DNA from: Candidatus Thorarchaeota archaeon
GTDB taxonomy: Archaea > Asgardarchaeota > Thorarchaeia > Thorarchaeales > Thorarchaeaceae
Direction of reading: 5' to 3'
DNA: 64,000 bases
Assembly: GCA_016933575.1 (NCBI GenBank)
Contig: JAFGAR010000064.1
Span: 1-64,000, forward strand
Below, in pieces: positions 1-64,000 of this stretch. The notes under the pieces were generated by a model, which was given only the letters and a program-made list of their open reading frames with translations, was not told where the DNA came from and searched no databases. Position 1 is the first letter of the stretch, and each line of letters begins with the position of its first letter. The translations under genes and the position numbers were made by a program.

Positions 1-2
1 AA

Positions 3-734
3 TCAACTTGTGAAGACAATGAAGTAGAAATTGTGATCAATTCCACATTCAATGAAATTGTTCCTTATTGGCTTCTAATTAATTTCTGGCCACGTCTGTT
101 TGTTGATGTTTTCGGTTCAACTACTACAGGAGCGATATATGCAATTTCAATTTCAACAGATATTCTTGGAGATATGCAAATACATTCATTGTTCATATCA
201 ACTGAAGCAGAAGAGGGTCGAACAGCGGATCAGATTGAGGAAGATGGATACAACATAGTAGATATCACGCTTGATTTTATCGGACGCTATGCATCAATCA
301 TTGTTCTTGGTTCAGTTCTTGGCCTATTATGGAAAGCCATCGATAGTTTGTCGGCTATAATTGTTAACCTCCCCACGTTCTTAGCAGTGATTGGTTTGAT
401 GGCCTATTGGCTGGTAGCATTTGTTGGTTTCATCTTTATCATCGAATGGTTAGTTTCACCTGATGGAGATGGAAGAGATCCATGGGCAGGAGCTGGAGCT
501 ATGTTAGGATTGATGCTCGCCTTTTTTGCGGGTCCTCTTTGGGCTGCAATAACGGGATTATGGGCAATAGCTGGATGGTATGAAAAATGGAATCCATGGG
601 GTGGGTTTACTCAATCTAAGATGTGGAACTTTAAATGGTTCATTATCAGTTTTGTTACTAAGATTGTAGTACTTGTAGTATGCCTCCATTTCTTTGCAAG
701 GTACTACGCAATGGGAGTCAATTTAAGGATGTGA
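3..734 (+). CDS. Variable C-terminal 'tip' cassette 1 (multi-TM); frame open to the window edge, 5' end not visible
   Basis: Frame is stop-free from nt 3 (STCEDNEVEIVIN...). Carries PYWLLINFWP and STDILGD motifs shared with ORFs 4004, 5344 and 7391, then several hydrophobic helices. Confidence 0.75.
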   Translation, partial: STCEDNEVEIVINSTFNEIVPYWLLINFWPRLFVDVFGSTTTGAIYAISISTDILGDMQIHSLFISTEAEEGRTADQIEEDGYNIVDITLDFIGRYASIIVLGSVLGLLWKAIDSLSAIIVNLPTFLAVIGLMAYWLVAFVGFIFIIEWLVSPDGDGRDPWAGAGAMLGLMLAFFAGPLWAAITGLWAIAGWYEKWNPWGGFTQSKMWNFKWFIISFVTKIVVLVVCLHFFARYYAMGVNLRM

Positions 735-1279
735 AGGGTATATTGATAGCAATCATATTCATATTATTACTAGGTACAATTGTGGCTGTTTGTGATCATT
801 ACTACAAAAAACCGGAGCCCAATAGATTTTTTAAATGGCTAGGCGCAAAGCTGTTTGGTGCATATTTCCGTAGCTTGATGATTTGGGAGCTACTTGTTAT
901 CACAATTTTCATCGTTGCATATTTCGATTTGTTTAAGCCCGAGTATTACTTCTCCAGCTTTGCCTTGTTCTATTGGTTCATAGGAGTGTTCGGGCTTTTC
1001 ATGACTGCTCTCTGGAATCATCTTAGATACTATCCTGTTGATAAGAAAGAATACTACCTGGGGCAATATTTGATAGAAGTATCTAAAGAAAAAGCGGCGC
1101 ACAATGAAGAAATGACTTTGTTCTTCACAAAACTAATCGCAGACTTTGAAAATCAACATGAGCATGAAAACTATGCTGAATATGAAGCAGCAAAGACTTA
1201 CTTCTTAAAAAGTGATGATGCGGTTGGGATTCGATTCAGGAAAATATACAAGGAGTTAATAGATTCAGGAAGTGAATGA
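731..1279 (+). CDS. Membrane partner (immunity-like) protein of cassette 1
   Basis: GTG at 731 overlaps the upstream TGA (GTGA coupling) and is preferred to the ATG at 680. Three TM segments; C-terminal YFLKSDDAVG motif resembles those of ORFs 6806 and 9693. Confidence 0.7.
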   Translation: MKGILIAIIFILLLGTIVAVCDHYYKKPEPNRFFKWLGAKLFGAYFRSLMIWELLVITIFIVAYFDLFKPEYYFSSFALFYWFIGVFGLFMTALWNHLRYYPVDKKEYYLGQYLIEVSKEKAAHNEEMTLFFTKLIADFENQHEHENYAEYEAAKTYFLKSDDAVGIRFRKIYKELIDSGSE

Positions 1280-1543
1280 GTTCTATTTTGGGTAGGATTG
1301 GTAAATTCGCTTTCTGAAGAAAGTCAAATTCTTTTATGACTCTAGCAAATTTTCAAGAGATGGTATTCAGGTGGAATGCCTATTTTGGATGCTAAGATTG
1401 TTTCTTCATGTTCACACAACAAGTGTTCTTAGGAAAATATTTTGTTTTAGGATTTCCAACGATTACTGTTTTTCCGCTTTTGAGTTTTTAATGAAGAGGT
1501 TCCATTGATAAACACAGAAGACAAAAATAATACAAAAATCCGA

Positions 1544-1850
1544 GGACATGGGGGCAGTGGTCAATCCCGAGCAGGTCATCACCTGCAGCAGAATTTGATG
1601 CAGTACCTTCTATACAAATAATGATCTCTGGTATTGTTGCATTGGTTTTATGGGGAGCATTCAACATCACAAAATTGTACTCCGCAAGAGTAAATAGTTC
1701 AAAACCGTCTTTACTGAATTCCTAGAACGAGTACCCCTCAATCCCTTCCATGATGCAGGATATGGGGCCATTGTGTCAGGTCTTGCTCTTCTGGCCATTG
1801 GTTTTGGATTGATTGTGTTTGGAGTTCAATATGCTATGGGAATAATTTAA
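1544..1850 (+). pseudogene. Decayed tip cassette (stalk relic plus C-terminal TM remnant)
   Basis: 1544-1558 GGACATGGGGGCAGT is identical to 5901-5915 (DMGAVVNPEQVI vs DMGAVANPYRQI). Downstream frame reads KIVLRKSK*FKTVFTEFLERVPLNPF...FGVQYAMGII*, with an internal TAG at 1695 and TAA at 1848. Confidence 0.6.
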
Positions 1851-1865
1851 TCAGGAGATACATGT

Positions 1866-2267
1866 ATGGCATCACTAGAGGTGGAAAACGCACTCGTAAT
1901 TCTGGAGATTGCAAGCCGCGTTGGAAATTTGATATTATTACTTATACTTACATATCCAGTAAGGTATGATGGAAGAAGAAGTGGTGTGAAAATAAGATTA
2001 TTTTGGAAAGTAGTTCTTAGATTACCAATCGTAACGGCTCTTCTCTTGTTTTGGGTATGCTCATTTCTGGTATCCCCTCTACTATTGCCATATGTGTTTC
2101 AGTTCGAACTATTCAATGAAATCATAGCAAACTGGGCTGGAATAATCTTTCCAATTATACCCTCAGGATTAGTGATAATCGCACTTCTTTCAAAATACTA
2201 TCCTCCTATCAAAGAGTCTTTCAGAGATGATTTCATCCACCAAGGGGAGGTTGATGGCACCAACTGA
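1866..2267 (+). CDS. Small 3-TM partner (immunity-like) protein
   Basis: AGGAG RBS, 15 nt after the stop of the tip remnant; hydrophobic helices. Confidence 0.65.
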   Translation: MASLEVENALVILEIASRVGNLILLLILTYPVRYDGRRSGVKIRLFWKVVLRLPIVTALLLFWVCSFLVSPLLLPYVFQFELFNEIIANWAGIIFPIIPSGLVIIALLSKYYPPIKESFRDDFIHQGEVDGTN

Positions 2268-2315
2268 TACTGACGATATGATTGTGATGAAACGGGTAAG
2301 GCGTGGTGAAGATAT

Positions 2316-2621
2316 ATGCAACCTCTACTATTCTTCTCTTTGTTCATGTTCGCCTTTATGATATACCTTGATAATCGAGGCAAAAACGTCAAACCAGAAT
2401 CAATGATCCAAAAAATCGACTCAGTGCTCTTCTCCAGTGTCCGTCGGGCAATGGTTGTGTACTTCATTAGCGGCCTTGGAGTTCCTATTGACATCATTCT
2501 CTTTACCTATTCCGATTATTTGATCGAGCCCCTGTTATTCAGTGGTCTTTATTGCATCAGTTTACTGGTGGTGATCCTTGGTTCTGTTTTCTATGCTAGG
2601 AATCGTGAGAGAGGAAATTGA
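2316..2621 (+). CDS. Small 3-TM membrane protein (orphan partner-like)
   Basis: GGTGA upstream; 101 aa hydrophobic; same strand and context as the partners. Confidence 0.6.
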   Translation: MQPLLFFSLFMFAFMIYLDNRGKNVKPESMIQKIDSVLFSSVRRAMVVYFISGLGVPIDIILFTYSDYLIEPLLFSGLYCISLLVVILGSVFYARNRERGN

Positions 2622-2626
2622 AGTAA

Positions 2627-2836
2627 TGCAAAGCGAAACCTGAGTACAGCTCATCCAATAGGGAGCTCCAATCCCATTCTTTCAAGCCATTCCTGCCTTA
2701 TCCTACAGCAACATTCTTTATTTGGAAGGTTGTAGAGGTAATAACAATAGGTTCACTTGCAGTTAGATTTGTGATAATCGTGGCTGGTCTAATGCTGCTA
2801 TCAATTGTTTTGCAATACAGGGTAGGGAATTTTTAA
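2627..2836 (+). pseudogene. Start-less C-terminal tip remnant
   Basis: Open frame ...TFFIWKVVEVITIGSLAVRFVIIVAGLMLLSIVLQYRVGNF* ends 1 nt before ATG 2838. Its end resembles the other tip ends (QYAMGII*, RYYAMGVNLRM*). Confidence 0.45.
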
Positions 2837-2837
2837 A

Positions 2838-3212
2838 ATGATAGACATGATAGTAGGAATCGCTCTTCTGGCCTTTACTGGAGTCCTTATAATTTGCATT
2901 CCTGCGGTCATTGGAGGATTGACATTTCGATGGATTGGAGCATCCACTAATAATGTGAAGACATATGGAACCTATCAGACAAGGATGGATTACATATTTG
3001 ACATTATGTCTTTGATACCATCGTTCGTTGTCAGTTATGTTTGGAGCGCATATCTTCTGACATTTATCTTTGAGGTGTTGACAGGATATGCGCCTCTATA
3101 CACTGCAATTGGAGGAACAATTGTTATGTGGATTCTGTTAGCCTTATTCATCTGGAAGATACGTCAAATAAGGCATAACATGTTAGAAAATGGGCAATTC
3201 TCAAAGAACTAG
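2838..3212 (+). CDS. Small 3-TM partner (immunity-like) protein
   Basis: 124 aa, three hydrophobic helices, directly after a tip-like remnant. Confidence 0.65.
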   Translation: MIDMIVGIALLAFTGVLIICIPAVIGGLTFRWIGASTNNVKTYGTYQTRMDYIFDIMSLIPSFVVSYVWSAYLLTFIFEVLTGYAPLYTAIGGTIVMWILLALFIWKIRQIRHNMLENGQFSKN

Positions 3213-3218
3213 ACTACA

Positions 3219-3530
3219 ATGAGGCAAACCTCATTCAAATGCAATGGAGAATGCTCACTGCTTGCTCTAAACAAGGCTGATGCGAATCGTTGTGCTATTC
3301 TCGATATGCAGGAAAAAACTTCTGGTGTAAAGTCACTAACGAAGTACTTTGAAGAAACCTACTACAAAGGGAACAAGGTAAACACGGGTTGGGAGAGCCG
3401 GAAGCACTTTAGACTCATGTTCGGGTAGCTCGTGGTCTTCCTTACGATTGTGTTTGTAGCAGCAGGTATATTGCTTGGATGGTTCGACTCATGGAAGGTA
3501 AACAACGTAGGTTCTCAAATGGCAACATAA
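3219..3530 (+). pseudogene. Decayed tip C-terminus with internal TAG
   Basis: GVKSLTKYFEETYYKGNKVNTGWESRKHFRLMFG*LVVFLTIVFVAAGILLGWFDSW...* aligns with the end of ORF 7391 (GWTRITQYW...ETGWKGR + TM). TAG at 3426, true end TAA at 3528. Confidence 0.6.
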
Positions 3531-3550
3531 GTTACTAGGAAGGTGTAAGT

Positions 3551-3937
3551 ATGAGCTACTATGAATTTGGAGTATTCGTGATAGTTCTCACATGTGGTCT
3601 CTTACTCTGGTTACTACTGCGCAACTATCGTTGGATAGCGGTACGTCTCTCACGCTCTTTAGCTCAGAAAGGACAAGACACCAGCGGCATTAGGGGCTCT
3701 TGGTATGTCCAGAACATTTCCACAGTGTGGAGATCGCGTATCTATCACGTCATGGAGATAACTCTGCCAGCTGCAACAGTAATCATACTTGCAATAGCTC
3801 TGATACCATCATCTGGTTATGAACTGGCATTGCTCTTCTTAGTCATGTTTCCACTACTTGTGTTTGAGGGGTTCATGATGGGCTCGAGGATTTACAAGAT
3901 GCGGCTATCACCAGTAGTGAGTGAAGAAAAAGTATAG
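3551..3937 (+). CDS. Small 3-TM partner (immunity-like) protein
   Basis: AGGAAGGTG RBS; N-terminal TM, soluble loop, two further TMs. Confidence 0.65.
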   Translation: MSYYEFGVFVIVLTCGLLLWLLLRNYRWIAVRLSRSLAQKGQDTSGIRGSWYVQNISTVWRSRIYHVMEITLPAATVIILAIALIPSSGYELALLFLVMFPLLVFEGFMMGSRIYKMRLSPVVSEEKV

Positions 3938-4003
3938 GTGGCTATTACCTAGTCCTAACAACGCAGAAGACTACTAAATGCATATAGGAAAGTCGGTGCA
4001 GAC

Positions 4004-4897
4004 TTGTTGTTCTCCATGGCAGTGAAGGGATTCATGGGTCAGGGGTATGCGTCAAACCCCATGCTGGACATGCGCATCTATGATATCAACACGGTTGCAC
4101 AACCGAATAGAGTGGTTCCCGAAGCTCCGACACCAGAAGAGCCTACGGACTGTGATGGAACTACGTCTCTATCTGTTGAAACTACAGAAGCTATGGAGGA
4201 TGATTTTACAGCGTCGTCATTACGCATTGTCACATACTGGGCAGGATTGTGGCCTCTCCTCCACTTTTTTGTTGATGCGCCGCTTGCCCCTGATCAGATA
4301 CCTGAAGAACATCCTGCTAAACCTGCACAGGGAAAAATGCTACATTTTCATACAGCAAAGAACCTCCTTGGAAATATTGAGCAACAGGAAGTTTATACTC
4401 TTGGAGATAGCTCCTTCGGAAAGCCTAGTGATGCCATTATAGGCCAGCAAGTCGCTCTCTTAGCTACCATAATAAAAGGATCATTAAATCTCGCTCTAAT
4501 AGGTCTGGAAATCGCAGCGACAGCAGGCATAGCACCTGCAATAGTAGCATTTATTGCATCTACGGTCATATTGACCTTAGCGTTTTTTGGGATGTACCAT
4601 TGGTACACACAAATGATGCTCGAAAAAGGTAGTTGGACACACTACACATGTTTTTGGGTTTGGCTTGTGTTGGGATTAGGATTTATTTTGCAAATGGTAT
4701 TTAATGCCGTCGCAGCATTATTCTTAGGCTTGATTGCGCCAATGACACCTGTTGCAAAAGTAGCATCAGAGTGGTTAGCAGGACTTAATCCGTTTAGAGC
4801 TATAGCTTCAGGAGCTAAGCTGGCATTCTTCTATATGCTTGCAATGGCAGTATATTGCTTCGACATAGCTATCAGGCATCTGATACAATCATTCTAA
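4004..4897 (+). CDS. Variable C-terminal tip cassette (N-truncated, multi-TM)
   Basis: Begins with a diverged junction (GYASNPMLDMRIYDINTVAQPNRVVPE); YWAGLWPLLH and NLLGN motifs; about 4 TM helices; start uncertain (TTG or internal ATG). Confidence 0.75.
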   Translation: MLFSMAVKGFMGQGYASNPMLDMRIYDINTVAQPNRVVPEAPTPEEPTDCDGTTSLSVETTEAMEDDFTASSLRIVTYWAGLWPLLHFFVDAPLAPDQIPEEHPAKPAQGKMLHFHTAKNLLGNIEQQEVYTLGDSSFGKPSDAIIGQQVALLATIIKGSLNLALIGLEIAATAGIAPAIVAFIASTVILTLAFFGMYHWYTQMMLEKGSWTHYTCFWVWLVLGLGFILQMVFNAVAALFLGLIAPMTPVAKVASEWLAGLNPFRAIASGAKLAFFYMLAMAVYCFDIAIRHLIQSF

Positions 4898-4920
4898 AAT
4901 CAAGGAGGAGATGGTGAATA

Positions 4921-5298
4921 GTGGAAATTGTACTATTTCTTGTTTATATCGTTACTATTGTAATATTCATCTTGCCTACTCTGCTATTTCAGGGGATAAG
5001 GCTTCGTCGCACATTGCAGACAATGGGTGTTGCAGTCAGACCCGAATCGAAGTACGAGACTCGGGCTAGTAGAACAATACAAGGTAAATACAGTGACCTA
5101 ATTCAATTAGTAGTATTTGTGATACCAATATTCACCTGCTTCCTTGGACTCATCCTCTGGCCTACAATTCTTCAAGAACCTATCTCAAGTTACGTGACGT
5201 TTCTAATCCTATTCATGATAGTCATATACCTCTCTATTGTACCACTACGTCTGTTCATAGAGAGATGGGTGAGATACAGGCTCTCCGACGCACCATAA
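4921..5298 (+). CDS. Small 3-TM partner (immunity-like) protein
   Basis: AGGAGGAG...GGTGA RBS, GTG start 23 nt after the tip stop. Confidence 0.7.
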   Translation: MEIVLFLVYIVTIVIFILPTLLFQGIRLRRTLQTMGVAVRPESKYETRASRTIQGKYSDLIQLVVFVIPIFTCFLGLILWPTILQEPISSYVTFLILFMIVIYLSIVPLRLFIERWVRYRLSDAP

Positions 5299-5343
5299 CT
5301 GTTTCTTCCAAAAACGCACTAAGCAAAAGGGCACGGGAGATAC

Positions 5344-6798
5344 TTGGAAACACGGATTCACGATATCAACGTCGTAGCGGACTTGAAGTGGAATCAACGT
5401 GCTGTAACACTCCTGGATCCATGCGATACTATGGATAACTTTGAGAAGGATCCTAATTTCGGATGGGGCACGGTTTCAGCAGGAGAACTCTATGTTCCCT
5501 CCGGTCAGAGCTATATGACCTCTACTGGTATCCCTACAACTCCCGCAGGTTGGCACGGACCTACATATGTCTATGAACTTGAAGCTCCCTTCAGTCTGTA
5601 CAACCTGTACCTCTTTAGTATTCATGGTGAACTATTTCAGTACTATGACCAGATGGGGCTCACAGAGATCGCCCTGTTCGATGTGGACAAACAACCAGTG
5701 TTGTACATGTACTGGGGTGATTCGTGGCTTGGAGAAAATAAGGGATATTTCCATGTAGTCTACTATCCACAGGGTGGAAGTGCGGTCTCCGACACAACCG
5801 GGTACATCTATACCTCCTTCTACCGTATCGGTGAGTTCAGGGTGATCGGTGGTCATGTGACCTATAAGATCAAGGACCCGGGTGGAACCCTCCAGAGCGG
5901 GGACATGGGGGCAGTAGCCAACCCCTATCGCCAGATCAAGTACCTTGCTATCCGGATGGAGCGCTACTCTGGTTACGCTATGAACGACATGCGCCTTCAC
6001 GCTGTCAACCTCTATGCTGACCAGGAGACCCTGGTGCCGGAGCCGGAGGCTGCGGATGGAACTCCAGAAGGATATAATCCTTGTCCAGAAGCGACGAGTT
6101 TTGTTGATTTATTGGTTGGCATGGCAATTGCTAATACTGTTTCGTGGTGGACTGGTTGGTGGCCTCTACTACACTCAAGAACTACAGGTACACTTGCATC
6201 TGGGGCAACATATGCATATCAAATGTCTGTAGATCTTCTTAGTAATGTTGCTATGGAAGATTTTGCTGTAGATACTCCAGCGGATGACCAGCTGACTGAC
6301 GAACAAATCAATCTAATGGCTCAGACTAGTGTTTTGGACCTCTTTGCTGAAGCTTTCACTATTGATGCTGCTATTCTTTGGGGTGCATCGATTGTTATGG
6401 GTACAATTGACATACTTCTTGCGGTAATTACGAAAGTTCCTACTCCACCACAGCTTGTGTTACTAGCTGTTCTTGTCTTAGCATATACTGGAGCTATGCT
6501 TTTAGGACTTGCTGCACTCTGGGAAGGCTTATTATCAGGAAGAATATCTGCATCTGCTGCGTACGCTATTTTAGTAGTAACACTTACATCTTTGGTTTTC
6601 GAAGGTATTCTTGCAAGTATAAATGGATGGAAAATTTTCGCAGATTGGTGGAACCACTACAAACAGGCAAGCAAGAAGCTCTGGGCAAAAAGATATTGCT
6701 TCATGTCCTGGGTGATTTTTTGTGTGAAGATGATGTTTATAGCCATTGTACTTGCAATGACAGTCAGGGTCTACGACTTCTGGATTCAGGGATATTGA
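5344..6798 (+). CDS. Longest tip cassette: one ~213-aa beta-rich stalk repeat + junction + variable multi-TM tip
   Basis: TTG start inside a repeat-end motif (TRIHDINVVAD); a second motif (MRLHAVNLYAD) lies 213 codons later; WWTGWWPLLH, VDLLSN; hydrophobic C-terminal half; no signal peptide. Confidence 0.8.
   Translation: METRIHDINVVADLKWNQRAVTLLDPCDTMDNFEKDPNFGWGTVSAGELYVPSGQSYMTSTGIPTTPAGWHGPTYVYELEAPFSLYNLYLFSIHGELFQYYDQMGLTEIALFDVDKQPVLYMYWGDSWLGENKGYFHVVYYPQGGSAVSDTTGYIYTSFYRIGEFRVIGGHVTYKIKDPGGTLQSGDMGAVANPYRQIKYLAIRMERYSGYAMNDMRLHAVNLYADQETLVPEPEAADGTPEGYNPCPEATSFVDLLVGMAIANTVSWWTGWWPLLHSRTTGTLASGATYAYQMSVDLLSNVAMEDFAVDTPADDQLTDEQINLMAQTSVLDLFAEAFTIDAAILWGASIVMGTIDILLAVITKVPTPPQLVLLAVLVLAYTGAMLLGLAALWEGLLSGRISASAAYAILVVTLTSLVFEGILASINGWKIFADWWNHYKQASKKLWAKRYCFMSWVIFCVKMMFIAIVLAMTVRVYDFWIQGY
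5938..6060 (+). repeat. Junction repeat copy A (123 bp)
   Basis: 112/123 nt identical to 7373-7495 by manual codon comparison. Confidence 0.95.
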
Positions 6799-6805
6799 GG
6801 ATGGT

Positions 6806-7345
6806 GTGATGATGATCGGTCTGTCTTTGTTACTTGGCGCAATGACACTTTTCATTGCATTATTGATACTAGAGATAATCATCAGGTTTCAGAGAGGGAG
6901 TTCTCTTCAACGAAACTACACCCGGATTGCCACCTCACCCAATCTCAATCTTGTTCTCTACGAACTTGTAGCTATCCTTGTCACGATTGGACTCCCACTC
7001 TATATAGAAGAGAGTCAACATCCCTTCTTGATAGAGGTCTGGCCAACGGTAATCCAGAGAATGACTATAGGATTGATGAGTGTTGTTGGAGTATTGGTGA
7101 TTCACATAGTTCGATATGGACGTCTAGGTCTTGATAAGAGATACGCACAAAGAATCTATGATGTTGCAGCCTCAAATGCGGAGTACGATGAAATACCTGA
7201 AAGAGGTCTAGAAGAGGCAATTGCTTTAGTGAATACTCTGAGATCCAACAGTCCAGCAGCTACCGAAAGAGGATTCCTCGAATATCTCTCATCTCGTGAT
7301 GATAGATTGGGTGAAATTGCTAGAGAGAAACTTGTAGCTATATGA
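6806..7345 (+). CDS. Membrane partner (immunity-like) protein with soluble C-terminal helical domain
   Basis: 7 nt after the tip stop; 3 TM; C-terminal FLEYLSSRDDRLGEIAR motif. Confidence 0.7.
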   Translation: MMMIGLSLLLGAMTLFIALLILEIIIRFQRGSSLQRNYTRIATSPNLNLVLYELVAILVTIGLPLYIEESQHPFLIEVWPTVIQRMTIGLMSVVGVLVIHIVRYGRLGLDKRYAQRIYDVAASNAEYDEIPERGLEEAIALVNTLRSNSPAATERGFLEYLSSRDDRLGEIAREKLVAI

Positions 7346-7372
7346 TCCATAGATAGAATATCGTTTTTCGAG

Positions 7373-7495
7373 AAGTACCTTGCCATCCGGATGGAACGCG
7401 CCTCTGGCTACACCATGAACGACATGCGCCTCCACACGGTCAACCTCTACGCTGACCAGGAGACCCTGGTGCCGGAGCCGGAGGCTGCGGATGGA
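7373..7495 (+). repeat. Junction repeat copy B (123 bp, 77/123 GC)
   Basis: Encodes KYLAIRMERASGYTMNDMRLHTVNLYADQETLVPEPEAADG; starts 27 nt after the previous partner's stop. Confidence 0.95.
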
Positions 7496-8230
7496 TCATA
7501 CCAATCTATGAGCGAGCATGATACATCTGAAGGCAATCCTTATGTTAATCAGGCAGATAATTCCGTAGAAGTATATTGGACTGGATGGTGGCCTGAAGTT
7601 CATGTTTTAATTACTCAAGAATTATCAGTAGTTTGCAGTGTTTTCCTACACGTTAAGGTGGACCTAATAGGAAGTTTTGATGTGGTTGAAAGTGATTCAA
7701 ACTTTTTTGGACTTCAAGCAATGACCACAACTGATCAGGAACAAGCTGAAGAAGATACGGAGGATATGGCGGATTCAATTTGGAGTGATCTATCAAATGT
7801 ACTTGCCGTAGCAGTAGCAATTTCATCGTTGGCGTTAGTAGTATGTACAATTCTCATGCAAATTACCGGTGTTTGGCAACCTTGGCTACTCTCGCTTATG
7901 TTTTGGTTTGGGTCAGTCCTTGCTTTGATGGTCGAGCTCTACAACCAATGCATATCCAATGATATAACTGGTCCATTTGCAGCTTTGAAATACTTCATCA
8001 TGGTTTGCTCACTCCTAGGAGTTGTTGTTGGGTCCTTAGGTACGTTATGGATGATTGGGTGCAGGGGATGGACACGAATAACACAATACTGGACACACGG
8101 AAGATACTTCAAAATAAATTCGGAAACAGGATGGAAGGGACGTTCAAGTTCGGGTAATCTTATCGCTGCCTTGGTCTTATTGGGAGTGTTATTATTGCTA
8201 TCGTATTCATTATATACATATAACGAATAA
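7391..8230 (+). CDS. Variable C-terminal tip cassette (N-truncated, multi-TM)
   Basis: The start Met is internal to the junction repeat; YWTGWWPEVH, VDLIGS, acidic linker, about 4 TM. Confidence 0.8.
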   Translation: MERASGYTMNDMRLHTVNLYADQETLVPEPEAADGSYQSMSEHDTSEGNPYVNQADNSVEVYWTGWWPEVHVLITQELSVVCSVFLHVKVDLIGSFDVVESDSNFFGLQAMTTTDQEQAEEDTEDMADSIWSDLSNVLAVAVAISSLALVVCTILMQITGVWQPWLLSLMFWFGSVLALMVELYNQCISNDITGPFAALKYFIMVCSLLGVVVGSLGTLWMIGCRGWTRITQYWTHGRYFKINSETGWKGRSSSGNLIAALVLLGVLLLLSYSLYTYNE

Positions 8231-8237
8231 TTAAGAG

Positions 8238-8648
8238 GTGAACATAGTGGAAATAATGATTTGGTTACCTATTGGAATTGCATTAGCAATTGCATGCTTT
8301 CTGTTTTTTGGGTATGCCTTTGCACGGGGGGTTGCTGTAATAGCTGACCAAAGAAGGGGTTTAAGTCGTGAGATTGCGGGATTTTCAAAGGTATATGTGC
8401 TAGCAATGAAACGGATATCAACTGAGATTGTGTTCTACTTACTCCTTTTTGTCCTACCAGTTATTAGTGTATTTTTACCTGGAATGATAATTGCACCAGA
8501 AGAATCAATCCAACTAGTCTTTGATAACTGGTACGCCTTTATTGCATTAGTTGTTTTTGCATTTGCATTCCCACTTTGCATGAAGCCTACAGGCGAAGAG
8601 AAAGACGAGTTTGAATTTGAAGACTCTAGAATTCATAACAATAACTAG
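8238..8648 (+). CDS. Small 3-TM partner (immunity-like) protein
   Basis: GTG start 7 nt after the tip stop; three hydrophobic helices. Confidence 0.7.
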   Translation: MNIVEIMIWLPIGIALAIACFLFFGYAFARGVAVIADQRRGLSREIAGFSKVYVLAMKRISTEIVFYLLLFVLPVISVFLPGMIIAPEESIQLVFDNWYAFIALVVFAFAFPLCMKPTGEEKDEFEFEDSRIHNNN

Positions 8649-8650
8649 AA

Positions 8651-8868
8651 CCATCCAGCTCCAGCGGTACTCAGCTGACGCCATGAACGACATGCGGTCC
8701 ACGACATCAATCACTACGCTGACCAGAATACACTGAAGCCGGAACCGGAGGTGATGGATGGGACTAGCGATTCTCAGAACGCTGTGAATCATGTTGGAAT
8801 CAATCAATTCACAGATAACATTGAAAGTGATGTTGTGGTCTGCTATAGATTGGTGGCGAGATCTTCAT
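8651..8868 (+). pseudogene. Frameshifted tip relic with degenerate junction repeat copy C
   Basis: IQLQRYSADAMNDMR/(1-nt deletion)/HDINHYADQNTLKPEPEVMDGT, then WWRDLH at 8851-8868 in another frame. Confidence 0.75.
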
Positions 8869-8982
8869 CCCTTTTCAAGATGGAGAGCATTCTTATGATG
8901 ATGGATATATCAGAAGAGATGAATTCAAATCTCCAAAGGATTATATCTGGATATGGCGGATAGATTTGTGGAAGTGTAGAGT

Positions 8983-9201
8983 ATGAGCAAACTCAACTTA
9001 CCTATTCTTGTCGAGGTCGACGAGGATGGCGTCTATATCGTGAGTTGCCCCGTGTTCAAAGGATGCCACTCATACGGAGAAACTATTGATGAGGCTCTGG
9101 AAAATCTGAGAGAGGTCATTGATATGTGCCTTGAAGGTGAAGAGGTGGCTAGTTTGAACCAATTCATTGGATTCCGAGAGATAGAAATTACTATTCCGTA
9201 G
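8983..9201 (+). CDS. hicB: HicB-family antitoxin (short, RNase H-fold only)
   Basis: ILVEVDEDGVYIVSCPVFKGCHSYGETIDEALENLREVI is the typical HicB signature. Confidence 0.88.
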   Translation: MSKLNLPILVEVDEDGVYIVSCPVFKGCHSYGETIDEALENLREVIDMCLEGEEVASLNQFIGFREIEITIP

Positions 9202-9251
9202 GAATCTTTCTAGTGGCTCTCTTTTTTATATTGCTTTCAGGTGGCGCAATC

Positions 9252-9491
9252 ATGTCACGACTTCCTGCTATCGAAGGTCAACAACTGGTCAAAGTACTAC
9301 AGAGGCTTGGATTTGTGATCGTTCGTACAAAGGGGTCTCATGTACGGATGAGAGCAGAGGATGGAAGAGTGACAACAGTTCCTATCCACGCTAAGAAGAT
9401 TTTGCCAAAGGGTCTCCTTAGAAAGATTATTCGAGAAGATTTGAAAATGGAACTCAACGAGTTTATTGATATCTTCTTCGAGCTGAAATAG
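9252..9491 (+). CDS. hicA: HicA-family mRNA interferase toxin
   Basis: MSRLPAI...LQRLGF...KGSHVRM...TTVPIH...LPKGLLRKII; ATG 9252 after GGTGG. Confidence 0.9.
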   Translation: MSRLPAIEGQQLVKVLQRLGFVIVRTKGSHVRMRAEDGRVTTVPIHAKKILPKGLLRKIIREDLKMELNEFIDIFFELK

Positions 9492-9520
9492 ATGTCATAC
9501 ATCAAACCTCCTGTGTAACC

Positions 9521-9696
9521 TGCGCCTCCACACGGTCAACCTCTACGCTGACCAGGACACCCTGGTGCCGGAGCCGGAGGAGGCAGATGGGACTCCAGAA
9601 GGAATTTTGACGAGTAGTGATTTTGAAATCGCTGAAAATGCTTACGAATCTTCAAATTCACTGTATGCAATAACTTGGACATTGATTAATTTTTGA
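9521..9696 (+). pseudogene. Junction repeat copy D plus truncated tip
   Basis: 9521-9580 is 59/60 identical to 7425-7484; reads RLHTVNLYADQDTLVPEPEEADGTPEG...YAITWTLINF*P, with TGA where cassette 1 has LINFWP. Confidence 0.85.
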
Positions 9697-10061
9697 CCTG
9701 TTTCATTACACCAATTACTTTCAGAGATTGCATCTACCATCGGTTCGTAGTAATAAACGATCTATCGAAGGCATTCTTTACTGTTCTCTTTGCCATTCTA
9801 TTCTATCTTAATAAGGACACAAATGAAACTAATGAACAGGGTATTCACGGGTACGCAATTCTCCTCGAGTCTTCGATGAGAAAGGTAGATAGACCTGAGG
9901 CAGTCCTCCGTCGGACAGTCAATAGAATGATTCAGAGGGGAAAACCATCAAAGGACAAGATACTAGACATCCTTGAATATTTCATTGATCAGAATGATGA
10001 AGTAGGCAAAGAAGCAAAGATGCTCTGGGATGAGTTGAACTCTGAAGAAACAGCAATTTGA
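9693..10061 (+). CDS. Partner-family protein, probably N-truncated
   Basis: C-terminal ILEYFIDQNDEVGKEAK motif matches ORFs 731 and 6806; only one TM remains. Confidence 0.55.
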   Translation: MTCFITPITFRDCIYHRFVVINDLSKAFFTVLFAILFYLNKDTNETNEQGIHGYAILLESSMRKVDRPEAVLRRTVNRMIQRGKPSKDKILDILEYFIDQNDEVGKEAKMLWDELNSEETAI

Positions 10062-10200
10062 AACATTCCGTTACAGCTGTATGTAAGTTGTATGCGTAAA
10101 AGCAACTGAAATGGGTATTTAGGGCATCCTAATCAACAAGCTTCATATGGCCTCGCTGAGAGGACTCTGGTAGATGAGCTATACATGAGGTCTGATTCTT

Positions 10201-11499
10201 TTGTCAGTTGCACCAGTCCTGCTTCCAAAAGGGAGCACTTCAGATGTAATAGAGACTAGAAGACATGAGATACTTGGCCTCAACGGAAGACTCTGGCGCT
10301 TAGCGCTTGTTGCTGGAATTGCTCAACTCTCAGTGAGTATCTGGACTTGGCAATTTGCTATTTTTTTGGACACTTTTCTGAATCCTTGGGACATAGGTTT
10401 GACCTTTACTATAGGTACACTTGCAGCATTGGTAGGCTATCCAATCTCTGGTGCGTTGGCTGATGTTGTTGGCAGAAAGAAGACTATGATTTTTTCTTTT
10501 ATTCCCTTGTGTCTTGGTCTCTTCATGCTTTACATCATTCCCGTTTGGCCTTACGTTGTTGCATCCTATGGCCTTACACAATTCGGTTGGAGCTTCATCA
10601 TTATTATCACGAGAGCAATGCCCGCAGATGAGATTGCTAGAGAGCATATGATGGATTCGACCAAGAAATTCACGATGGTGTTAATGCCTGCGTTTCTAAT
10701 GGATGGAATCAGCCCGATTCTTGCTGTGTTGCTAATCCAATCTGGTTCTAGTCTTAGCTATCTATTGCTTATTGGCGCAGTCGCCGGAATCGTTGCACTG
10801 CTTCTTACTGTATTATTTGTACAAGAGACCTTGCATCCCGAGACAAAGAGAAAAGCTCGGTTGGAACCTAAGGTCTCTATTAGGAAACTTGGACAGAAGT
10901 TTTGGTACTTTACTGGAGGAATGGTCGGATACTATCTTGCATGGGGTCTAGCAATTCCATACCTAGGCCCCCTGAGTGTAGACGCATGGGGTATTGATGT
11001 TTCAATATATGGTCTAACATGGAGTGCTTTTTCATTATCAACTGTTCTGTTGATGTATGGGCTGAGTAGCTTTGCAGATAGAGGCCGTAGAAGAGCTCTG
11101 ATTGTAGGTCTCGCTGCTAATGGACTGATTATGATATTATTCGGTATAGGGTCTGGTGTCTTGACCATGTTTGCTCTGAACATTCTCTGGGCTGGTCCAA
11201 TTGTGGTATGGATTGGTGTTGAACGAAGCCTAGCAATAGATGGTGTTGCAGATCAATTCAAAGGTCGAGCCTTAGCAACCTATCAATTGATTACTAGTAT
11301 CACGGGTCTCATCGCCACGCCTGCAGGAGCCTTGATCTGGGAGATCACATCCAGTTTGAGATTTCTCTGGATTCTCTCCGGATTGCTGGCTTTACTCTCA
11401 CTATCAATAATCTACTGGAGTATCTATTACAAACCAAGACCTGATATCACATCAAATGTTAAGATCAGACGTAAGAGAGTTGTACAAAGTCGAATATAA
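10201..11499 (+). CDS. MFS transporter
   Basis: 12 TM pattern, GALADVVGRKK motif A. Confidence 0.9.
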   Translation: MSVAPVLLPKGSTSDVIETRRHEILGLNGRLWRLALVAGIAQLSVSIWTWQFAIFLDTFLNPWDIGLTFTIGTLAALVGYPISGALADVVGRKKTMIFSFIPLCLGLFMLYIIPVWPYVVASYGLTQFGWSFIIIITRAMPADEIAREHMMDSTKKFTMVLMPAFLMDGISPILAVLLIQSGSSLSYLLLIGAVAGIVALLLTVLFVQETLHPETKRKARLEPKVSIRKLGQKFWYFTGGMVGYYLAWGLAIPYLGPLSVDAWGIDVSIYGLTWSAFSLSTVLLMYGLSSFADRGRRRALIVGLAANGLIMILFGIGSGVLTMFALNILWAGPIVVWIGVERSLAIDGVADQFKGRALATYQLITSITGLIATPAGALIWEITSSLRFLWILSGLLALLSLSIIYWSIYYKPRPDITSNVKIRRKRVVQSRI

Positions 11500-11525
11500 C
11501 GGTAAATTGAGAATTACAACTATGG

Positions 11526-11885
11526 TCAGAAGACAATATCTTTCATCATCTTGACTTTGCCGTTTTCGATCGGTACACCCTCTTCTATGCAGTGTTGGCG
11601 TCTTCCTGAGGCTCGATTCGGGTCGCCTCCAAAACTTCCATCCTCCTTTACGACACGATGACATGCAACTACAGGAAAGAGGGGATTTTTGTGTAACGAG
11701 TTGGCTACTGCTCGATAGGCCTTGGGTTTTCCAATCATCATGGCAACCCTTCCATACGTACTTACCTTTCCCTTTGGAATTCGAAATGTAGCTGCATAGA
11801 CCTTACTGTCGAATTCAGTATATCCTTGAATCTCCAGAGTAGCTCGTCTAACATCATCCTCTGTCTTGATCTTGTTGAGGTCCAT
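11526..11885 (-). CDS. ogt: MGMT family O6-alkylguanine-DNA alkyltransferase (DNA-binding/catalytic domain only)
   Basis: IPKGKVSTYG, RAVA, NP..VVACHRVV. Confidence 0.85.
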   Translation of the reverse strand: MDLNKIKTEDDVRRATLEIQGYTEFDSKVYAATFRIPKGKVSTYGRVAMMIGKPKAYRAVANSLHKNPLFPVVACHRVVKEDGSFGGDPNRASGRRQHCIEEGVPIENGKVKMMKDIVF

Positions 11886-12045
11886 TATGTATCCTCCACA
11901 TTAGTTCGATAGAGGTGAAACCATCGATATTGAATATGGCTCTTTCACTCACTGCATCCGAGTGTGTTTACCACCTATGACGATGGAATCTTGGGAAAGA
12001 GAGATAAGGCTGAAGGACTATCAGAGAAACGAAAGAGGGTGTTAG

Positions 12046-12495
12046 ATGAGCGAGACCATTGAACCCATCAAGATTAAGAGCATCCTAGTAGCAGTGGATG
12101 GTTCGGCACATTCTGAGAAGGCAGTACGATATGCGTGCGCTATGGGTCCTCCTCTTGGTGCAGAAGTCGTCCTGCTTCATGTAGTTCCTATGGTTGTGTC
12201 AGCAACTCCGTATCATGATACGGTTTCTGATCAGCCATTCATTTCACTCCAGAATCTTGGAGAGGATATTCTAGAGCGCGCAAAGAAACTAGCTAATCGA
12301 TGCGGCTGTGAGGTTGTTGATATGATATCGCATGGAGACCCTGCAGCTCAGATCATTGATATCGCAAGTGAGCGGGGCGTAGATATCATCATCATTGGTT
12401 CAAGAGGACTTAGTGGGATTAAGAGACTATTCACGGGTTCAATCAGTGACAAGGTCTCGAAGAGTGCATCGTGTCCTGTGATGATTATTCGTTAG
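12046..12495 (+). CDS. Universal stress protein
   Basis: ILVAVDGS, GDPA, IIIGSRG, GSIS..V...A.CPVMII. Confidence 0.95.
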   Translation: MSETIEPIKIKSILVAVDGSAHSEKAVRYACAMGPPLGAEVVLLHVVPMVVSATPYHDTVSDQPFISLQNLGEDILERAKKLANRCGCEVVDMISHGDPAAQIIDIASERGVDIIIIGSRGLSGIKRLFTGSISDKVSKSASCPVMIIR

Positions 12496-12507
12496 TAGAA
12501 TAAACTC

Positions 12508-13788
12508 ATGGGATGTTTTCTGTTGCCCGGGTCTAACGACTATGGAATCGCTGTGGATATTGGTACGACAAATATTACATTTTATCTCGTCAGACTTAAT
12601 AATAATCATATAGAGAATCGTCTACTGATGAGAAATCCTCAAAGCTTTTTTGGAGCTGATGTGATTTCCCGAATTAGGCACTCATTGGTAAGCCATCAAC
12701 ATAAATTAGAACTTGTTGAGTCAATCCGAGAAGTAGTAGAGCGAGGTGTTGAAGGTCTCCTAGAGGAAGTTGATGTTAGACCTTCCCGAGTTTCGGATGT
12801 TGTGATAGTTGGTAACACTGTCATGCACCATCTGTTCTTTGATCTCTCTCTTGATTCTCTCACGCGACCTCCCTATCAGGCATCCGATAAGAAAGCTATT
12901 CATATAGATGCCTCCAATATTGGACTTGATATCCTGCAAAAAGCAGAATGCTATTCTCCTCCCGTTGTTGAGTCATTTATCGGTCCGGATGCAATTGCAG
13001 TCCTTATTGCGAGTAACTATTTGGATGAAAGATCAAATCAGATAGTGATAGATGTAGGAACTAATACTGAGATATCAGTCATTACTCCTAAAGGGATATG
13101 GATTGTATCAGCAGCATCTGGACCGGCCTTTGAAGGAATGGCTATTGATTGCGGAATCGGAGGAGAGATTGGAGCTATCAATAAAGTGAGTGTAGACTCG
13201 AAGACTTACAGACCAATGATATCCGTTATCGGTAACAGTCGTCCTCGCGGGATTTGTGGAACAGGTGCTGTATCTGCTATGGCATCAATGCTTGATGCTA
13301 ATTTGTTACTCCCTCACGGTTCGCTAAATAGAGATCTCAATTCAAAATGGCTGTCTTTCGACGGCAGCATTGCAAGGTACATCCTTGAATTTCCTGACAA
13401 CACGACAACTGGTAGTGCTATCTATTTAGCTCAAACTGACATTCGTATGCTTCAACAGTCCAAGGCTGCAATTCGTGGAGCTATAGAGGTTGTTCTCATG
13501 GAGGCAAATACAAAATCTTCAGAACTCACTGCTCTATTTCTTACTGGTGTGTTTGGTTCAGACCTTCAGATCGAGGATGCCTATCGTATTGGCATGTTCC
13601 CACACTTCAAGGGAATTCGCATTCAGCAGACTCCACGAGGAGCTGTAGATGGAGCAGCAATTCTTCTTAAGAGTGAGAACAGACTTCTCGCAGAGAGTCT
13701 CGTCGAAGAACTCAATTATATAGAACTCACCGAAAATGAAGATTTCAAGAGAATGTACTTGGAATCATTTCCCTTTCCTAATAGATGA
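12508..13788 (+). CDS. ASKHA-type reductive activator of corrinoid proteins (RACo/DUF4445-like), no Fe-S domain
   Basis: IAVDIGTT, NPQ..FGADVISRI, GNTVMHH, IDVGTNTE, GPAFEG, GICGTG, Q.DIR..Q..KAAI. Confidence 0.85.
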   Translation: MGCFLLPGSNDYGIAVDIGTTNITFYLVRLNNNHIENRLLMRNPQSFFGADVISRIRHSLVSHQHKLELVESIREVVERGVEGLLEEVDVRPSRVSDVVIVGNTVMHHLFFDLSLDSLTRPPYQASDKKAIHIDASNIGLDILQKAECYSPPVVESFIGPDAIAVLIASNYLDERSNQIVIDVGTNTEISVITPKGIWIVSAASGPAFEGMAIDCGIGGEIGAINKVSVDSKTYRPMISVIGNSRPRGICGTGAVSAMASMLDANLLLPHGSLNRDLNSKWLSFDGSIARYILEFPDNTTTGSAIYLAQTDIRMLQQSKAAIRGAIEVVLMEANTKSSELTALFLTGVFGSDLQIEDAYRIGMFPHFKGIRIQQTPRGAVDGAAILLKSENRLLAESLVEELNYIELTENEDFKRMYLESFPFPNR

Positions 13789-14266
13789 GTTCCTCATTTT
13801 CGAAGTTTTCACCACTTCGAATTCTTGAAGATGATAATGGTCTACCATCTTGAGTTCTGACCATGGGTATGATTACTATATGGAACCTTCGCAATCCATT
13901 ATCGATTCTCAATTGATTGATGTCGAATGCATTCTGGACAACTCCAATCTCATCAGAAACAATCAATGCTTCTAAGTCTTCCATTGTATCGCCACCTCCC
14001 TCTCTCGTATTTATTGGAAAGATAGAGGCTCTTTGAATATCACATTCATCCTTGAGGAAGTCTTCAATCTGGCAATATCTCTCCTCGTATGATTGGATTA
14101 TTTCTCTGTTAGTCTTGAATCTCAACATATGATCAGTGGTGAGACCGATGGCAACAGACCTGCCCAATTTGAAAGCTGTACGCATGATGTGTTTATGCCC
14201 TTCGTGCAACCTGTCAAAGGTGCCAGCAAAGACGACCTTGTTGTATAACCAATGGTCGTCTTCCAT
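13778..14266 (-). CDS. coaD: Phosphopantetheine adenylyltransferase, archaeal/eukaryotic type
   Basis: GTFDRLHEGH, GLT.D, IN.LR..NGL, LSSSRIR. Confidence 0.88.
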   Translation of the reverse strand: MEDDHWLYNKVVFAGTFDRLHEGHKHIMRTAFKLGRSVAIGLTTDHMLRFKTNREIIQSYEERYCQIEDFLKDECDIQRASIFPINTREGGGDTMEDLEALIVSDEIGVVQNAFDINQLRIDNGLRRFHIVIIPMVRTQDGRPLSSSRIRSGENFENEELIY

Positions 14267-14269
14267 TAG

Positions 14270-16261
14270 CTACACACTCCGAGATTCGATTATGCCTGCT
14301 TCTGTTAGATCTCTGACAATCTTCAGAAGTTCTCCAGCTTCAATATCACCGAATTGGAAACAAAGCATATCCCATATGATATCAAGAGAGGTCCATTCTT
14401 GAGCCATGTTTAGCATCTCATCAAGACGATCCATTGCATGCGGATCTTTCTTCCGCATTTCATTATATTTTGCTGCTTTATCTCCCAGTTTCAGCATCAG
14501 AAATGATGGGTTCAATGCATGTTTATAGATACGTTTCACCTCAATTCCGAAGCTCTCAGGTTCTAGGACGATTTGGTCTTCTTGCATCGCCTCAAGTCCA
14601 ACTTCAGCGCAGGCACCTTCGTAGGCTTTTCTTGCAATGACCATTTCTGTTGTATACACCATCTGAAGGCTTGTTTTGAGAGCTTGCCTTATGGCCTCTT
14701 GTTCAGCAATTAATGACCATTCTGACGCAGCCTTGTCAAGAGTTGCTTGACCCAACTCATGCGCATGACCCAACCATCTTAATACACGTGGGTATATCTT
14801 TTCAGGGTCTCCAAGACACCGTGATAATTCTGTGACTCCTTGGAGAGACACCTCCTGCATTAGTTCAACAAACTCGTTACGGCACTCTGTAAGGATTGCT
14901 TCTTCATAGACATGTTTGGGAAGCACATATGACAAGGCTGTAAGTGCAGCTATCCTTGTTGCATATGCCATCTGTCTAGTATCTAGTTTATCAGGTGTGT
15001 CTGTCGAAGTGTGGTAGAAACGATCAGGGTCTTGATTCAACATCACTGCTGGAATCCGAATGGTACTATCTGTAAGCATGAAGTGATCGCTTCCTGCTCC
15101 ATAACGGCTGTATTTGCAGGCAAGCGGTGCCATAGTACCACCTTCAAGTCTATCATCCTCTCTGACCGCCTCAGTCATGAGCCAATGTCTTACTACATTA
15201 TTCAGAGTACTTGGCAGAGAAAATGGTGTTCTAAGTAATTGTGTAATCACACCTGATTTCGCCGGGTCTGCTCCGACCATATCCATGTTGAGCATGCCAA
15301 TACAACGTTTGAGGATATCTTTCTCCCGATCTATGAAATAGATTGTGCCTGACCATTCTGGCATCCAGACGAAACGAATAGAGTAGACAGGTTTCGGTAT
15401 TTTGCCCTCTTTTATGAGTCCAGTGAGGACGCGGAGAGTTTCCATGAGAGCACCACTGCCAGATGCATTATCATTTGCTCCACTATGAGGATGACAGACA
15501 TGAGCTGCTAGCCAGAATTCTCTTGAAGTATCCTCTCCAGGTATCAGTGCTGATAGTACTTCAACTACACCATCTACCAATTTTGCATCCACAGTAGCTT
15601 TAACTCTTACTGTCTTTCCTTCATCAAGCCATTTTTTCAGTTTCAGTCCATCGCCTTGGGTTAGTGAAAATCCGAATTTGGCTTTCTCACGTTCTTCACC
15701 TGAAGGCCATATTGCATCATATCTACGAAGACTTGCTATCTCATCCTGACCTGAAGGTGGTACATATGTCAAAATACCAGCTGCGCCATATCCAACACAT
15801 GCAACTCTGTGTGCAAGACGTGCAAGGCTCTCGGTAAGCACGATTTTTCCTTTTACATCCTTGCCTTCATAATCTTCTGGAGAAAGCCCTTTTCCAACAT
15901 AGACAACTTCTGCTTCAATATCCGTAGTAGTTGAATGAGCAATCAGAGAAATGGGCTCTGCAACAAAGTCTGCGAGAGTCTTTTCCTCAGGGTCAATTAG
16001 GTAGAGTTTAGCCTTTCTCGGATGCCAACCGACAATTGCTTCCCATGACCCAACTGTTGTTTTTCCATCTGCTGGATATTCGAAAATTTTACTTTCAATA
16101 TTCGATATTGATTCAATCTCTTTCTTGATATATGCCACTGCATCATGGAGGCCTGGACTTGCTTGTATTCTATGATGAATGGAAATTGCAGTTGCATAGT
16201 CCTTTGCTTTTATTCCTGAAACAGTGTCTGCTATATGCTTGATTATTTCTTCTGGCAGCAT
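14270..16261 (-). CDS. M28-family aminopeptidase-like protein with PA domain (DUF4910-like)
   Basis: AHVCHP, GANDNASG, PE..G, NMDMVG, GSDH, YHTS.DT. Confidence 0.85.
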   Translation of the reverse strand: MLPEEIIKHIADTVSGIKAKDYATAISIHHRIQASPGLHDAVAYIKKEIESISNIESKIFEYPADGKTTVGSWEAIVGWHPRKAKLYLIDPEEKTLADFVAEPISLIAHSTTTDIEAEVVYVGKGLSPEDYEGKDVKGKIVLTESLARLAHRVACVGYGAAGILTYVPPSGQDEIASLRRYDAIWPSGEEREKAKFGFSLTQGDGLKLKKWLDEGKTVRVKATVDAKLVDGVVEVLSALIPGEDTSREFWLAAHVCHPHSGANDNASGSGALMETLRVLTGLIKEGKIPKPVYSIRFVWMPEWSGTIYFIDREKDILKRCIGMLNMDMVGADPAKSGVITQLLRTPFSLPSTLNNVVRHWLMTEAVREDDRLEGGTMAPLACKYSRYGAGSDHFMLTDSTIRIPAVMLNQDPDRFYHTSTDTPDKLDTRQMAYATRIAALTALSYVLPKHVYEEAILTECRNEFVELMQEVSLQGVTELSRCLGDPEKIYPRVLRWLGHAHELGQATLDKAASEWSLIAEQEAIRQALKTSLQMVYTTEMVIARKAYEGACAEVGLEAMQEDQIVLEPESFGIEVKRIYKHALNPSFLMLKLGDKAAKYNEMRKKDPHAMDRLDEMLNMAQEWTSLDIIWDMLCFQFGDIEAGELLKIVRDLTEAGIIESRSV

Positions 16262-16343
16262 AATATCCTCTCACACTATGAAAAATATGTGAAATTCTGC
16301 CATAAGTAGTCTACGACTTAGGCGTATTTGCACAAAAACCGTC

Positions 16344-16393
16344 AAAAAATGAGGAGAAATCACCGGAAGGCAAGAAGTTGCTTCCGGTTGATT
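16344..16393 (-). terminator. Imperfect hairpin + pyrimidine/U tract after ferritin
   Basis: AATCACCGGAAGGCAA-GAAG-TTGCTTCCGGTTGATT, followed on the minus strand by TCTCCTCATTTTTT. Confidence 0.55.
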
Positions 16394-16414
16394 CCAAGTT
16401 GAAGATTTCTGACT

Positions 16415-16951
16415 CTATGGAGCAGTAGATTCAAGAGGTGGAGCTGGTGCAGCAGGTCGTGCACCTAGTTTTGCATCAAGCTGCAAAAGTGCTGGCATCG
16501 ATTCTCCAATCATCTTCAGCATGTCGCGAATTTCCATGGTGTTCTTCTCTTCTTCAGTTTGTTCATTGTAGAACCACTGCAACATTGCTTGAGCAGATCT
16601 GTCTTTGAGTCTGTCTGCAATATCACCGATCTTGTAGATTCTCTCTGTCACCATCAATTCATGCTTGTAAGCATCTGCAAAGACGTCATGAGCTGAAGCC
16701 CATTCTGTCTTTGGACCTTCGATTGCTTTCATTGTGACACGTCCGCCTCTCTCTACAATGTGGCGGTAGAATCTAATGGCATGAGCATACTCCTCATCTG
16801 CTTGTACTTCCATCCAATGAGCCATACCTGAGAGATTCTTCTCCTCAAACCATGTGGCCATTGAGAGGTAGATATAGCCGCTATAGAGTTCAAAATTTAT
16901 CTGATCATTTATTGCATCCATTATTTCTTGTGAAATTTCCATTTTATGCAC
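16415..16951 (-). CDS. ftnA: Ferritin (non-heme, prokaryotic)
   Basis: NDQINFELYSGYIYLSM, QADEE..HA, E..VT..I, WF..EQ.EEE ferroxidase residues. Confidence 0.95.
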   Translation of the reverse strand: MHKMEISQEIMDAINDQINFELYSGYIYLSMATWFEEKNLSGMAHWMEVQADEEYAHAIRFYRHIVERGGRVTMKAIEGPKTEWASAHDVFADAYKHELMVTERIYKIGDIADRLKDRSAQAMLQWFYNEQTEEEKNTMEIRDMLKMIGESMPALLQLDAKLGARPAAPAPPLESTAP

Positions 16952-17139
16952 CTCAACTTACGGATACTTTTTCTTCCGCTTGTTGAATTACTTCACGATA
17001 GCTAATATTTGGTCTTTAAACTTTCGGTATAACTCAGATATTCTCCCTCATTACGATATGACCTGTGGGTCTGTCCAACGAACCTTTTTCTTATAGAATT
17101 CAATCTGTTTCTCTCTATATCACATAGGAGTGTAGATTC

Positions 17140-19965
17140 ATGGCTATCTCTGAACTTACAATTCTAACAATCGTATTCGAGTTTCTCCCACCATTGATTG
17201 TGACTTTTATCTACTTGCTCTTCTTTGGCAAGAGGAAAAGTAAACTCATAGAGTCATTTATCATTTTGATGTATGTGAAGACAATTACGTGGTTCTTACT
17301 TGATATTGTTAGACTGCCAATCTCTGTATCCAGTGGATTTGACCCAATTGTTAGTACTAGCGGTCTGTCATGGATTTTATTAACCGATATGCTCTTCCAA
17401 TTCTTCAGTTCGTTGCAAGAATACCTACTCTGGATTATGATGGCGTTTCTTGCAGTTCTTTTTGGAATGCTTGTCTTAGCAGCAAAACTGACCCTTCAAG
17501 ATCCATTAAAAATGAAATTCAAGAATATTATCAAGAGAATTGTTGGAAAAGAACCTGAGAGTGACGGATATGCTGGTCTCACAGACCGTCTGAACAACAT
17601 CAAGTTTGAGGGCTTAGAAACTAATCCTCTAGATCCTGAAGTTCAAGCAAAGGCTTGGAGACAAGCATGGAAGGATTATGTGATCATAGGACTGGCTACT
17701 TTAGTTCCATCGATTACTATCTATGTAGGTAGTCTGGAGAGCTTCATTGTTCAGAAGACTGACATGACACGCTATCTCGCTGACTATGCTCCAGACAATT
17801 ATTACTTAGGTGTGATTATATTTCTAACATGGATCTATCGTTTTGGTTATCCTGCATCCAACAGAATCGCAAAAGCTGTGGGGTTGCACCTCGGTAACCG
17901 TGATATTGGTTCTGAGATGATGCGGGGCGTACTGGGTTGGTTCTTCAGACTCAATATTCTCCTAACACTCTATACTTTTGCATCACAAGCAATTGATTTC
18001 TTTGCAAGTGACTACTCCGATCCTATCGGACTCCTGACTGAATATTATGGGCTTGGACTGCTACTGGCAGCACCGCCAATCATATTTGCTGTTATCGTTC
18101 TTCCGTATGCTGAAGACTTCTCATCTGTATTCTACAAACGGACTTTCGATGCATTAGCAGGTGCTCGTACGAAAATAAGAGAGAGCAACAAATCCGCAGC
18201 TTTGAGAAATGTCCTCTCAGGAATTGGAACTGGGATTGCTGTTACTGGCGCATTTGCAGGAGCAGTATTCGCATCAACTCTTAGTTATGCTCAACAGAGT
18301 TTTAGTGCGTATGGTCTGTTCAATGATAATCCTTTCCGCCTCTTTCCACGAGATGTTGATGATGTTGTTGCCCACATCTTGGAACTTGTGACTACTCCGA
18401 CAAGTCTGTATCCGAGTGCATTTATCCCACGAGATAACTACTCTTTGATATCACCAACGCTTTGGGCTATGTTAATGCTTGGTATTCCTTTTGCCTCAAT
18501 GATATTGATTGGAATATTGGGGCACTATATACGAGGCAATTCTAAGGGTGGAAGTGAGTCATTTGCCATATTTGCAGGTTCTACTGTAGCAACTATTACA
18601 TATATCATCTTCCAAGGTATGGATTACATCTTGGGAGTATCTGTAACTCCTGCTACTTATGCTGGCGAAGTCTTTTATCGACTAAGACCTGTGCCGTTTC
18701 TCCCAGAAGCTGATCAATGGTTGTGGAGGCTTGCATCACAATTTGCAGTTAACTTGCCCACTTTCATCTTCACAGCATTATTCATACTCTATTTCTTCGA
18801 GTTTCGAAAGAGATGGAAGGAAACAACCGGTGATGTGAGTGGCCCTCTTCTCAATGTAAAGCGTAACGATGTTTTGGATTCAGTAATCATGTTCTTTGGA
18901 GGTCTTGTCGTTTCTATCATTGGTGTGTGGATTTTAGCTGAAATATTACAGAATCCTGCATTTTTCAATAATCTACTCAATGGACTGCTACAGAAAATTG
19001 GTGCACCGGATGGACTAGAAGGAATCCTACCACCTCCGACCGATCCGTTAACACTTGGAGATCCAGGTGGCTGGTTCATTGTCTTTGCAGAGCATAACAT
19101 TGTCAGAATCTTACTCATGCTAATCATCGGGCCAGTTTTTTGGGCTGCGGTTCTATGGTTTGTTGGAGCGAAGAAGACAAAAAGTGAATCGAATATGGGT
19201 CTTGCCAGTGTTGTAAGCCTCGTCTGTCTTGGCGCAGCTACGGTTCTGCTAACGCAATTCAATGCAAATACTGGAATGTTCATTCAATATGATCCATTCA
19301 ATCCAAGGTGGGGTTTTACCACACAATTAGGTCAATGGTCCTTGATTATCTTTGGGATCCCCGTCTTAGTATTATTAGGAATCATTGCCATTCGGTATTG
19401 GGGGGGAAAAGGTATAGGTGCATGGTGGTTTCCGGTATTTATCTTCATCTTTGCTATCGAATACTTTGTGTATGACGACCAATTCACATTGATTGCATTG
19501 ATAGTACTTCCAGCCATAATTGCAGGTGCCTATAGACTGATGCATTCCAAACGAGAAGATGTTCGTTCTGAAGATTTCATAATAACATACATCAGATTCA
19601 GCCTGATGGCTGTGGCAATTGCTGAGGTCTTATCGACTGCATTAACAGTTGGTGGGATTGCTATCATCAATTTGACATTTGGTGGAAATGCTTGGCAGTT
19701 TCTTGCAAGTATCATCCCACATGCCATTGTAGAGATACCAGTCTTTCTCCTTGCTGCAGGTCTCTCGATTCGCATTGCAAGAGATTTGGGACCGACAGTA
19801 AAGAGCGAAGATTGGAACACATTCCCTGCCCAAACAAGAGATCTCCTAAGTGATGAACGCACGTGGCGTACCGTTGCCATGATTGCTTTCTTACTGATAG
19901 TCGCCGCTATAATAGAAGCATATGTGACACCAATTGTCTGGCAATTCGCATTATTGTTCTTCTAA
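17140..19965 (+). CDS. Large polytopic membrane protein with C-terminal SpoIIM-like domain
   Basis: About 20 TM; C-terminal IIPHAIVEIP...LLIVAAIIEAYVTP SpoIIM signature; AGGAG RBS. Confidence 0.75.
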   Translation: MAISELTILTIVFEFLPPLIVTFIYLLFFGKRKSKLIESFIILMYVKTITWFLLDIVRLPISVSSGFDPIVSTSGLSWILLTDMLFQFFSSLQEYLLWIMMAFLAVLFGMLVLAAKLTLQDPLKMKFKNIIKRIVGKEPESDGYAGLTDRLNNIKFEGLETNPLDPEVQAKAWRQAWKDYVIIGLATLVPSITIYVGSLESFIVQKTDMTRYLADYAPDNYYLGVIIFLTWIYRFGYPASNRIAKAVGLHLGNRDIGSEMMRGVLGWFFRLNILLTLYTFASQAIDFFASDYSDPIGLLTEYYGLGLLLAAPPIIFAVIVLPYAEDFSSVFYKRTFDALAGARTKIRESNKSAALRNVLSGIGTGIAVTGAFAGAVFASTLSYAQQSFSAYGLFNDNPFRLFPRDVDDVVAHILELVTTPTSLYPSAFIPRDNYSLISPTLWAMLMLGIPFASMILIGILGHYIRGNSKGGSESFAIFAGSTVATITYIIFQGMDYILGVSVTPATYAGEVFYRLRPVPFLPEADQWLWRLASQFAVNLPTFIFTALFILYFFEFRKRWKETTGDVSGPLLNVKRNDVLDSVIMFFGGLVVSIIGVWILAEILQNPAFFNNLLNGLLQKIGAPDGLEGILPPPTDPLTLGDPGGWFIVFAEHNIVRILLMLIIGPVFWAAVLWFVGAKKTKSESNMGLASVVSLVCLGAATVLLTQFNANTGMFIQYDPFNPRWGFTTQLGQWSLIIFGIPVLVLLGIIAIRYWGGKGIGAWWFPVFIFIFAIEYFVYDDQFTLIALIVLPAIIAGAYRLMHSKREDVRSEDFIITYIRFSLMAVAIAEVLSTALTVGGIAIINLTFGGNAWQFLASIIPHAIVEIPVFLLAAGLSIRIARDLGPTVKSEDWNTFPAQTRDLLSDERTWRTVAMIAFLLIVAAIIEAYVTPIVWQFALLFF

Positions 19966-19977
19966 ATCAATTAGATC

Positions 19978-20008
19978 GAGCGGGTATAATCCCGCTCTGT
20001 TCTTTTTC
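19978..20008 (+). terminator. Hairpin + U-tract terminator
   Basis: GAGCGGG-TATAAT-CCCGCTC then TGTTCTTTTTC. Confidence 0.7.
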
Positions 20009-20218
20009 GTAAAATCGAATTTCTCCACAATTACTGTCTTAATTCAATCGACGTAAGCTTATATGAAGTATTTCTAACTACGTTCTATGCGCCGTGAATA
20101 TTAGTATGACCATTTGCTGTAGCATCATTGTTTGGTTAGCTAATAAAAAAGTGCACGTCAATGTGCTTCCTTTGAAACAACACGGTTACCTATTGAAGAG
20201 AGACCAGGGGATTGCAAA

Positions 20219-23200
20219 ATGAAGGTAATTACGAAACTACTCTCATTGTTAGCTTTGTGTTTGTTTACAGCTTCCTTTTTCATTAATGCACCTATTATTC
20301 CCATTTCAAATTCGCAGGAGAATAGTGTTCTTCCTGACATGCAAAGGGGAAATCAACAGAACGTTCTTACTGACTATCCAATCAATTATACAGAAGTAAG
20401 CTGGGATCAACAGACAATAAACGAACAGCGCGAAGAACAATGGAATTCATCAAGATACAGATTCGGACCAAAAATAAACTGGCATACAAGAAATGCATCT
20501 ACTAATGAGATTACAGACTGGGCACAGGAGATACCACTCAATACTTGGTTTGATTTCATTCTTGAGATTCCATATACCGCCCTCAGTGGTCAAGTTCCGT
20601 ACGCTATTGCTCTGATGGGAAATTACTACAACCTAAGTGAGATGGAAGACGGCGAAATGCATAATGACTTCCATCCATATGCACTCTTTGCAATTTATTA
20701 TGTACTTGAGGACCGATTTGAAATCTACTCTAGCAAGGAAACAACACAGGTTGAAGGAGCTCCCAAAGATCTTCCAGAGAACTTTACATTATCAGATGTC
20801 TTCGGACCTATGGTTGAGCCATTTGCTGAGATTAATCATACTGCTTCTGGGTATATAGCCGGGACAGAAGCGTATTGGGGCCGATTTCGAATTCTCATGA
20901 ATTCCAGCACATATCCTGGTTTCTACATGTTCAGTGCAATGGCTATGGATGTTAATTTCCAATCCATTGCTCAGAGTGAAAGTACACAACAGAGTGGAAG
21001 ATTACTAGGAATGGACCTCCACTCGATTGTAAATCAAGCCTTTGGAGGTTATTATACAATCACTCGTCTTGATGATGATGGCGATATTCTTTATACAGTC
21101 AACCGAGGCGATGACTTCAACTTCACCGTGACTACAAGTAACGCAACACTTCTCAATAGTGTCAACATTATTATGTCTGCTCCCTCTACGTTCAAGGTTC
21201 AACGATGGGTGTATGGTCCTTATTCCGAAATTCAATTGCGAACAGGTGCATGGGAGTGGAATGATGCAGCAGGAGCCTATGCATGGAATGATACTATTGA
21301 AGTGACTTGGGCTGAACCAAGATTTGGATACCACTGGGAGGAGTCGTATTCTTGGGTGTATATGGGCAAAGAGTACATGGTTTATGATGGCAAACAGGAC
21401 CTTTGGGAGACCCATGAGTCCTGGCCCAATTTTTGTGTTTCATATAATTTCACGACTTCAAGCTGGGAGTACCTAGCATTATATCACTATGAGAACACCA
21501 CCTGGATAGATGATCACTGGGAATGGATAGAATGGCAGGAATACGAACCTTGGTCTTCAGAATTTAGAGTCCCATTTGTGCTTAATGAAACTACAAGCAC
21601 TGTGTATTACAATGGTCTTGGGAAACTTGTTGTGAACTTTAGAGGTCATATTAGTGAAGATATGCTTCCCTCTGGAAGTGAATATGGCGAAACACTTTAC
21701 GTCCATGAACAGATAACAAATCAATATGGAATCAAATTGGTGAACTATGTGAACCTACCAATTGCTACTCCTCAAGAGATGCTTGATTACGAAAATCAAC
21801 GAGAACTTGCTATTGATTCTCCAGTGTCTATTGTCAAGATTACGCACAAGGGTGAACCCTATAGCCCTAGCTGGATTTTCCAAGCAGATATAGGTGAACC
21901 CTTCACTGTAAGCTCACGACTTCAGGGTGGTATCGAATATGCTGACGATATTGATGGTGTTGCTTTCATACTCTACGGTCACCAAGAACGTTGGGGAGAA
22001 GACATAGGCATTCAGTGGTGGCAACGTTCCGATATTGAAATTCAGGTCAAAGTAAGCCCCGAAGGCGGTATTGAGGTTAATGTATATAATTACACGGTAC
22101 GAACTTCTTGGGGGTATGGTGAACACTATGAATGGATCAATGTTGAAATTGCTCCTGGAATCTGGCAAGTTGAACGAGTATTGATTGAAGATTGGTTCTG
22201 GCAAGAACAGATTTGGGACTTCGTATTAGATGATTGGACAAATCAACACTTTCCAATGAATTCCCCGCAAGCAAAGATGTCAATCAATTGTTTGAATGCC
22301 GGAAATGTGACATATTCTATTGTTGGTGAGGACTTGAAGATATCCTTTGATATCACACCTCTTCCAGAAATGCCTTCACTTGAGTGGTGGTGGCAATACT
22401 TCTATGGAAATCTGACATGGGTGATAGACTATGAATCTGGTTGGGGTTCTCACACTGTTCTTGGCTGGACTGAGGATACAGTCTACCACTTCATGAATGG
22501 TACCGATATAGTATATGCAGAAGTGCCATACAAAGCACCAATTTTCAGAAATATGCAGAATGGAGAACTCTATGCCCGTCAAAAGATTCCCTATGTAATC
22601 ATTGATGGAAGAGAAGAACCACTGAAGAGTTACGTCTTTGGAGACCAAGACTATACTTACGAATCCTTGATTCGTGAGGATTATGACTACATACTTGAGG
22701 ACTATCATCGGTATATCAGATTGCAGAATAATACCGAGATTGAGGTCTTTGGAGATCAGACTGCAGCTTTATTCAATGTCACACTGATCAATGGAACTTG
22801 GTTCTTGTCCTTCCAAGAGGACCCGTACTACATGGGAGGTATGAACATTTACTCTATGATTGCAGATGATGGATCGGTCATAGCAATGCCTTGGCCAGAA
22901 TGGGAAGGATACTCATCTGTGAGGACAGGTGTAGTTCCTGTTGAGATGGTTGATTATACCCTTGTAACCTATGCATCTCCCTTCTATCCATACGAACCAT
23001 TTAATGTTGAACCCTTGTTCATGGTTGGATGGCCTGAGTATGTTGGTCCAGACCACTGGATCTTTCGTATGAATGGAACATGGGAGGTCTTTGATATGTG
23101 GCGATGCTACGAACCTGAATTTGAACATCTCTACATCTACTTCGATCACCATACTGGACGACATTATGTTTTTGATTGGCCATGGGAATTGATGAAGTGC

Positions 23201-26200
23201 GAAGGACCATATTCGGGTATACTTATTCCCCACTATGTTACCCATCTCTTCGCATATGTCACTGTAGGAGGTACAAACTATCCAATACCTGAAGCTGGTC
23301 ATCCAATAGGAGGATGGTGGGATCTTGAGTGGATCATTCGAAGTAAGTACTCTCATGAGATAGCTTACATCAATGGAACTGCATATGTTGCTAAGACAGT
23401 ACTAGATATGTATGGATATCCATACAATGAATATGCACCAGACCCCGACAATCCACCGTATTTCTATGGATATCATCTCTATGAGGTCAATGTGTCAAAT
23501 ACATTTTATAATCTCACGGATTGGGGACGTTATAACGAGACATATTTTGTAATGAACTACGATTATTTCCCCGACACAATGCCTTGGGTCACATGGGTGA
23601 ATGGTTCATTATTCATTCCAGAAGTATTCCATACCGATTGGACTGTTGGTATTGGTAGTAGGAATGCAACTACTCTTGAGTTTGAGGTGGAGACATGGCT
23701 TGATATAGTCACAGGATTCTATGATGGCGATTATGGATCAAGTCAGATTCATGACTGGAACTATACCCATTACTATGATTTTGTTATGACAAAGACCGGC
23801 GAGATGTTTTACTATAACTCAACTTGGCGTGCTGTATTTCATAATATTACACTCTCAAATGGAACTTTCTTCTATTCAGCGATGGAGCACCCTCAGATCT
23901 GGCCTACTGATTTCAGTACATGGGAGGTTGATACCTTCTATATGATAGACATCTATGGCGATTACCATTGGTGGTATGGTTGGGATGAATACACTTCTCA
24001 CTTAATCATGGTTGAAAATGTCACTGGTGACTCGTGGACTGGAAGTTTCTGGTTCCAAGGAGAGTCTGTCCCTATTATTCACTTCGATGTTACCCATTGG
24101 GATTGGGATGGGTCTACGTGGAATAGTGGAACACATACCGAAGACTCTGTTTGGGCGGAGTACTACTATTTCTTACAAGCACTGAATGGATCAACCTATG
24201 AGATAATCCCACTGCATTACACGCCTGAGAGCTACAGATTCAACTATCCTTCATGGCAATTCAAGTATGATGGTACATTCTATAACATCAGTGGAAGCTC
24301 TGATATGATTTACAAGGCATATCGTTTTGAAGGCTATTCCAAGAAGTTGGACTATGCCGCATTACCTGTATCCATCATAAATAACCAAGACAAAATTGTA
24401 ACTGGCGCTCCAGACTTTGGTATGTGGGATATCGATCTCTGGGCAGTTAATCCTGAAAATGGAGCTCTTGATTTGGATGGAGATCTTGATACAACAGATG
24501 ATCAATACTTTGTGAAAGAATTCCATTCATCAACTGATTCCTACAATATCACTCATAAATACTTGGATGTCATGATTCTCTGGGAACCTGATAATGAAAC
24601 ATATGGCGATGAGTTCTACCTCCATTCATTTACAGGAATGGTCACATTCAACTGGACCTCCTCTTGGGAAGATAACTACATCTGGACAAAGGCAGCTACT
24701 GGAGAAACCCTGACAACTGCAGAGTTTGATGCAGTCAAAGATACTCTCTTGGATGAATGGGGCAACTCAAAACCAGGATACTGGAGTGTTGCTTGGTTAG
24801 CCAATAACTTCACCTCAGATGATCTTATTCAACAAGCTATTGAGGAAGGATGGGATTGGGCAATCGATAACTCTCGAGAATGGAGCTGGCTCTGGTGGGA
24901 ACTTGAAGAACACTATAGCACCGAGGTGACAAATGGCACATATACTGAGTTGATGGATATCAACTTAGCATACGAATATGCAGGTATGTTTGCGTGGGAA
25001 GATGAGGATGATGACAACTTCATGGATGTATCCACCGAGAGTCTAGGCAGTGCAGAGATGTCTCACTACTGGATGCCTGTTGATGTTGATTCCGTCAATT
25101 TCACAACTCCTGGAGAAGCTTTCGGCAACTTCAATCCCACTGATACCATTTACGTGGATGTCACTGACACTATAGATTTTGGTGTAACCTTCGATAATGT
25201 AACGGGTATGGTCTTTCCATTTGGAGAATATTCCTATTGGGATTGGTACAGTGGTCAGTACTATGGTTCTGATTTTGCCAGCTTCAATGAACGACCTACC
25301 GAGTGTACAACAGATGAGTTCTCATTAGCTGTTCACTTCACAGGAATTGTCAACGATACAGTCAATATTGCTGAGGTGAAATTTGATATCACCGTTGGCG
25401 ATTGGGGTCTTAACACTCCTGGTGGAATAGCAGTTCTTGAAGACATTAGTCTAGCTGTCTGTTTCTACAGTGATCTCTCATTGGTCTCAGGTGGTGGCGG
25501 CGGTGGTACGATTGCGCAGTATCTAAGTGATAATGGAACAGCAGTCAGTAATGACGAAGCATTTGCATCAAGTAATTTCACGATGGCTGCAGAGAACAGC
25601 AGTGTTGCCCTCATGAATCTAGGAGGTGCACCCTACACATGGTCCAAGAACATCTCTCAGTCTTGCGCAGTCGATGCTCAGACTGTACCACTCTCTGCGC
25701 TTAGTGCAATCTATGTGTCAGGAAGTGGTGGCACAGCTACAACTTTCTCAATTACATCACAGCAATTCTACACATTGATTGGTTTCAAATGGTGGGATGG
25801 CTATGCACTTACAGTAGATCCAGTGTTTGTTGGGTATATCTCTCATGGTACAACCGACACAGAGGCACCAGCAATTGGTACGGTCTCTGCAGTTCCGGTT
25901 CAGATTTCTGGAGTGGATAATGCACACATAGCAGCAGCTGTCACCGATGATGGAGGTTCTGACTTAGCAACCGTGAAGGTCTGGGACATTACTAATGACG
26001 CAAACCACTCAATGACTTACAACGAAGGCTCAGGTCTCTGGGAGGTTAATGTCCCACGTACAACCGATGGTCGTTACACCATGAATTATCGGATTGTTGC
26101 AGCAGACAATGCAGGAAACGAGGCTTATACAACAACTAGTTCGTTTCTCTACCGGGACAATATTCCTCCAACCATTGACACTCTTGATTGGGACAACAGC

Positions 26201-26923
26201 ACCGATATTTATGGACATGAGATTGCGATTGTTTCAGCAGAAGTATCAGACCTTGGCGGTTCAGATATTGATGAAGTGATATTGACCTACTCCAATTCAA
26301 CTAATGACTACAATGTCACCATGTCACTAAATGCTGGTTCCTATGAAGGTGCAATACCAAATCATCCCCCACTCACAACCGTGAGCTTCTGGATTACTGT
26401 CATTGACCAAGATGGCAACTTTGTAGAGAGTACTCCGGAGCAGTTTACTTTTGCCTCTGGTGGAATGCCTGACACACTTGGTCCATCCATGTCGTTGATA
26501 TCTCATGATCCCGAGAATCCAACACCAAGTGAAGCTGTTACAGTGTCTGCGACTGTCATTGACACAACCGGCATTGACTATGTAATCCTTCAATATCGTA
26601 TCGGTACAGGGACATGGAACAATATCACAATGACTTGTGTGAGTGATACCTACTCGGGCCTCATCTCAGCTCAAGTGGACGGAACTACTGTCACCTACAG
26701 ACTTGTTGCCATGGACACTCTTGGCAATGAGGCTATCTCGGGTGAGTTCTCTTATACAGTTGAAGAACCTGCAGTGACCACTACAACAACAATTACGACC
26801 ACAACGACAACGACTACAGGGACTGAACCCCCATCAGGAGATAATACAATGATCCTACTTGCCGGAGTGGGTGGCCTAGCTCTTATCGTAGTAGTTTTAG
26901 TCGTTGTTCGAAGGCGCAGTTAG
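20219..26923 (+). CDS. Giant secreted Trp/Tyr-rich surface glycoprotein (2234 aa), Ig-like C-terminal repeats, Thr linker, TM anchor
   Basis: Signal peptide; many NxS/T sequons; DLDGDLDTTDDQ; poly-Thr; TM + RRRS; paralog of 36442-42318. Confidence 0.85.
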   Translation: MKVITKLLSLLALCLFTASFFINAPIIPISNSQENSVLPDMQRGNQQNVLTDYPINYTEVSWDQQTINEQREEQWNSSRYRFGPKINWHTRNASTNEITDWAQEIPLNTWFDFILEIPYTALSGQVPYAIALMGNYYNLSEMEDGEMHNDFHPYALFAIYYVLEDRFEIYSSKETTQVEGAPKDLPENFTLSDVFGPMVEPFAEINHTASGYIAGTEAYWGRFRILMNSSTYPGFYMFSAMAMDVNFQSIAQSESTQQSGRLLGMDLHSIVNQAFGGYYTITRLDDDGDILYTVNRGDDFNFTVTTSNATLLNSVNIIMSAPSTFKVQRWVYGPYSEIQLRTGAWEWNDAAGAYAWNDTIEVTWAEPRFGYHWEESYSWVYMGKEYMVYDGKQDLWETHESWPNFCVSYNFTTSSWEYLALYHYENTTWIDDHWEWIEWQEYEPWSSEFRVPFVLNETTSTVYYNGLGKLVVNFRGHISEDMLPSGSEYGETLYVHEQITNQYGIKLVNYVNLPIATPQEMLDYENQRELAIDSPVSIVKITHKGEPYSPSWIFQADIGEPFTVSSRLQGGIEYADDIDGVAFILYGHQERWGEDIGIQWWQRSDIEIQVKVSPEGGIEVNVYNYTVRTSWGYGEHYEWINVEIAPGIWQVERVLIEDWFWQEQIWDFVLDDWTNQHFPMNSPQAKMSINCLNAGNVTYSIVGEDLKISFDITPLPEMPSLEWWWQYFYGNLTWVIDYESGWGSHTVLGWTEDTVYHFMNGTDIVYAEVPYKAPIFRNMQNGELYARQKIPYVIIDGREEPLKSYVFGDQDYTYESLIREDYDYILEDYHRYIRLQNNTEIEVFGDQTAALFNVTLINGTWFLSFQEDPYYMGGMNIYSMIADDGSVIAMPWPEWEGYSSVRTGVVPVEMVDYTLVTYASPFYPYEPFNVEPLFMVGWPEYVGPDHWIFRMNGTWEVFDMWRCYEPEFEHLYIYFDHHTGRHYVFDWPWELMKCEGPYSGILIPHYVTHLFAYVTVGGTNYPIPEAGHPIGGWWDLEWIIRSKYSHEIAYINGTAYVAKTVLDMYGYPYNEYAPDPDNPPYFYGYHLYEVNVSNTFYNLTDWGRYNETYFVMNYDYFPDTMPWVTWVNGSLFIPEVFHTDWTVGIGSRNATTLEFEVETWLDIVTGFYDGDYGSSQIHDWNYTHYYDFVMTKTGEMFYYNSTWRAVFHNITLSNGTFFYSAMEHPQIWPTDFSTWEVDTFYMIDIYGDYHWWYGWDEYTSHLIMVENVTGDSWTGSFWFQGESVPIIHFDVTHWDWDGSTWNSGTHTEDSVWAEYYYFLQALNGSTYEIIPLHYTPESYRFNYPSWQFKYDGTFYNISGSSDMIYKAYRFEGYSKKLDYAALPVSIINNQDKIVTGAPDFGMWDIDLWAVNPENGALDLDGDLDTTDDQYFVKEFHSSTDSYNITHKYLDVMILWEPDNETYGDEFYLHSFTGMVTFNWTSSWEDNYIWTKAATGETLTTAEFDAVKDTLLDEWGNSKPGYWSVAWLANNFTSDDLIQQAIEEGWDWAIDNSREWSWLWWELEEHYSTEVTNGTYTELMDINLAYEYAGMFAWEDEDDDNFMDVSTESLGSAEMSHYWMPVDVDSVNFTTPGEAFGNFNPTDTIYVDVTDTIDFGVTFDNVTGMVFPFGEYSYWDWYSGQYYGSDFASFNERPTECTTDEFSLAVHFTGIVNDTVNIAEVKFDITVGDWGLNTPGGIAVLEDISLAVCFYSDLSLVSGGGGGGTIAQYLSDNGTAVSNDEAFASSNFTMAAENSSVALMNLGGAPYTWSKNISQSCAVDAQTVPLSALSAIYVSGSGGTATTFSITSQQFYTLIGFKWWDGYALTVDPVFVGYISHGTTDTEAPAIGTVSAVPVQISGVDNAHIAAAVTDDGGSDLATVKVWDITNDANHSMTYNEGSGLWEVNVPRTTDGRYTMNYRIVAADNAGNEAYTTTSSFLYRDNIPPTIDTLDWDNSTDIYGHEIAIVSAEVSDLGGSDIDEVILTYSNSTNDYNVTMSLNAGSYEGAIPNHPPLTTVSFWITVIDQDGNFVESTPEQFTFASGGMPDTLGPSMSLISHDPENPTPSEAVTVSATVIDTTGIDYVILQYRIGTGTWNNITMTCVSDTYSGLISAQVDGTTVTYRLVAMDTLGNEAISGEFSYTVEEPAVTTTTTITTTTTTTTGTEPPSGDNTMILLAGVGGLALIVVVLVVVRRRS

Positions 26924-26933
26924 AACAAGAATG

Positions 26934-26965
26934 GCGGGCTCTTTGCCCGCTTTCTCCTCTTTTTT
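26934..26965 (+). terminator. Hairpin + U-tract terminator
   Basis: GCGGGC-TCTTT-GCCCGC then TTTCTCCTCTTTTTT. Confidence 0.7.
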
Positions 26966-26983
26966 AAAATCATCGAATTGACT

Positions 26984-27388
26984 CTACTCGCTATATAGCT
27001 GGTCTTTCATTTTTTCGAAAAAGAATTTGATGCCTGCGAGATGAGCCTCATAAGTGCAGCTGAAAAGATCATAGGAGATGCCAGTTACCGGCAATGCATT
27101 TCGAAGAATTAAACAGTTCTTTTTATCAATTCCAAAGTTGACCTCAACAAGAGTTGCATTTGCTTTGAGTAGCTTCTCGTATACTTCTCGTCTCCCTTTA
27201 CTTGGTAGATCATCTAGACTCATCAAACGTGTTGTAAGTGTTATCCAATTGGCTCCGGGAAAGACTTCAATTACTTTGGTCTCAGTCTGTCGTTCAGACT
27301 GCACGCTGAATGTCTTGCGTCCGTGTTCTTCGAAGTCTATATCTAATCTCTTCAAGTATTCCTTTGCAATGAACCAAGTTGTGCTCAT
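26984..27388 (-). CDS. YbjN-like / T3SS-chaperone-fold protein
   Basis: LL.AN...VNFGID...LILR..LP pattern; 134 aa. Confidence 0.6.
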   Translation of the reverse strand: MSTTWFIAKEYLKRLDIDFEEHGRKTFSVQSERQTETKVIEVFPGANWITLTTRLMSLDDLPSKGRREVYEKLLKANATLVEVNFGIDKKNCLILRNALPVTGISYDLFSCTYEAHLAGIKFFFEKMKDQLYSE

Positions 27389-27540
27389 AGCAATCCATTC
27401 CTATTATGTGGCATATCATCTCATGATGTTCTACATACCATGGATTTATTCTGTAACAATAATGAACAATTCCTAGTAAAAGTCTTCGCTTTTTATGCTT
27501 GTTTGAAAATGTACTAGAATAACATAATGATGCCGAGTAT

Positions 27541-28101
27541 TCAATTACTGACTTTGCTTTCCCACCAGTTCTTGACCTCTTCATCTTCAAACAAAATATC
27601 AGTTCTCCACCTAGTGGAGAATCTCATGAATATATAACCCAGAAGAAGTTGAATTGGAATTGGTCCGACATAAATGTAAAGGCCACTCCAAATTACTGGA
27701 TAATAACCCATTAATCCCCATACTGCGGCAGGGAGGATTGAGAGAGCTCCAAGCTGCAGCGTCTGTTTTCGTTCTGCTTGACCCATTCTGAAACGAACTA
27801 CTTGTACCGCAAATAGAATACTGAGAAAAGTGAATGTGATTGTGTTGATGAATACCGATGGATTTAGGAAGAATAGTCCATACCCCTCCACGCCAAAACC
27901 CATAGGATTGGAATTTCCTGAAGCTGGGAAATAAGACCATGCCAACGCCACAACCACAAGATCAATCCAACGATTATCTAGATAGTCATTACCCATTGAA
28001 AATGATGTTATCATTATCGGACATAATAAAGTTACAATCGTGTAGATTGTAGCTACTGTCAACGGTGAGAGATTCACGATTGTAGTCTTGATTCGATTCA
28101 T
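27541..28101 (-). CDS. Hypothetical membrane protein
   Basis: 186-aa ORF with 4-5 hydrophobic segments. Confidence 0.7.
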   Translation of the reverse strand: MNRIKTTIVNLSPLTVATIYTIVTLLCPIMITSFSMGNDYLDNRWIDLVVVALAWSYFPASGNSNPMGFGVEGYGLFFLNPSVFINTITFTFLSILFAVQVVRFRMGQAERKQTLQLGALSILPAAVWGLMGYYPVIWSGLYIYVGPIPIQLLLGYIFMRFSTRWRTDILFEDEEVKNWWESKVSN

Positions 28102-28220
28102 TATCTCATCTTCTCACAACACGATGTACTCCACTCTTGAGCTGTCACGATTGGCATTGCTCCCTACTTCAGTATATGTATACTATATTCCACTATTAAT
28201 CTTTGCACACTAATAAATGT

Positions 28221-28256
28221 AAAAAAAATAAGATCGCGGAGTCGACACCCCGCGAT
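28221..28256 (-). terminator. Hairpin + U-tract terminator (minus strand)
   Basis: ATCGCGG-N10-CCGCGAT preceded on the plus strand by an A8 run. Confidence 0.6.
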
Positions 28257-28263
28257 TATCACT

Positions 28264-29526
28264 CTATTTCCGTTTTATAAGAGCTACTCCTATAGCAAGG
28301 AGAACAGCTACAGCACCAACAGCTACGTAGGGAAGAAGGCTAGGTAGATCTAGTTGACCACCTGGTGGCGTTGTAGCATTTGGATCTACAACTGGAAATT
28401 GATCTGTATTTGAGGCATCTCCATCAATAGCATAGGCAATATCCACAATGTTGTCTGAATTTGCATCTGGTGATAACCAATCATTGTAGTGGTTGTAGGA
28501 AAACTGATTGTCTTCTCCATTATCCTCAACTTGACAATCGCCATCATTGTTGTCAATAAAGATATTATCAGTAATTGTGACATTGGATGTGTTCACACTT
28601 AATTTCAGTGCATAATCTGAGCTGTTTGTTACAGTATTATCACTTATCAGAACTGAATCTCCTGATGCAAGGTATATCCCAATACCAGCGGCATCTGTTA
28701 TCCTATTTTCTATGATTTCAGAGTTTACTCCACATGTGGCTATTCCGCCTGTTTGTGTTCCGACAATGGTATTGTCTGAAATGATTATCTCACTTCCAAG
28801 AGGTAGCATCACTGCTTCTAATGATGTGTTTGTGAATGTATTTCCTTGAACTGTCACACGTGTACACAAGTTGACTCGGACGCCATATTGTCCTCCAGTG
28901 ATAGTGTTATCTGAGATTATAGTGTCATTTAGACCACCAGCTACCCAGATATTGTGTGCAAGGTTTCCACTGAAGATATTTCCAGTGATGCTAGAATTGA
29001 ACATTCCATTCAAAACGACAATACCCTGCTGAGTGTTATTACAGATCTGATTCCCACTAAAAACACAATTATGGACGCCCTCATAAGTGTCAATGCCAGC
29101 ATCTCTATCTCGAATTATATTATTTACAAACTCTCCATTGGATACATTAGTTAACCAGATACCAGAGAACTCGGATGGAGCGCCTCCCTCAAACAAACAA
29201 TCGGACACTTTCCAATGAAGGTCTACATTCCATAGTCTAAGACATTGGATGCCTTCATCAGCAATTCTGTATCCTGAGATTGTGATCGGATTACCTTGGG
29301 TGCCATCACCAGACCAACTCTCAGTTACTGCCTGAAACATGAAATCAGCATTACCATCAATCAAAATTGGACTATGGTCCGAGTAAGCTAATGCGTTGGT
29401 GGAATTCCTGTTGATACTCGGTTCTATTGTTATACAAGCAGATTTGTTGTTTCCAATAGAGCCTACAGAAAAGAGTATCATCATAGTTAGAATCAAAAAA
29501 CTTCTTGTGAGTTTTTTCATTGTCAC
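28264..29526 (-). CDS. Secreted right-handed parallel beta-helix (NosD/CASH-like) protein with C-terminal anchor
   Basis: Repeated I..N.I....GI motifs, GDGT..NP..I, N.Y.D...D.N.D.IVD..Y.I.G, TM + KRK. Confidence 0.85.
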   Translation of the reverse strand: MTMKKLTRSFLILTMMILFSVGSIGNNKSACITIEPSINRNSTNALAYSDHSPILIDGNADFMFQAVTESWSGDGTQGNPITISGYRIADEGIQCLRLWNVDLHWKVSDCLFEGGAPSEFSGIWLTNVSNGEFVNNIIRDRDAGIDTYEGVHNCVFSGNQICNNTQQGIVVLNGMFNSSITGNIFSGNLAHNIWVAGGLNDTIISDNTITGGQYGVRVNLCTRVTVQGNTFTNTSLEAVMLPLGSEIIISDNTIVGTQTGGIATCGVNSEIIENRITDAAGIGIYLASGDSVLISDNTVTNSSDYALKLSVNTSNVTITDNIFIDNNDGDCQVEDNGEDNQFSYNHYNDWLSPDANSDNIVDIAYAIDGDASNTDQFPVVDPNATTPPGGQLDLPSLLPYVAVGAVAVLLAIGVALIKRK

Positions 29527-29712
29527 TCTATCTCCTTATCAGAAACCTCATCGAGGTTGAATGAGTAGAGTATACTAATACTAAGTAGATTTTAGGTCGG
29601 AGCAACGGCAACAATTACGGTTATTTTTTACCTTTTATGCGGTTCATTGATAGGATAATGCTAATTCGAAACCGTAATACGCATTCTCTATCTGGTTACA
29701 TATTTAGATTTA

Positions 29713-30231
29713 CTAAACAACGTACAGGTAAATTGATTCATCATCATTTGTTCTTGTTGGAGTCCAGCCATCCAGAATAAACCTGTATGAGACTACGCGT
29801 GTTCCGGGTTGAAGATCTTCTGAGAGTTTCTCTCGTATCTTTTTGTTGATCTCGTACCCTTGATACAATGTCACCACTGTTGCATCTTCGAGATCGACTT
29901 TGAAAAAATTCCTCTTGATCACCTGAACTTTGGAACTGACTCGATTTCGTCGGATTGATACCTTTGACCAGAGGTACCTGAGGGGATCTACCTCAATTCC
30001 TATTGAGCGTGCACCAAATTCCTTCGCAGCCATTACTATTATTCTTCCATCTCCTGAACCTAAGTCATACAGAATATCGTCATGATTCACATCTGCGAAC
30101 TCAAGCATACTACGGACTCTCTTTCTTGGTGTTGGGACCCATGGTGCCCCGACAATTCCCGACCATGCTATCCAGATTACAAAGAGAATAATACAGGTCT
30201 CTATTGCGAGTATGAGAATCCAGTCTATCAT
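29713..30231 (-). CDS. Class I SAM-dependent methyltransferase, FAM173/aKMT-like with N-terminal TM
   Basis: GAPWVPT, YDLGSGDGRI, GIEVDP, ATVVTLY, PGTRVVS..F. Confidence 0.85.
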   Translation of the reverse strand: MIDWILILAIETCIILFVIWIAWSGIVGAPWVPTPRKRVRSMLEFADVNHDDILYDLGSGDGRIIVMAAKEFGARSIGIEVDPLRYLWSKVSIRRNRVSSKVQVIKRNFFKVDLEDATVVTLYQGYEINKKIREKLSEDLQPGTRVVSYRFILDGWTPTRTNDDESIYLYVV

Positions 30232-30330
30232 CCTTAGTCTTGAAGTGATGAAATGTCATCAATATAAATTCAGTACATGATGGAGTTCTTCTTTAGGCGA
30301 ATAAGTTAGTGCGTGAATTTATAACAGAAA

Positions 30331-32622
30331 GTGCCATGGCAGACTGAAGAGGTGGAGGTCTTGAAACGCGTCCTACCTATGATATTAATACCAATATTTC
30401 TAGTGACTATGTTCATAGTCCCACAAGCTCTTGTTGGGACAAGTGAAAATTTGACACTTCAAGATCTTGCAGCACCTGCGCAGGTGTCAAGGGATGCAAG
30501 AATTGCTGTGTATGATGAAGATAATGTAACGGTACCGACTGAATCAGCGGCTGAGAATCTGACAAACCATATCTCTGCTCTGGTGACGCTTCTTGAAAAT
30601 GCGGGTCATGAGGTCACTGAACTCACAACTGCAGACATTCTAAATCATGAATTGTCTGTCGCTGATTATGACATTTTTGTCATGGTCAATAATGTTCCCC
30701 GAGAAAATATAGGTACGTTAGTGAAAGATTACTGGCTTGGTGGAGGAGCATTATTGAGTTTCAATAGTGCAATGAGCTATCTCTGGTATCAGGAAATTAT
30801 CTATCCTGGAGTCACTGGTGATCCACGGTATATTGCTTGGGATTATCGACCTTTTGACACTCAAAATGTGACTGTACGTCATTCTACGATGAAGGACTAT
30901 CATATCAATGATACAGTCATTGAAAATGCTGGTAACTGGGCAATTGCTGCAAAATCCATCTTCAGTGGTTCAGATATTGTTGATGATTATATCTTCATGT
31001 TGGCGAATCTAACAGAACCAAATTTCGTGTCTGCCTTTAGTGTCGAAAATTCGTATAGAGGTGGACGTATTGTTCAATTACCTGGCGATGGACAATCATT
31101 CACAACTTCAATCAGAAGTATAATTTTTGATTCAGTCGATTGGTTGGTTCCACGACCAAAAGGGAGAATCTTGTTTGACTTAGCTCATAGTCCGAGAAAT
31201 CCCATCGATTCTTGGGACAAGGATAATGGTTATTCACTCTACTGGGTTGCGGCTAATGGTTTCACCCATCTTAGAAATTACCTAGTAAACCACACCTATG
31301 TGGTCGATAAGCTGTACCCCACCACTGGAGATGCTTATACATCAGCAGTACTAGCGAAGTATGAGATGCTCATTGTTGCTTGGCCTGATCTCAATTTCAC
31401 AGACACAGAGATTACTACCCTTACTAATTGGGTAACTAATGGTGGAACTCTCCTAGTCCTAGGTGATCGTACAGGTCTCGGCGGTAATGGTTATATCTGG
31501 CTGAACGAATTATTAGCAGATTATGATATCAGTCTAGGAACTACTGATGTCATGACCTATGTTACAGCTACTCCCGTTACGCATTATACAACTGAAGGAA
31601 CCACTTCCCTTGAAGTTGGTTACAGAAACTATCTGAGTGTGATTGGAGATGGTTTTGATATCTGGGAGATTTCTGGCAACCCTGTGGTGGCAGGTCAAGA
31701 ATATGGGCAAGGTAGAGTCATTCTCAGTGGAGATATGAATATCTTTGACAATACTCAGCTAATGAACAATGACAATGAGAGATTCCTGTTGAATGTTGCC
31801 AACTGGTTCACTGCTGGTAGTGATGCAGACTTGCTTCTGTTCACAGACTATACACCACTGACCGATGATTTTGGTTATCACGCTCCAGTTACATTGGCAG
31901 CAAATGAACTTGGTCTTTCATACTATCTTACCATGACACGAACTGCATTTCTAGATATTCTAGATGCTCAATCATGGGATCTTGTTGTGGTAGATATTCC
32001 AAACTCTGGACCAAATACAGCATTACTCGATGCCCTCTACTCATACGTTGACAGCGGCAGGAAACTGCTAATGTGCAACTATGATGTTGATTTCTATCCT
32101 ACTCATCCGTTATGGTCAAAAATTGGAATTGAGTACTCTAGTGACATTACAACTGCAGACAGATTCTTTGTTTGGGATGAAATGCATGAGATATTCAATG
32201 AACCATTTGATTATGGACTAACATACTTCAATGCGACCCTTAGTTTTGGTGATGATGGCGATCTGCTAACGGTAACTGGCGGATCTGTTGCATTAGCAGG
32301 ATATGCTGTAAACGAAACTGCAGATAACGCACTTATTGTTCTCAATAGTGCAGGCACAGTTCTCTACAATGGCTTTCTCTTTGATATGATGGCTGGTGAT
32401 ATTGATGACTCGACATATGAGGATCGATTTGAGTTATGGACCAACGAGTTAGCTTTTATGGTTACGACTGGTGGCGGAACTACATTACCATTTGACCTGC
32501 TAACTCTTGCTATCATCGGCGGGGTGGCTCTGGTCCTAATCATCATCATTGTATTGGTGGTGCGGCGTAGATCATCTACTCCTGCTCCAAAACCAAAGAA
32601 GAAGTCCACCAAGAAGAAATAA
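30331..32622 (+). CDS. Secreted surface protein with tandem DUF4350/GIFT-like (class I GATase-like) domains and TM anchor
   Basis: ILFDLAH, NWV.NGG.LLVLGD, G.GRVILSGD.NIF.N, DN.RFLLN..NW; probable start TTG 30361. Confidence 0.75.
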   Translation: MPWQTEEVEVLKRVLPMILIPIFLVTMFIVPQALVGTSENLTLQDLAAPAQVSRDARIAVYDEDNVTVPTESAAENLTNHISALVTLLENAGHEVTELTTADILNHELSVADYDIFVMVNNVPRENIGTLVKDYWLGGGALLSFNSAMSYLWYQEIIYPGVTGDPRYIAWDYRPFDTQNVTVRHSTMKDYHINDTVIENAGNWAIAAKSIFSGSDIVDDYIFMLANLTEPNFVSAFSVENSYRGGRIVQLPGDGQSFTTSIRSIIFDSVDWLVPRPKGRILFDLAHSPRNPIDSWDKDNGYSLYWVAANGFTHLRNYLVNHTYVVDKLYPTTGDAYTSAVLAKYEMLIVAWPDLNFTDTEITTLTNWVTNGGTLLVLGDRTGLGGNGYIWLNELLADYDISLGTTDVMTYVTATPVTHYTTEGTTSLEVGYRNYLSVIGDGFDIWEISGNPVVAGQEYGQGRVILSGDMNIFDNTQLMNNDNERFLLNVANWFTAGSDADLLLFTDYTPLTDDFGYHAPVTLAANELGLSYYLTMTRTAFLDILDAQSWDLVVVDIPNSGPNTALLDALYSYVDSGRKLLMCNYDVDFYPTHPLWSKIGIEYSSDITTADRFFVWDEMHEIFNEPFDYGLTYFNATLSFGDDGDLLTVTGGSVALAGYAVNETADNALIVLNSAGTVLYNGFLFDMMAGDIDDSTYEDRFELWTNELAFMVTTGGGTTLPFDLLTLAIIGGVALVLIIIIVLVVRRRSSTPAPKPKKKSTKKK

Positions 32623-32630
32623 CTTGAACT

Positions 32631-32673
32631 GAGAAGCCTTTAACAGAGGCTTCTCCTCTCTTTCTTTTTTTTT
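32631..32673 (+). terminator. Hairpin + U-tract terminator
   Basis: GAGAAGCCT-N7-AGGCTTCTC then CTCTCTTTCTTTTTTTTT. Confidence 0.75.
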
Positions 32674-32826
32674 AAATCAAAACAAGTGGCAAGTCTCAGC
32701 TGCTCACCGTTTCATCATTGCACAAGGCTCTGACAGTAATGTTAGCCTCATCGACTGCCAAATATTTCTTAATGCTATTCTCTTATCAGTATGTTCAATG
32801 GACTAATATGCGGGAATATGAAAAGT

Positions 32827-34629
32827 TCAATCTAGTCGATGTCTCGCCTTGAATCTGGCAATTGCCTCAGGTCCCATTCTTCCGACTTTCCGGTCTATAT
32901 CTTCTTTGAGAATCCTGATCATAGATGGTCTGCCATGACAGCAGTTGTACTTACTCTTTGTTCTGGACAATTCTTCGATGAGGTCGCGGATTTCTTCATT
33001 ACTTAGAGACTGGCCTGAACGGATTGCTGAGTGGCATGCTGCAACTTTAATTACATTGTCCATGAAAGCATCCACTGCTTCTTTTTCTCCAATATCGACG
33101 ATTCTATCAACTAATGATATTAGTTCTATCTCACTCGCAACTCGTCCAAAAATCTCAGGCACTGCTGAGATAGATATCTCATTACCACCAAAACTAGTAA
33201 TTGAGAATCCAATGTTGTCAAGGGTCTCTGCGAGGTCAAGGATCTGTTCGGCATCTTTCGGACTCAGGCTCAGAATAAATGGCTGAAGTAGTTCCTGAAC
33301 CGCTACTGTTCCAGTGTTGACTTCTTTTCTCAATTGTTCGTACAGAACTCTCTCATGTGCTGCATGTTGATCTACTATGAGAAGTCCTTCATCAGATTCG
33401 AGGAGAATGTACAATTTATGTATCTGGCCAACAATCCTGAATACGCCGCCAAGAATTTCGACTCCAATCGATTCTTCATTCTCTATATCTGGTGGCTTGA
33501 GAATCACCTGTTCAACAAGAGGTATAGCTGCTATTTGTTCCTCTTGAAGAATTGGTGCAGTTCCATGTGATTCTTTCTCATTATTCTCCTGAGTTGGCAA
33601 TCCTAGGATCGATTCGAGGGTTGTTGCTTCAGTTTTTTCTTCACGTTCACCCAAAGCATATCTCACTGCTCTACTGACAGCTTCGCAGACTTTTTCAATA
33701 TTGAGAATACGTACTTCTCTTTTAGTTGGGTGAACATTGACGTCAACCTTAGACAGATCTAGAGAAACATCAAGAGCGCATATTGGAAACTGACCTTTCA
33801 TCAGAGTTGTTGAGAATGCGATTTCTACAGATTGACTCAATCGTTCATCTGATATCGGTCTCTTGACCACTGAGAAATACTCTCTTGACCTATTTCCACG
33901 CGAGATTGGTGGTCTTGCAATGAATCCACTGATTCGTATCTCATCGGTCTTGTAATCGACATCGACCAATGCCTTAGCTACATCTATGCCCCAAAGCGCT
34001 GTTATCCTATCAGTAGCACTCTGTTTAGGTGGGCAATCTATTACAAGTTCATTGTTTCTTCTCAATCTAAAACCAATCTCAGGTCGTATGACTGCGTGTC
34101 TCATTACGGCTTCCTGAATTCTCTGAGCTTCAGTTTTTTCATCTGCAAGATGTTTCCGTCTTGCAGGGATATCTCTGAATAAGTCTGTGACTTCTACAGT
34201 TGTTCCAACTGGTCGCGCTTGGTCTCTAATTGTTGTCTTTTGTCCAAATCGGGAAGTAACCACAGTACCTATCTCTTCACTCTCTGTTTGCGTAGTGATT
34301 CTAATATCTCCAACTGCCGCTATACTTGCTAATGCTTCTCCCCTGAAGCCATAGGTTGCAATATGCTCAATATCCTCTCTTGTACTGATCTTACTGGTTG
34401 AGTAACGGTGCAAGCAAATTGCACAGTCCTCTCTCAGAATACCAGTTCCATTATCTGACACTACAATTGATTTTGTGCCACCCTCTTCAATGGATATATC
34501 TATCAGGTTTGCTCCTGCATCAAGGGAGTTCTCCATCAATTCCTTTACTATTGATGAAGGATTCTCAATCACCTCTCCAGCTGAGATCAAGGACACAAGG
34601 TCCTCGGTCAGCATCCTGACCTTACCCAT
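32827..34629 (-). CDS. mutL: DNA mismatch repair endonuclease MutL
   Basis: AGEVIE, KELMENSLDAGA, TSKI, GFRGEALASI, VDVNVHPTKREV, DQHAAHER..YE, ACH, CHGRP. Confidence 0.97.
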   Translation of the reverse strand: MGKVRMLTEDLVSLISAGEVIENPSSIVKELMENSLDAGANLIDISIEEGGTKSIVVSDNGTGILREDCAICLHRYSTSKISTREDIEHIATYGFRGEALASIAAVGDIRITTQTESEEIGTVVTSRFGQKTTIRDQARPVGTTVEVTDLFRDIPARRKHLADEKTEAQRIQEAVMRHAVIRPEIGFRLRRNNELVIDCPPKQSATDRITALWGIDVAKALVDVDYKTDEIRISGFIARPPISRGNRSREYFSVVKRPISDERLSQSVEIAFSTTLMKGQFPICALDVSLDLSKVDVNVHPTKREVRILNIEKVCEAVSRAVRYALGEREEKTEATTLESILGLPTQENNEKESHGTAPILQEEQIAAIPLVEQVILKPPDIENEESIGVEILGGVFRIVGQIHKLYILLESDEGLLIVDQHAAHERVLYEQLRKEVNTGTVAVQELLQPFILSLSPKDAEQILDLAETLDNIGFSITSFGGNEISISAVPEIFGRVASEIELISLVDRIVDIGEKEAVDAFMDNVIKVAACHSAIRSGQSLSNEEIRDLIEELSRTKSKYNCCHGRPSMIRILKEDIDRKVGRMGPEAIARFKARHRLD

Positions 34630-34638
34630 TAAACCACC

Positions 34639-36204
34639 TCATGTCCGAGCGATTGAGTATTCAACTATTCCTCCCACAACAGTCATTTCTACATCGACAT
34701 CATTGATATCTTGTGGATCTATCTCCAATATATTATCTGAGAGGACAACAAAATCCGCTCTTTTTCCCACTGTCAAACTACCTAGAGTGTCTTCCTGAAA
34801 TACAGAGTATGCACTCTCCATCGTGTAGCATCTAAGAGCTTCTTCAACCGTAAGCCTCACCCTGTCGTTGTGATGAGTGGTGGCTGACCAGATTCCATAT
34901 AGTGGTCCATAAGGCATTCCATCAGAACCAAAGCAAAGTCGTGCTCCATTATCTAGAGCAACACGAAACATATTCATCCCACGAACTGTTTCTTCGTCGA
35001 GTCGTTCATCATAGAGTCCTCCTGGCTGTTGCCAACGACCAACAAAGTTTGGCTGCATTGATAAAATTAGACCAAGACCTACGGCTCGTCGAATCTGATA
35101 TTCATTAATTAATTCTGCATGTTCGATCCTGTGTCGTTGTACTCTGATTGCACTTTTAGTTTCAAGCCTTTCAAAGGTTGAAATGACCATCTCAATGGCT
35201 TCATCACCAATTGCATGAGTCGCTGTCTGAATGTTATTTTCAACAGCCTGTTTGATAACAGACTCGTATTCTTTTGGTGGGAAGAATATCATTCCCTTAT
35301 TCTGTGGGTTCTTTTTGTATCCCTTCGACACTGCTGCAGTCATTGCGCCTATTGATCCGTCTGTGAAGATCTTGACACCTCCAACCTTGACCAAAGGACT
35401 TCCCATAGCTGATGTCATTCCCAGATTTATCATATGGGACATCTGACTAACAGGAATATTGACAATCATCCTAGTGGTTAGTCTTTGCTGCATCTCAATT
35501 TCACGTATGTGCTTCAAAGTACCACTCGCGGCGTTATCAACGACAGCAGTTATTCCATGCTCATTAGCAATCCTATTTCCAGCAATCACGCCATCACGAA
35601 TCTTGTCAGGTCCTGACCTTACTTTTTCCCACACTTCATCGATGTCCTTTAACACTCCAGTTGGTTTTCCTTTCCTATCTTTCTCGACCCCAGTCTGCTT
35701 GAGCGATATTCCTAGCTTCTTTAATCCCACAGAATTCACGCTTGCAAGATGTCCATCTACTCGTGTTACCATAATTGGTCTCGTCTTACTAACATCATCC
35801 AAGTCCTTACCATTGATGTATCGTTTCTCAGACCAATCGCTCTCATCCCAACCATAACCAAGTACCCATTCATCATCCCCATAATTTGGCAAAACCTCTT
35901 TCAACGCTTTCTGTACATCTTCTACTGACTTTGTTGTCTCTAGTTTGACATGAGACTCTTTCACGCCTGCACTTGTTAAATGGGTGTGCGCATCAATGAA
36001 TCCGGGAACAACTGTCTTTCCACCCAGGTCAATGACTCGTTTTGCCGCGGGTACTAATTCTACAATTTCTTCCTCTTCTCCAACAGCCAGGACCTTATAG
36101 CTCTTTACTGCCAATGCAGAAGCGTATGGTTTCTGAGGATCCATTGTGATGATATTTCCATTGAAAACAACTAAGTCAGCTTCAATCTTCAAGGTATTTC
36201 CCAC
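34639..36204 (-). CDS. Amidohydrolase family 3 (YtcJ-like)
   Basis: PGFIDAHTH, KIFTDGSIG, HAIGD, HRIEHA, GSD, G.L.VGK.ADFVVL. Confidence 0.92.
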   Translation of the reverse strand: MGNTLKIEADLVVFNGNIITMDPQKPYASALAVKSYKVLAVGEEEEIVELVPAAKRVIDLGGKTVVPGFIDAHTHLTSAGVKESHVKLETTKSVEDVQKALKEVLPNYGDDEWVLGYGWDESDWSEKRYINGKDLDDVSKTRPIMVTRVDGHLASVNSVGLKKLGISLKQTGVEKDRKGKPTGVLKDIDEVWEKVRSGPDKIRDGVIAGNRIANEHGITAVVDNAASGTLKHIREIEMQQRLTTRMIVNIPVSQMSHMINLGMTSAMGSPLVKVGGVKIFTDGSIGAMTAAVSKGYKKNPQNKGMIFFPPKEYESVIKQAVENNIQTATHAIGDEAIEMVISTFERLETKSAIRVQRHRIEHAELINEYQIRRAVGLGLILSMQPNFVGRWQQPGGLYDERLDEETVRGMNMFRVALDNGARLCFGSDGMPYGPLYGIWSATTHHNDRVRLTVEEALRCYTMESAYSVFQEDTLGSLTVGKRADFVVLSDNILEIDPQDINDVDVEMTVVGGIVEYSIART

Positions 36205-36441
36205 GCACTTGATTATCTCAACAACGCCATATCTTTCTTGTCATTAAATCATGTGGGTTTTATTTTTTCTTCTCTTGGAAAAATAAACATCCAGCATATC
36301 CTCATATATAGAATTCACTGTTAATAATGATGGATATATAATATTTACAAGTGCCACCGTATGCCATACTTCAGTGTTCTGACGCGTCATCACTTCTCGT
36401 GGCGGGCGAGAGCAGACGGTTGCACTCTGGAGATGACTTGA

Positions 36442-39400
36442 ATGCGTTCAATGCGATTAATCAACAAGACATTCACCTTGTTCCTATTGACATTGTTCGT
36501 AGTTTCCTTTGCAATGGCAGGTAATTCTGCAGCCATTCCTCAACAAGACTCTATAGTGATTGAGGATATGAACTACCTGGCTAGTCTACAACCAGTTTCC
36601 CAATCTACAACCGCAGATACTGGGACAAATGTGAATTGGTACACAGACACAGGACACTACAACAATACATGGACGTGGTCGAATAACAACTGGCTCTTTG
36701 GACCTGAAGCCAGCTATGAAATTTTCTATGACAATGGTAGTCAAGTCGATAAACTCGACTATCTGCCAGTTTCAGAACAGATTACTTGGAAGATAAATAT
36801 TCCAAAGAATGTTCTTCGAGGCTCTGGTATCAATTCAGTCTACATCAATGGTTGGTACATCGTACCTCCTGAGGCAAACATGACTGCTAGTTTCAATATT
36901 GACTTTTACAATGGGACTCCAGCAACATGGTCTGTTTATTCCTACAGCTGGAACCGCACCAACTATGAAAGCGGTCCACCATTCCTAACAATCAACCAGC
37001 CTGGTTGTTCCTTAACAGAGGACTCAGCTATGTATTATGTTACATACAAGATTACATTCTTGGAAGAAGTCCCCGTTGGACTCTACGGTATTAACATTCA
37101 GATTACTGATAGCGATTACAATTCACACACAGTGAAATCCAGGTATGCTTCAACATACGAGAGTGATAAGATTGCCATTGGTATCCCACGGTCTCTAGCT
37201 TATAGCGAAGCGTATCATGGTGGTTACACACTGGAGAAACAAGATCTTTCTGGTGATTTAATCTACAGTGTAAGCCGTGAAACAGACTTTATGATGCGTT
37301 TCAATATCACAGGAAACGGAGATCTCGACTATGCTATGCTATGGTCATACTTTAGTGGTCAGATGAAGATTCCTGTGAACCGAACAGGATATCATGATGT
37401 TATGGTAACAAAGACTGGTGGTTGGGTCTGGAATCCAGAAATTCAAACTTATATATACAACAATTCAATCGAGTTTACGATACCCGAGAGGGTTTGGGGC
37501 GAATATACAGAATATGAGTATTACTATGGTTCTGACTATCGAGAATATGAATATCGCTATCTTATGTACAACGCGACAACCGGTCTAGATGAAGTATATA
37601 CCTCAACTAGCACCCAACAAATGCAACTGATGTTTGTCTTCAATTTTACAACGTGGTCATTTGAAACACTCTATGGATTTACATATACAACATACCCCTT
37701 TGAGACCTTCGTGCCAGGAGTATATTATTCCGAAACTATATTCTACACTGAGCCAATCGAAAATGCTCCATTCCAAATGTTCGAATTGAATCTTGGATTA
37801 AGCAACGCCTATTCCCAAGATGGTGTTGTGAGTGTTGAATTCATAGGACATTTCACAGAGGATGCACCTAAGGGTTCTGTAGTCAATTTCTATGACATGG
37901 TCGTTGATAAAAGTGGCTTCTATTATGGCATTAATGCTGGAGACACTGGTGATTATCCTATGACTTGGCAAGAATACAATGATGCCAAGTCTGTAGCAGT
38001 TGAATCACCTGTCACTATAGCAAAACTTCTGCGACCAGACGACTCGCCTGTCTATGGTTGGTTCTTTCCAGCCAAATCTGGTGAGGAATTCAAAGTTCGG
38101 GGTCGTCTCCAAGGAGGAGCTGATCTAGCTTCTGATATCGATGGAGCCATCTTCGAGATGAAATCCTATGATAGTCACTATACTGATACATCTTATGGAT
38201 ACACAGACATGTACTATGAGATTCTAGTGGAATCTGATGCTACTGTAACAATGACAGCTTACAACTACACTGCATTGAACAATTACACATACGGATATCA
38301 CTGGGAGTGGGGACAGTACCTCGCAACTGGTTGGCATTATGAATACAATGAGACCTCTGGAGAAACAATATGGGTCTATGGTGATTACTACACCTATGGT
38401 GAACAATGGGTTGAAGGATGGTATTGGGACTGGTTCTATTTCAACCAAAAGACAGGTGAATGGGTGAATTATCGAGATTGGTACTACTACGATTATAGAT
38501 CTGAGGCAACAAAAGTCAATACTGCATTTGCTGAAGTATCTAACATAACCATCTATACGAGTGGCGGAGATCTCTATTACTCATTCCTTGTGAATCTTAC
38601 TGATTATGTCCGTGAGATTTCTCATTGGTGGGACTTCAGATTTGCAAATAGCACCTGGATAGAGGATCCCTCTTCCGAGATGGGTTTCCATGATATTGGT
38701 ATCTGGAGATCTGGGTGGATTCATAGCTTCGATCATATGGGCGAAGAGGTCTATGTAGATGTCACATCAAAGATTGGTGTGTACAACAGCTCAATCTCTG
38801 GTATCTCAGATTGGCTTCCAGTCGAAGAGACCCCCTATATCTCAATTGATGGTGTTGACTACCCAATCAAAGTTCGAAACATCATGTATTCTTACTCTAC
38901 TACGACTGAGGAGAGAATTCTCTTCTATGACAATGATGGTGAGTATTATGAACTCCTGAATGGCACCAAGATCTATATTCAAAGCGAGCGGACAGCCTTC
39001 ATCTATAATGTGACCATTCCATTCTATGGTTCGTTCCTCACAACTCAGAAACATGCATACTATTGGTATGACGGAGTCGAATATTGGAACAGCTGGATAG
39101 ATATCAATGGCAATGTTCACCAAGGAACTGATTATTCCGACTGGGATATGAATGCAATCGTGGAGTACCTTAGCTCGTCAGATATTATTCAAGCTGGATA
39201 CTATCTTCGTGTAGGTGAATCAACAATCCTTCGCGTGCAAGACTATCCACGCAGTGATCCTAGGACTGGTACAGAATATATCTTAGATGAATTCGGTACA
39301 CGATATGATCTAGTCTATGTTTATGGTTACCAATACATTGACTATGAAGGATTGCTTCAACGTGTATCCTACACACAAGAGTACTTTAACGCAACTTACC

Positions 39401-42318
39401 TCTCATCTCCAGTATTTGTGCCTGGATGGCAAGCACTGCAGGAGCAGTGGTTCACAGTTGAAGGTCATAATGAAATGCCTTATCCTGGTGCGTTAGCTGA
39501 CTGGTCAGGAGTCTATTATACTGACGCGGAATACTACGGAAAGGTTCCAACAACAAAGACCATTGGTATAAATGAACAGACATACTTTGTTGAAGGTAAT
39601 CCTGATATGTCAGGTTGGAACGAATATGACAATACTAACCACACCGGCTTCTGGGTCATTATAGACTCCACAAACTACTCGCTTGATGGTCAAAGAATGT
39701 GGCATGCTTCAGTAAATGGTACTTCATATTGGCAACCTGCGGTTGTAGGTAGAACCCTCGATTATGGCTCCTTTGATGGTATGGCTTTCGAAATCGAGGG
39801 AAGTATAGGTATCATCACAGAAAGCAATTACTATGTTTCATACTTGTACAACTCAAGCTACAATTATGAATATGAATGGTGGGTTGATTTAGAAAATGGT
39901 ACTGTCCTTTCCTGTGAACCACGAACTATTTTCGAGGTCTATCTAGTGAATGCTAATGGTACCTTTGTCTACACATATAATCCCTATCCATATGAAGAGT
40001 ACATCAGCGAAACTGAACGATACTACTACATTCTGGACTTGGATGGTATTCGACACTATGTTGATAATTATTACAAACTACCTGTCCAAGAATTAGTCGT
40101 AACCGTTGGTTGGGTCGAGTATAACACATCTGGATTTGGAACATTCCACTATTTTGTAAATGGCACTGAATATTTCGAGGACTATAGTGGTGGTCATGGT
40201 GGTGTGACAACAATGGTCTTCACCAATGGCACACTATCCGGGAAATATTTCTTCAGATGGTCTGATCATGATAATGTAATCTATGAAATTGTCTACGAAG
40301 GTACGACTTACCAAACGACTTCTTCTCATAGCTATATATACCAAGTCGGTAGTGTTCTAGGTCAGGCATTAGTGTACAAACTTCAACCAATCCCAAGTGT
40401 CACTTTCAAGAACTTCAATGAGATCATTGTTGGAAATCCACGATGGGCTCTCTGGGGAGTTCAGACTTGGGCTAAGTCCGATGTTAACAATGCACTAGAT
40501 TTAGATGGCGACCTGTCTACCACAGATGACCAGTACTATGTGCTCTCTGAATATCAATCAACAAACTCATGGACTTCTGAATGGAGCCGCATGTGGGTTG
40601 ACCTTGTTTGGGATCCAAATGGAACCTTATTTGGCGATGAGATGTACATCCACTCTTGGATGGGTGTTGAAACATATACCTGGTCATATCAATGGGCTGA
40701 GAGTTTCTATTGGTATCATGCTGATGACTTCACTCCTGTAGACTCAGCTGAGTGGACTATCATCAACTCCACAATCTTAAACGAGGATGGTCTTCCTCGG
40801 GCTGGGTACTGGGACATCGCTCATATGGCAAATAATGTCACTTGGGAAGATATAGTCACCGAAGCAATTGAGAATGGTTGGGACTGGTTTGATCAGGGTG
40901 AACAGACATGGACTTGGCTATCTTTCGGTGTAGGTCAGCATTATGGTGTTGACACTGAGACCGGATGGTCTTCACTTGATCTTCGCTATGAATACTCAGG
41001 ACTGATGATCTGGGAAGATGGACTTGTTGGCAATAACTCTGTCATGGAAACCTACATGACAAATCCTGGCGATGGTGAACTCACTCACTACTTTATCCCT
41101 GATTCTGTGGATAGCGTAAGCTTTGTCACTCCAGGCATGGCTTACAGTGTTCCTGATGCATCTGGATCACTTCAACTTGATATTGAGGATGAAGTGACTT
41201 GGGGCGTCACATTTTCTGGCATCAATGGAACTACATTCCCATTCAATGCCTATGCATATTGGGACTGGTACGGAGGTGTGGTGACAGGAACTGACCTTCG
41301 AACATTTGATGAAAGACCCACAAAGGTCGCCATTGATATGATTGAATTCCTAGTCCATTTTCAGGGACATCTCAATTCAACAGAAGGTGCGACAAGTAAC
41401 TATGCTACCATGAAGGTCGATAACACCGTAGGTCAATGGGGTGTTGATCTTAATGGAGGTATTGAAAATCTAGACGGCAAATCTTTGGCTCTAAACTATC
41501 TTGCTGATATCAGCACTTCACAGTTTAAAGTGAATGCATCTGCAGTTGGTCAAGAAGACACGATTGTTTCAGACCGATTCGAGATTGGTGATACTAGTGC
41601 AAAGTTCGCTGAGATGATCATTGGAGGCGTAACCTATGAGTGGGCTGGTGATCCATACACACAATACAATGTATCGAGTCAGACAACTCCATACAGCACC
41701 TTCACCAGTGCCTATCAGTCTGATAATGGTCAGTCTGCAACCTCTTGGGCATTCACATCAACACAGTACTACGTTTCAATAGGTTTTCCAGAGTGGGATG
41801 GTCTCTATGTCTATCAAGACCCAGTCTTTGTTGGCTATATATCAACTTCTGGACAGACTGGTGGTGACAGCGTAGAATTCAGTGCTTTCAGCATCAATCC
41901 TTCAGTTCCCACTTCAAGTGATTCTGTTGAAGTGACTGTAGACATCTATTCCGATTATACAATCTGGAATGTTAACCTTGTCTATAGTACTGATGGTGAA
42001 AACTATGGTATGAACACTGCTATGTCAAAGATGAGTGACACTCGATGGAACGGAGTAATTCCTCCATTCTCTGATGATACTCAGATTTGGTACAAGATTG
42101 TTGCCTACACTGACTCTGGCACTTTCGAGTCAGCTCCACAATCATATATAGTTGGACAAGGAATGGTGACAATCACTCCTACCTTCCCAACTACAACAAC
42201 AGGTTCCACTGGTCCGACATGGACTGGCGAGGGTCCCTCGCTGGAACTTATTATGATGATTGGTGGGATTGGTCTGGTTGTTGTGATGATAGCAGCGATG
42301 GCTAGGCGACGAAAGTAA
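36442..42318 (+). CDS. Giant secreted Trp/Tyr-rich surface glycoprotein (1958 aa), paralog of 20219-26923
   Basis: Signal peptide; shared blocks GRLQGG..ASDIDG, ALDLDGDL.TTDDQY, YWDWY.G, F.ERPT, DPVFVGYIS; TM + RRRK. Confidence 0.85.
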   Translation: MRSMRLINKTFTLFLLTLFVVSFAMAGNSAAIPQQDSIVIEDMNYLASLQPVSQSTTADTGTNVNWYTDTGHYNNTWTWSNNNWLFGPEASYEIFYDNGSQVDKLDYLPVSEQITWKINIPKNVLRGSGINSVYINGWYIVPPEANMTASFNIDFYNGTPATWSVYSYSWNRTNYESGPPFLTINQPGCSLTEDSAMYYVTYKITFLEEVPVGLYGINIQITDSDYNSHTVKSRYASTYESDKIAIGIPRSLAYSEAYHGGYTLEKQDLSGDLIYSVSRETDFMMRFNITGNGDLDYAMLWSYFSGQMKIPVNRTGYHDVMVTKTGGWVWNPEIQTYIYNNSIEFTIPERVWGEYTEYEYYYGSDYREYEYRYLMYNATTGLDEVYTSTSTQQMQLMFVFNFTTWSFETLYGFTYTTYPFETFVPGVYYSETIFYTEPIENAPFQMFELNLGLSNAYSQDGVVSVEFIGHFTEDAPKGSVVNFYDMVVDKSGFYYGINAGDTGDYPMTWQEYNDAKSVAVESPVTIAKLLRPDDSPVYGWFFPAKSGEEFKVRGRLQGGADLASDIDGAIFEMKSYDSHYTDTSYGYTDMYYEILVESDATVTMTAYNYTALNNYTYGYHWEWGQYLATGWHYEYNETSGETIWVYGDYYTYGEQWVEGWYWDWFYFNQKTGEWVNYRDWYYYDYRSEATKVNTAFAEVSNITIYTSGGDLYYSFLVNLTDYVREISHWWDFRFANSTWIEDPSSEMGFHDIGIWRSGWIHSFDHMGEEVYVDVTSKIGVYNSSISGISDWLPVEETPYISIDGVDYPIKVRNIMYSYSTTTEERILFYDNDGEYYELLNGTKIYIQSERTAFIYNVTIPFYGSFLTTQKHAYYWYDGVEYWNSWIDINGNVHQGTDYSDWDMNAIVEYLSSSDIIQAGYYLRVGESTILRVQDYPRSDPRTGTEYILDEFGTRYDLVYVYGYQYIDYEGLLQRVSYTQEYFNATYLSSPVFVPGWQALQEQWFTVEGHNEMPYPGALADWSGVYYTDAEYYGKVPTTKTIGINEQTYFVEGNPDMSGWNEYDNTNHTGFWVIIDSTNYSLDGQRMWHASVNGTSYWQPAVVGRTLDYGSFDGMAFEIEGSIGIITESNYYVSYLYNSSYNYEYEWWVDLENGTVLSCEPRTIFEVYLVNANGTFVYTYNPYPYEEYISETERYYYILDLDGIRHYVDNYYKLPVQELVVTVGWVEYNTSGFGTFHYFVNGTEYFEDYSGGHGGVTTMVFTNGTLSGKYFFRWSDHDNVIYEIVYEGTTYQTTSSHSYIYQVGSVLGQALVYKLQPIPSVTFKNFNEIIVGNPRWALWGVQTWAKSDVNNALDLDGDLSTTDDQYYVLSEYQSTNSWTSEWSRMWVDLVWDPNGTLFGDEMYIHSWMGVETYTWSYQWAESFYWYHADDFTPVDSAEWTIINSTILNEDGLPRAGYWDIAHMANNVTWEDIVTEAIENGWDWFDQGEQTWTWLSFGVGQHYGVDTETGWSSLDLRYEYSGLMIWEDGLVGNNSVMETYMTNPGDGELTHYFIPDSVDSVSFVTPGMAYSVPDASGSLQLDIEDEVTWGVTFSGINGTTFPFNAYAYWDWYGGVVTGTDLRTFDERPTKVAIDMIEFLVHFQGHLNSTEGATSNYATMKVDNTVGQWGVDLNGGIENLDGKSLALNYLADISTSQFKVNASAVGQEDTIVSDRFEIGDTSAKFAEMIIGGVTYEWAGDPYTQYNVSSQTTPYSTFTSAYQSDNGQSATSWAFTSTQYYVSIGFPEWDGLYVYQDPVFVGYISTSGQTGGDSVEFSAFSINPSVPTSSDSVEVTVDIYSDYTIWNVNLVYSTDGENYGMNTAMSKMSDTRWNGVIPPFSDDTQIWYKIVAYTDSGTFESAPQSYIVGQGMVTITPTFPTTTTGSTGPTWTGEGPSLELIMMIGGIGLVVVMIAAMARRRK

Positions 42319-42325
42319 TTCAAAG

Positions 42326-42360
42326 AAGAGGGGTTATCCCCTCTTTCTTTCTCTTTTTCT
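42326..42360 (+). terminator. Hairpin + U-rich tract between convergent genes
   Basis: AAGAGGGG-TTAT-CCCCTCTT then TCTTTCTCTTTTTCT. Confidence 0.7.
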
Positions 42361-42365
42361 AAATA

Positions 42366-43013
42366 CTATTTCTTCGGAACTTTCTTCCAGTCATCAAGAA
42401 ATTTTTGTATACCAATATCCGTAAGTGGATGATTGACCATCTTGTCCAACACTGCAGGTGGTATTGTTGCAATGTCTGCTCCAATCAATGCAGCTTCATA
42501 AACATGGATTGGATGCCTGATACTCGCAACAATTATTTCTGTTTCAAATCCATAATTTACATATATTTGGGCAATACTCTCAATCAGTTCCATTCCAGTA
42601 TGACCTACGTCATCCAATCGACCAATGAAAGGCGAAACAAATGAAGCACCAGCCTTTGCAGCTAGGAGGGCTTGGTTCGCGCTAAAGCACAAAGTGACAT
42701 TTGTCTGAATTCCTTCATCTGCGCATTGCTTCACAACCTTAAGACCTTCCCAGGTCATCGGAATCTTAATTGCTGCATTATCTATCCAGCTGTTTAATTC
42801 ACGAGCCTCTTTCATCATTCCCTCAGCATCCTCACTGACTGCCTCGAGACTGATTGGTCCTGTGACGAAAGATGCAATCTCATCTACAATCTTTCTGAAG
42901 TCTTTTCCTTCCTTTGCTACTAGCGAAGGATTTGTTGTAACACCGTCAACCATCCCTCTCTCATGCGCTTTCCGAATTGCTTCAACATTTGCAGTATCTA
43001 TGAAGAATTTCAA
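42366..43013 (-). CDS. tal: Transaldolase (TalC/FSA family)
   Basis: [29 protein letters not shown] (Glu) and SPF (Phe) indicate transaldolase rather than FSA. Confidence 0.92.
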
Positions 43014-43118
43014 TTGTAATTTGCTCCTTGTTGACCTAAGTTGGGTCTATACTGACAAGACAATAATTGTTACAGGATTTAAAACGTAGGGTTTGTCTCT
43101 CAAACGGCAATCACCAGT

Positions 43119-43775
43119 CTATTCCATAGCTTTCTTCAGGTCTCTTACCCGTTGTTCGATATCTAGCGCTTTAAACACTGCAGAACCTGCGATAAAGAAA
43201 TCTGCTCCAGCTTTTCTCAGATTGCCAATATTTTCGAGTGTGACTCCACCATCTACCGCAATACGAACACTCGGTTTTAGTTCATCAAGTAGTGTCCTTA
43301 GTTTCGTGATTTTACTTGTTGATGATGGAATGAATTGCTGACCTCCAAATCCCGGACAGACACTCATTATGAGAACTGAGTCGATGAGGTCAATGACTCC
43401 TTCAACAGACTCCACCGGTGTTGCAGGATTGAGAGTGATTCCTGCTCGTCCACCATGGTCTACAATCATCTGGACTGTTCGATAAATATCGTAAGAACCC
43501 TCAATATGTGGATAAATCAATTCCACACCCGCATCAATAAACTTGGGGATATACTCTCTAGGATTAGTTATCATCAGATGCGCATCAAGAGGACGATCAG
43601 TGATCTTCTTCATCTGTTTGGCAACCCAGGGACCAAAGGAGATGTTTGGCACGAAGTGTCCATCCATAATATCAAGATGGAAATAATCAGATCCTCCTCT
43701 CTCTGCTGCTCTGATATCCTCTTCGAGGTGAGCAAAGTTCGCTGCAAGTATGGAGGGTGTCAGTAAGGGCTTCAT
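43119..43775 (-). CDS. rpe: Ribulose-phosphate 3-epimerase
   Basis: PSIL.ANF, HLDIMDGHFVPNISFG, DAHLMI, MSV.PGFGGQ, VDGG, GSA.F. Confidence 0.97.
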   Translation of the reverse strand: MKPLLTPSILAANFAHLEEDIRAAERGGSDYFHLDIMDGHFVPNISFGPWVAKQMKKITDRPLDAHLMITNPREYIPKFIDAGVELIYPHIEGSYDIYRTVQMIVDHGGRAGITLNPATPVESVEGVIDLIDSVLIMSVCPGFGGQQFIPSSTSKITKLRTLLDELKPSVRIAVDGGVTLENIGNLRKAGADFFIAGSAVFKALDIEQRVRDLKKAME

Positions 43776-43842
43776 GGCATGTTACTCTCGCACATGCTCG
43801 TTTTTAATCTTCGCGATTTGTTATAATCGCCCATCTAATCCT

Positions 43843-45486
43843 TCAATCCTTGAGGAGTTTAGGAATCTGAAAGTGAGCAAGCAATACTATTGCAATCGTA
43901 GCAAGTCCTTGCATTGAGAGACTCAAGATCTGTGAGCCAGTAAATATCATAGTTATGCCAAAACAGAGCAGTGGTCCAACTCCAACGATGGCTCCTACAA
44001 ATCCAGCGATCAGTGCCATTCTCTGATCTGCGGCTAGGTTGATTGCCACTGCACGCCCACCACCTCTGTATCGATACATTGTCGCACCGACTGACATTGG
44101 TACTGCATATCCCAAAGGTACCGCAATGATAGGCACCATGATGACAAGCCAAGTAATTGGATTGAAGATTGAAAGTAGTAAGGCAATCAACAGCATAGTT
44201 ATAGTATATGGAATGATTGAGATTACTACTTTCCCTCTAAGTACCAGTTTTGAACTCAAAGGAAGTCCTTCATGAATTGATGATCCCTGTGTATCAAACA
44301 TCATCACTGAAACAACTGACAACCCTGAGAAGAGATTTCCATAGGCAACTGCTGTGAGAGCTGTGATACTATGGAGCGGTCCATCGCGAGCCCATCCTGC
44401 TATCATAGGATAGAGCATAATCATAAGGAAGACTGGTATTGCAAAGATTATTGCTGAACCGACACTCTTTGTAGCCATCTTCATGTCTTTTCTGATGACT
44501 GCCATCAAAGGCGTCTTCGTTATAATTTCGATTTCTCTCAATGCAGTTGTTCTTCCAGTTGAAACTCCACCAAGGGCAAGACCTCTAAGCAGATTTCCAC
44601 TCTGTCTATAAAGCACGACTGCAATGACTCCATAGAGTAGGGACATACCGAGAGCAATGTAAGGTATTAGTTGATTGCTCATGACTACTCCCGGTGTAAC
44701 AATAGAGGTTAAGAATCCAAAAGAGAATGGAAAGAGGATTGACAAGAAGAGGTAGGTGCCATCGAAGGTTTCTGCGAACTGAATTACAAATTGTATAATG
44801 TACGGGATATAGCTTGCCAACATGTAGATGCTCATGATTCCAACAACAAGACCAATAGTTGCAGCTAGTCGTATGATCGTTCCTAACTTTGTTTCTTCGG
44901 ACGAGTGTATTTTTTCTTGGAACCAACAAGAGAATCCAATTAGTGTACGGAGTGACACTGAGACTGTTGCCGAACAACCTATGAAAGCGACCATAGCTGC
45001 CAGTGGACCGAAGAGAATTAGTAATGCAATTGGGAATATAGCTACAGTCATTACTGCTGGAGCTAGAAAGACTCGCATAAACGCTAAGACTGCCAGGCTC
45101 TCTAATTCTTTGGTGCTGAGTGGTAACGTGCTAGGAAGTTTCATTGCACCAGACGTAAAGAATCCTGTCGTTGTAGTGAGATTAAGGAAAAAAATCAGAA
45201 TAAATGCGAGAGCCATGAAGAGTGAAAACCCAATCGCTAATCGGACACCCAAATTGCCTAGACTAGTATCAAATGCCATGCCTGCAATTGTAAGAGATGC
45301 TAGCATAGTGAGTATGATTACACTCATCATGCCATTTACCCTACTTGCTGAACGGATGCTTCTGGAGATTTTCTCAGGGTCTTCCTTTATCCTAGCTTTA
45401 TTCCCGGGATTATTTTCAAGGAATCCATCGAATCTCATCTGATTTGCAATTACACCTGCGATTCTCCACCGTTCCCTGAAGTTCAA
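43843..45486 (-). CDS. Putative ABC exporter permease
   Basis: Polytopic; overlaps the ATPase stop by 4 nt; KD.K...K internal motif. Confidence 0.75.
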   Translation of the reverse strand: MNFRERWRIAGVIANQMRFDGFLENNPGNKARIKEDPEKISRSIRSASRVNGMMSVIILTMLASLTIAGMAFDTSLGNLGVRLAIGFSLFMALAFILIFFLNLTTTTGFFTSGAMKLPSTLPLSTKELESLAVLAFMRVFLAPAVMTVAIFPIALLILFGPLAAMVAFIGCSATVSVSLRTLIGFSCWFQEKIHSSEETKLGTIIRLAATIGLVVGIMSIYMLASYIPYIIQFVIQFAETFDGTYLFLSILFPFSFGFLTSIVTPGVVMSNQLIPYIALGMSLLYGVIAVVLYRQSGNLLRGLALGGVSTGRTTALREIEIITKTPLMAVIRKDMKMATKSVGSAIIFAIPVFLMIMLYPMIAGWARDGPLHSITALTAVAYGNLFSGLSVVSVMMFDTQGSSIHEGLPLSSKLVLRGKVVISIIPYTITMLLIALLLSIFNPITWLVIMVPIIAVPLGYAVPMSVGATMYRYRGGGRAVAINLAADQRMALIAGFVGAIVGVGPLLCFGITMIFTGSQILSLSMQGLATIAIVLLAHFQIPKLLKD

Positions 45487-46262
45487 TCCGAGAGTGCCTC
45501 CCGAAGAGCATCAACGCCAATTTGGACTTCTTCTTCTTGCTCTGTCAATCTGAGGAATATCTTCTCAAGGGTTGCGCCTTCCTCGTGAGCCTGGCTTCTC
45601 AGATCCTCTATTGTCCCCTCACCAACCATGACTCCATCATCCAGTATTCCAACTCTATCACATAGACCCTGTGCTACTTCCATGATGTGTGTGGAGAGTA
45701 AAACAGAACCTCCTCCCTCAACATGAATTTTGATGATGTCCTTCATAATCTTGGCAGTTCGTACATCAAGACCTGCGAAAGGCTCGTCAAGGATTAGGAG
45801 TGTTGGAGCATGAAGTAGAGCTGATATGAGCATGGTCTTCTGTTTGTTACCTTGCGAGAGCGTAACGATCATGGAGTCGAAATACCGTTCGAAGTCTAGA
45901 GCTTTCACCATCTCTTTGATCCGTTTATTGACTCGCTCAGATGGCAATTCTCTGATGGACGCAATGAATTCAAAGAGCTCGCGTGGTGTAAGTGAGTCAT
46001 AGAGATGATGTTCTTCTGGAACATATCCCACCAATCTCTTGACTTCAATCGGATCATCAAGAGAACTGATACCATAAATCTTCGATGCACCACTATCAGG
46101 ATCAAGCAGTCCCATGAGACATTTAATCGTAGTTGTCTTTCCGGCACCATTTGGGCCAAGAATCCCATAGATCTCGCCCTCTCGAACTTGGAAGGTCACA
46201 TCACTCACCGCAACGAGACTTCCAAAGGATTTTACAAGATTTTCAATTTCGACAGCTGCCAT
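45483..46262 (-). CDS. ABC transporter ATP-binding protein
   Basis: GPNGAGKTT, LSQG, LILDEP, STH. Confidence 0.95.
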   Translation of the reverse strand: MAAVEIENLVKSFGSLVAVSDVTFQVREGEIYGILGPNGAGKTTTIKCLMGLLDPDSGASKIYGISSLDDPIEVKRLVGYVPEEHHLYDSLTPRELFEFIASIRELPSERVNKRIKEMVKALDFERYFDSMIVTLSQGNKQKTMLISALLHAPTLLILDEPFAGLDVRTAKIMKDIIKIHVEGGGSVLLSTHIMEVAQGLCDRVGILDDGVMVGEGTIEDLRSQAHEEGATLEKIFLRLTEQEEEVQIGVDALREALSD

Positions 46263-46485
46263 TTATTTGAGCTCCATCATAATCATGTGTAGATAACGAC
46301 ACATCCGCCTATTGATAATCCGTTTGAATTAATATAACATTTCACAACAACGCTAGAATATCAAATCTAGAGTACGTTCTCTGACTTGGAGTCAATAGTT
46401 GTTGACTATGTGGCTTAATTCAATTATGCAATAAACCATTTCGAATGATGAAAATAGATAAATAATTCTAAGTTTCAGCATAGCT

Positions 46486-46716
46486 TTGGTTAGGAACATG
46501 GTAGACAATGACGATATCCCAAATATCGATAATGTCAATACTGGCGAGGCGTGTACAGTACTTCTAATGATAGCTGCTTTTGTTGCTGCGATGAATACTT
46601 TCGTAGTCTCATCAGATCCTTTTAGCTTCTATATGACAATAGCACTAACATTTGGGCTTATTGCTATCGCATCAGCAATATTGACGGTTGGACGACGAGT
46701 CAGTTCCAATGCCTAA
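46486..46716 (+). CDS. Small 2-TM hypothetical protein
   Basis: Two hydrophobic helices; probable ATG at 46498. Confidence 0.5.
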   Translation: MVRNMVDNDDIPNIDNVNTGEACTVLLMIAAFVAAMNTFVVSSDPFSFYMTIALTFGLIAIASAILTVGRRVSSNA

Positions 46717-46902
46717 TGCTCGTATTGAATTTAACAACCTCTTGATGCATAAGAGACGCCATAAATGATCTTAGTCAGAATGAAGATTCAAATTTCAAAA
46801 AGCACTTAGAACAGAACCAAGCATACCCCACACAAGTGGTTCTTTCCTATCTATTCTAATCACTAGTCGATAGATTTCCTCAACTTCTAAAGCCATCCTT
46901 GC

Positions 46903-48186
46903 TTATTCTGAATTTGAGATACGTTGATAGAGAACATATAGAACTATCAACCAAATTGGTGTTATTGGGTCTAATCCAAGTACTAGATAATAGAGAACAA
47001 TTCCTATTGAGAAGAAAGCAAGTAGGTTGTTAGATCCTGCCCATAGAGTGTCAAGTTTTCGTTTCTCGCCTTCTTGTAGGGTTGGTGAACTATAGAGTTG
47101 CAGCATTGAAGGCGCAAGAAGTGCATACCAGAACGACAGGAATAGAAACCATGAATCAGGGTAGACCAAAAGAACAAGAAACATCATAGAAGCAAAGTGA
47201 TGTGTGTACCTCTTTTTATCCATTGGTGATCTGATGAATGAGATATAGTTCCTTGAGAAAATGTAACCTCCAAGAGTCAGGATTACTGCATACTGAAGAA
47301 TATTGGTGTCAATAAAGGGAAGGAGTGCAACTGCAAGTCTTGTAATACTTGTGCTGTGATGATAAGAAAGTCCCTCAACGAGATTCACATGTATGAAATC
47401 CATGAATGCAAAGGGATATAGAAAGAAATACACGATATTTGGTATCATTGATACTAGGAATCCAAAAAATACACCACCAAACTTCTTGAATGGAATGGCA
47501 ATCCCAAGTTTTCTTTTCAATGTGAAAGGTACCAAAAAGGGGAGAAATACAACACAGAAGGGTTTGATGGTTATTGCTATACCGATTAGAAGTCCAATCA
47601 TGATAGGTATTCTAATTGAGTGTTCTGAAGACACAAGTAGTAAGAATAGTACTAATAGAACAAGGAGAATCACGAGCTGCGAAATCTGACCGAGTATGAG
47701 GTTCACAACATTTGGTGGGGTGATTGCTACGATTGCCAATGTTCTTTCAAAGTTCTTCGTTGACGGCAATACACCTCTTTTCACACTTATGGCATAGACT
47801 GCATAAACTATTAGGATACTGAATATCATCATCATTGTGATATTCAATATGTAAAGTGCATACAATGGAATTATTGCAAACAAAGACATGTACGCTGCAA
47901 AAGATGGTAAGTATCTGAATGGTAGGCCATTTGGAGCTACAAAATAGATGTTTCCTGGTGAAATTAAGAATTCCTGACCTGCTTCGTAGAAGACTTGGAA
48001 ATCCATTGTATAGACTGTAGTGCCTACGCTACCTGTAATCATTAGATAGAGAAAGATAATGAGAACGCAGAAATAATACCCAAAATTGAAAGCAACTCCT
48101 CCAAGAAGTAAGTGTGATCTCTTTAAATACTGTATAAACGACCCTAACGAAGCAGGTTCATTTTCTACCATATAGGAACACCCCAC
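46903..48186 (-). CDS. GT87/DUF2029 family polytopic glycosyltransferase
   Basis: DFQVFYEAG, PFRYLP, GQ, GIAI.IKP motifs. Confidence 0.8.
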   Translation of the reverse strand: MGCSYMVENEPASLGSFIQYLKRSHLLLGGVAFNFGYYFCVLIIFLYLMITGSVGTTVYTMDFQVFYEAGQEFLISPGNIYFVAPNGLPFRYLPSFAAYMSLFAIIPLYALYILNITMMMIFSILIVYAVYAISVKRGVLPSTKNFERTLAIVAITPPNVVNLILGQISQLVILLVLLVLFLLLVSSEHSIRIPIMIGLLIGIAITIKPFCVVFLPFLVPFTLKRKLGIAIPFKKFGGVFFGFLVSMIPNIVYFFLYPFAFMDFIHVNLVEGLSYHHSTSITRLAVALLPFIDTNILQYAVILTLGGYIFSRNYISFIRSPMDKKRYTHHFASMMFLVLLVYPDSWFLFLSFWYALLAPSMLQLYSSPTLQEGEKRKLDTLWAGSNNLLAFFSIGIVLYYLVLGLDPITPIWLIVLYVLYQRISNSE

Positions 48187-48737
48187 AATAAGGCTTCAGA
48201 AATGAGCAATGAAACACTCGAACCAAAAAATAAACCTATCACAATCAGTGCTTCCGGCCATTTGTATCGCTTTGTCCATCTCTCATCAATTATAAAGAAC
48301 GGAATGAAAAGAATGGCTATACTGAATGCCATCAAGATGAGGTTGGGAGGTTGAATATAGTTTCTCGCATCAAACAATATCATTAAGATGGCTAATATAA
48401 CAACAGGTGGATGTAGGGTGAGTCTCTCAAGAATTGCCCAGTTCTTCTTCTGAGCCCAATGCTCTTGTGTCTGAAATTTGCGAATGAAATTGATATCCCA
48501 GACTGATGTCACAAGTAAGATTGGAAATGCTATCATCACCATGATATTTAAAGGATAGACACTTAGACCAAAGGCTAGTGCAAGACATGTGTAATATGAA
48601 AAAAATCGACTGAAATATCTACGTCTAAAATCCAACTCACTCTTCAATTTTATTTCTACTATCCACACTCTAAAGAGAAAAAACACGATACCTACTACAA
48701 CGATTATTTCTAGATATCCCAATATTTGAATCCTCAT
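48165..48737 (-). CDS. Hypothetical membrane protein
   Basis: 190 aa, multiple TM; overlaps the GT87 start. Confidence 0.65.
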   Translation of the reverse strand: MRIQILGYLEIIVVVGIVFFLFRVWIVEIKLKSELDFRRRYFSRFFSYYTCLALAFGLSVYPLNIMVMIAFPILLVTSVWDINFIRKFQTQEHWAQKKNWAILERLTLHPPVVILAILMILFDARNYIQPPNLILMAFSIAILFIPFFIIDERWTKRYKWPEALIVIGLFFGSSVSLLISEALLWGVPIW

Positions 48738-48830
48738 TTCTTTCTCAAATATGCCTATTAAGATAATTTTTTGAATTCACAGATATCGACACAAAAACCT
48801 ATTGGGTCATGCTTTTTTTCGAATCCTCTA

Positions 48831-49265
48831 TCATTTTTCCTGATGAAGGTTCTTCTTGCAATCATCACAGATGATGTATACATCCAGACGTTGTCCAATG
48901 GGTTGTTTCCCAATCTCTGAGATAATATGATTCCATTTATTTCTTAAAGTATCAGAACTATAGTCCCAAATCACTCCACATCCCTTACAGATGATATTGA
49001 TATGGACCGAGGTGTTGGGATCAAAGCGTGAAGGTTGACTATTGAATCGTAATTCTGTGAGCATTCCCATTTCTTTAAGCATGTCCAGTGTGTGATATAC
49101 TGTGGTCATACTGATTGCGGGATGCTTTCTCTTAATCTCTTCAAAGATCTGCTCAGCGTTAGGATGTTTCTCATTCGATAGAACTATCTTACAAATTGCA
49201 ATTCTCTGTGGGGTTATCTTATACCCATTCTCTCTAAGTCTAGAGATTAGTTGTTCCTCATTCAT
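48831..49265 (-). CDS. perR: Fur-family regulator, PerR-like
   Basis: KITPQR, HP.AEQI, TVY.TL, RFD, H.N..C..C, C..C; divergent from catalase. Confidence 0.8.
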   Translation of the reverse strand: MNEEQLISRLRENGYKITPQRIAICKIVLSNEKHPNAEQIFEEIKRKHPAISMTTVYHTLDMLKEMGMLTELRFNSQPSRFDPNTSVHINIICKGCGVIWDYSSDTLRNKWNHIISEIGKQPIGQRLDVYIICDDCKKNLHQEK

Positions 49266-49322
49266 ATTATCGCCAGTCTGAAGTTCTTAGTTGGAGCTTT
49301 TCATTCAACTTTTATTATTTCC

Positions 49323-49391
49323 CATTATAGATAATGCTTAAATAAAAGTGTTTGTTATTTAGTTTCTATTACAATTTAGTTTCTATTACAA
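49323..49391. promoter_or_regulatory. Candidate Fur/PerR operator region: palindrome and 17-bp tandem duplication
   Basis: CATTAT-AG-ATAATG at 49323-49336; TTTAGTTTCTATTACAA twice (49358-49374, 49375-49391). Confidence 0.5.
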
Positions 49392-50864
49392 ATGAGGATG
49401 AGAAACATGACCGATTCAAAAAAGAAAAGAAAGGAAGAGCAACTAACAACTGCCTCTGGTTTTCCCGTTTCAGATAATCAGAACTCGATAACTGCTGGAG
49501 AACGCGGTCCATTATTAGTCGAGGATTTTCATCTATTTGAGAAACTGGCTCACTTCCATAGAGAACGTATTCCTGAACGTGTTGTTCATGCGAAGGGAGC
49601 TGGAGCTTTTGGTACATTCACAGTGACTCATAATATAACCAAATATACGAAAGCGAAGCTATTCTCAAAAGTTGGAAAGGCGACTGATGTCTTTCTCCGT
49701 TTTTCGACAGTCGCTGGAGAGAGAGGATCAGCAGATACAGTACGTGATGTACGTGGATTTGCTATCAAGTTCTATACCGAAGAAGGAAATTGGGATATGA
49801 CTGGAAATAACACCCCAGTATTCTTCGTTCGCGATCCCCTGAAATTTAGTGATTTTATCCACACACAGAAACGTCTTCCACAGACTAACCTTCGAAGTGA
49901 GACCATGTGGTGGGATTTCTGGTCTCTCTGTCCAGAGTCTCTTCATCAGGTAACAATTCTGTTCTCTGACCGAGGGACGCCCTATGGTCATACACACATG
50001 AATGGGTATGGAAGTCACACATATAGTTTCATTAATGCAAAGGATGAACGATTCTGGGTGAAGTTCCATATCAAGACCAAACAGGGAATTAAGAATTTCA
50101 GTGCTGATGAAGCAGCACGAATGACTTCACAAGATCCTGATTGGTCCACTCGAGACCTCTTTGAACGGATTAAGAGGGGTGATTTTCCGAAGTGGAGTTT
50201 CAAAATTCAGATAATGCCTGAAGAGGACGCAAAGACATATCGTTGGAATCCCTTTGATTTGACCAAAGTCTGGCCTCATAGTGATTATCCTTTGATGGAC
50301 GTAGGGGTGCTTGAGTTGAACAAGAATCCAGAGAATTACTTTGCTGACGTGGAACAGGCAGCTTTTGCTCCTTCCAATGTAGTCCCTGGAATTTCGTTCT
50401 CACCGGATAAAATGCTTCAGGCTAGGATTTTCTCCTATGCAGATGCCCATCGATATAGGCTAGGGGTCAATTATCAGTTATTACCAGTAAATCGTGCTAG
50501 AAATGCAAAAGTACACAACTATCAACGCGATGGCTTTATGAGATTTGATGGAAATGCTGGCGCCAATGTCAATTACGAGCCCAATAGTTTTGGTGGTCCA
50601 GTTGAGAATCCTGCTTTTCGAGATCCGCCTCTGAAGATTTTCGGAGATGCAGATAGGTATAATCAACCAAGGGTTGAAGATGATTTCACTCAACCTGGCA
50701 ATCTCTTTAGACTGATGTCAAAAGAGGAACAGGAACGGCTCATTGCTAACATCGTGAATTCGTTGAAGAATGTACCTGAATTCATACAGAAGCGTATGCT
50801 TGAGTACTTCCATAAGGCTGATGCTAATTATGGGAAGGGTGTTCAGAAAGGTTTGGGATTATAG
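49392..50864 (+). CDS. katA: Monofunctional heme catalase (small subunit)
   Basis: [13 protein letters not shown] (distal His), [29 protein letters not shown] (proximal Tyr). Confidence 0.97.
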
Positions 50865-50879
50865 AAACTCAATTTAAAA

Positions 50880-50911
50880 AAGAAGGGATTGACTCCCTTC
50901 TTCTATCTTTT
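50880..50911 (+). terminator. Hairpin terminator between convergent genes
   Basis: AAGAAGGGA-TTGAC-TCCCTTCTT flanked by an A-run and a U-rich tract. Confidence 0.65.
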
Positions 50912-50927
50912 GATTTCTTGTTCGTAT

Positions 50928-52070
50928 CTATTCGATAGTCAATAGTGAATGAACTGCTGATGCTAGCGCTGCTATGGTGAATAAGGAAAGGATTGATGGA
51001 ATTCCCATACCTAGTCCCAATAGTAGTGCTGCAGCGAATGATCCCAATGCAATCGCGGAGTCAACTCCTGCGGAATAGATTGCCATACCTTTTGCTTCTG
51101 ACTTTGTAGATACACTTGATACAAATGAATTGAGAGCAATGTTCGCAGAGGCTAAGCCAAAACCAATCAATGCTGCGGCTATAATATATCCAATGATATC
51201 CGTGAGAATGACAAGAGTAGTAATTCCTCCTACAACGAATACTGCTCCAATTGATGCAACTCCTCTGTATTGAGAGTTGCCTGTCCAGACGCCACCAAAT
51301 ACGGAACCTATTATTTGAGCAAATGCGAAAGCTGTAAAGAACAGTCCTGGATTGTCTATACCATGAAGCACTGCTACTTCTGGAGAGTAGCTTAGTAATA
51401 ATCCATGCGGGATGAAGAGAAGAGCAATAGATATTGTAGGAGTCAGGACTGCTCGTTCAGGCATTCCCGATATCGGAACTTCATGTTCCAATACAGGTGG
51501 AATCGATCTCCAAACACAGATTGATAGTAGTGTGCTTATGATACCTATTCCAAATCCAATTTGAAAACAGAATATGAAATTCTCAAGTGACTGTATTGTA
51601 ATAATCCAACTACCAATTACTGGGAAAAACATTAGACTCAGAGACCCGAAGACATTTAGATATCCCAATGCTGCACTCATTCTAACACTCTCTGTATTTT
51701 CAGAGATCATTGTGAGGATAGTGACTGTTGACAGAGCCCATCCAAAACCCTGAACTGCTCTAATCACGTATACAGTTGCTATGTTCGATGCAAGTGAATA
51801 CCAACCAAGCGTAAGTGTGAGTACTACATTCCCAATAACAAGTGCGGCAGCATCGTCTATCTTTTCAATGATCAAACCAGACAAAAACCTTGATAGGACT
51901 GCTGAGAGGGTGAAGATCCCAAACGCGGTTCCTAGAGTCCCCGCTTCGCCAGACAGAAAGAGAATATAGTCCTGTAGTGCTGTCAGGACAAGGTTGTATG
52001 CAGAATACACTGCAAATGCAACTACTATAGTGTACTTGGTTGCAGCAGATAGGGGCTCTCTGTATTTCAT
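50928..52070 (-). CDS. MFS transporter
   Basis: 12-TM pattern, IRAVQGFG. Confidence 0.85.
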   Translation of the reverse strand: MKYREPLSAATKYTIVVAFAVYSAYNLVLTALQDYILFLSGEAGTLGTAFGIFTLSAVLSRFLSGLIIEKIDDAAALVIGNVVLTLTLGWYSLASNIATVYVIRAVQGFGWALSTVTILTMISENTESVRMSAALGYLNVFGSLSLMFFPVIGSWIITIQSLENFIFCFQIGFGIGIISTLLSICVWRSIPPVLEHEVPISGMPERAVLTPTISIALLFIPHGLLLSYSPEVAVLHGIDNPGLFFTAFAFAQIIGSVFGGVWTGNSQYRGVASIGAVFVVGGITTLVILTDIIGYIIAAALIGFGLASANIALNSFVSSVSTKSEAKGMAIYSAGVDSAIALGSFAAALLLGLGMGIPSILSLFTIAALASAVHSLLTIE

Positions 52071-52278
52071 TTACTCTAGTCACTATATCGCTGAATATTG
52101 AATCGGGTTATATCGTTGCTGGCCTGATCTTCAAAATACATACTGTCAGATCTTATTTTATTGAGTGAGTGTAATCTTCGTTACGCAAATTATGCACGAA
52201 GTCTCAATAATGAGTTAGAAATACTTGAAGAAGAAAATATATGTGGATTTGAAACTATTAATTCTCAAGTGGTAAGAT

Positions 52279-53163
52279 TTGAGGTTGCAGCAAAAGAGAG
52301 CATGTGCTTCCGCGATACTTGTTTCACTCACACTAGCAATGATGCTGGTATCACTTCAAACTGACCCCGTGAAAGCGAATCCAGTAGTCATTGGGCTTAT
52401 CCGATCGGAATATGGCACTATTACTAATGGCACCTTAGTCTCAATGCCTTTTGCTAATGTCAGAGCTGATATTGTTAGGGCTCAGAATGAAATTAATGTT
52501 CAAATGGAGGGCAATTACACAATAACGACAAATCTGTCTCAAAATGCTACTCTTGGCTTTGCGTTTCCAAAGAATCAAAGTCTAATTGAAGATTTCACAA
52601 TGCAAATCTACATGAACAGCACACTTGTGAGTCATCAAATTTTTGGATGGGACGATTTTGAAATGCAAGCAGTTTTTTCGAATTGCACTGTTGATGATTA
52701 TCTCACCGTATACTGGGCGAGCTTTGCCATCTTTAATTTCGAATTAATCGGGAATGCGACATATATTATGAATGTAAATTCCACAATGACCACAGGCATT
52801 GCATTTTATGAGGGTTATGAAACTTTGGGAAATGAATATTGGTATGAGTACATAGTTGCAAGCGCCAATACTTTCAATGGAAGTACAATTGAAACTGTGA
52901 CTTTTTCCATCTATGACGAACCAGATTTCGATTCCAAATCCTATATACCTGATGAGTATCTTACTGTGTCTGACTATGATGATTATAGTGAGGCTATTTG
53001 GCATTTTAATACTAGCGAATTCACGGATGAAAGAGTAAGATTCAAGGGATGTATTAATGCGCCATTTTATCAACAACCAGGATTCAACACAATCGTCGTA
53101 TTTGGATTAGTTGTTATTGGACTCATATCTGTGGCTATCATATACCGAAAATTCATTTCATGA
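52279..53163 (+). CDS. Secreted, C-terminally anchored glycoprotein; paralog of 58473-59348
   Basis: Signal peptide ..KA|NP, SMPFA.V, QNATL.F.P, YIV.SA.TF.G.TIE, TM + RK. Confidence 0.75.
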   Translation: MRLQQKRACASAILVSLTLAMMLVSLQTDPVKANPVVIGLIRSEYGTITNGTLVSMPFANVRADIVRAQNEINVQMEGNYTITTNLSQNATLGFAFPKNQSLIEDFTMQIYMNSTLVSHQIFGWDDFEMQAVFSNCTVDDYLTVYWASFAIFNFELIGNATYIMNVNSTMTTGIAFYEGYETLGNEYWYEYIVASANTFNGSTIETVTFSIYDEPDFDSKSYIPDEYLTVSDYDDYSEAIWHFNTSEFTDERVRFKGCINAPFYQQPGFNTIVVFGLVVIGLISVAIIYRKFIS

Positions 53164-53226
53164 ATTAGTCTAGTTGCTTTCAACAAGAGCTTCTTATAAT
53201 ACCGCTAGTTCAGCTCGAAATAGTGG

Positions 53227-54642
53227 TTGATCTTTTTGAACGATGACACTGACATCTCATCTCTACGTGATGTACCGAATTCAAAGGATAAAGAACCGGA
53301 ACTGACTTGGAGAATGTCTGTTAGGTATCTCATGTCTAATAAGAATTTCAAAGTCTTTGTCATCACGAATTGGATTATGGGAAGCCTAAACGTTGTCTGG
53401 GGAGTTCTGAATCTCTACTTGCGAGACCTTGGCATAGAATATGTTTCACTAGGTATTCTATTCTCAGTGATGACAATTGTCACATTGTTTGGTACACTTG
53501 TCGCGAGTTATCTGGCTGATAATTATAATCGCCGGAATCTCGCAATCATTACGATGCTAATCAATGGCCTTGCTTTTCTAATCCTCTCAATGGCAAGCTC
53601 GATTGAAATAGTGGCGCTTGGTCTGATAACTCTTGCAACATCAAATTTCACAGGCCAAGGAGGCACCGCTTACATCTTCCAGGTCACTGATCGTCGATAT
53701 GGCGGTGTCGCAGTAAGTCTCTTTACCATGGGAACTCTCTTTGCCTTGGGTCCTCTCTTTGCTATGGCTATTATGTTCAATATGGGCTGGGGTTTTATCG
53801 CTATCATGCGTACAATTTTCCTCGTCGGAGCAATCCTATTTGCAGTAACTGCCATTATTAGAATTATCTGGCTTGACTCAACGCCTATTCCAAATAGGGA
53901 AAGACATCAGTCAATACTCAAAGACTTCATCTCTGAGAGTTTTCGCGGTCTTCGTTTGTTAGTAAGAGTGTTTCCAATCTTTGTCGCAGTGATGATGATT
54001 GATGCTATGAGTGATAATATGTATGGATTCTCAAATCTCTTCTATGTAAACGAGACCTTGAACTTCAACATTGGTCAGATATTTTTGATGTTACTCATCA
54101 CCCTTGCATTGTCTGTGCCACTCACGCTCTTTCTCGGTCGCTGGTTTGACAAACATGGCGGTAAGAGGATTACAATTGCAGTCTACTCAGTAATGCCATT
54201 AGCCCTAACATTATTGATAGTTGCAAAGTACGTGAAATATATAGTTCCTGAGGAGTGGGTTGCTTTACTTGATGGTCTGTACCCTGGACTTGGAGTAATA
54301 TTTTCACTTGCATTTATTGCAACAGCAATGAAGACGACTAATGACAATCTCTGGGGAACTGTGATGAATGCGTACATTCAGAAGTCTCTTCCACGTGAAG
54401 ATTTGGGTAAAATGCTGGGTCTCTCAGCATTATTGGTCCTTCTTATAGGAACCGTTGCTCCAATCTTCTCGGGATATATCTACAGTCTCTTTGAAGGAGT
54501 CCCTCTTATTGTCGGCGCAATCATACTCAATATTGTCATTCTGATAATTCTGATCACTAAAAACATAGAACCTCGGGTTGATATTGAGAAGCTGGAAGCT
54601 GAGCTAAGAGGAGAGTCTATTGTACGATCTGACATGTCATGA
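53227..54642 (+). CDS. MFS transporter
   Basis: YLADNYNRR and GRWFDKHGGKR motif A copies. Confidence 0.88.
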   Translation: MIFLNDDTDISSLRDVPNSKDKEPELTWRMSVRYLMSNKNFKVFVITNWIMGSLNVVWGVLNLYLRDLGIEYVSLGILFSVMTIVTLFGTLVASYLADNYNRRNLAIITMLINGLAFLILSMASSIEIVALGLITLATSNFTGQGGTAYIFQVTDRRYGGVAVSLFTMGTLFALGPLFAMAIMFNMGWGFIAIMRTIFLVGAILFAVTAIIRIIWLDSTPIPNRERHQSILKDFISESFRGLRLLVRVFPIFVAVMMIDAMSDNMYGFSNLFYVNETLNFNIGQIFLMLLITLALSVPLTLFLGRWFDKHGGKRITIAVYSVMPLALTLLIVAKYVKYIVPEEWVALLDGLYPGLGVIFSLAFIATAMKTTNDNLWGTVMNAYIQKSLPREDLGKMLGLSALLVLLIGTVAPIFSGYIYSLFEGVPLIVGAIILNIVILIILITKNIEPRVDIEKLEAELRGESIVRSDMS

Positions 54643-54690
54643 TTCATGAAAATTATCCTCCATATAGCAGAACAGGTGAGATTGGAAAAT

Positions 54691-55644
54691 TCACTTGAAA
54701 TTAATCGAATGTACAATCATGCGAGAATTGACATTGAAACCGATTTTTTTGTACAGATTGTATGCAGTCGTGTTTTTTGCATCAACACCAATACTGACCA
54801 TTTTGCACCCCCCTGCTATCATTTCTTTGATAGTTTTAAGAAGCATATTCTTTGCAATTCCCTTCCTTCTATACTCATCAAGAATTCCAAACAAGTGAAT
54901 ATGCTCTTCTTCGTTTCGGGAGTGAACAATCACAAATCCAAAGATTCTTTCACCATCCTTCCAAACGAATGAAAGATACTTGTTGAATAGATCACTATGA
55001 ATAGCTTGTTCAAATTTTTCCCTCTTCTGACTTTCAGAGCTATTAAGGAATTCTGTATCTTGACTCTTTGAGAATGTATCATGATAGCATTTGTAAAGGT
55101 CCTCTTCGTCCGCATACTGCAACCAGACCAACCAATAGCCAAGCTTGTCAGTCCGTGGAACCTTGAAATGTTCCAACTGAAGGGTCAGATAGACGTCATC
55201 TTCAGATTTTCCAATACCCTTACCATTGAACCACTTTGCACACCTTTGATAATCTTCGTGATTGTTATCATTGATTTCACTAAATTTTGCATCAATCCGA
55301 GTTATCTCATTGGACTTGGCATAATCCAGTATCCCTTCTAGAAGAAGGTTAGCAATTTCATCTTCATCATCGGTTTGTTCAATAATAGGCTGCCATCGAC
55401 CCAATTCAACAATAGACTTTGTATCTCTATTCAATGACGCCCAACCACACAGAGTTCCTTTTCTTCTCACCATCAAAATTTTCTCAGCAGGAAATCTATC
55501 CTGAATGTTGGTCAAGTATCTTCTAATTCCATCAGCATCTTCCGTATTCCTATAAACTCCAATTCTATTGTTAAAAACAAAATTGGATACTTCATCTATA
55601 ATTGATTCGTTCCAACCCTCAGTAATTAGCTCGAGCTCCGTCAT
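54691..55644 (-). CDS. Tandem GNAT acetyltransferase
   Basis: C-terminal GI..EYRRKGIAK..L, V...N..AYNLYKKIGF. Confidence 0.85.
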   Translation of the reverse strand: MTELELITEGWNESIIDEVSNFVFNNRIGVYRNTEDADGIRRYLTNIQDRFPAEKILMVRRKGTLCGWASLNRDTKSIVELGRWQPIIEQTDDEDEIANLLLEGILDYAKSNEITRIDAKFSEINDNNHEDYQRCAKWFNGKGIGKSEDDVYLTLQLEHFKVPRTDKLGYWLVWLQYADEEDLYKCYHDTFSKSQDTEFLNSSESQKREKFEQAIHSDLFNKYLSFVWKDGERIFGFVIVHSRNEEEHIHLFGILDEYRRKGIAKNMLLKTIKEMIAGGCKMVSIGVDAKNTTAYNLYKKIGFNVNSRMIVHSINFK

Positions 55645-55722
55645 TATTACAGAATGAATGAATAGCTAGTTATGATTCTTTCTACCAATTTCTGGTGTGC
55701 GAAAACCAAAAAAAAATTGACA

Positions 55723-58323
55723 TTACTCAGTTCTTCTTTTGGCCTCTTCCTGCATTTCTTTTAGTTTCACTAGTGCATCTACAGGAGTTGTTCTATCCAA
55801 ATCCAAGTTCCTGATTTCATCAATAAGTGGATCCTCAATCACAAGGGATTCCAAACTTGCTTGTTCTGTTGACTTGAAATCGATTGCACTATCACCAACA
55901 GTAACACGATTCTCCTTCTCAATCCTCAGGAGGATTTGGTTCGCTCGTTTCACAACTTCATCCGGAACTCCTGCTAAAGCAGCTACATGTATCCCGTAGC
56001 TCTTATCAGTTCCTCCATCGACAACCTTGTGAAGAAATACAATCGTATTGCCTGATTCTTTAGCAAGTGTGTGCACGTTCTTTACTCCATGATATTGTAA
56101 CGCCATATCAGTAAGTTGATGAAAATGCGTTGCAAAGAGCGTGCGTGTCTTCATCTGAACAATTCTCTCAGCAACCGCCCATGCAAGAGCCATCCCATCA
56201 AAGGTTGAGGTTCCTCTTCCTATCTCGTCAAGGATAACAAGACTACGATCTGTTGCATTATTCAGAATATTAGCAGTTTCAATCATTTCGATCATAAAGG
56301 TGCTTTGTTGTGCTGTAAGGTCATCAAATGCACCAACTCGTGTGAAGATCCTATCAACAAGACCAATCTCTGCACTCTTTGCAGGAATAAAAGATCCCAT
56401 TTGTGCAAGCAGTACAATGATGGCACATTGACGCATCCATGTCGATTTTCCAGCCATGTTCGGTCCAGTTACGATGATGAGTGTTGACCCACCATCTCCA
56501 ATCTCTACACTATTTGGCACAAACTCATTTGGCCCAAGTATCATCTCTAATGCTGCATGTCTTCCATCTACAATCTTGATTCTTGTTTTTTCTGTGATAG
56601 TTGGTCTACAATATCTCCGTGTGACTGCGATATCTGCTAGTGATGTGAGTACATCAGCAAGTGCAATAGCAGACGAGTTTTGTCGAAGCTTTGTTGATAC
56701 TCCTCGTACCTGTTCTCGAAGTTCCTCGTATATCTCAAATTCAAGTTTGTTTATTCTCTCCTCTCCTGCTAAGACTGCGGATTCCTTCTCCTTTAGATCC
56801 GGTGTGATGAATCTCTCAGCATTTGCTAGTGTCTGCTTTCTCTCATATTCTGATGGAGCCATATTCAGATTTGATTTAGTAATCTCAATATAATACCCAA
56901 AGACCTTGTTGAATCCGACTTTGAGAGATTTGATACCCGTTCTTCTTCTCTCTGTTTCTTGAAGGGCTGCAATCCATTTCTTATCAGAGGATATAGTGCC
57001 TTTGAGATTGTCCAAGTCTGAACTGAATCCCTTCTTGATCATCCCACCCTCTTTCACAGAAACTGGTGGGTCATCGACAATGGCAGCTTTCAAAGTATCA
57101 TGAAGCGCTTTCAGAGTATCTATTGACCCTGCAGCCTCGTGTAACAACTTACTTGAACAGGAAGATAGTGCTTTCTTAGTAGCAGGCAAGTTTGCGAGAG
57201 AGTTCCTCAATGCAAGGAGGTCTCGTGCTCCGGATGTACCAAACACAATCCTGCTTGTAATCCTCTCGAGGTCTCCGAGATTTCGTAAGCTATTTGAAAT
57301 ACTCTGCCGGTTCATTGCATTTCTTGCAAGTTCTTCAACTGCGTCTAATCTTTGTTCTATCGCATCCCTATTCCGTAGTGGTTGTTGTATCCACTGCTTT
57401 AGTTTTCTCTTTCCCATTGGAGTGACAGTCTTTGATAGAACACTGAATAAAGTCCCTCGTGGAGAACCATCTCTCGCGTTCTTTATGAGCTCAAGATTTC
57501 TCTGAGTCTGTGTATCAATGACCATGTGAGCATCAATAGAGTATGTTCTAAGCCCAGCGAGCGACACATTACTACTCCGATGGACTTCTTTGAGATATAC
57601 AAGAACAGCTCCCACAGCTCCTAAAGCTACTGCCTTTCCAGCAATACCATATCCCTCAATTGTAGCTACATTGAATTGTTCTTTTAACAGACTCTCTGCA
57701 TTTGATTTCGAGAAATCTAAATCATTTCGAAGTGTGACATGAATCCCAAGTTCCGAGAGTCTGGTTCTGACGTCTGATTTTGATTGAGAATTGGGGAGGA
57801 GTACCTCGGATGGAGAAATTCTCCCAATCTCGTTCATTACAGTTTCACTATCAAGAGTACCCCCAATCTGAGTAGCTGAAAAATCACCTGTAGAAATGTC
57901 AATTGCTGCAAGTCCCACCTCTTCATTATCTTCAAGTACAGCCAGTAGATAGTTGTTTGTGGAGTCCTCAAGCATTGAACTCTCAAGAACAGTCCCAGGT
58001 GTTATGATTCTTACAATATCTCGTTTAACAAGTCCTCTGGCTTGTGATGCATCCTCCATCTGCTCTGCGATTGCTACAGTGAATCCCTGTTGCAGTAGTT
58101 TTGCAATATAGCCATCAACAGCATGATATGGAACTCCGCAGAGCGGCCATCGATCCACTCCCTCACCTCGAGCAGTCAGTACAATATCAAGTGCTTTGCT
58201 CGCAACCTCTGCGTCTTCATTAAACATCTCATAGAAATCACCAAGCCTGAACATCAAGATGCAATCGGGATACTGTCTCTTCAACTGAAGATACTGCCGT
58301 TGCATCGGTGTTTGCTTGGTCAA
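55723..58323 (-). CDS. mutS: DNA mismatch repair protein MutS (MutS1)
   Basis: TPMQRQY, FRLGDFYEMF, GVPYH, TGPNMAGKST, DEIGRGTST.DG, FATHFH, SYGI.VA.LAG. Confidence 0.97.
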   Translation of the reverse strand: MTKQTPMQRQYLQLKRQYPDCILMFRLGDFYEMFNEDAEVASKALDIVLTARGEGVDRWPLCGVPYHAVDGYIAKLLQQGFTVAIAEQMEDASQARGLVKRDIVRIITPGTVLESSMLEDSTNNYLLAVLEDNEEVGLAAIDISTGDFSATQIGGTLDSETVMNEIGRISPSEVLLPNSQSKSDVRTRLSELGIHVTLRNDLDFSKSNAESLLKEQFNVATIEGYGIAGKAVALGAVGAVLVYLKEVHRSSNVSLAGLRTYSIDAHMVIDTQTQRNLELIKNARDGSPRGTLFSVLSKTVTPMGKRKLKQWIQQPLRNRDAIEQRLDAVEELARNAMNRQSISNSLRNLGDLERITSRIVFGTSGARDLLALRNSLANLPATKKALSSCSSKLLHEAAGSIDTLKALHDTLKAAIVDDPPVSVKEGGMIKKGFSSDLDNLKGTISSDKKWIAALQETERRRTGIKSLKVGFNKVFGYYIEITKSNLNMAPSEYERKQTLANAERFITPDLKEKESAVLAGEERINKLEFEIYEELREQVRGVSTKLRQNSSAIALADVLTSLADIAVTRRYCRPTITEKTRIKIVDGRHAALEMILGPNEFVPNSVEIGDGGSTLIIVTGPNMAGKSTWMRQCAIIVLLAQMGSFIPAKSAEIGLVDRIFTRVGAFDDLTAQQSTFMIEMIETANILNNATDRSLVILDEIGRGTSTFDGMALAWAVAERIVQMKTRTLFATHFHQLTDMALQYHGVKNVHTLAKESGNTIVFLHKVVDGGTDKSYGIHVAALAGVPDEVVKRANQILLRIEKENRVTVGDSAIDFKSTEQASLESLVIEDPLIDEIRNLDLDRTTPVDALVKLKEMQEEAKRRTE

Positions 58324-58472
58324 TGTGTCTCCCTACGTACTCTTCGTTTAGCTGACTCTCATATAATAGCATCGCCATTTGGAAAAGATACAATCCTGAA
58401 TTTCCTATTGTAATTCAAGAGAATTCTATGCACACAACATAGTTTATGAATCCTGGCGAACTCTGAAAAAGT

Positions 58473-59348
58473 GTGGTTGATGGGATGATAAGAAGAAAGA
58501 TCTCTAGTTTTCCAATTATACTGATTCTCTTCTCATTGACATTCATTTCAGTCTCAATACCCTCATGTAGTGCTAACTATGCAAACTGGGGTATCATGGT
58601 CAATGGGACGTCATTCAATAATGGGTCTCATATTAGTATGCCATTTGCAGATGTTCAAATCAATATAACGAGAACCGCATCAGTAGTCTATACTGCTTTG
58701 ACTTCCGAATTTCATATAACGACCAACACAACTCAAAATGCAACCCTTGCTTTTGTCTATCCTTCACCTATTCCGGATCGACTGCTCTATGAGGAAAACT
58801 CGAGTATGCAAATTTACGGCAATGGTTCACTATATAATTACACAGTATACGAATACGATGATTTTGCGGATGATGGATTCTCTGATAATTTTATGATTGA
58901 TTATCCCTTTGTACAACCTTGGACAAGTTTTGCTGTCTTTGATATTGAGTTGACAGCCAATACAACAATGATTCTCTCAACTATATCGAATACTGATTAT
59001 CTGGCAAATATGGACAAATTTGAGTATCATTACATTGTTGGAAGTGCAAGAACCTTTGAAGGTCATACAATCGAGCATATTCACTTCCATGTAGTCGAAC
59101 AAGTACCATTCTCAAGCTCTCACTTCTATCCCAACGAATCACTTTCAATTGTCAAGGATGGTATTGTGTCTGATGCACTATGGGACCTCAACATTACCGA
59201 ATTCTCGTTTGATATTGTAGGATTTGATGCTGAATACCAAGATCAGTTACTAATTTTCATACAGACGATTTCAGTATCTGGTTTTGTTATTTTCATTATC
59301 TTCATCATCTATCAGTTTGGTTACAAGAAATCGAAAAGTACTGGTTGA
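58473..59348 (+). CDS. Secreted, C-terminally anchored glycoprotein; paralog of 52279-53163
   Basis: SMPFADVQI, TTQNATLAFVYP, YHYIVGSARTFEGHTIE, C-terminal TM + KK. Confidence 0.75.
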   Translation: MVDGMIRRKISSFPIILILFSLTFISVSIPSCSANYANWGIMVNGTSFNNGSHISMPFADVQINITRTASVVYTALTSEFHITTNTTQNATLAFVYPSPIPDRLLYEENSSMQIYGNGSLYNYTVYEYDDFADDGFSDNFMIDYPFVQPWTSFAVFDIELTANTTMILSTISNTDYLANMDKFEYHYIVGSARTFEGHTIEHIHFHVVEQVPFSSSHFYPNESLSIVKDGIVSDALWDLNITEFSFDIVGFDAEYQDQLLIFIQTISVSGFVIFIIFIIYQFGYKKSKSTG

Positions 59349-59398
59349 GGAAAAGAAGGCTTTAAACATAAGAATAAGGACTTGTTTAATGAAGAATC

Positions 59399-60601
59399 AT
59401 GGATAGTAGCTTCTTTGATGTTGCAGTAGTTGGCGCTGGACCAGCTGGTTCTTCTGCTGCGGCAATTCTATCTAGAAAAGGTTTCAAGGTTGCATTGTTT
59501 GATAGACGAGCAAAGATAGGCGTACCAGTACAATGCGGTGAACTTCTCCCGACTCCATCTGAGATTAGGGACATTTTTCCTCGATCCAAATATATACCGA
59601 AACTAGTAGATGTACGGTCTGAATTCGTGACAAACAGAACTTCTCAAATTATGCTAATTTCGCCTGATGGACATGGCGTTGAATTCGATTTCAAAACCAA
59701 CATTATCGACCGTGCAAAGTACGATTCATATCTTGTTGAGCAGGCTTGCAATGCGAGTTGCGAGTTACATCTCTCATCCCTAGTAACCGGTCGTTCTTCA
59801 GCGAATAGACTCTCAGTCAAGACACAATCTGGGAGTAAAGAGATGCAGTCGACAATAGTTGTAGGTGCAGATGGACCCAACTCTCTCATTTCAAAGACCA
59901 TTGACAACAATTATGCTGATATCGACAGAGACCTGAGCCTATCACTAAATTATGTCATGAGAGGCGTAGACTGCGATGAAGAAAAGGTTCTGATGTTCTT
60001 TGGCAGAAATATCGCTCCGGGTGGATACTTCTGGATTATCCCAAAGGGTGATTCGCTAGCAAATGTAGGATTCGGTCTTAGGAGGTCTCTCTCAGCTCCC
60101 CATGTATCTCTAACAAGTCACATGAAGCATTTCATTACCAAGAATGCAATTGCCGCTCCAATGTTAAGAAATGCTAAGATTCAATCAAGAGTGGGAGCAT
60201 TGATTCCAGTAGCAGGTTCCGTTGATCGTTCATATTCTGATAGTGTAGTACTCGTTGGAGATGCAGCAGGTCATGTGATGCCATCAAATGGTGGAGGCAT
60301 TCCACAAGCACTTGGCGATGGATATATTGCTGGTCACGTGATCTCATCACACTTTGAGAAAGGAACAGAGCTTAGCTTCTATGAGAAGATATGGCGAAAT
60401 GAGTTTGGAAGACAGCTTGATGTAGCTCTTTCGGTCCTCAGGATTGCTGATAGTGTAATGGTATCTGACCCATTGACAAATGTCTGTATGAGACTCGCAG
60501 GAAGACAATTCTTAGAACCTCTCATCCGTTGCAGACTTCCTATTCCCGTGGAGTTTATTTCCAAGACTTTTGTGCGAGCCTTCAATGCATTGATGAATTG
60601 A
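59399..60601 (+). CDS. Geranylgeranyl reductase family (digeranylgeranylglycerophospholipid reductase-like)
   Basis: GAGPAG, CGE, DRAKYD, GADG, PGGYFWIIPKG, GDAAG..P..GGGI. Confidence 0.9.
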   Translation: MDSSFFDVAVVGAGPAGSSAAAILSRKGFKVALFDRRAKIGVPVQCGELLPTPSEIRDIFPRSKYIPKLVDVRSEFVTNRTSQIMLISPDGHGVEFDFKTNIIDRAKYDSYLVEQACNASCELHLSSLVTGRSSANRLSVKTQSGSKEMQSTIVVGADGPNSLISKTIDNNYADIDRDLSLSLNYVMRGVDCDEEKVLMFFGRNIAPGGYFWIIPKGDSLANVGFGLRRSLSAPHVSLTSHMKHFITKNAIAAPMLRNAKIQSRVGALIPVAGSVDRSYSDSVVLVGDAAGHVMPSNGGGIPQALGDGYIAGHVISSHFEKGTELSFYEKIWRNEFGRQLDVALSVLRIADSVMVSDPLTNVCMRLAGRQFLEPLIRCRLPIPVEFISKTFVRAFNALMN

Positions 60602-60641
60602 TGCTATTCACATATCGCTTAAATGCTACCTTTCAAGTTCG

Positions 60642-61256
60642 ATGTGCATGAATGATATTGATCCTTCATACTACAAAGGTATGGAGCTTATATTTCAAGG
60701 TCGATTTGAAGAGGCTGAGCCCCTTCTGCTTGAGGCTTTGAAGACTGATCAAGACAATGCAGAGCTACTTTGTGATCTTGGACTTATTTATGAGAATCTT
60801 TCAAGATGGGATGCGGCTGAAACGACCTTCAGAACAGCTACAGAGAAGGCACCCGATAGCCTACAGGCTTGGATTAAATATGGCCGAGTGTTAGATAGAC
60901 AGAAGAAACATAATGACGCAGAGGCTGCATACAAAAAAGCATTAGACCTTGACCCTGAAAATTCCTTTGTTTGGCTCGATCTTGGATATTGCTTCTATAA
61001 ACAGAAGATGTTTCCTGAGGCAGAACAGGCTTACATGAAGGCTCAGCGTCTTTATCCTGAAGATATTAACACCTATTTTCTACTGGCTCAGACTCAATTT
61101 GAACAAGAGCATTATGATGAAGCTGAGAAAAATATCCGGAAAGTAGTGAGTGAAGAACCAGACTTCAAAGAAGGTTGGTGTCTTCTTGGGGATATTCTTG
61201 AGAAGCTTGGACGCATTGATGAGTCAAAAGATGCGAGATCCAAAGGCGCTGATTAA
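60642..61256 (+). CDS. TPR repeat protein
   Basis: Five to six TPR units (W..LG, A..AY.KA..L.P). Confidence 0.9.
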   Translation: MCMNDIDPSYYKGMELIFQGRFEEAEPLLLEALKTDQDNAELLCDLGLIYENLSRWDAAETTFRTATEKAPDSLQAWIKYGRVLDRQKKHNDAEAAYKKALDLDPENSFVWLDLGYCFYKQKMFPEAEQAYMKAQRLYPEDINTYFLLAQTQFEQEHYDEAEKNIRKVVSEEPDFKEGWCLLGDILEKLGRIDESKDARSKGAD

Positions 61257-61270
61257 CAACAGACCTTAGC

Positions 61271-62326
61271 CTAGAAGTCTCTATCACACGCATGGTCAGC
61301 TAGTGCGCAGAGAAGATCTTCATTCAGAAAACCTTTGTTCCTAATAGTTTCTTTTGCCTTGGCCGCATATTCATATGCGAGAGAATCAGCATGTTCTATG
61401 GAGTCCGATCTTTTAATCAAATCTAATGCGAAATCAATCTCGCCATTTTTAAGTAGTTCAATGGAGTGTTTTGCTTCCTCTTCTGAACTTGACTCTAGAG
61501 CATGTACAAGTACGTAGTTTGTCTTGTTACCCTTGAGATCTGAGAGAACTGACTTTCCTACTGAGTTTTCACTAGCGACTACATCTAAGATATCATCCTT
61601 GATCTGAAATGCATATCCCATTTGCTCACCAAATATCTCAAGAATGCTACTCTGCTCTTCTGAGGCTTTTCCAATCATTGCACCAACTTTCGCAGCTGCT
61701 CTCATAAAAGAAACCGTTTTTCTACGAACTACATCGAAATAGCTCTTAGTAGTGAATTGGTTAGAGGTTATAAGATACATTAGAATATCTGAAGCCTCTC
61801 CCTCACACATTTGAATCCCTGCTGCTGCTACGATATTCATTAATTCCAATGATGCATGATCGCTTACAAGTTTCATGGCTCTAGCTATCAGCAGGTCTCC
61901 AGCAATGATTGCCATTCTACTTCCAAATTTGCGGTGAGTACTTTCTACTCCTCTACGTATTGCATCATCATCTATGACATCATCATGAATAAGACTCGCA
62001 GTCTGAACAAACTCAGTGGCAACAGCAAACGGCAGAGCTTCATTAAAACTACCCCCCACTGCTTCACAACTTAGTGTCGTGAGAAGAGACCTAACATGTT
62101 TTCCTCCTGCTTGAAGAAGATGCTGTGCAGTATCATATAGTATCTCTGGCTCTCCTCGCTCTGACTTGAAAACTCTGATAATCTCTTCATCAATGATTGC
62201 AAGTCGCTTGTGTAACTCCTTACTGGCACGGAGATCAATCTTTTGTCTTCGGAGTTGCCTTGATGAATTTTCATTATCATCTAAAGCAGTTTCCAAGATG
62301 TCAATATCTTTGCGAGGGTCAGGCAT
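61271..62326 (-). CDS. trans-Isoprenyl diphosphate synthase
   Basis: GGK..R, HDDVIDDD..RRG (FARM), GD.L, KT, FQIKDDILD (SARM). Confidence 0.93.
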   Translation of the reverse strand: MPDPRKDIDILETALDDNENSSRQLRRQKIDLRASKELHKRLAIIDEEIIRVFKSERGEPEILYDTAQHLLQAGGKHVRSLLTTLSCEAVGGSFNEALPFAVATEFVQTASLIHDDVIDDDAIRRGVESTHRKFGSRMAIIAGDLLIARAMKLVSDHASLELMNIVAAAGIQMCEGEASDILMYLITSNQFTTKSYFDVVRRKTVSFMRAAAKVGAMIGKASEEQSSILEIFGEQMGYAFQIKDDILDVVASENSVGKSVLSDLKGNKTNYVLVHALESSSEEEAKHSIELLKNGEIDFALDLIKRSDSIEHADSLAYEYAAKAKETIRNKGFLNEDLLCALADHACDRDF

Positions 62327-62435
62327 CTATAGAATCACCAAATCGCGCTTCAGATGAATTACATTTTCCTGCTGAAATATACCTTAAAGCAATTACTTTC
62401 TGACAAATGGCGTCGTACCCCAATGACGAGGAGTC

Positions 62436-63659
62436 CTATTCGTAAATCTCCTCAAGTCCATCCCAAGTTAATCCCATTGCTTCTGCAACAAGGACCGCTA
62501 GGTCTTTGACAGTCTTGTTGCATCCCGCCTGTGGTAATTGATCTTTCATGTATTCCACACACGAAGGACATCCAGAAGCAACAACATCCGCTTGGGTCCT
62601 CTCTATATCCTGCGCTTTCAACTTCCCAATATCTGCGGCAAATTCGTGATCAAAAGCCCGAAGGACACCACCACTTCCACAGCAATAACAATTATCCTTG
62701 TTATGCGGCAGTTCTTCGAACTCAACGCCGGGTAGAGCGGCAATGATATCTCGTGGTTCATCATAGAAACCTGAGTTACGTCCAGCATCACATCCATCAT
62801 GATAAGTGAGTTTGATATTGAGGGGCTTTGTAAATTTGATCTTGTCCTGATCTATGAGTTCCTTTATGTACGAATATCCATAGACAACTTCGAAACCATG
62901 ATCAATATTCAGGAACTCTTTGTATTCATGAGCCCACATTTTGAAACAGCCCGGGCAATTTGTGATTATTCTCTTCACCCCAAGTTCCTTATATCTCTCG
63001 ATGTTATGTTCTGCTAGTGTACGTGCGCCTTCAAAATCGCCAGTCATAATCAACGGTGCTCCACAGCAATATTCCTCCTCGCCAAGGACTGTGTAATCCT
63101 CACCTATATTATCCATTATAAGCGTCGTTGCGATTGTTGCCTGAATTGACACACCTCTGTAAGATGATGAACATCCAAAGAAGAATGCAGTCTCTGCTGA
63201 TTTTCCTTGTCTATTGAGAAGGTCATCTTCATTCGGTGTCCAATAGGACCACCCTTCAATCCTATCCATCTGCGACTGACCCTGTATATTGCAGGTCTTG
63301 AGGAGGGTCTCTTTTGCAGTGTTCATTGACTCAGGCCACATACCACGTTTCATGAATTCTCCTCGAAGGACCTGGTAAATCTTGACGAAGGGTATGTCAG
63401 TCTGACAGATTTCCTCACAACCTCCGCAGAGCGTACAACCGAATATTGCATCCTTTAAGCCTTCTAATCCATCTGTTGGACTTATTCTCCCTTGTATCAG
63501 CCCTCGAGCAAGAAGCATCTTGCCTCTCCCAGAATAGCTATCTACACGCTTTACTTTGTATGTCGGACAGGCTCCATGTCCAATCTGGCAATAGCTACAT
63601 TGGGCACATATGTATGGAAATTCTTCGAGCCCATATTTCCGTAATGCTGGGAAGTCCAT
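62436..63659 (-). CDS. Fe-S/CCG-domain oxidoreductase subunit (HdrD/GlpC/GlcF-like)
   Basis: Two CxxCxxC ferredoxin motifs and two CCG domains (CCG..CPGC; HDGC..CCG..CPSC). Confidence 0.9.
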   Translation of the reverse strand: MDFPALRKYGLEEFPYICAQCSYCQIGHGACPTYKVKRVDSYSGRGKMLLARGLIQGRISPTDGLEGLKDAIFGCTLCGGCEEICQTDIPFVKIYQVLRGEFMKRGMWPESMNTAKETLLKTCNIQGQSQMDRIEGWSYWTPNEDDLLNRQGKSAETAFFFGCSSSYRGVSIQATIATTLIMDNIGEDYTVLGEEEYCCGAPLIMTGDFEGARTLAEHNIERYKELGVKRIITNCPGCFKMWAHEYKEFLNIDHGFEVVYGYSYIKELIDQDKIKFTKPLNIKLTYHDGCDAGRNSGFYDEPRDIIAALPGVEFEELPHNKDNCYCCGSGGVLRAFDHEFAADIGKLKAQDIERTQADVVASGCPSCVEYMKDQLPQAGCNKTVKDLAVLVAEAMGLTWDGLEEIYE

Positions 63660-63859
63660 TATATGTCACTCCGGAGATTGGATTTGAACGACTTTGCGTG
63701 CTGTCCAATTAGGGTCTGCGTTGCCTAGCCGCCTTAAAACCTTTCTACACGGTATTGAAATAATATCGCACAACGGTGTGCCTCGCTATGTTTTTATGCA
63801 ACTAGGCATTCCCGGCTCTCTAAAACCCTCCTTAGGTTCAAAGCCTGGAGAGACAATTC

Positions 63860-64000
63860 ATGGGGCTCAAACATAAACAGATTGATCAGCTCAAAGAGAT
63901 TTTTGGAGACCGTGTAGTCACGGCTAAACATGAGCTATTTCTTCAATCCATGGATGTGGGTTCTCTTCCAAAGCAGGTTGGCTGGTTGATGAATCTCAAA
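63860..64000 (+). CDS. Partial N-terminus, probably FAD-binding (GlcD/LldD-like) oxidoreductase
   Basis: MGLKHKQIDQLKEIFGDRVVT...ELFLQSMDVG, runs off the window; GGAG RBS. Confidence 0.5.
   Translation, partial: MGLKHKQIDQLKEIFGDRVVTAKHELFLQSMDVGSLPKQVGWLMNLK

Follow-up and report, generated by a model that had tools for sequence, protein, structure and literature searches.

A probable polymorphic C-terminal cassette system of membrane tails and small partners in a Thorarchaeota genome

Introduction

Pore-forming colicins and the TspA/TsaI pair of S. aureus exemplify a membrane-acting C-terminal domain that is neutralised by a small polytopic membrane protein; the TspA/TsaI immunity genes are present in multiple copies, and the pore domains of colicins are soluble bundles, which enter the membrane from outside. 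In the IdsD/IdsE pair of Proteus both identity partners are membrane proteins whose variable regions pair cognately, IdsD being delivered by the T6SS, and we know of no orphan arrays in this system of the kind described below. Such arrays are a feature of CdiA-CT/CdiI and Rhs-CT/RhsI loci, where orphan cassettes still carry an arm of homology that extends to a demarcation motif (VENN in CdiA, PxxxxDPxGL in Rhs) and recombination swaps a tip along with its partner. Polymorphic toxin systems combine a large exported multidomain protein (a conserved body with a hypervariable C-terminus starting at a conserved motif) with a small cognate gene immediately downstream, followed by arrays of C-terminal/partner cassettes devoid of an N-terminus; their distribution is patchy and island-like, solo immunity genes are retained, and the classical systems are generally scarce in archaea (Zhang et al. 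2012, PMC3482391). An archaeal counterpart, the VARTIG module of Thermococcales, comprises a large surface protein with a C-terminus made hypervariable through recombination and subtype-specific small membrane proteins next to it, a PTS-like arrangement with no identifiable toxin (Makarova et al. 2021, PMC8416519).

Here we describe an array of spare "membrane tail + small partner" cassettes serving one large lectin-like surface protein, which occupies positions 1-10061 of the analysed 64,000-nt stretch (the window) of a Candidatus Thorarchaeota genome. It shares the above layout of polymorphic toxin systems, including the patchy distribution and the retained solo partners, but contains no known toxin, immunity, pre-toxin, releasing-peptidase or secretion domains; its tips form one family of polytopic membrane domains whose charge pattern is that of cis insertion, and its host is an Asgard archaeon. 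As in the CdiA and Rhs arrays, the orphan cassettes have kept an arm of homology that extends to a demarcation motif, in this case formed by the last lectin strand and PxPxxxDG[T/S], whereas FHA and RHS repeats, CdiB, T5SS and T6SS are absent according to Pfam, and the carrier of the source genome is inverted relative to its array. The tips have no sequence or fold similarity to colicins or TspA/TsaI (by Pfam and fold searches) and, in contrast to colicins, look co-translationally inserted, with a basic cytoplasmic loop. No homology of IdsD/IdsE to the Thorarchaeota parts was found. Finally, the variable part of VARTIG, a module confined to Thermococcales, is an Ig domain, whereas here a four-helix membrane module varies, ConA-like lectins make up the repeats, and the truncated spare cassettes form long arrays. 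The layout resembles that of bacterial toxin/immunity or kin-recognition loci, but none of the parts has been described before.

Results

Tips, relics and partners in the array. The array contains four intact tips, five relics of unequal support, ten small three-helix membrane ORFs and an inserted HicAB pair (Table 1). An earlier note on this DNA had proposed nine tip-like units. A profile (A1) built from nine tips of the source genome recovered the four intact ones and gave solid support to the relics at 8651 and 9521, and the relic at 2627 was supported through DNA identity: positions 2699-3210 are 90% identical in nucleotides to a second array, on contig C57, in which the same partner has a longer tip fragment (157 aa) in front of it. 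The units at 1544 and 3219 stay tentative. The first tip, which could be suspected of being truncated in the genome, is not: its frame, joined across the neighbouring contig C56, encodes a 292-aa orphan tip with a junction.

Table 1. Features of the cassette array (window positions; A1, tip profile; TM, transmembrane helix)
Feature	Position	Strand	Evidence and remarks
Orphan tip 1, 3' part	3..734	+	A1 match 3-710, E 1e-57; 4 hydrophobic helices; joins C56:~245-1 (minus strand)
Partner 1, 199 aa, 3 TM	680..1279	+	Overlaps end of tip 1; no Pfam family above cut-off
Relic tip (1544), remnants of last lectin strands and of terminal hydrophobic part	1521..1860	+	Marginal A1 match, E 0.035 at 1521-1583; translation inspected
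Partner of 1544 relic, 133 aa, 3 TM, intact	1866..2267	+	SD-like motif upstream
Extra partner-like ORF without tip, 101 aa, 3 TM	2316..2621	+	Missed in the earlier note
Relic tip, last TM helix alone left	2627..2836	+	DNA identity to C57 array
Partner of 2627 relic, 124 aa, 3 TM, intact	2838..3212	+	86% identical to C57 copy, dN/dS 0.43
Possible relic, tip C-terminus with frame change	3219..3527	+	Weak: two collinear sub-threshold A1 matches in adjacent frames, E 2.7 and 0.27
Partner, 128 aa, 3 TM	3551..3937	+	ORF listing, helix count
Orphan tip, frame open from 3959	4004..4897	+	A1 match 4040-4906, E 1e-72; A1 alignment; inter-domain-type junction (…DMRIYDINTVA…)
Partner, 125 aa, 3 TM	4921..5298	+	86% identical to solo C57 copy, dN/dS 0.30
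Orphan with long homology arm	5344..6798	+	ConA-like lectin domain aa 21-225; junction and PxPxxxDGT linker ~5986-6064; tip 6061-6798; A1 match 5959-6795, E 1e-96
Partner, 179 aa, 3 TM and conserved cytoplasmic helical tail	6806..7345	+	71% identical to partner of G052 carrier, dN/dS 0.17
Orphan tip starting in last lectin strand	7391..8230	+	A1 match 7394-8218, E 1e-93
Partner, 136 aa, 3-4 TM	8238..8648	+	ORF listing, helix count
Relic junction and linker, frameshift, no partner after	8651..8830	+	A1 match 8653-8828, E 2e-8; blastn
HicB/HicA toxin-antitoxin pair	8983-9201 / 9213-9491	+	PF15919 39.8 bits, PF07927 68.8 bits, both above cut-off; inserted in array
Relic (9521), junction, linker and ~30 aa, tip deleted	9499..9696	+	A1 match 9499-9681, E 2e-13
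Partner of deleted tip, 122 aa, last array gene	9693..10061	+	72-75% identical to C56:1734-2219, dN/dS 0.33

Helix counts bore out the proposal that a small membrane ORF closely follows every unit except 8651: about three hydrophobic helices were found for the ORFs at 680, 1866, 2838, 3551, 4921, 6806 and 8238, and one hydrophobic segment was scored for that at 9693. The partners were also correctly described as mostly dissimilar, being mutually unrecognisable by BLASTP, with the qualification that three of them have 72-86% identical copies in other arrays of the source genome. One of these copies (C56:1734-2219) is the partner of an intact tip, C56:2135-3619, and a homologue of the partner at 2838-3212 lies behind an intact tip in the genome G025.

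The carrier and its island. The large surface carrier predicted to take these tips was found, complete with the junction, as a 1294-aa protein (C56:9352-13236) that begins with a hydrophobic signal, continues with three ConA-like lectin repeats and the junction, and ends in a tip. It is predicted to be a Sec-exported surface protein, probably with an N-terminal domain specific to the tip/partner system. Positions 1-87 of C56 are the exact reverse complement of window positions 1-87, which corresponds to the k=87 overlap of the assembly (one of 20 such contig-end pairs in it), so that C56 abuts the start of the window and the array continues into the carrier contig. The array is probably the distal half of an accessory island of ~22 kb. 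In congeners the site filled by this island is collinear but empty.

Genomes with the system have a single carrier versus up to 22 tips; carrier bodies are 40-78% identical across genera, tips 10-36%. In five sister genomes the genes lie on one strand in the order carrier, partner, orphan tip, partner; a sixth locus (G065) consists of just the carrier with small membrane ORFs, and one array (G015:C39) holds nine tips. The content and order of cassettes vary between relatives. As carrier-bearing relatives are titled Candidatus Thorarchaeota, the host is indeed Asgard, as had been surmised. The family is restricted to one Thorarchaeota family and patchy inside it: the system was detected in 28 of 87 genomes of the class, in just 4 of 28 of its own genus and in none of 314 genomes from other Asgard families. 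A search of 1.84 billion proteins yielded 206 representatives, with the tip always C-terminal.

Junctions and mosaic genes. The junction (the last lectin strand and the linker) is conserved, and its copies at 5938-6064, 7373-7495, 8651-8777 and 9518-9603 are 76-93% identical at the nucleotide level to one another and to the carrier, an identity that ends abruptly beyond them; the shared start followed by sharp divergence is therefore real. The orphan at 5344-6798 is 82.5% identical in nucleotides to its own carrier over 5345-6064, with no identity beyond. Its lectin arm is closer to the own carrier (82%) than to the full-length carrier of the congener G052 (63%), whereas its tip is 74-76% identical to that of the G052 carrier and at most 23% to that of its own carrier, which makes it a mosaic gene joined at the junction. 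Stretches of perfect identity, as long as 50 nt, connect the carrier with the orphan arms.

Structure and topology of the tip. The tip of the same orphan is composed of a helix, a four-stranded sheet and four TM helices; AF2 models for this orphan have pLDDT 87 and 90.8, and its lectin domain was matched by Foldseek to calreticulin, GH16 and phage CBM2 (E 1e-8 to 1e-5). The tip is predicted to be a small acidic alpha/beta ectodomain atop a four-helix membrane bundle. Acidic ectodomains and basic TM3-TM4 loops characterise a set of 86 tips, a positive-inside pattern that makes the tip look like an ordinary anchor, co-translationally inserted in the membrane of its producer. This charge pattern does not seem to favour a simple soluble toxin inserting into its target from outside. 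The tips are not a set of unrelated toxin domains: all of them belong to one module family, within which they are hyperdivergent, and this counts against a toxin reading. Rhs, haemagglutinin, LXG and nuclease domains are absent, as had been judged from the sequence, and the Pfam search revealed no recognisable toxin, immunity or delivery domain in the parts of the system. Fold searches on the system produced nothing at E<=0.001 with Foldseek, a best VIA Z of 10.7 (within helical-bundle noise) and atlas TM-scores below 0.4. In view of the missing matches to known families and the anchor-like tip, only the layout is called polymorphic-toxin-like here.

Co-variation and partner survival. Tip similarity correlates with partner similarity (r 0.69, permutation p 2e-4); among 378 pairs, the four whose tips are most alike take ranks 1, 3, 8 and 4 for the similarity of their partners. 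The dN/dS values of tip and partner are 0.18 and 0.17, respectively. As judged from sequence comparison, tip and partner are co-inherited and under purifying selection within a cassette type. The source genome has zero intact tips without a partner and at least nine partner ORFs without an intact tip; three duplicated partners of the latter kind still have dN/dS of 0.30-0.43, and a solo homologue of the 2838-type partner occurs in G042, a genome with neither tips nor carrier. Partners evidently outlive decayed tips.

Discussion

Starting from the observed architecture, mosaic structure, co-inheritance, purifying selection and partner survival, we consider it probable that the island encodes a polymorphic C-terminal cassette system, in which tip/partner pairs are stored for one lectin carrier. 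The array would hold alternative cassettes without an N-terminus, each tip having the gene of its cognate three-helix membrane partner directly behind it, and homologous recombination at the junction or the lectin arm would bring a stored tip, together with its partner, onto the carrier. The tip may then work in membranes as an effector or identity module, the partner would neutralise or recognise only its cognate tip, and the role of the whole would be antagonism or kin discrimination among neighbouring cells. Besides the single tip family and the absence of any recognisable toxin, immunity or delivery domain by Pfam and fold searches, three observations count against this reading. The carrier of the source genome is inverted relative to the array, 4 kb away; the junction copies are similar rather than identical, so that no very recent exchange is visible; and the 86 tips look like anchors in the producer's own membrane, with no evident route to another cell. 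If the tip is inserted in cis, as it seems to be, its passage to a neighbouring cell would most likely depend on membrane contact, fusion or vesicles.

The same polymorphism, co-varying pairs and lectin ectodomains would be expected of non-toxic allorecognition or adhesion, where the lectin carrier mediates cell-cell contact and the tip/partner pair is a membrane-embedded identity tag gating fusion, membrane exchange or kin aggregation, with no killing. The tip topology of a resident membrane protein and the lack of a toxin-like domain in Pfam and fold searches speak for this possibility. We nevertheless hold it to be unlikely, as partners that persist alone after tip loss, in one case in a system-less genome, fit protective immunity genes better than half an identity tag, and recognition in trans between cells is hard to picture for a variable part buried in the membrane.

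The location of the variable part also weighs against phase or antigenic variation of a surface lectin, with tips as interchangeable anchors, partners as assembly or stabilising subunits and silent cassettes varying the anchor against viruses or the environment: the exposed lectin part is conserved and the hidden membrane part variable, which is the opposite of what antigenic variation predicts. The silent-looking cassettes with homology arms and no N-terminus, as well as the cis-inserted anchor topology, agree with it, and the inverted carrier/array arrangement of the source genome would permit inversion switching without loss of DNA. Yet a mere assembly factor should decay with its tip, which the partners do not, and the whole system is dispensable in most congeners; we rate this option as quite improbable.

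The combination of an extracellular lectin domain with a membrane bundle and a small membrane partner, in loci found among TA modules, would also suit a cis-acting sensor-effector akin to abortive infection, in which ligand binding to the lectin part would open the four-helix bundle within the membrane of the same cell, with the partner as its inhibitor. Arrays of spare cassettes without an N-terminus and recombination mosaics are foreign to known sensors of this type, there is one carrier per genome against up to 22 tips, and such a function seems very improbable. The array could also be debris without a function, made up of decaying duplicates of the 3' end of one surface-protein gene and of chance ORFs that separate them. 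This would explain why relics account for five of the nine units in the window, some of them hardly recognisable any more, but it is scarcely credible, being already contradicted by purifying selection (dN/dS 0.17-0.18) and by the tip, partner, tip, partner order kept in many genomes, with co-varying tips and partners and AF2 models of pLDDT 87-91 also against it.

Toxin-antitoxin modules (HicAB here, MNT and HEPN near the other arrays) mark these loci as conflict islands, in line with the reading preferred above, and in a related metagenomic population the same HicAB pair adjoins a different cassette.

Carrier and orphan cassette arrays

The full-length surface carrier that the earlier note had postulated exists in the genome to which the window belongs (G000). 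A first scan of the genome contigs with a lectin-plus-junction peptide gave no match; a search of the assembly with the protein encoded at 5344-6798 located a 1303-codon open frame on C56, the contig abutting the start of the window. Its product consists, in order, of an N-terminal hydrophobic segment (aa 12-30), a ~400-aa domain, three ~210-aa repeats of ConA-like fold, the junction (a conserved last lectin strand and linker at which tips begin) and a C-terminal membrane module, or tip, and it is abutted by a 122-aa three-helix partner. Window 1-87 is the exact reverse complement of C56:1-87, and this 87-mer occurs in no other contig. Since 20 contig-end pairs of the assembly overlap likewise, we read this as the k-mer overlap of graph neighbours. 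Joining window and C56 yields a 292-aa orphan tip with its own junction. The orphan cassettes of this genome, that is, tips without a protein N-terminus, occupy window 1-10061, C56:1-5181 and a further array on contig C57 (258849-263516), where one intact tip/partner pair, a tip that is truncated and four or more solo 3-TM partner-like ORFs in a row are flanked by a HEPN (DUF86-like)/MNT nucleotidyltransferase pair.

The N-domain of the carrier (~400 aa, C56 9352-10700) is specific to the cassette system. Ten carriers show almost no variation at H105-G-G and C140 (…IVIYVSHGGP… and …HLFxACxS…), a pair reminiscent of the His-Gly and Ala-Cys dyad of clan CD (caspase/gingipain). The domain has no Pfam or PDB profile match, the CHAT and Peptidase_C25 models miss the carrier, and an Atlas feature search gave sub-threshold leads only (CHAT at 0.78). 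The invariant linker D-G before every tip could be a candidate cleavage site. Secreted proteins with the same ConA-like domain and without a tip are encoded elsewhere in the genome (C215:16859-18883, C78:173052-174194 and C138:83935-87513), one of them stopping exactly at the junction-forming strand; as tip-less secreted proteins also carry it, this domain is regarded as a general surface module of the lineage.

Tips, partners and the junction

In a six-frame ORF listing covering window 1-14000, two kinds of ORF, tips and small membrane ORFs (partners), alternate on the + strand of window 1-10061. From the sequence, four intact and five decayed tips had been proposed. The intact ones all stand, being scored at E 1e-57 to 1e-96 by a profile of nine tips from this genome (A1). 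Among the decayed ones (relics), those at 9499-9681 and 8653-8828 were recovered by a broader tip profile, and the 2627 relic is secured by the 90% nt identity of window 2699-3210 to the C57 array, in which the counterpart is a longer tip fragment followed by the same partner; the relic at 1521-1583 is only marginal and that at 3324-3494 stays below threshold. The dissimilarity seen among the partners holds as well: BLASTP finds them mutually unrecognisable, the exceptions being three that recur, at 72-86% identity, in other arrays of this genome. No tip or partner reached any Pfam family cut-off.

Features of the window and of the adjoining contig C56
Feature	Location	Strand	Remark
Intact tips	window 3-734, 4004-4897, 5344-6798, 7391-8230	+	each ending in ~4 strongly hydrophobic helices
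Small ORFs	window 680, 1866, 2316, 2838, 3551, 4921, 6806, 8238	+	100-200 aa, ~3 hydrophobic helices
Small ORF	window 9693	+	1 hydrophobic helix scored
Relic	window 9499-9681	+	broader tip profile, E 2e-13
Relic	window 8653-8828	+	broader tip profile, E 2e-8
Relic, marginal	window 1521-1583	+	broader tip profile, E 0.035
Relic, weak	window 3324-3494	+	two collinear sub-threshold pieces, broader tip profile
Relic	window 2627	+	
Junction copies	window 5938-6064, 7373-7495, 8651-8777, 9518-9603	+	~75-125 nt
Antisense ORFs	window 5632-6000, 7289-7435	-	
Antisense ORFs	C56:1595-1813, 4897-5172	+	
Antisense ORF	C56:12115-12480	-	
HicB/HicA pair	window 8983-9491		between two relics; PF15919 39.8 bits, PF07927 68.8 bits (cut-offs 27)
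Carrier ORF	C56:9352-13236		1294 aa; inverted relative to the array
Junction relic after the carrier's partner	C56:13605-13691		reads …MNDMRLHT, then diverges
Tip/partner pairs	C56:4096-5142/3639-4001, 2135-3619/1734-2219, 794-1822/242-781	-	

A DNA comparison bears out the shared junction and the sharp divergence behind it: similarity stops abruptly after the junction copies, which are 76-93% identical to one another and to the copies on C56 and C57. In the protein, the junction consists of a domain's final beta-strand (…MNDMRLHxVNLYA…) and a subsequent linker with the motif P-x-P-x3-D-G-[T/S], whose D, G and T/S are each present in at least 80 of the 85 aligned sequences and which is disordered in the AF2 model of the 5344-6798 product. 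Beyond the linker the tips share only 20-34% identity but align along their full length (A1), each presenting a W-x3-WP-x-LH motif, a DLLG motif, an acidic stretch and four helices in this order. The idea that they are unrelated domains was rejected on these grounds, and being alignable throughout they are taken as one hyperdivergent family. A conserved antisense ORF (M-E/K-A-H-V/L-V/I-H-…-HPDGKVLDL…) accompanies each lectin-end/junction copy; it has probably arisen only because the sense sequence is conserved.

Predicted structure and membrane topology

The 484-aa product of 5344-6798 was modelled by AF2 (85-sequence alignment) with a mean pLDDT of 87. Residues 21-225 form a beta-sandwich, with a phage Dit carbohydrate-binding module, calreticulin lectin domains and GH16 glucanases as the best PDB matches (Foldseek E 1e-8 to 1e-5), and are thus predicted to adopt a ConA-like lectin/glucanase fold. 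The tip modelled alone (pLDDT 90.8, pTM 0.88) is built from one helix, a sheet of four strands, an amphipathic helix and a set of four long helices. Foldseek against the PDB gave nothing significant for it, and VIA-wide only generic helical bundles came up, in searches that discriminate helical bundles poorly; weak claudin/TARP-like rows appear at E ~0.3, all TM-scores in the ESM Atlas are below 0.4, and an Atlas feature search gave no usable match.

A charge census of 86 tips revealed an acidic ectodomain (net -7.5) and pre-TM1 segment (net -3.9), a short and neutral TM1-TM2 loop, a slightly acidic TM2-TM3 loop and a basic TM3-TM4 loop (3.5 K+R, net +1.6). Such charges amount to the positive-inside pattern that marks an ordinary membrane domain with four passes and its N-terminus outside; a tip inserted into the membrane of the producing cell, behind an exported lectin stalk, would be expected to show it.

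Distribution and cassette exchange

When 1.84 billion representative proteins were searched exhaustively with a profile, only 206 members of the tip family were recovered, about nine-tenths of them orphan-sized and ~12 of 600-2100 aa, with the tip C-terminal in every one. The family occurs in 28 of the 87 genomes of the class (13 of 17 genera), in only 4 of the 28 genomes of the window's own genus, and in none of 314 genomes from the phylum's 32 other families; it is confined to one Thorarchaeota family. The carrier N-domain is found, usually as one copy per genome, in 18 of the 87 genomes, 15 of which also have tips. The one-strand order carrier, small membrane ORF, orphan tip, small membrane ORF recurs in five related genomes (G052, G023, G003, G007 and G015), contig C39 of the last bearing a tandem series of nine tips; a sixth genome, G065, has only small membrane ORFs behind its carrier. 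Neither flanking genes common to the carrier loci of six genomes nor a secretion or transporter gene near the carriers could be found.

Comparison of these genomes supports the proposal that relatives keep the same carrier with different tips and vary in cassette content. Carrier bodies from six genomes are 40-78% identical and their last ~200 aa only 10-36%. In a related metagenomic population (L059-L064, 77% nt identity) the cassette equivalent to window 5986-7333 stands immediately after the same HicAB pair as in the window, an order unlike that of the window. Mosaic structure is seen in the orphan 5344-6798: its lectin arm reaches 82% identity with the carrier from the same genome and 63% with that of the congener G052, whereas the tip shares 76% with that of the full-length G052 carrier and at most 23% with that of the carrier in its own genome. 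The partner behind the orphan is 71% identical to the partner of the G052 carrier, and the cassette DNA of the two genomes is collinear (72.5% over 1987 nt). Since both tip and partner match those of the G052 carrier, the same cassette is "in use" in G052 and "in store" in the window genome. A parallel case is an orphan in G023, which matches the tip of the G003 carrier. Tip similarity and partner similarity are correlated (r 0.69, permutation p 2e-4; 28 pairs, seven genomes), the four most similar tip pairs holding partner-similarity ranks 1, 3, 8 and 4 of 378, and exact matches of up to 50 nt link the 3' lectin/junction region of the carrier to the orphan arms. Overall, tip and partner move as a unit and are swapped, at the conserved junction, onto a single lectin-bearing surface protein.

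Comparison with known systems

The locus has the architecture of a polymorphic toxin system as described by Zhang et al. 2012 (PMC3482391): an exported multidomain carrier with an export signal and central repeats, a conserved body and a polymorphic C-terminus that break sharply at a conserved motif, a co-varying small downstream gene, and arrays of orphan C-terminal/partner cassettes. The earlier note had recognised no Rhs, hemagglutinin, LXG or nuclease domain, and none indeed turned up when the carrier and all tips were scanned with Pfam. CdiA/CdiB/CdiI systems are characterized by FHA/haemagglutinin repeats, VENN and CdiB, which the carrier and tips lack by Pfam, and here the junction motif is different and no neighbour is conserved. 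Rhs/YD-repeat toxins have RHS repeats and PxxxxDPxGL; the carrier has no RHS repeat by Pfam, and its linker reads PxPxxxDG[T/S]. With these defining domains tested and absent, the locus falls outside the CdiA and Rhs families. For pore-forming colicin/immunity pairs there was no Pfam match and no colicin among the Foldseek/VIA matches, which separate helical bundles poorly.

Archaea are reported to have few classical polymorphic toxin systems (PMC3482391), and the toxin moieties of those predicted there are usually nucleases (PMC8416519). The VARTIG proteins of Thermococcales, which are PTS-like without a recognisable toxin and hypervariable in a C-terminal Ig domain (PMC8416519), are the nearest archaeal analogue. 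The Thorarchaeota locus is not a member: in contrast to the Ig repeats of VARTIG, it combines ConA-like lectin/GH16/calreticulin-type repeats with a 4-TM variable module, within one Thorarchaeota family. Full-text searches on polymorphic toxins in Thorarchaeota or Asgard archaea turned up no description of the family; the 2019 mBio survey of archaeal PTS (Makarova et al.) lies outside their scope and may list it. The system, restricted to its lineage, bears the genetic signature of polymorphic effector/immunity loci in full, yet every one of its parts is undescribed.

Possible function

We consider it fairly probable that the tip/partner pair behaves like an effector/immunity or identity pair between neighbouring cells. 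The tips match no Pfam toxin family and have no significant structural match, and a recognition system without toxicity is a conceivable but unlikely alternative. In G000 every intact tip has a partner, whereas at least nine partner ORFs stand without an intact one. The 2838-3212 type of partner is found behind an intact tip in the related genome G025 and stands solo in G042, a 90%-complete congener without tip or carrier. Bacterial immunity genes show the same asymmetry, the partner being kept after the tip is lost. That partners outlive tips is the main argument in favor of an immunity-like role over a mere assembly factor; variation of the anchor with the partner as an assembly subunit appears decidedly unlikely. 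A complex prediction for tip 6061-6798 and partner 6806-7345, run with alignments for both and without controls, scored 0.00 and speaks neither for nor against their interaction.

Because the tip looks cis-inserted, its delivery to a neighbour under the effector/immunity reading would need membrane contact, fusion or vesicles; that the pair is a cis-acting sensor-effector is very improbable. Within a cassette type, dN/dS of 0.18 (tip) and 0.17 (partner) points to purifying selection, and three duplicated partners without an intact tip give 0.30-0.43; functionless debris is hardly credible.

A further reading, which we hold to be rather doubtful, is an Asgard self/non-self device in which the lectin would engage glycans of the neighbour and the tip, read by its cognate partner, would set whether contact, exchange or fusion between membranes is tolerated or proves lethal. 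If true, archaea would have a counterpart of allorecognition loci that acts at the membrane-to-membrane interface, which models of eukaryogenesis invoke. To our knowledge, very little is known about the interactions of Asgard archaea with each other or with their partners. With its membrane-embedded variable module and lectin-like stalk, the system, if functional, would open a way to study kin discrimination or antagonism in Thorarchaeota and add a new class of membrane effector/partner pairs, and it is small enough for testing (tips of ~250 aa, partners of 100-200 aa).

Genomic island and neighbouring genes

G042 and no fewer than 15 further congeners carry the genes for USP/MGMT, GlyRS, a small TM protein, HMG-CoA reductase and a TPR protein in collinear order on a single strand. 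In G052, whose own cassette system lies elsewhere, just 181 nt separate MGMT from GlyRS, and in G042 this site holds a solo partner-like ORF only. The same site in the window genome contains the whole cassette system (~22 kb), with carrier, partner, junction relic, MNT-type nucleotidyltransferase gene, ~15 kb array and MFS gene. This empty/filled site within a genus, together with a cassette that is orphan here and part of the carrier there, constitutes a concrete evolutionary record of cassette exchange. In another congener tips stand beside GlyRS, with ~7 kb between GlyRS and HMG-CoA reductase (G035:C89:36-2090 and 3886-13514), and judging by this genome the GlyRS/HMG-CoA reductase neighbourhood may be a recurrent landing site.

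Compared with the corresponding G042 locus (L082, on G042:C104) and the congener order, the HMGR-TM-GlyRS-carrier-partner-relic block (C56 ~5.7-13.7 kb) is inverted with respect to both flanks. One breakpoint falls directly after the junction relic C56:13605-13691; no junction copy was found at the other (C56:5696-5790), so inversion by junction-junction recombination is not shown. Carrier and array, formerly collinear like those of the relatives, now point away from each other, and recombination between them would presumably invert rather than delete DNA.

Between two relics of the window lies a HicAB toxin-antitoxin pair, a HicB-like antitoxin followed by a HicA toxin domain. An MFS transporter gene (window 10201-11499) is located between the last partner and the MGMT-like gene; as it is absent from this position in G042, it may be a member of the island or a separate insertion. 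Its paralogue on C215 adjoins another ConA-like protein.
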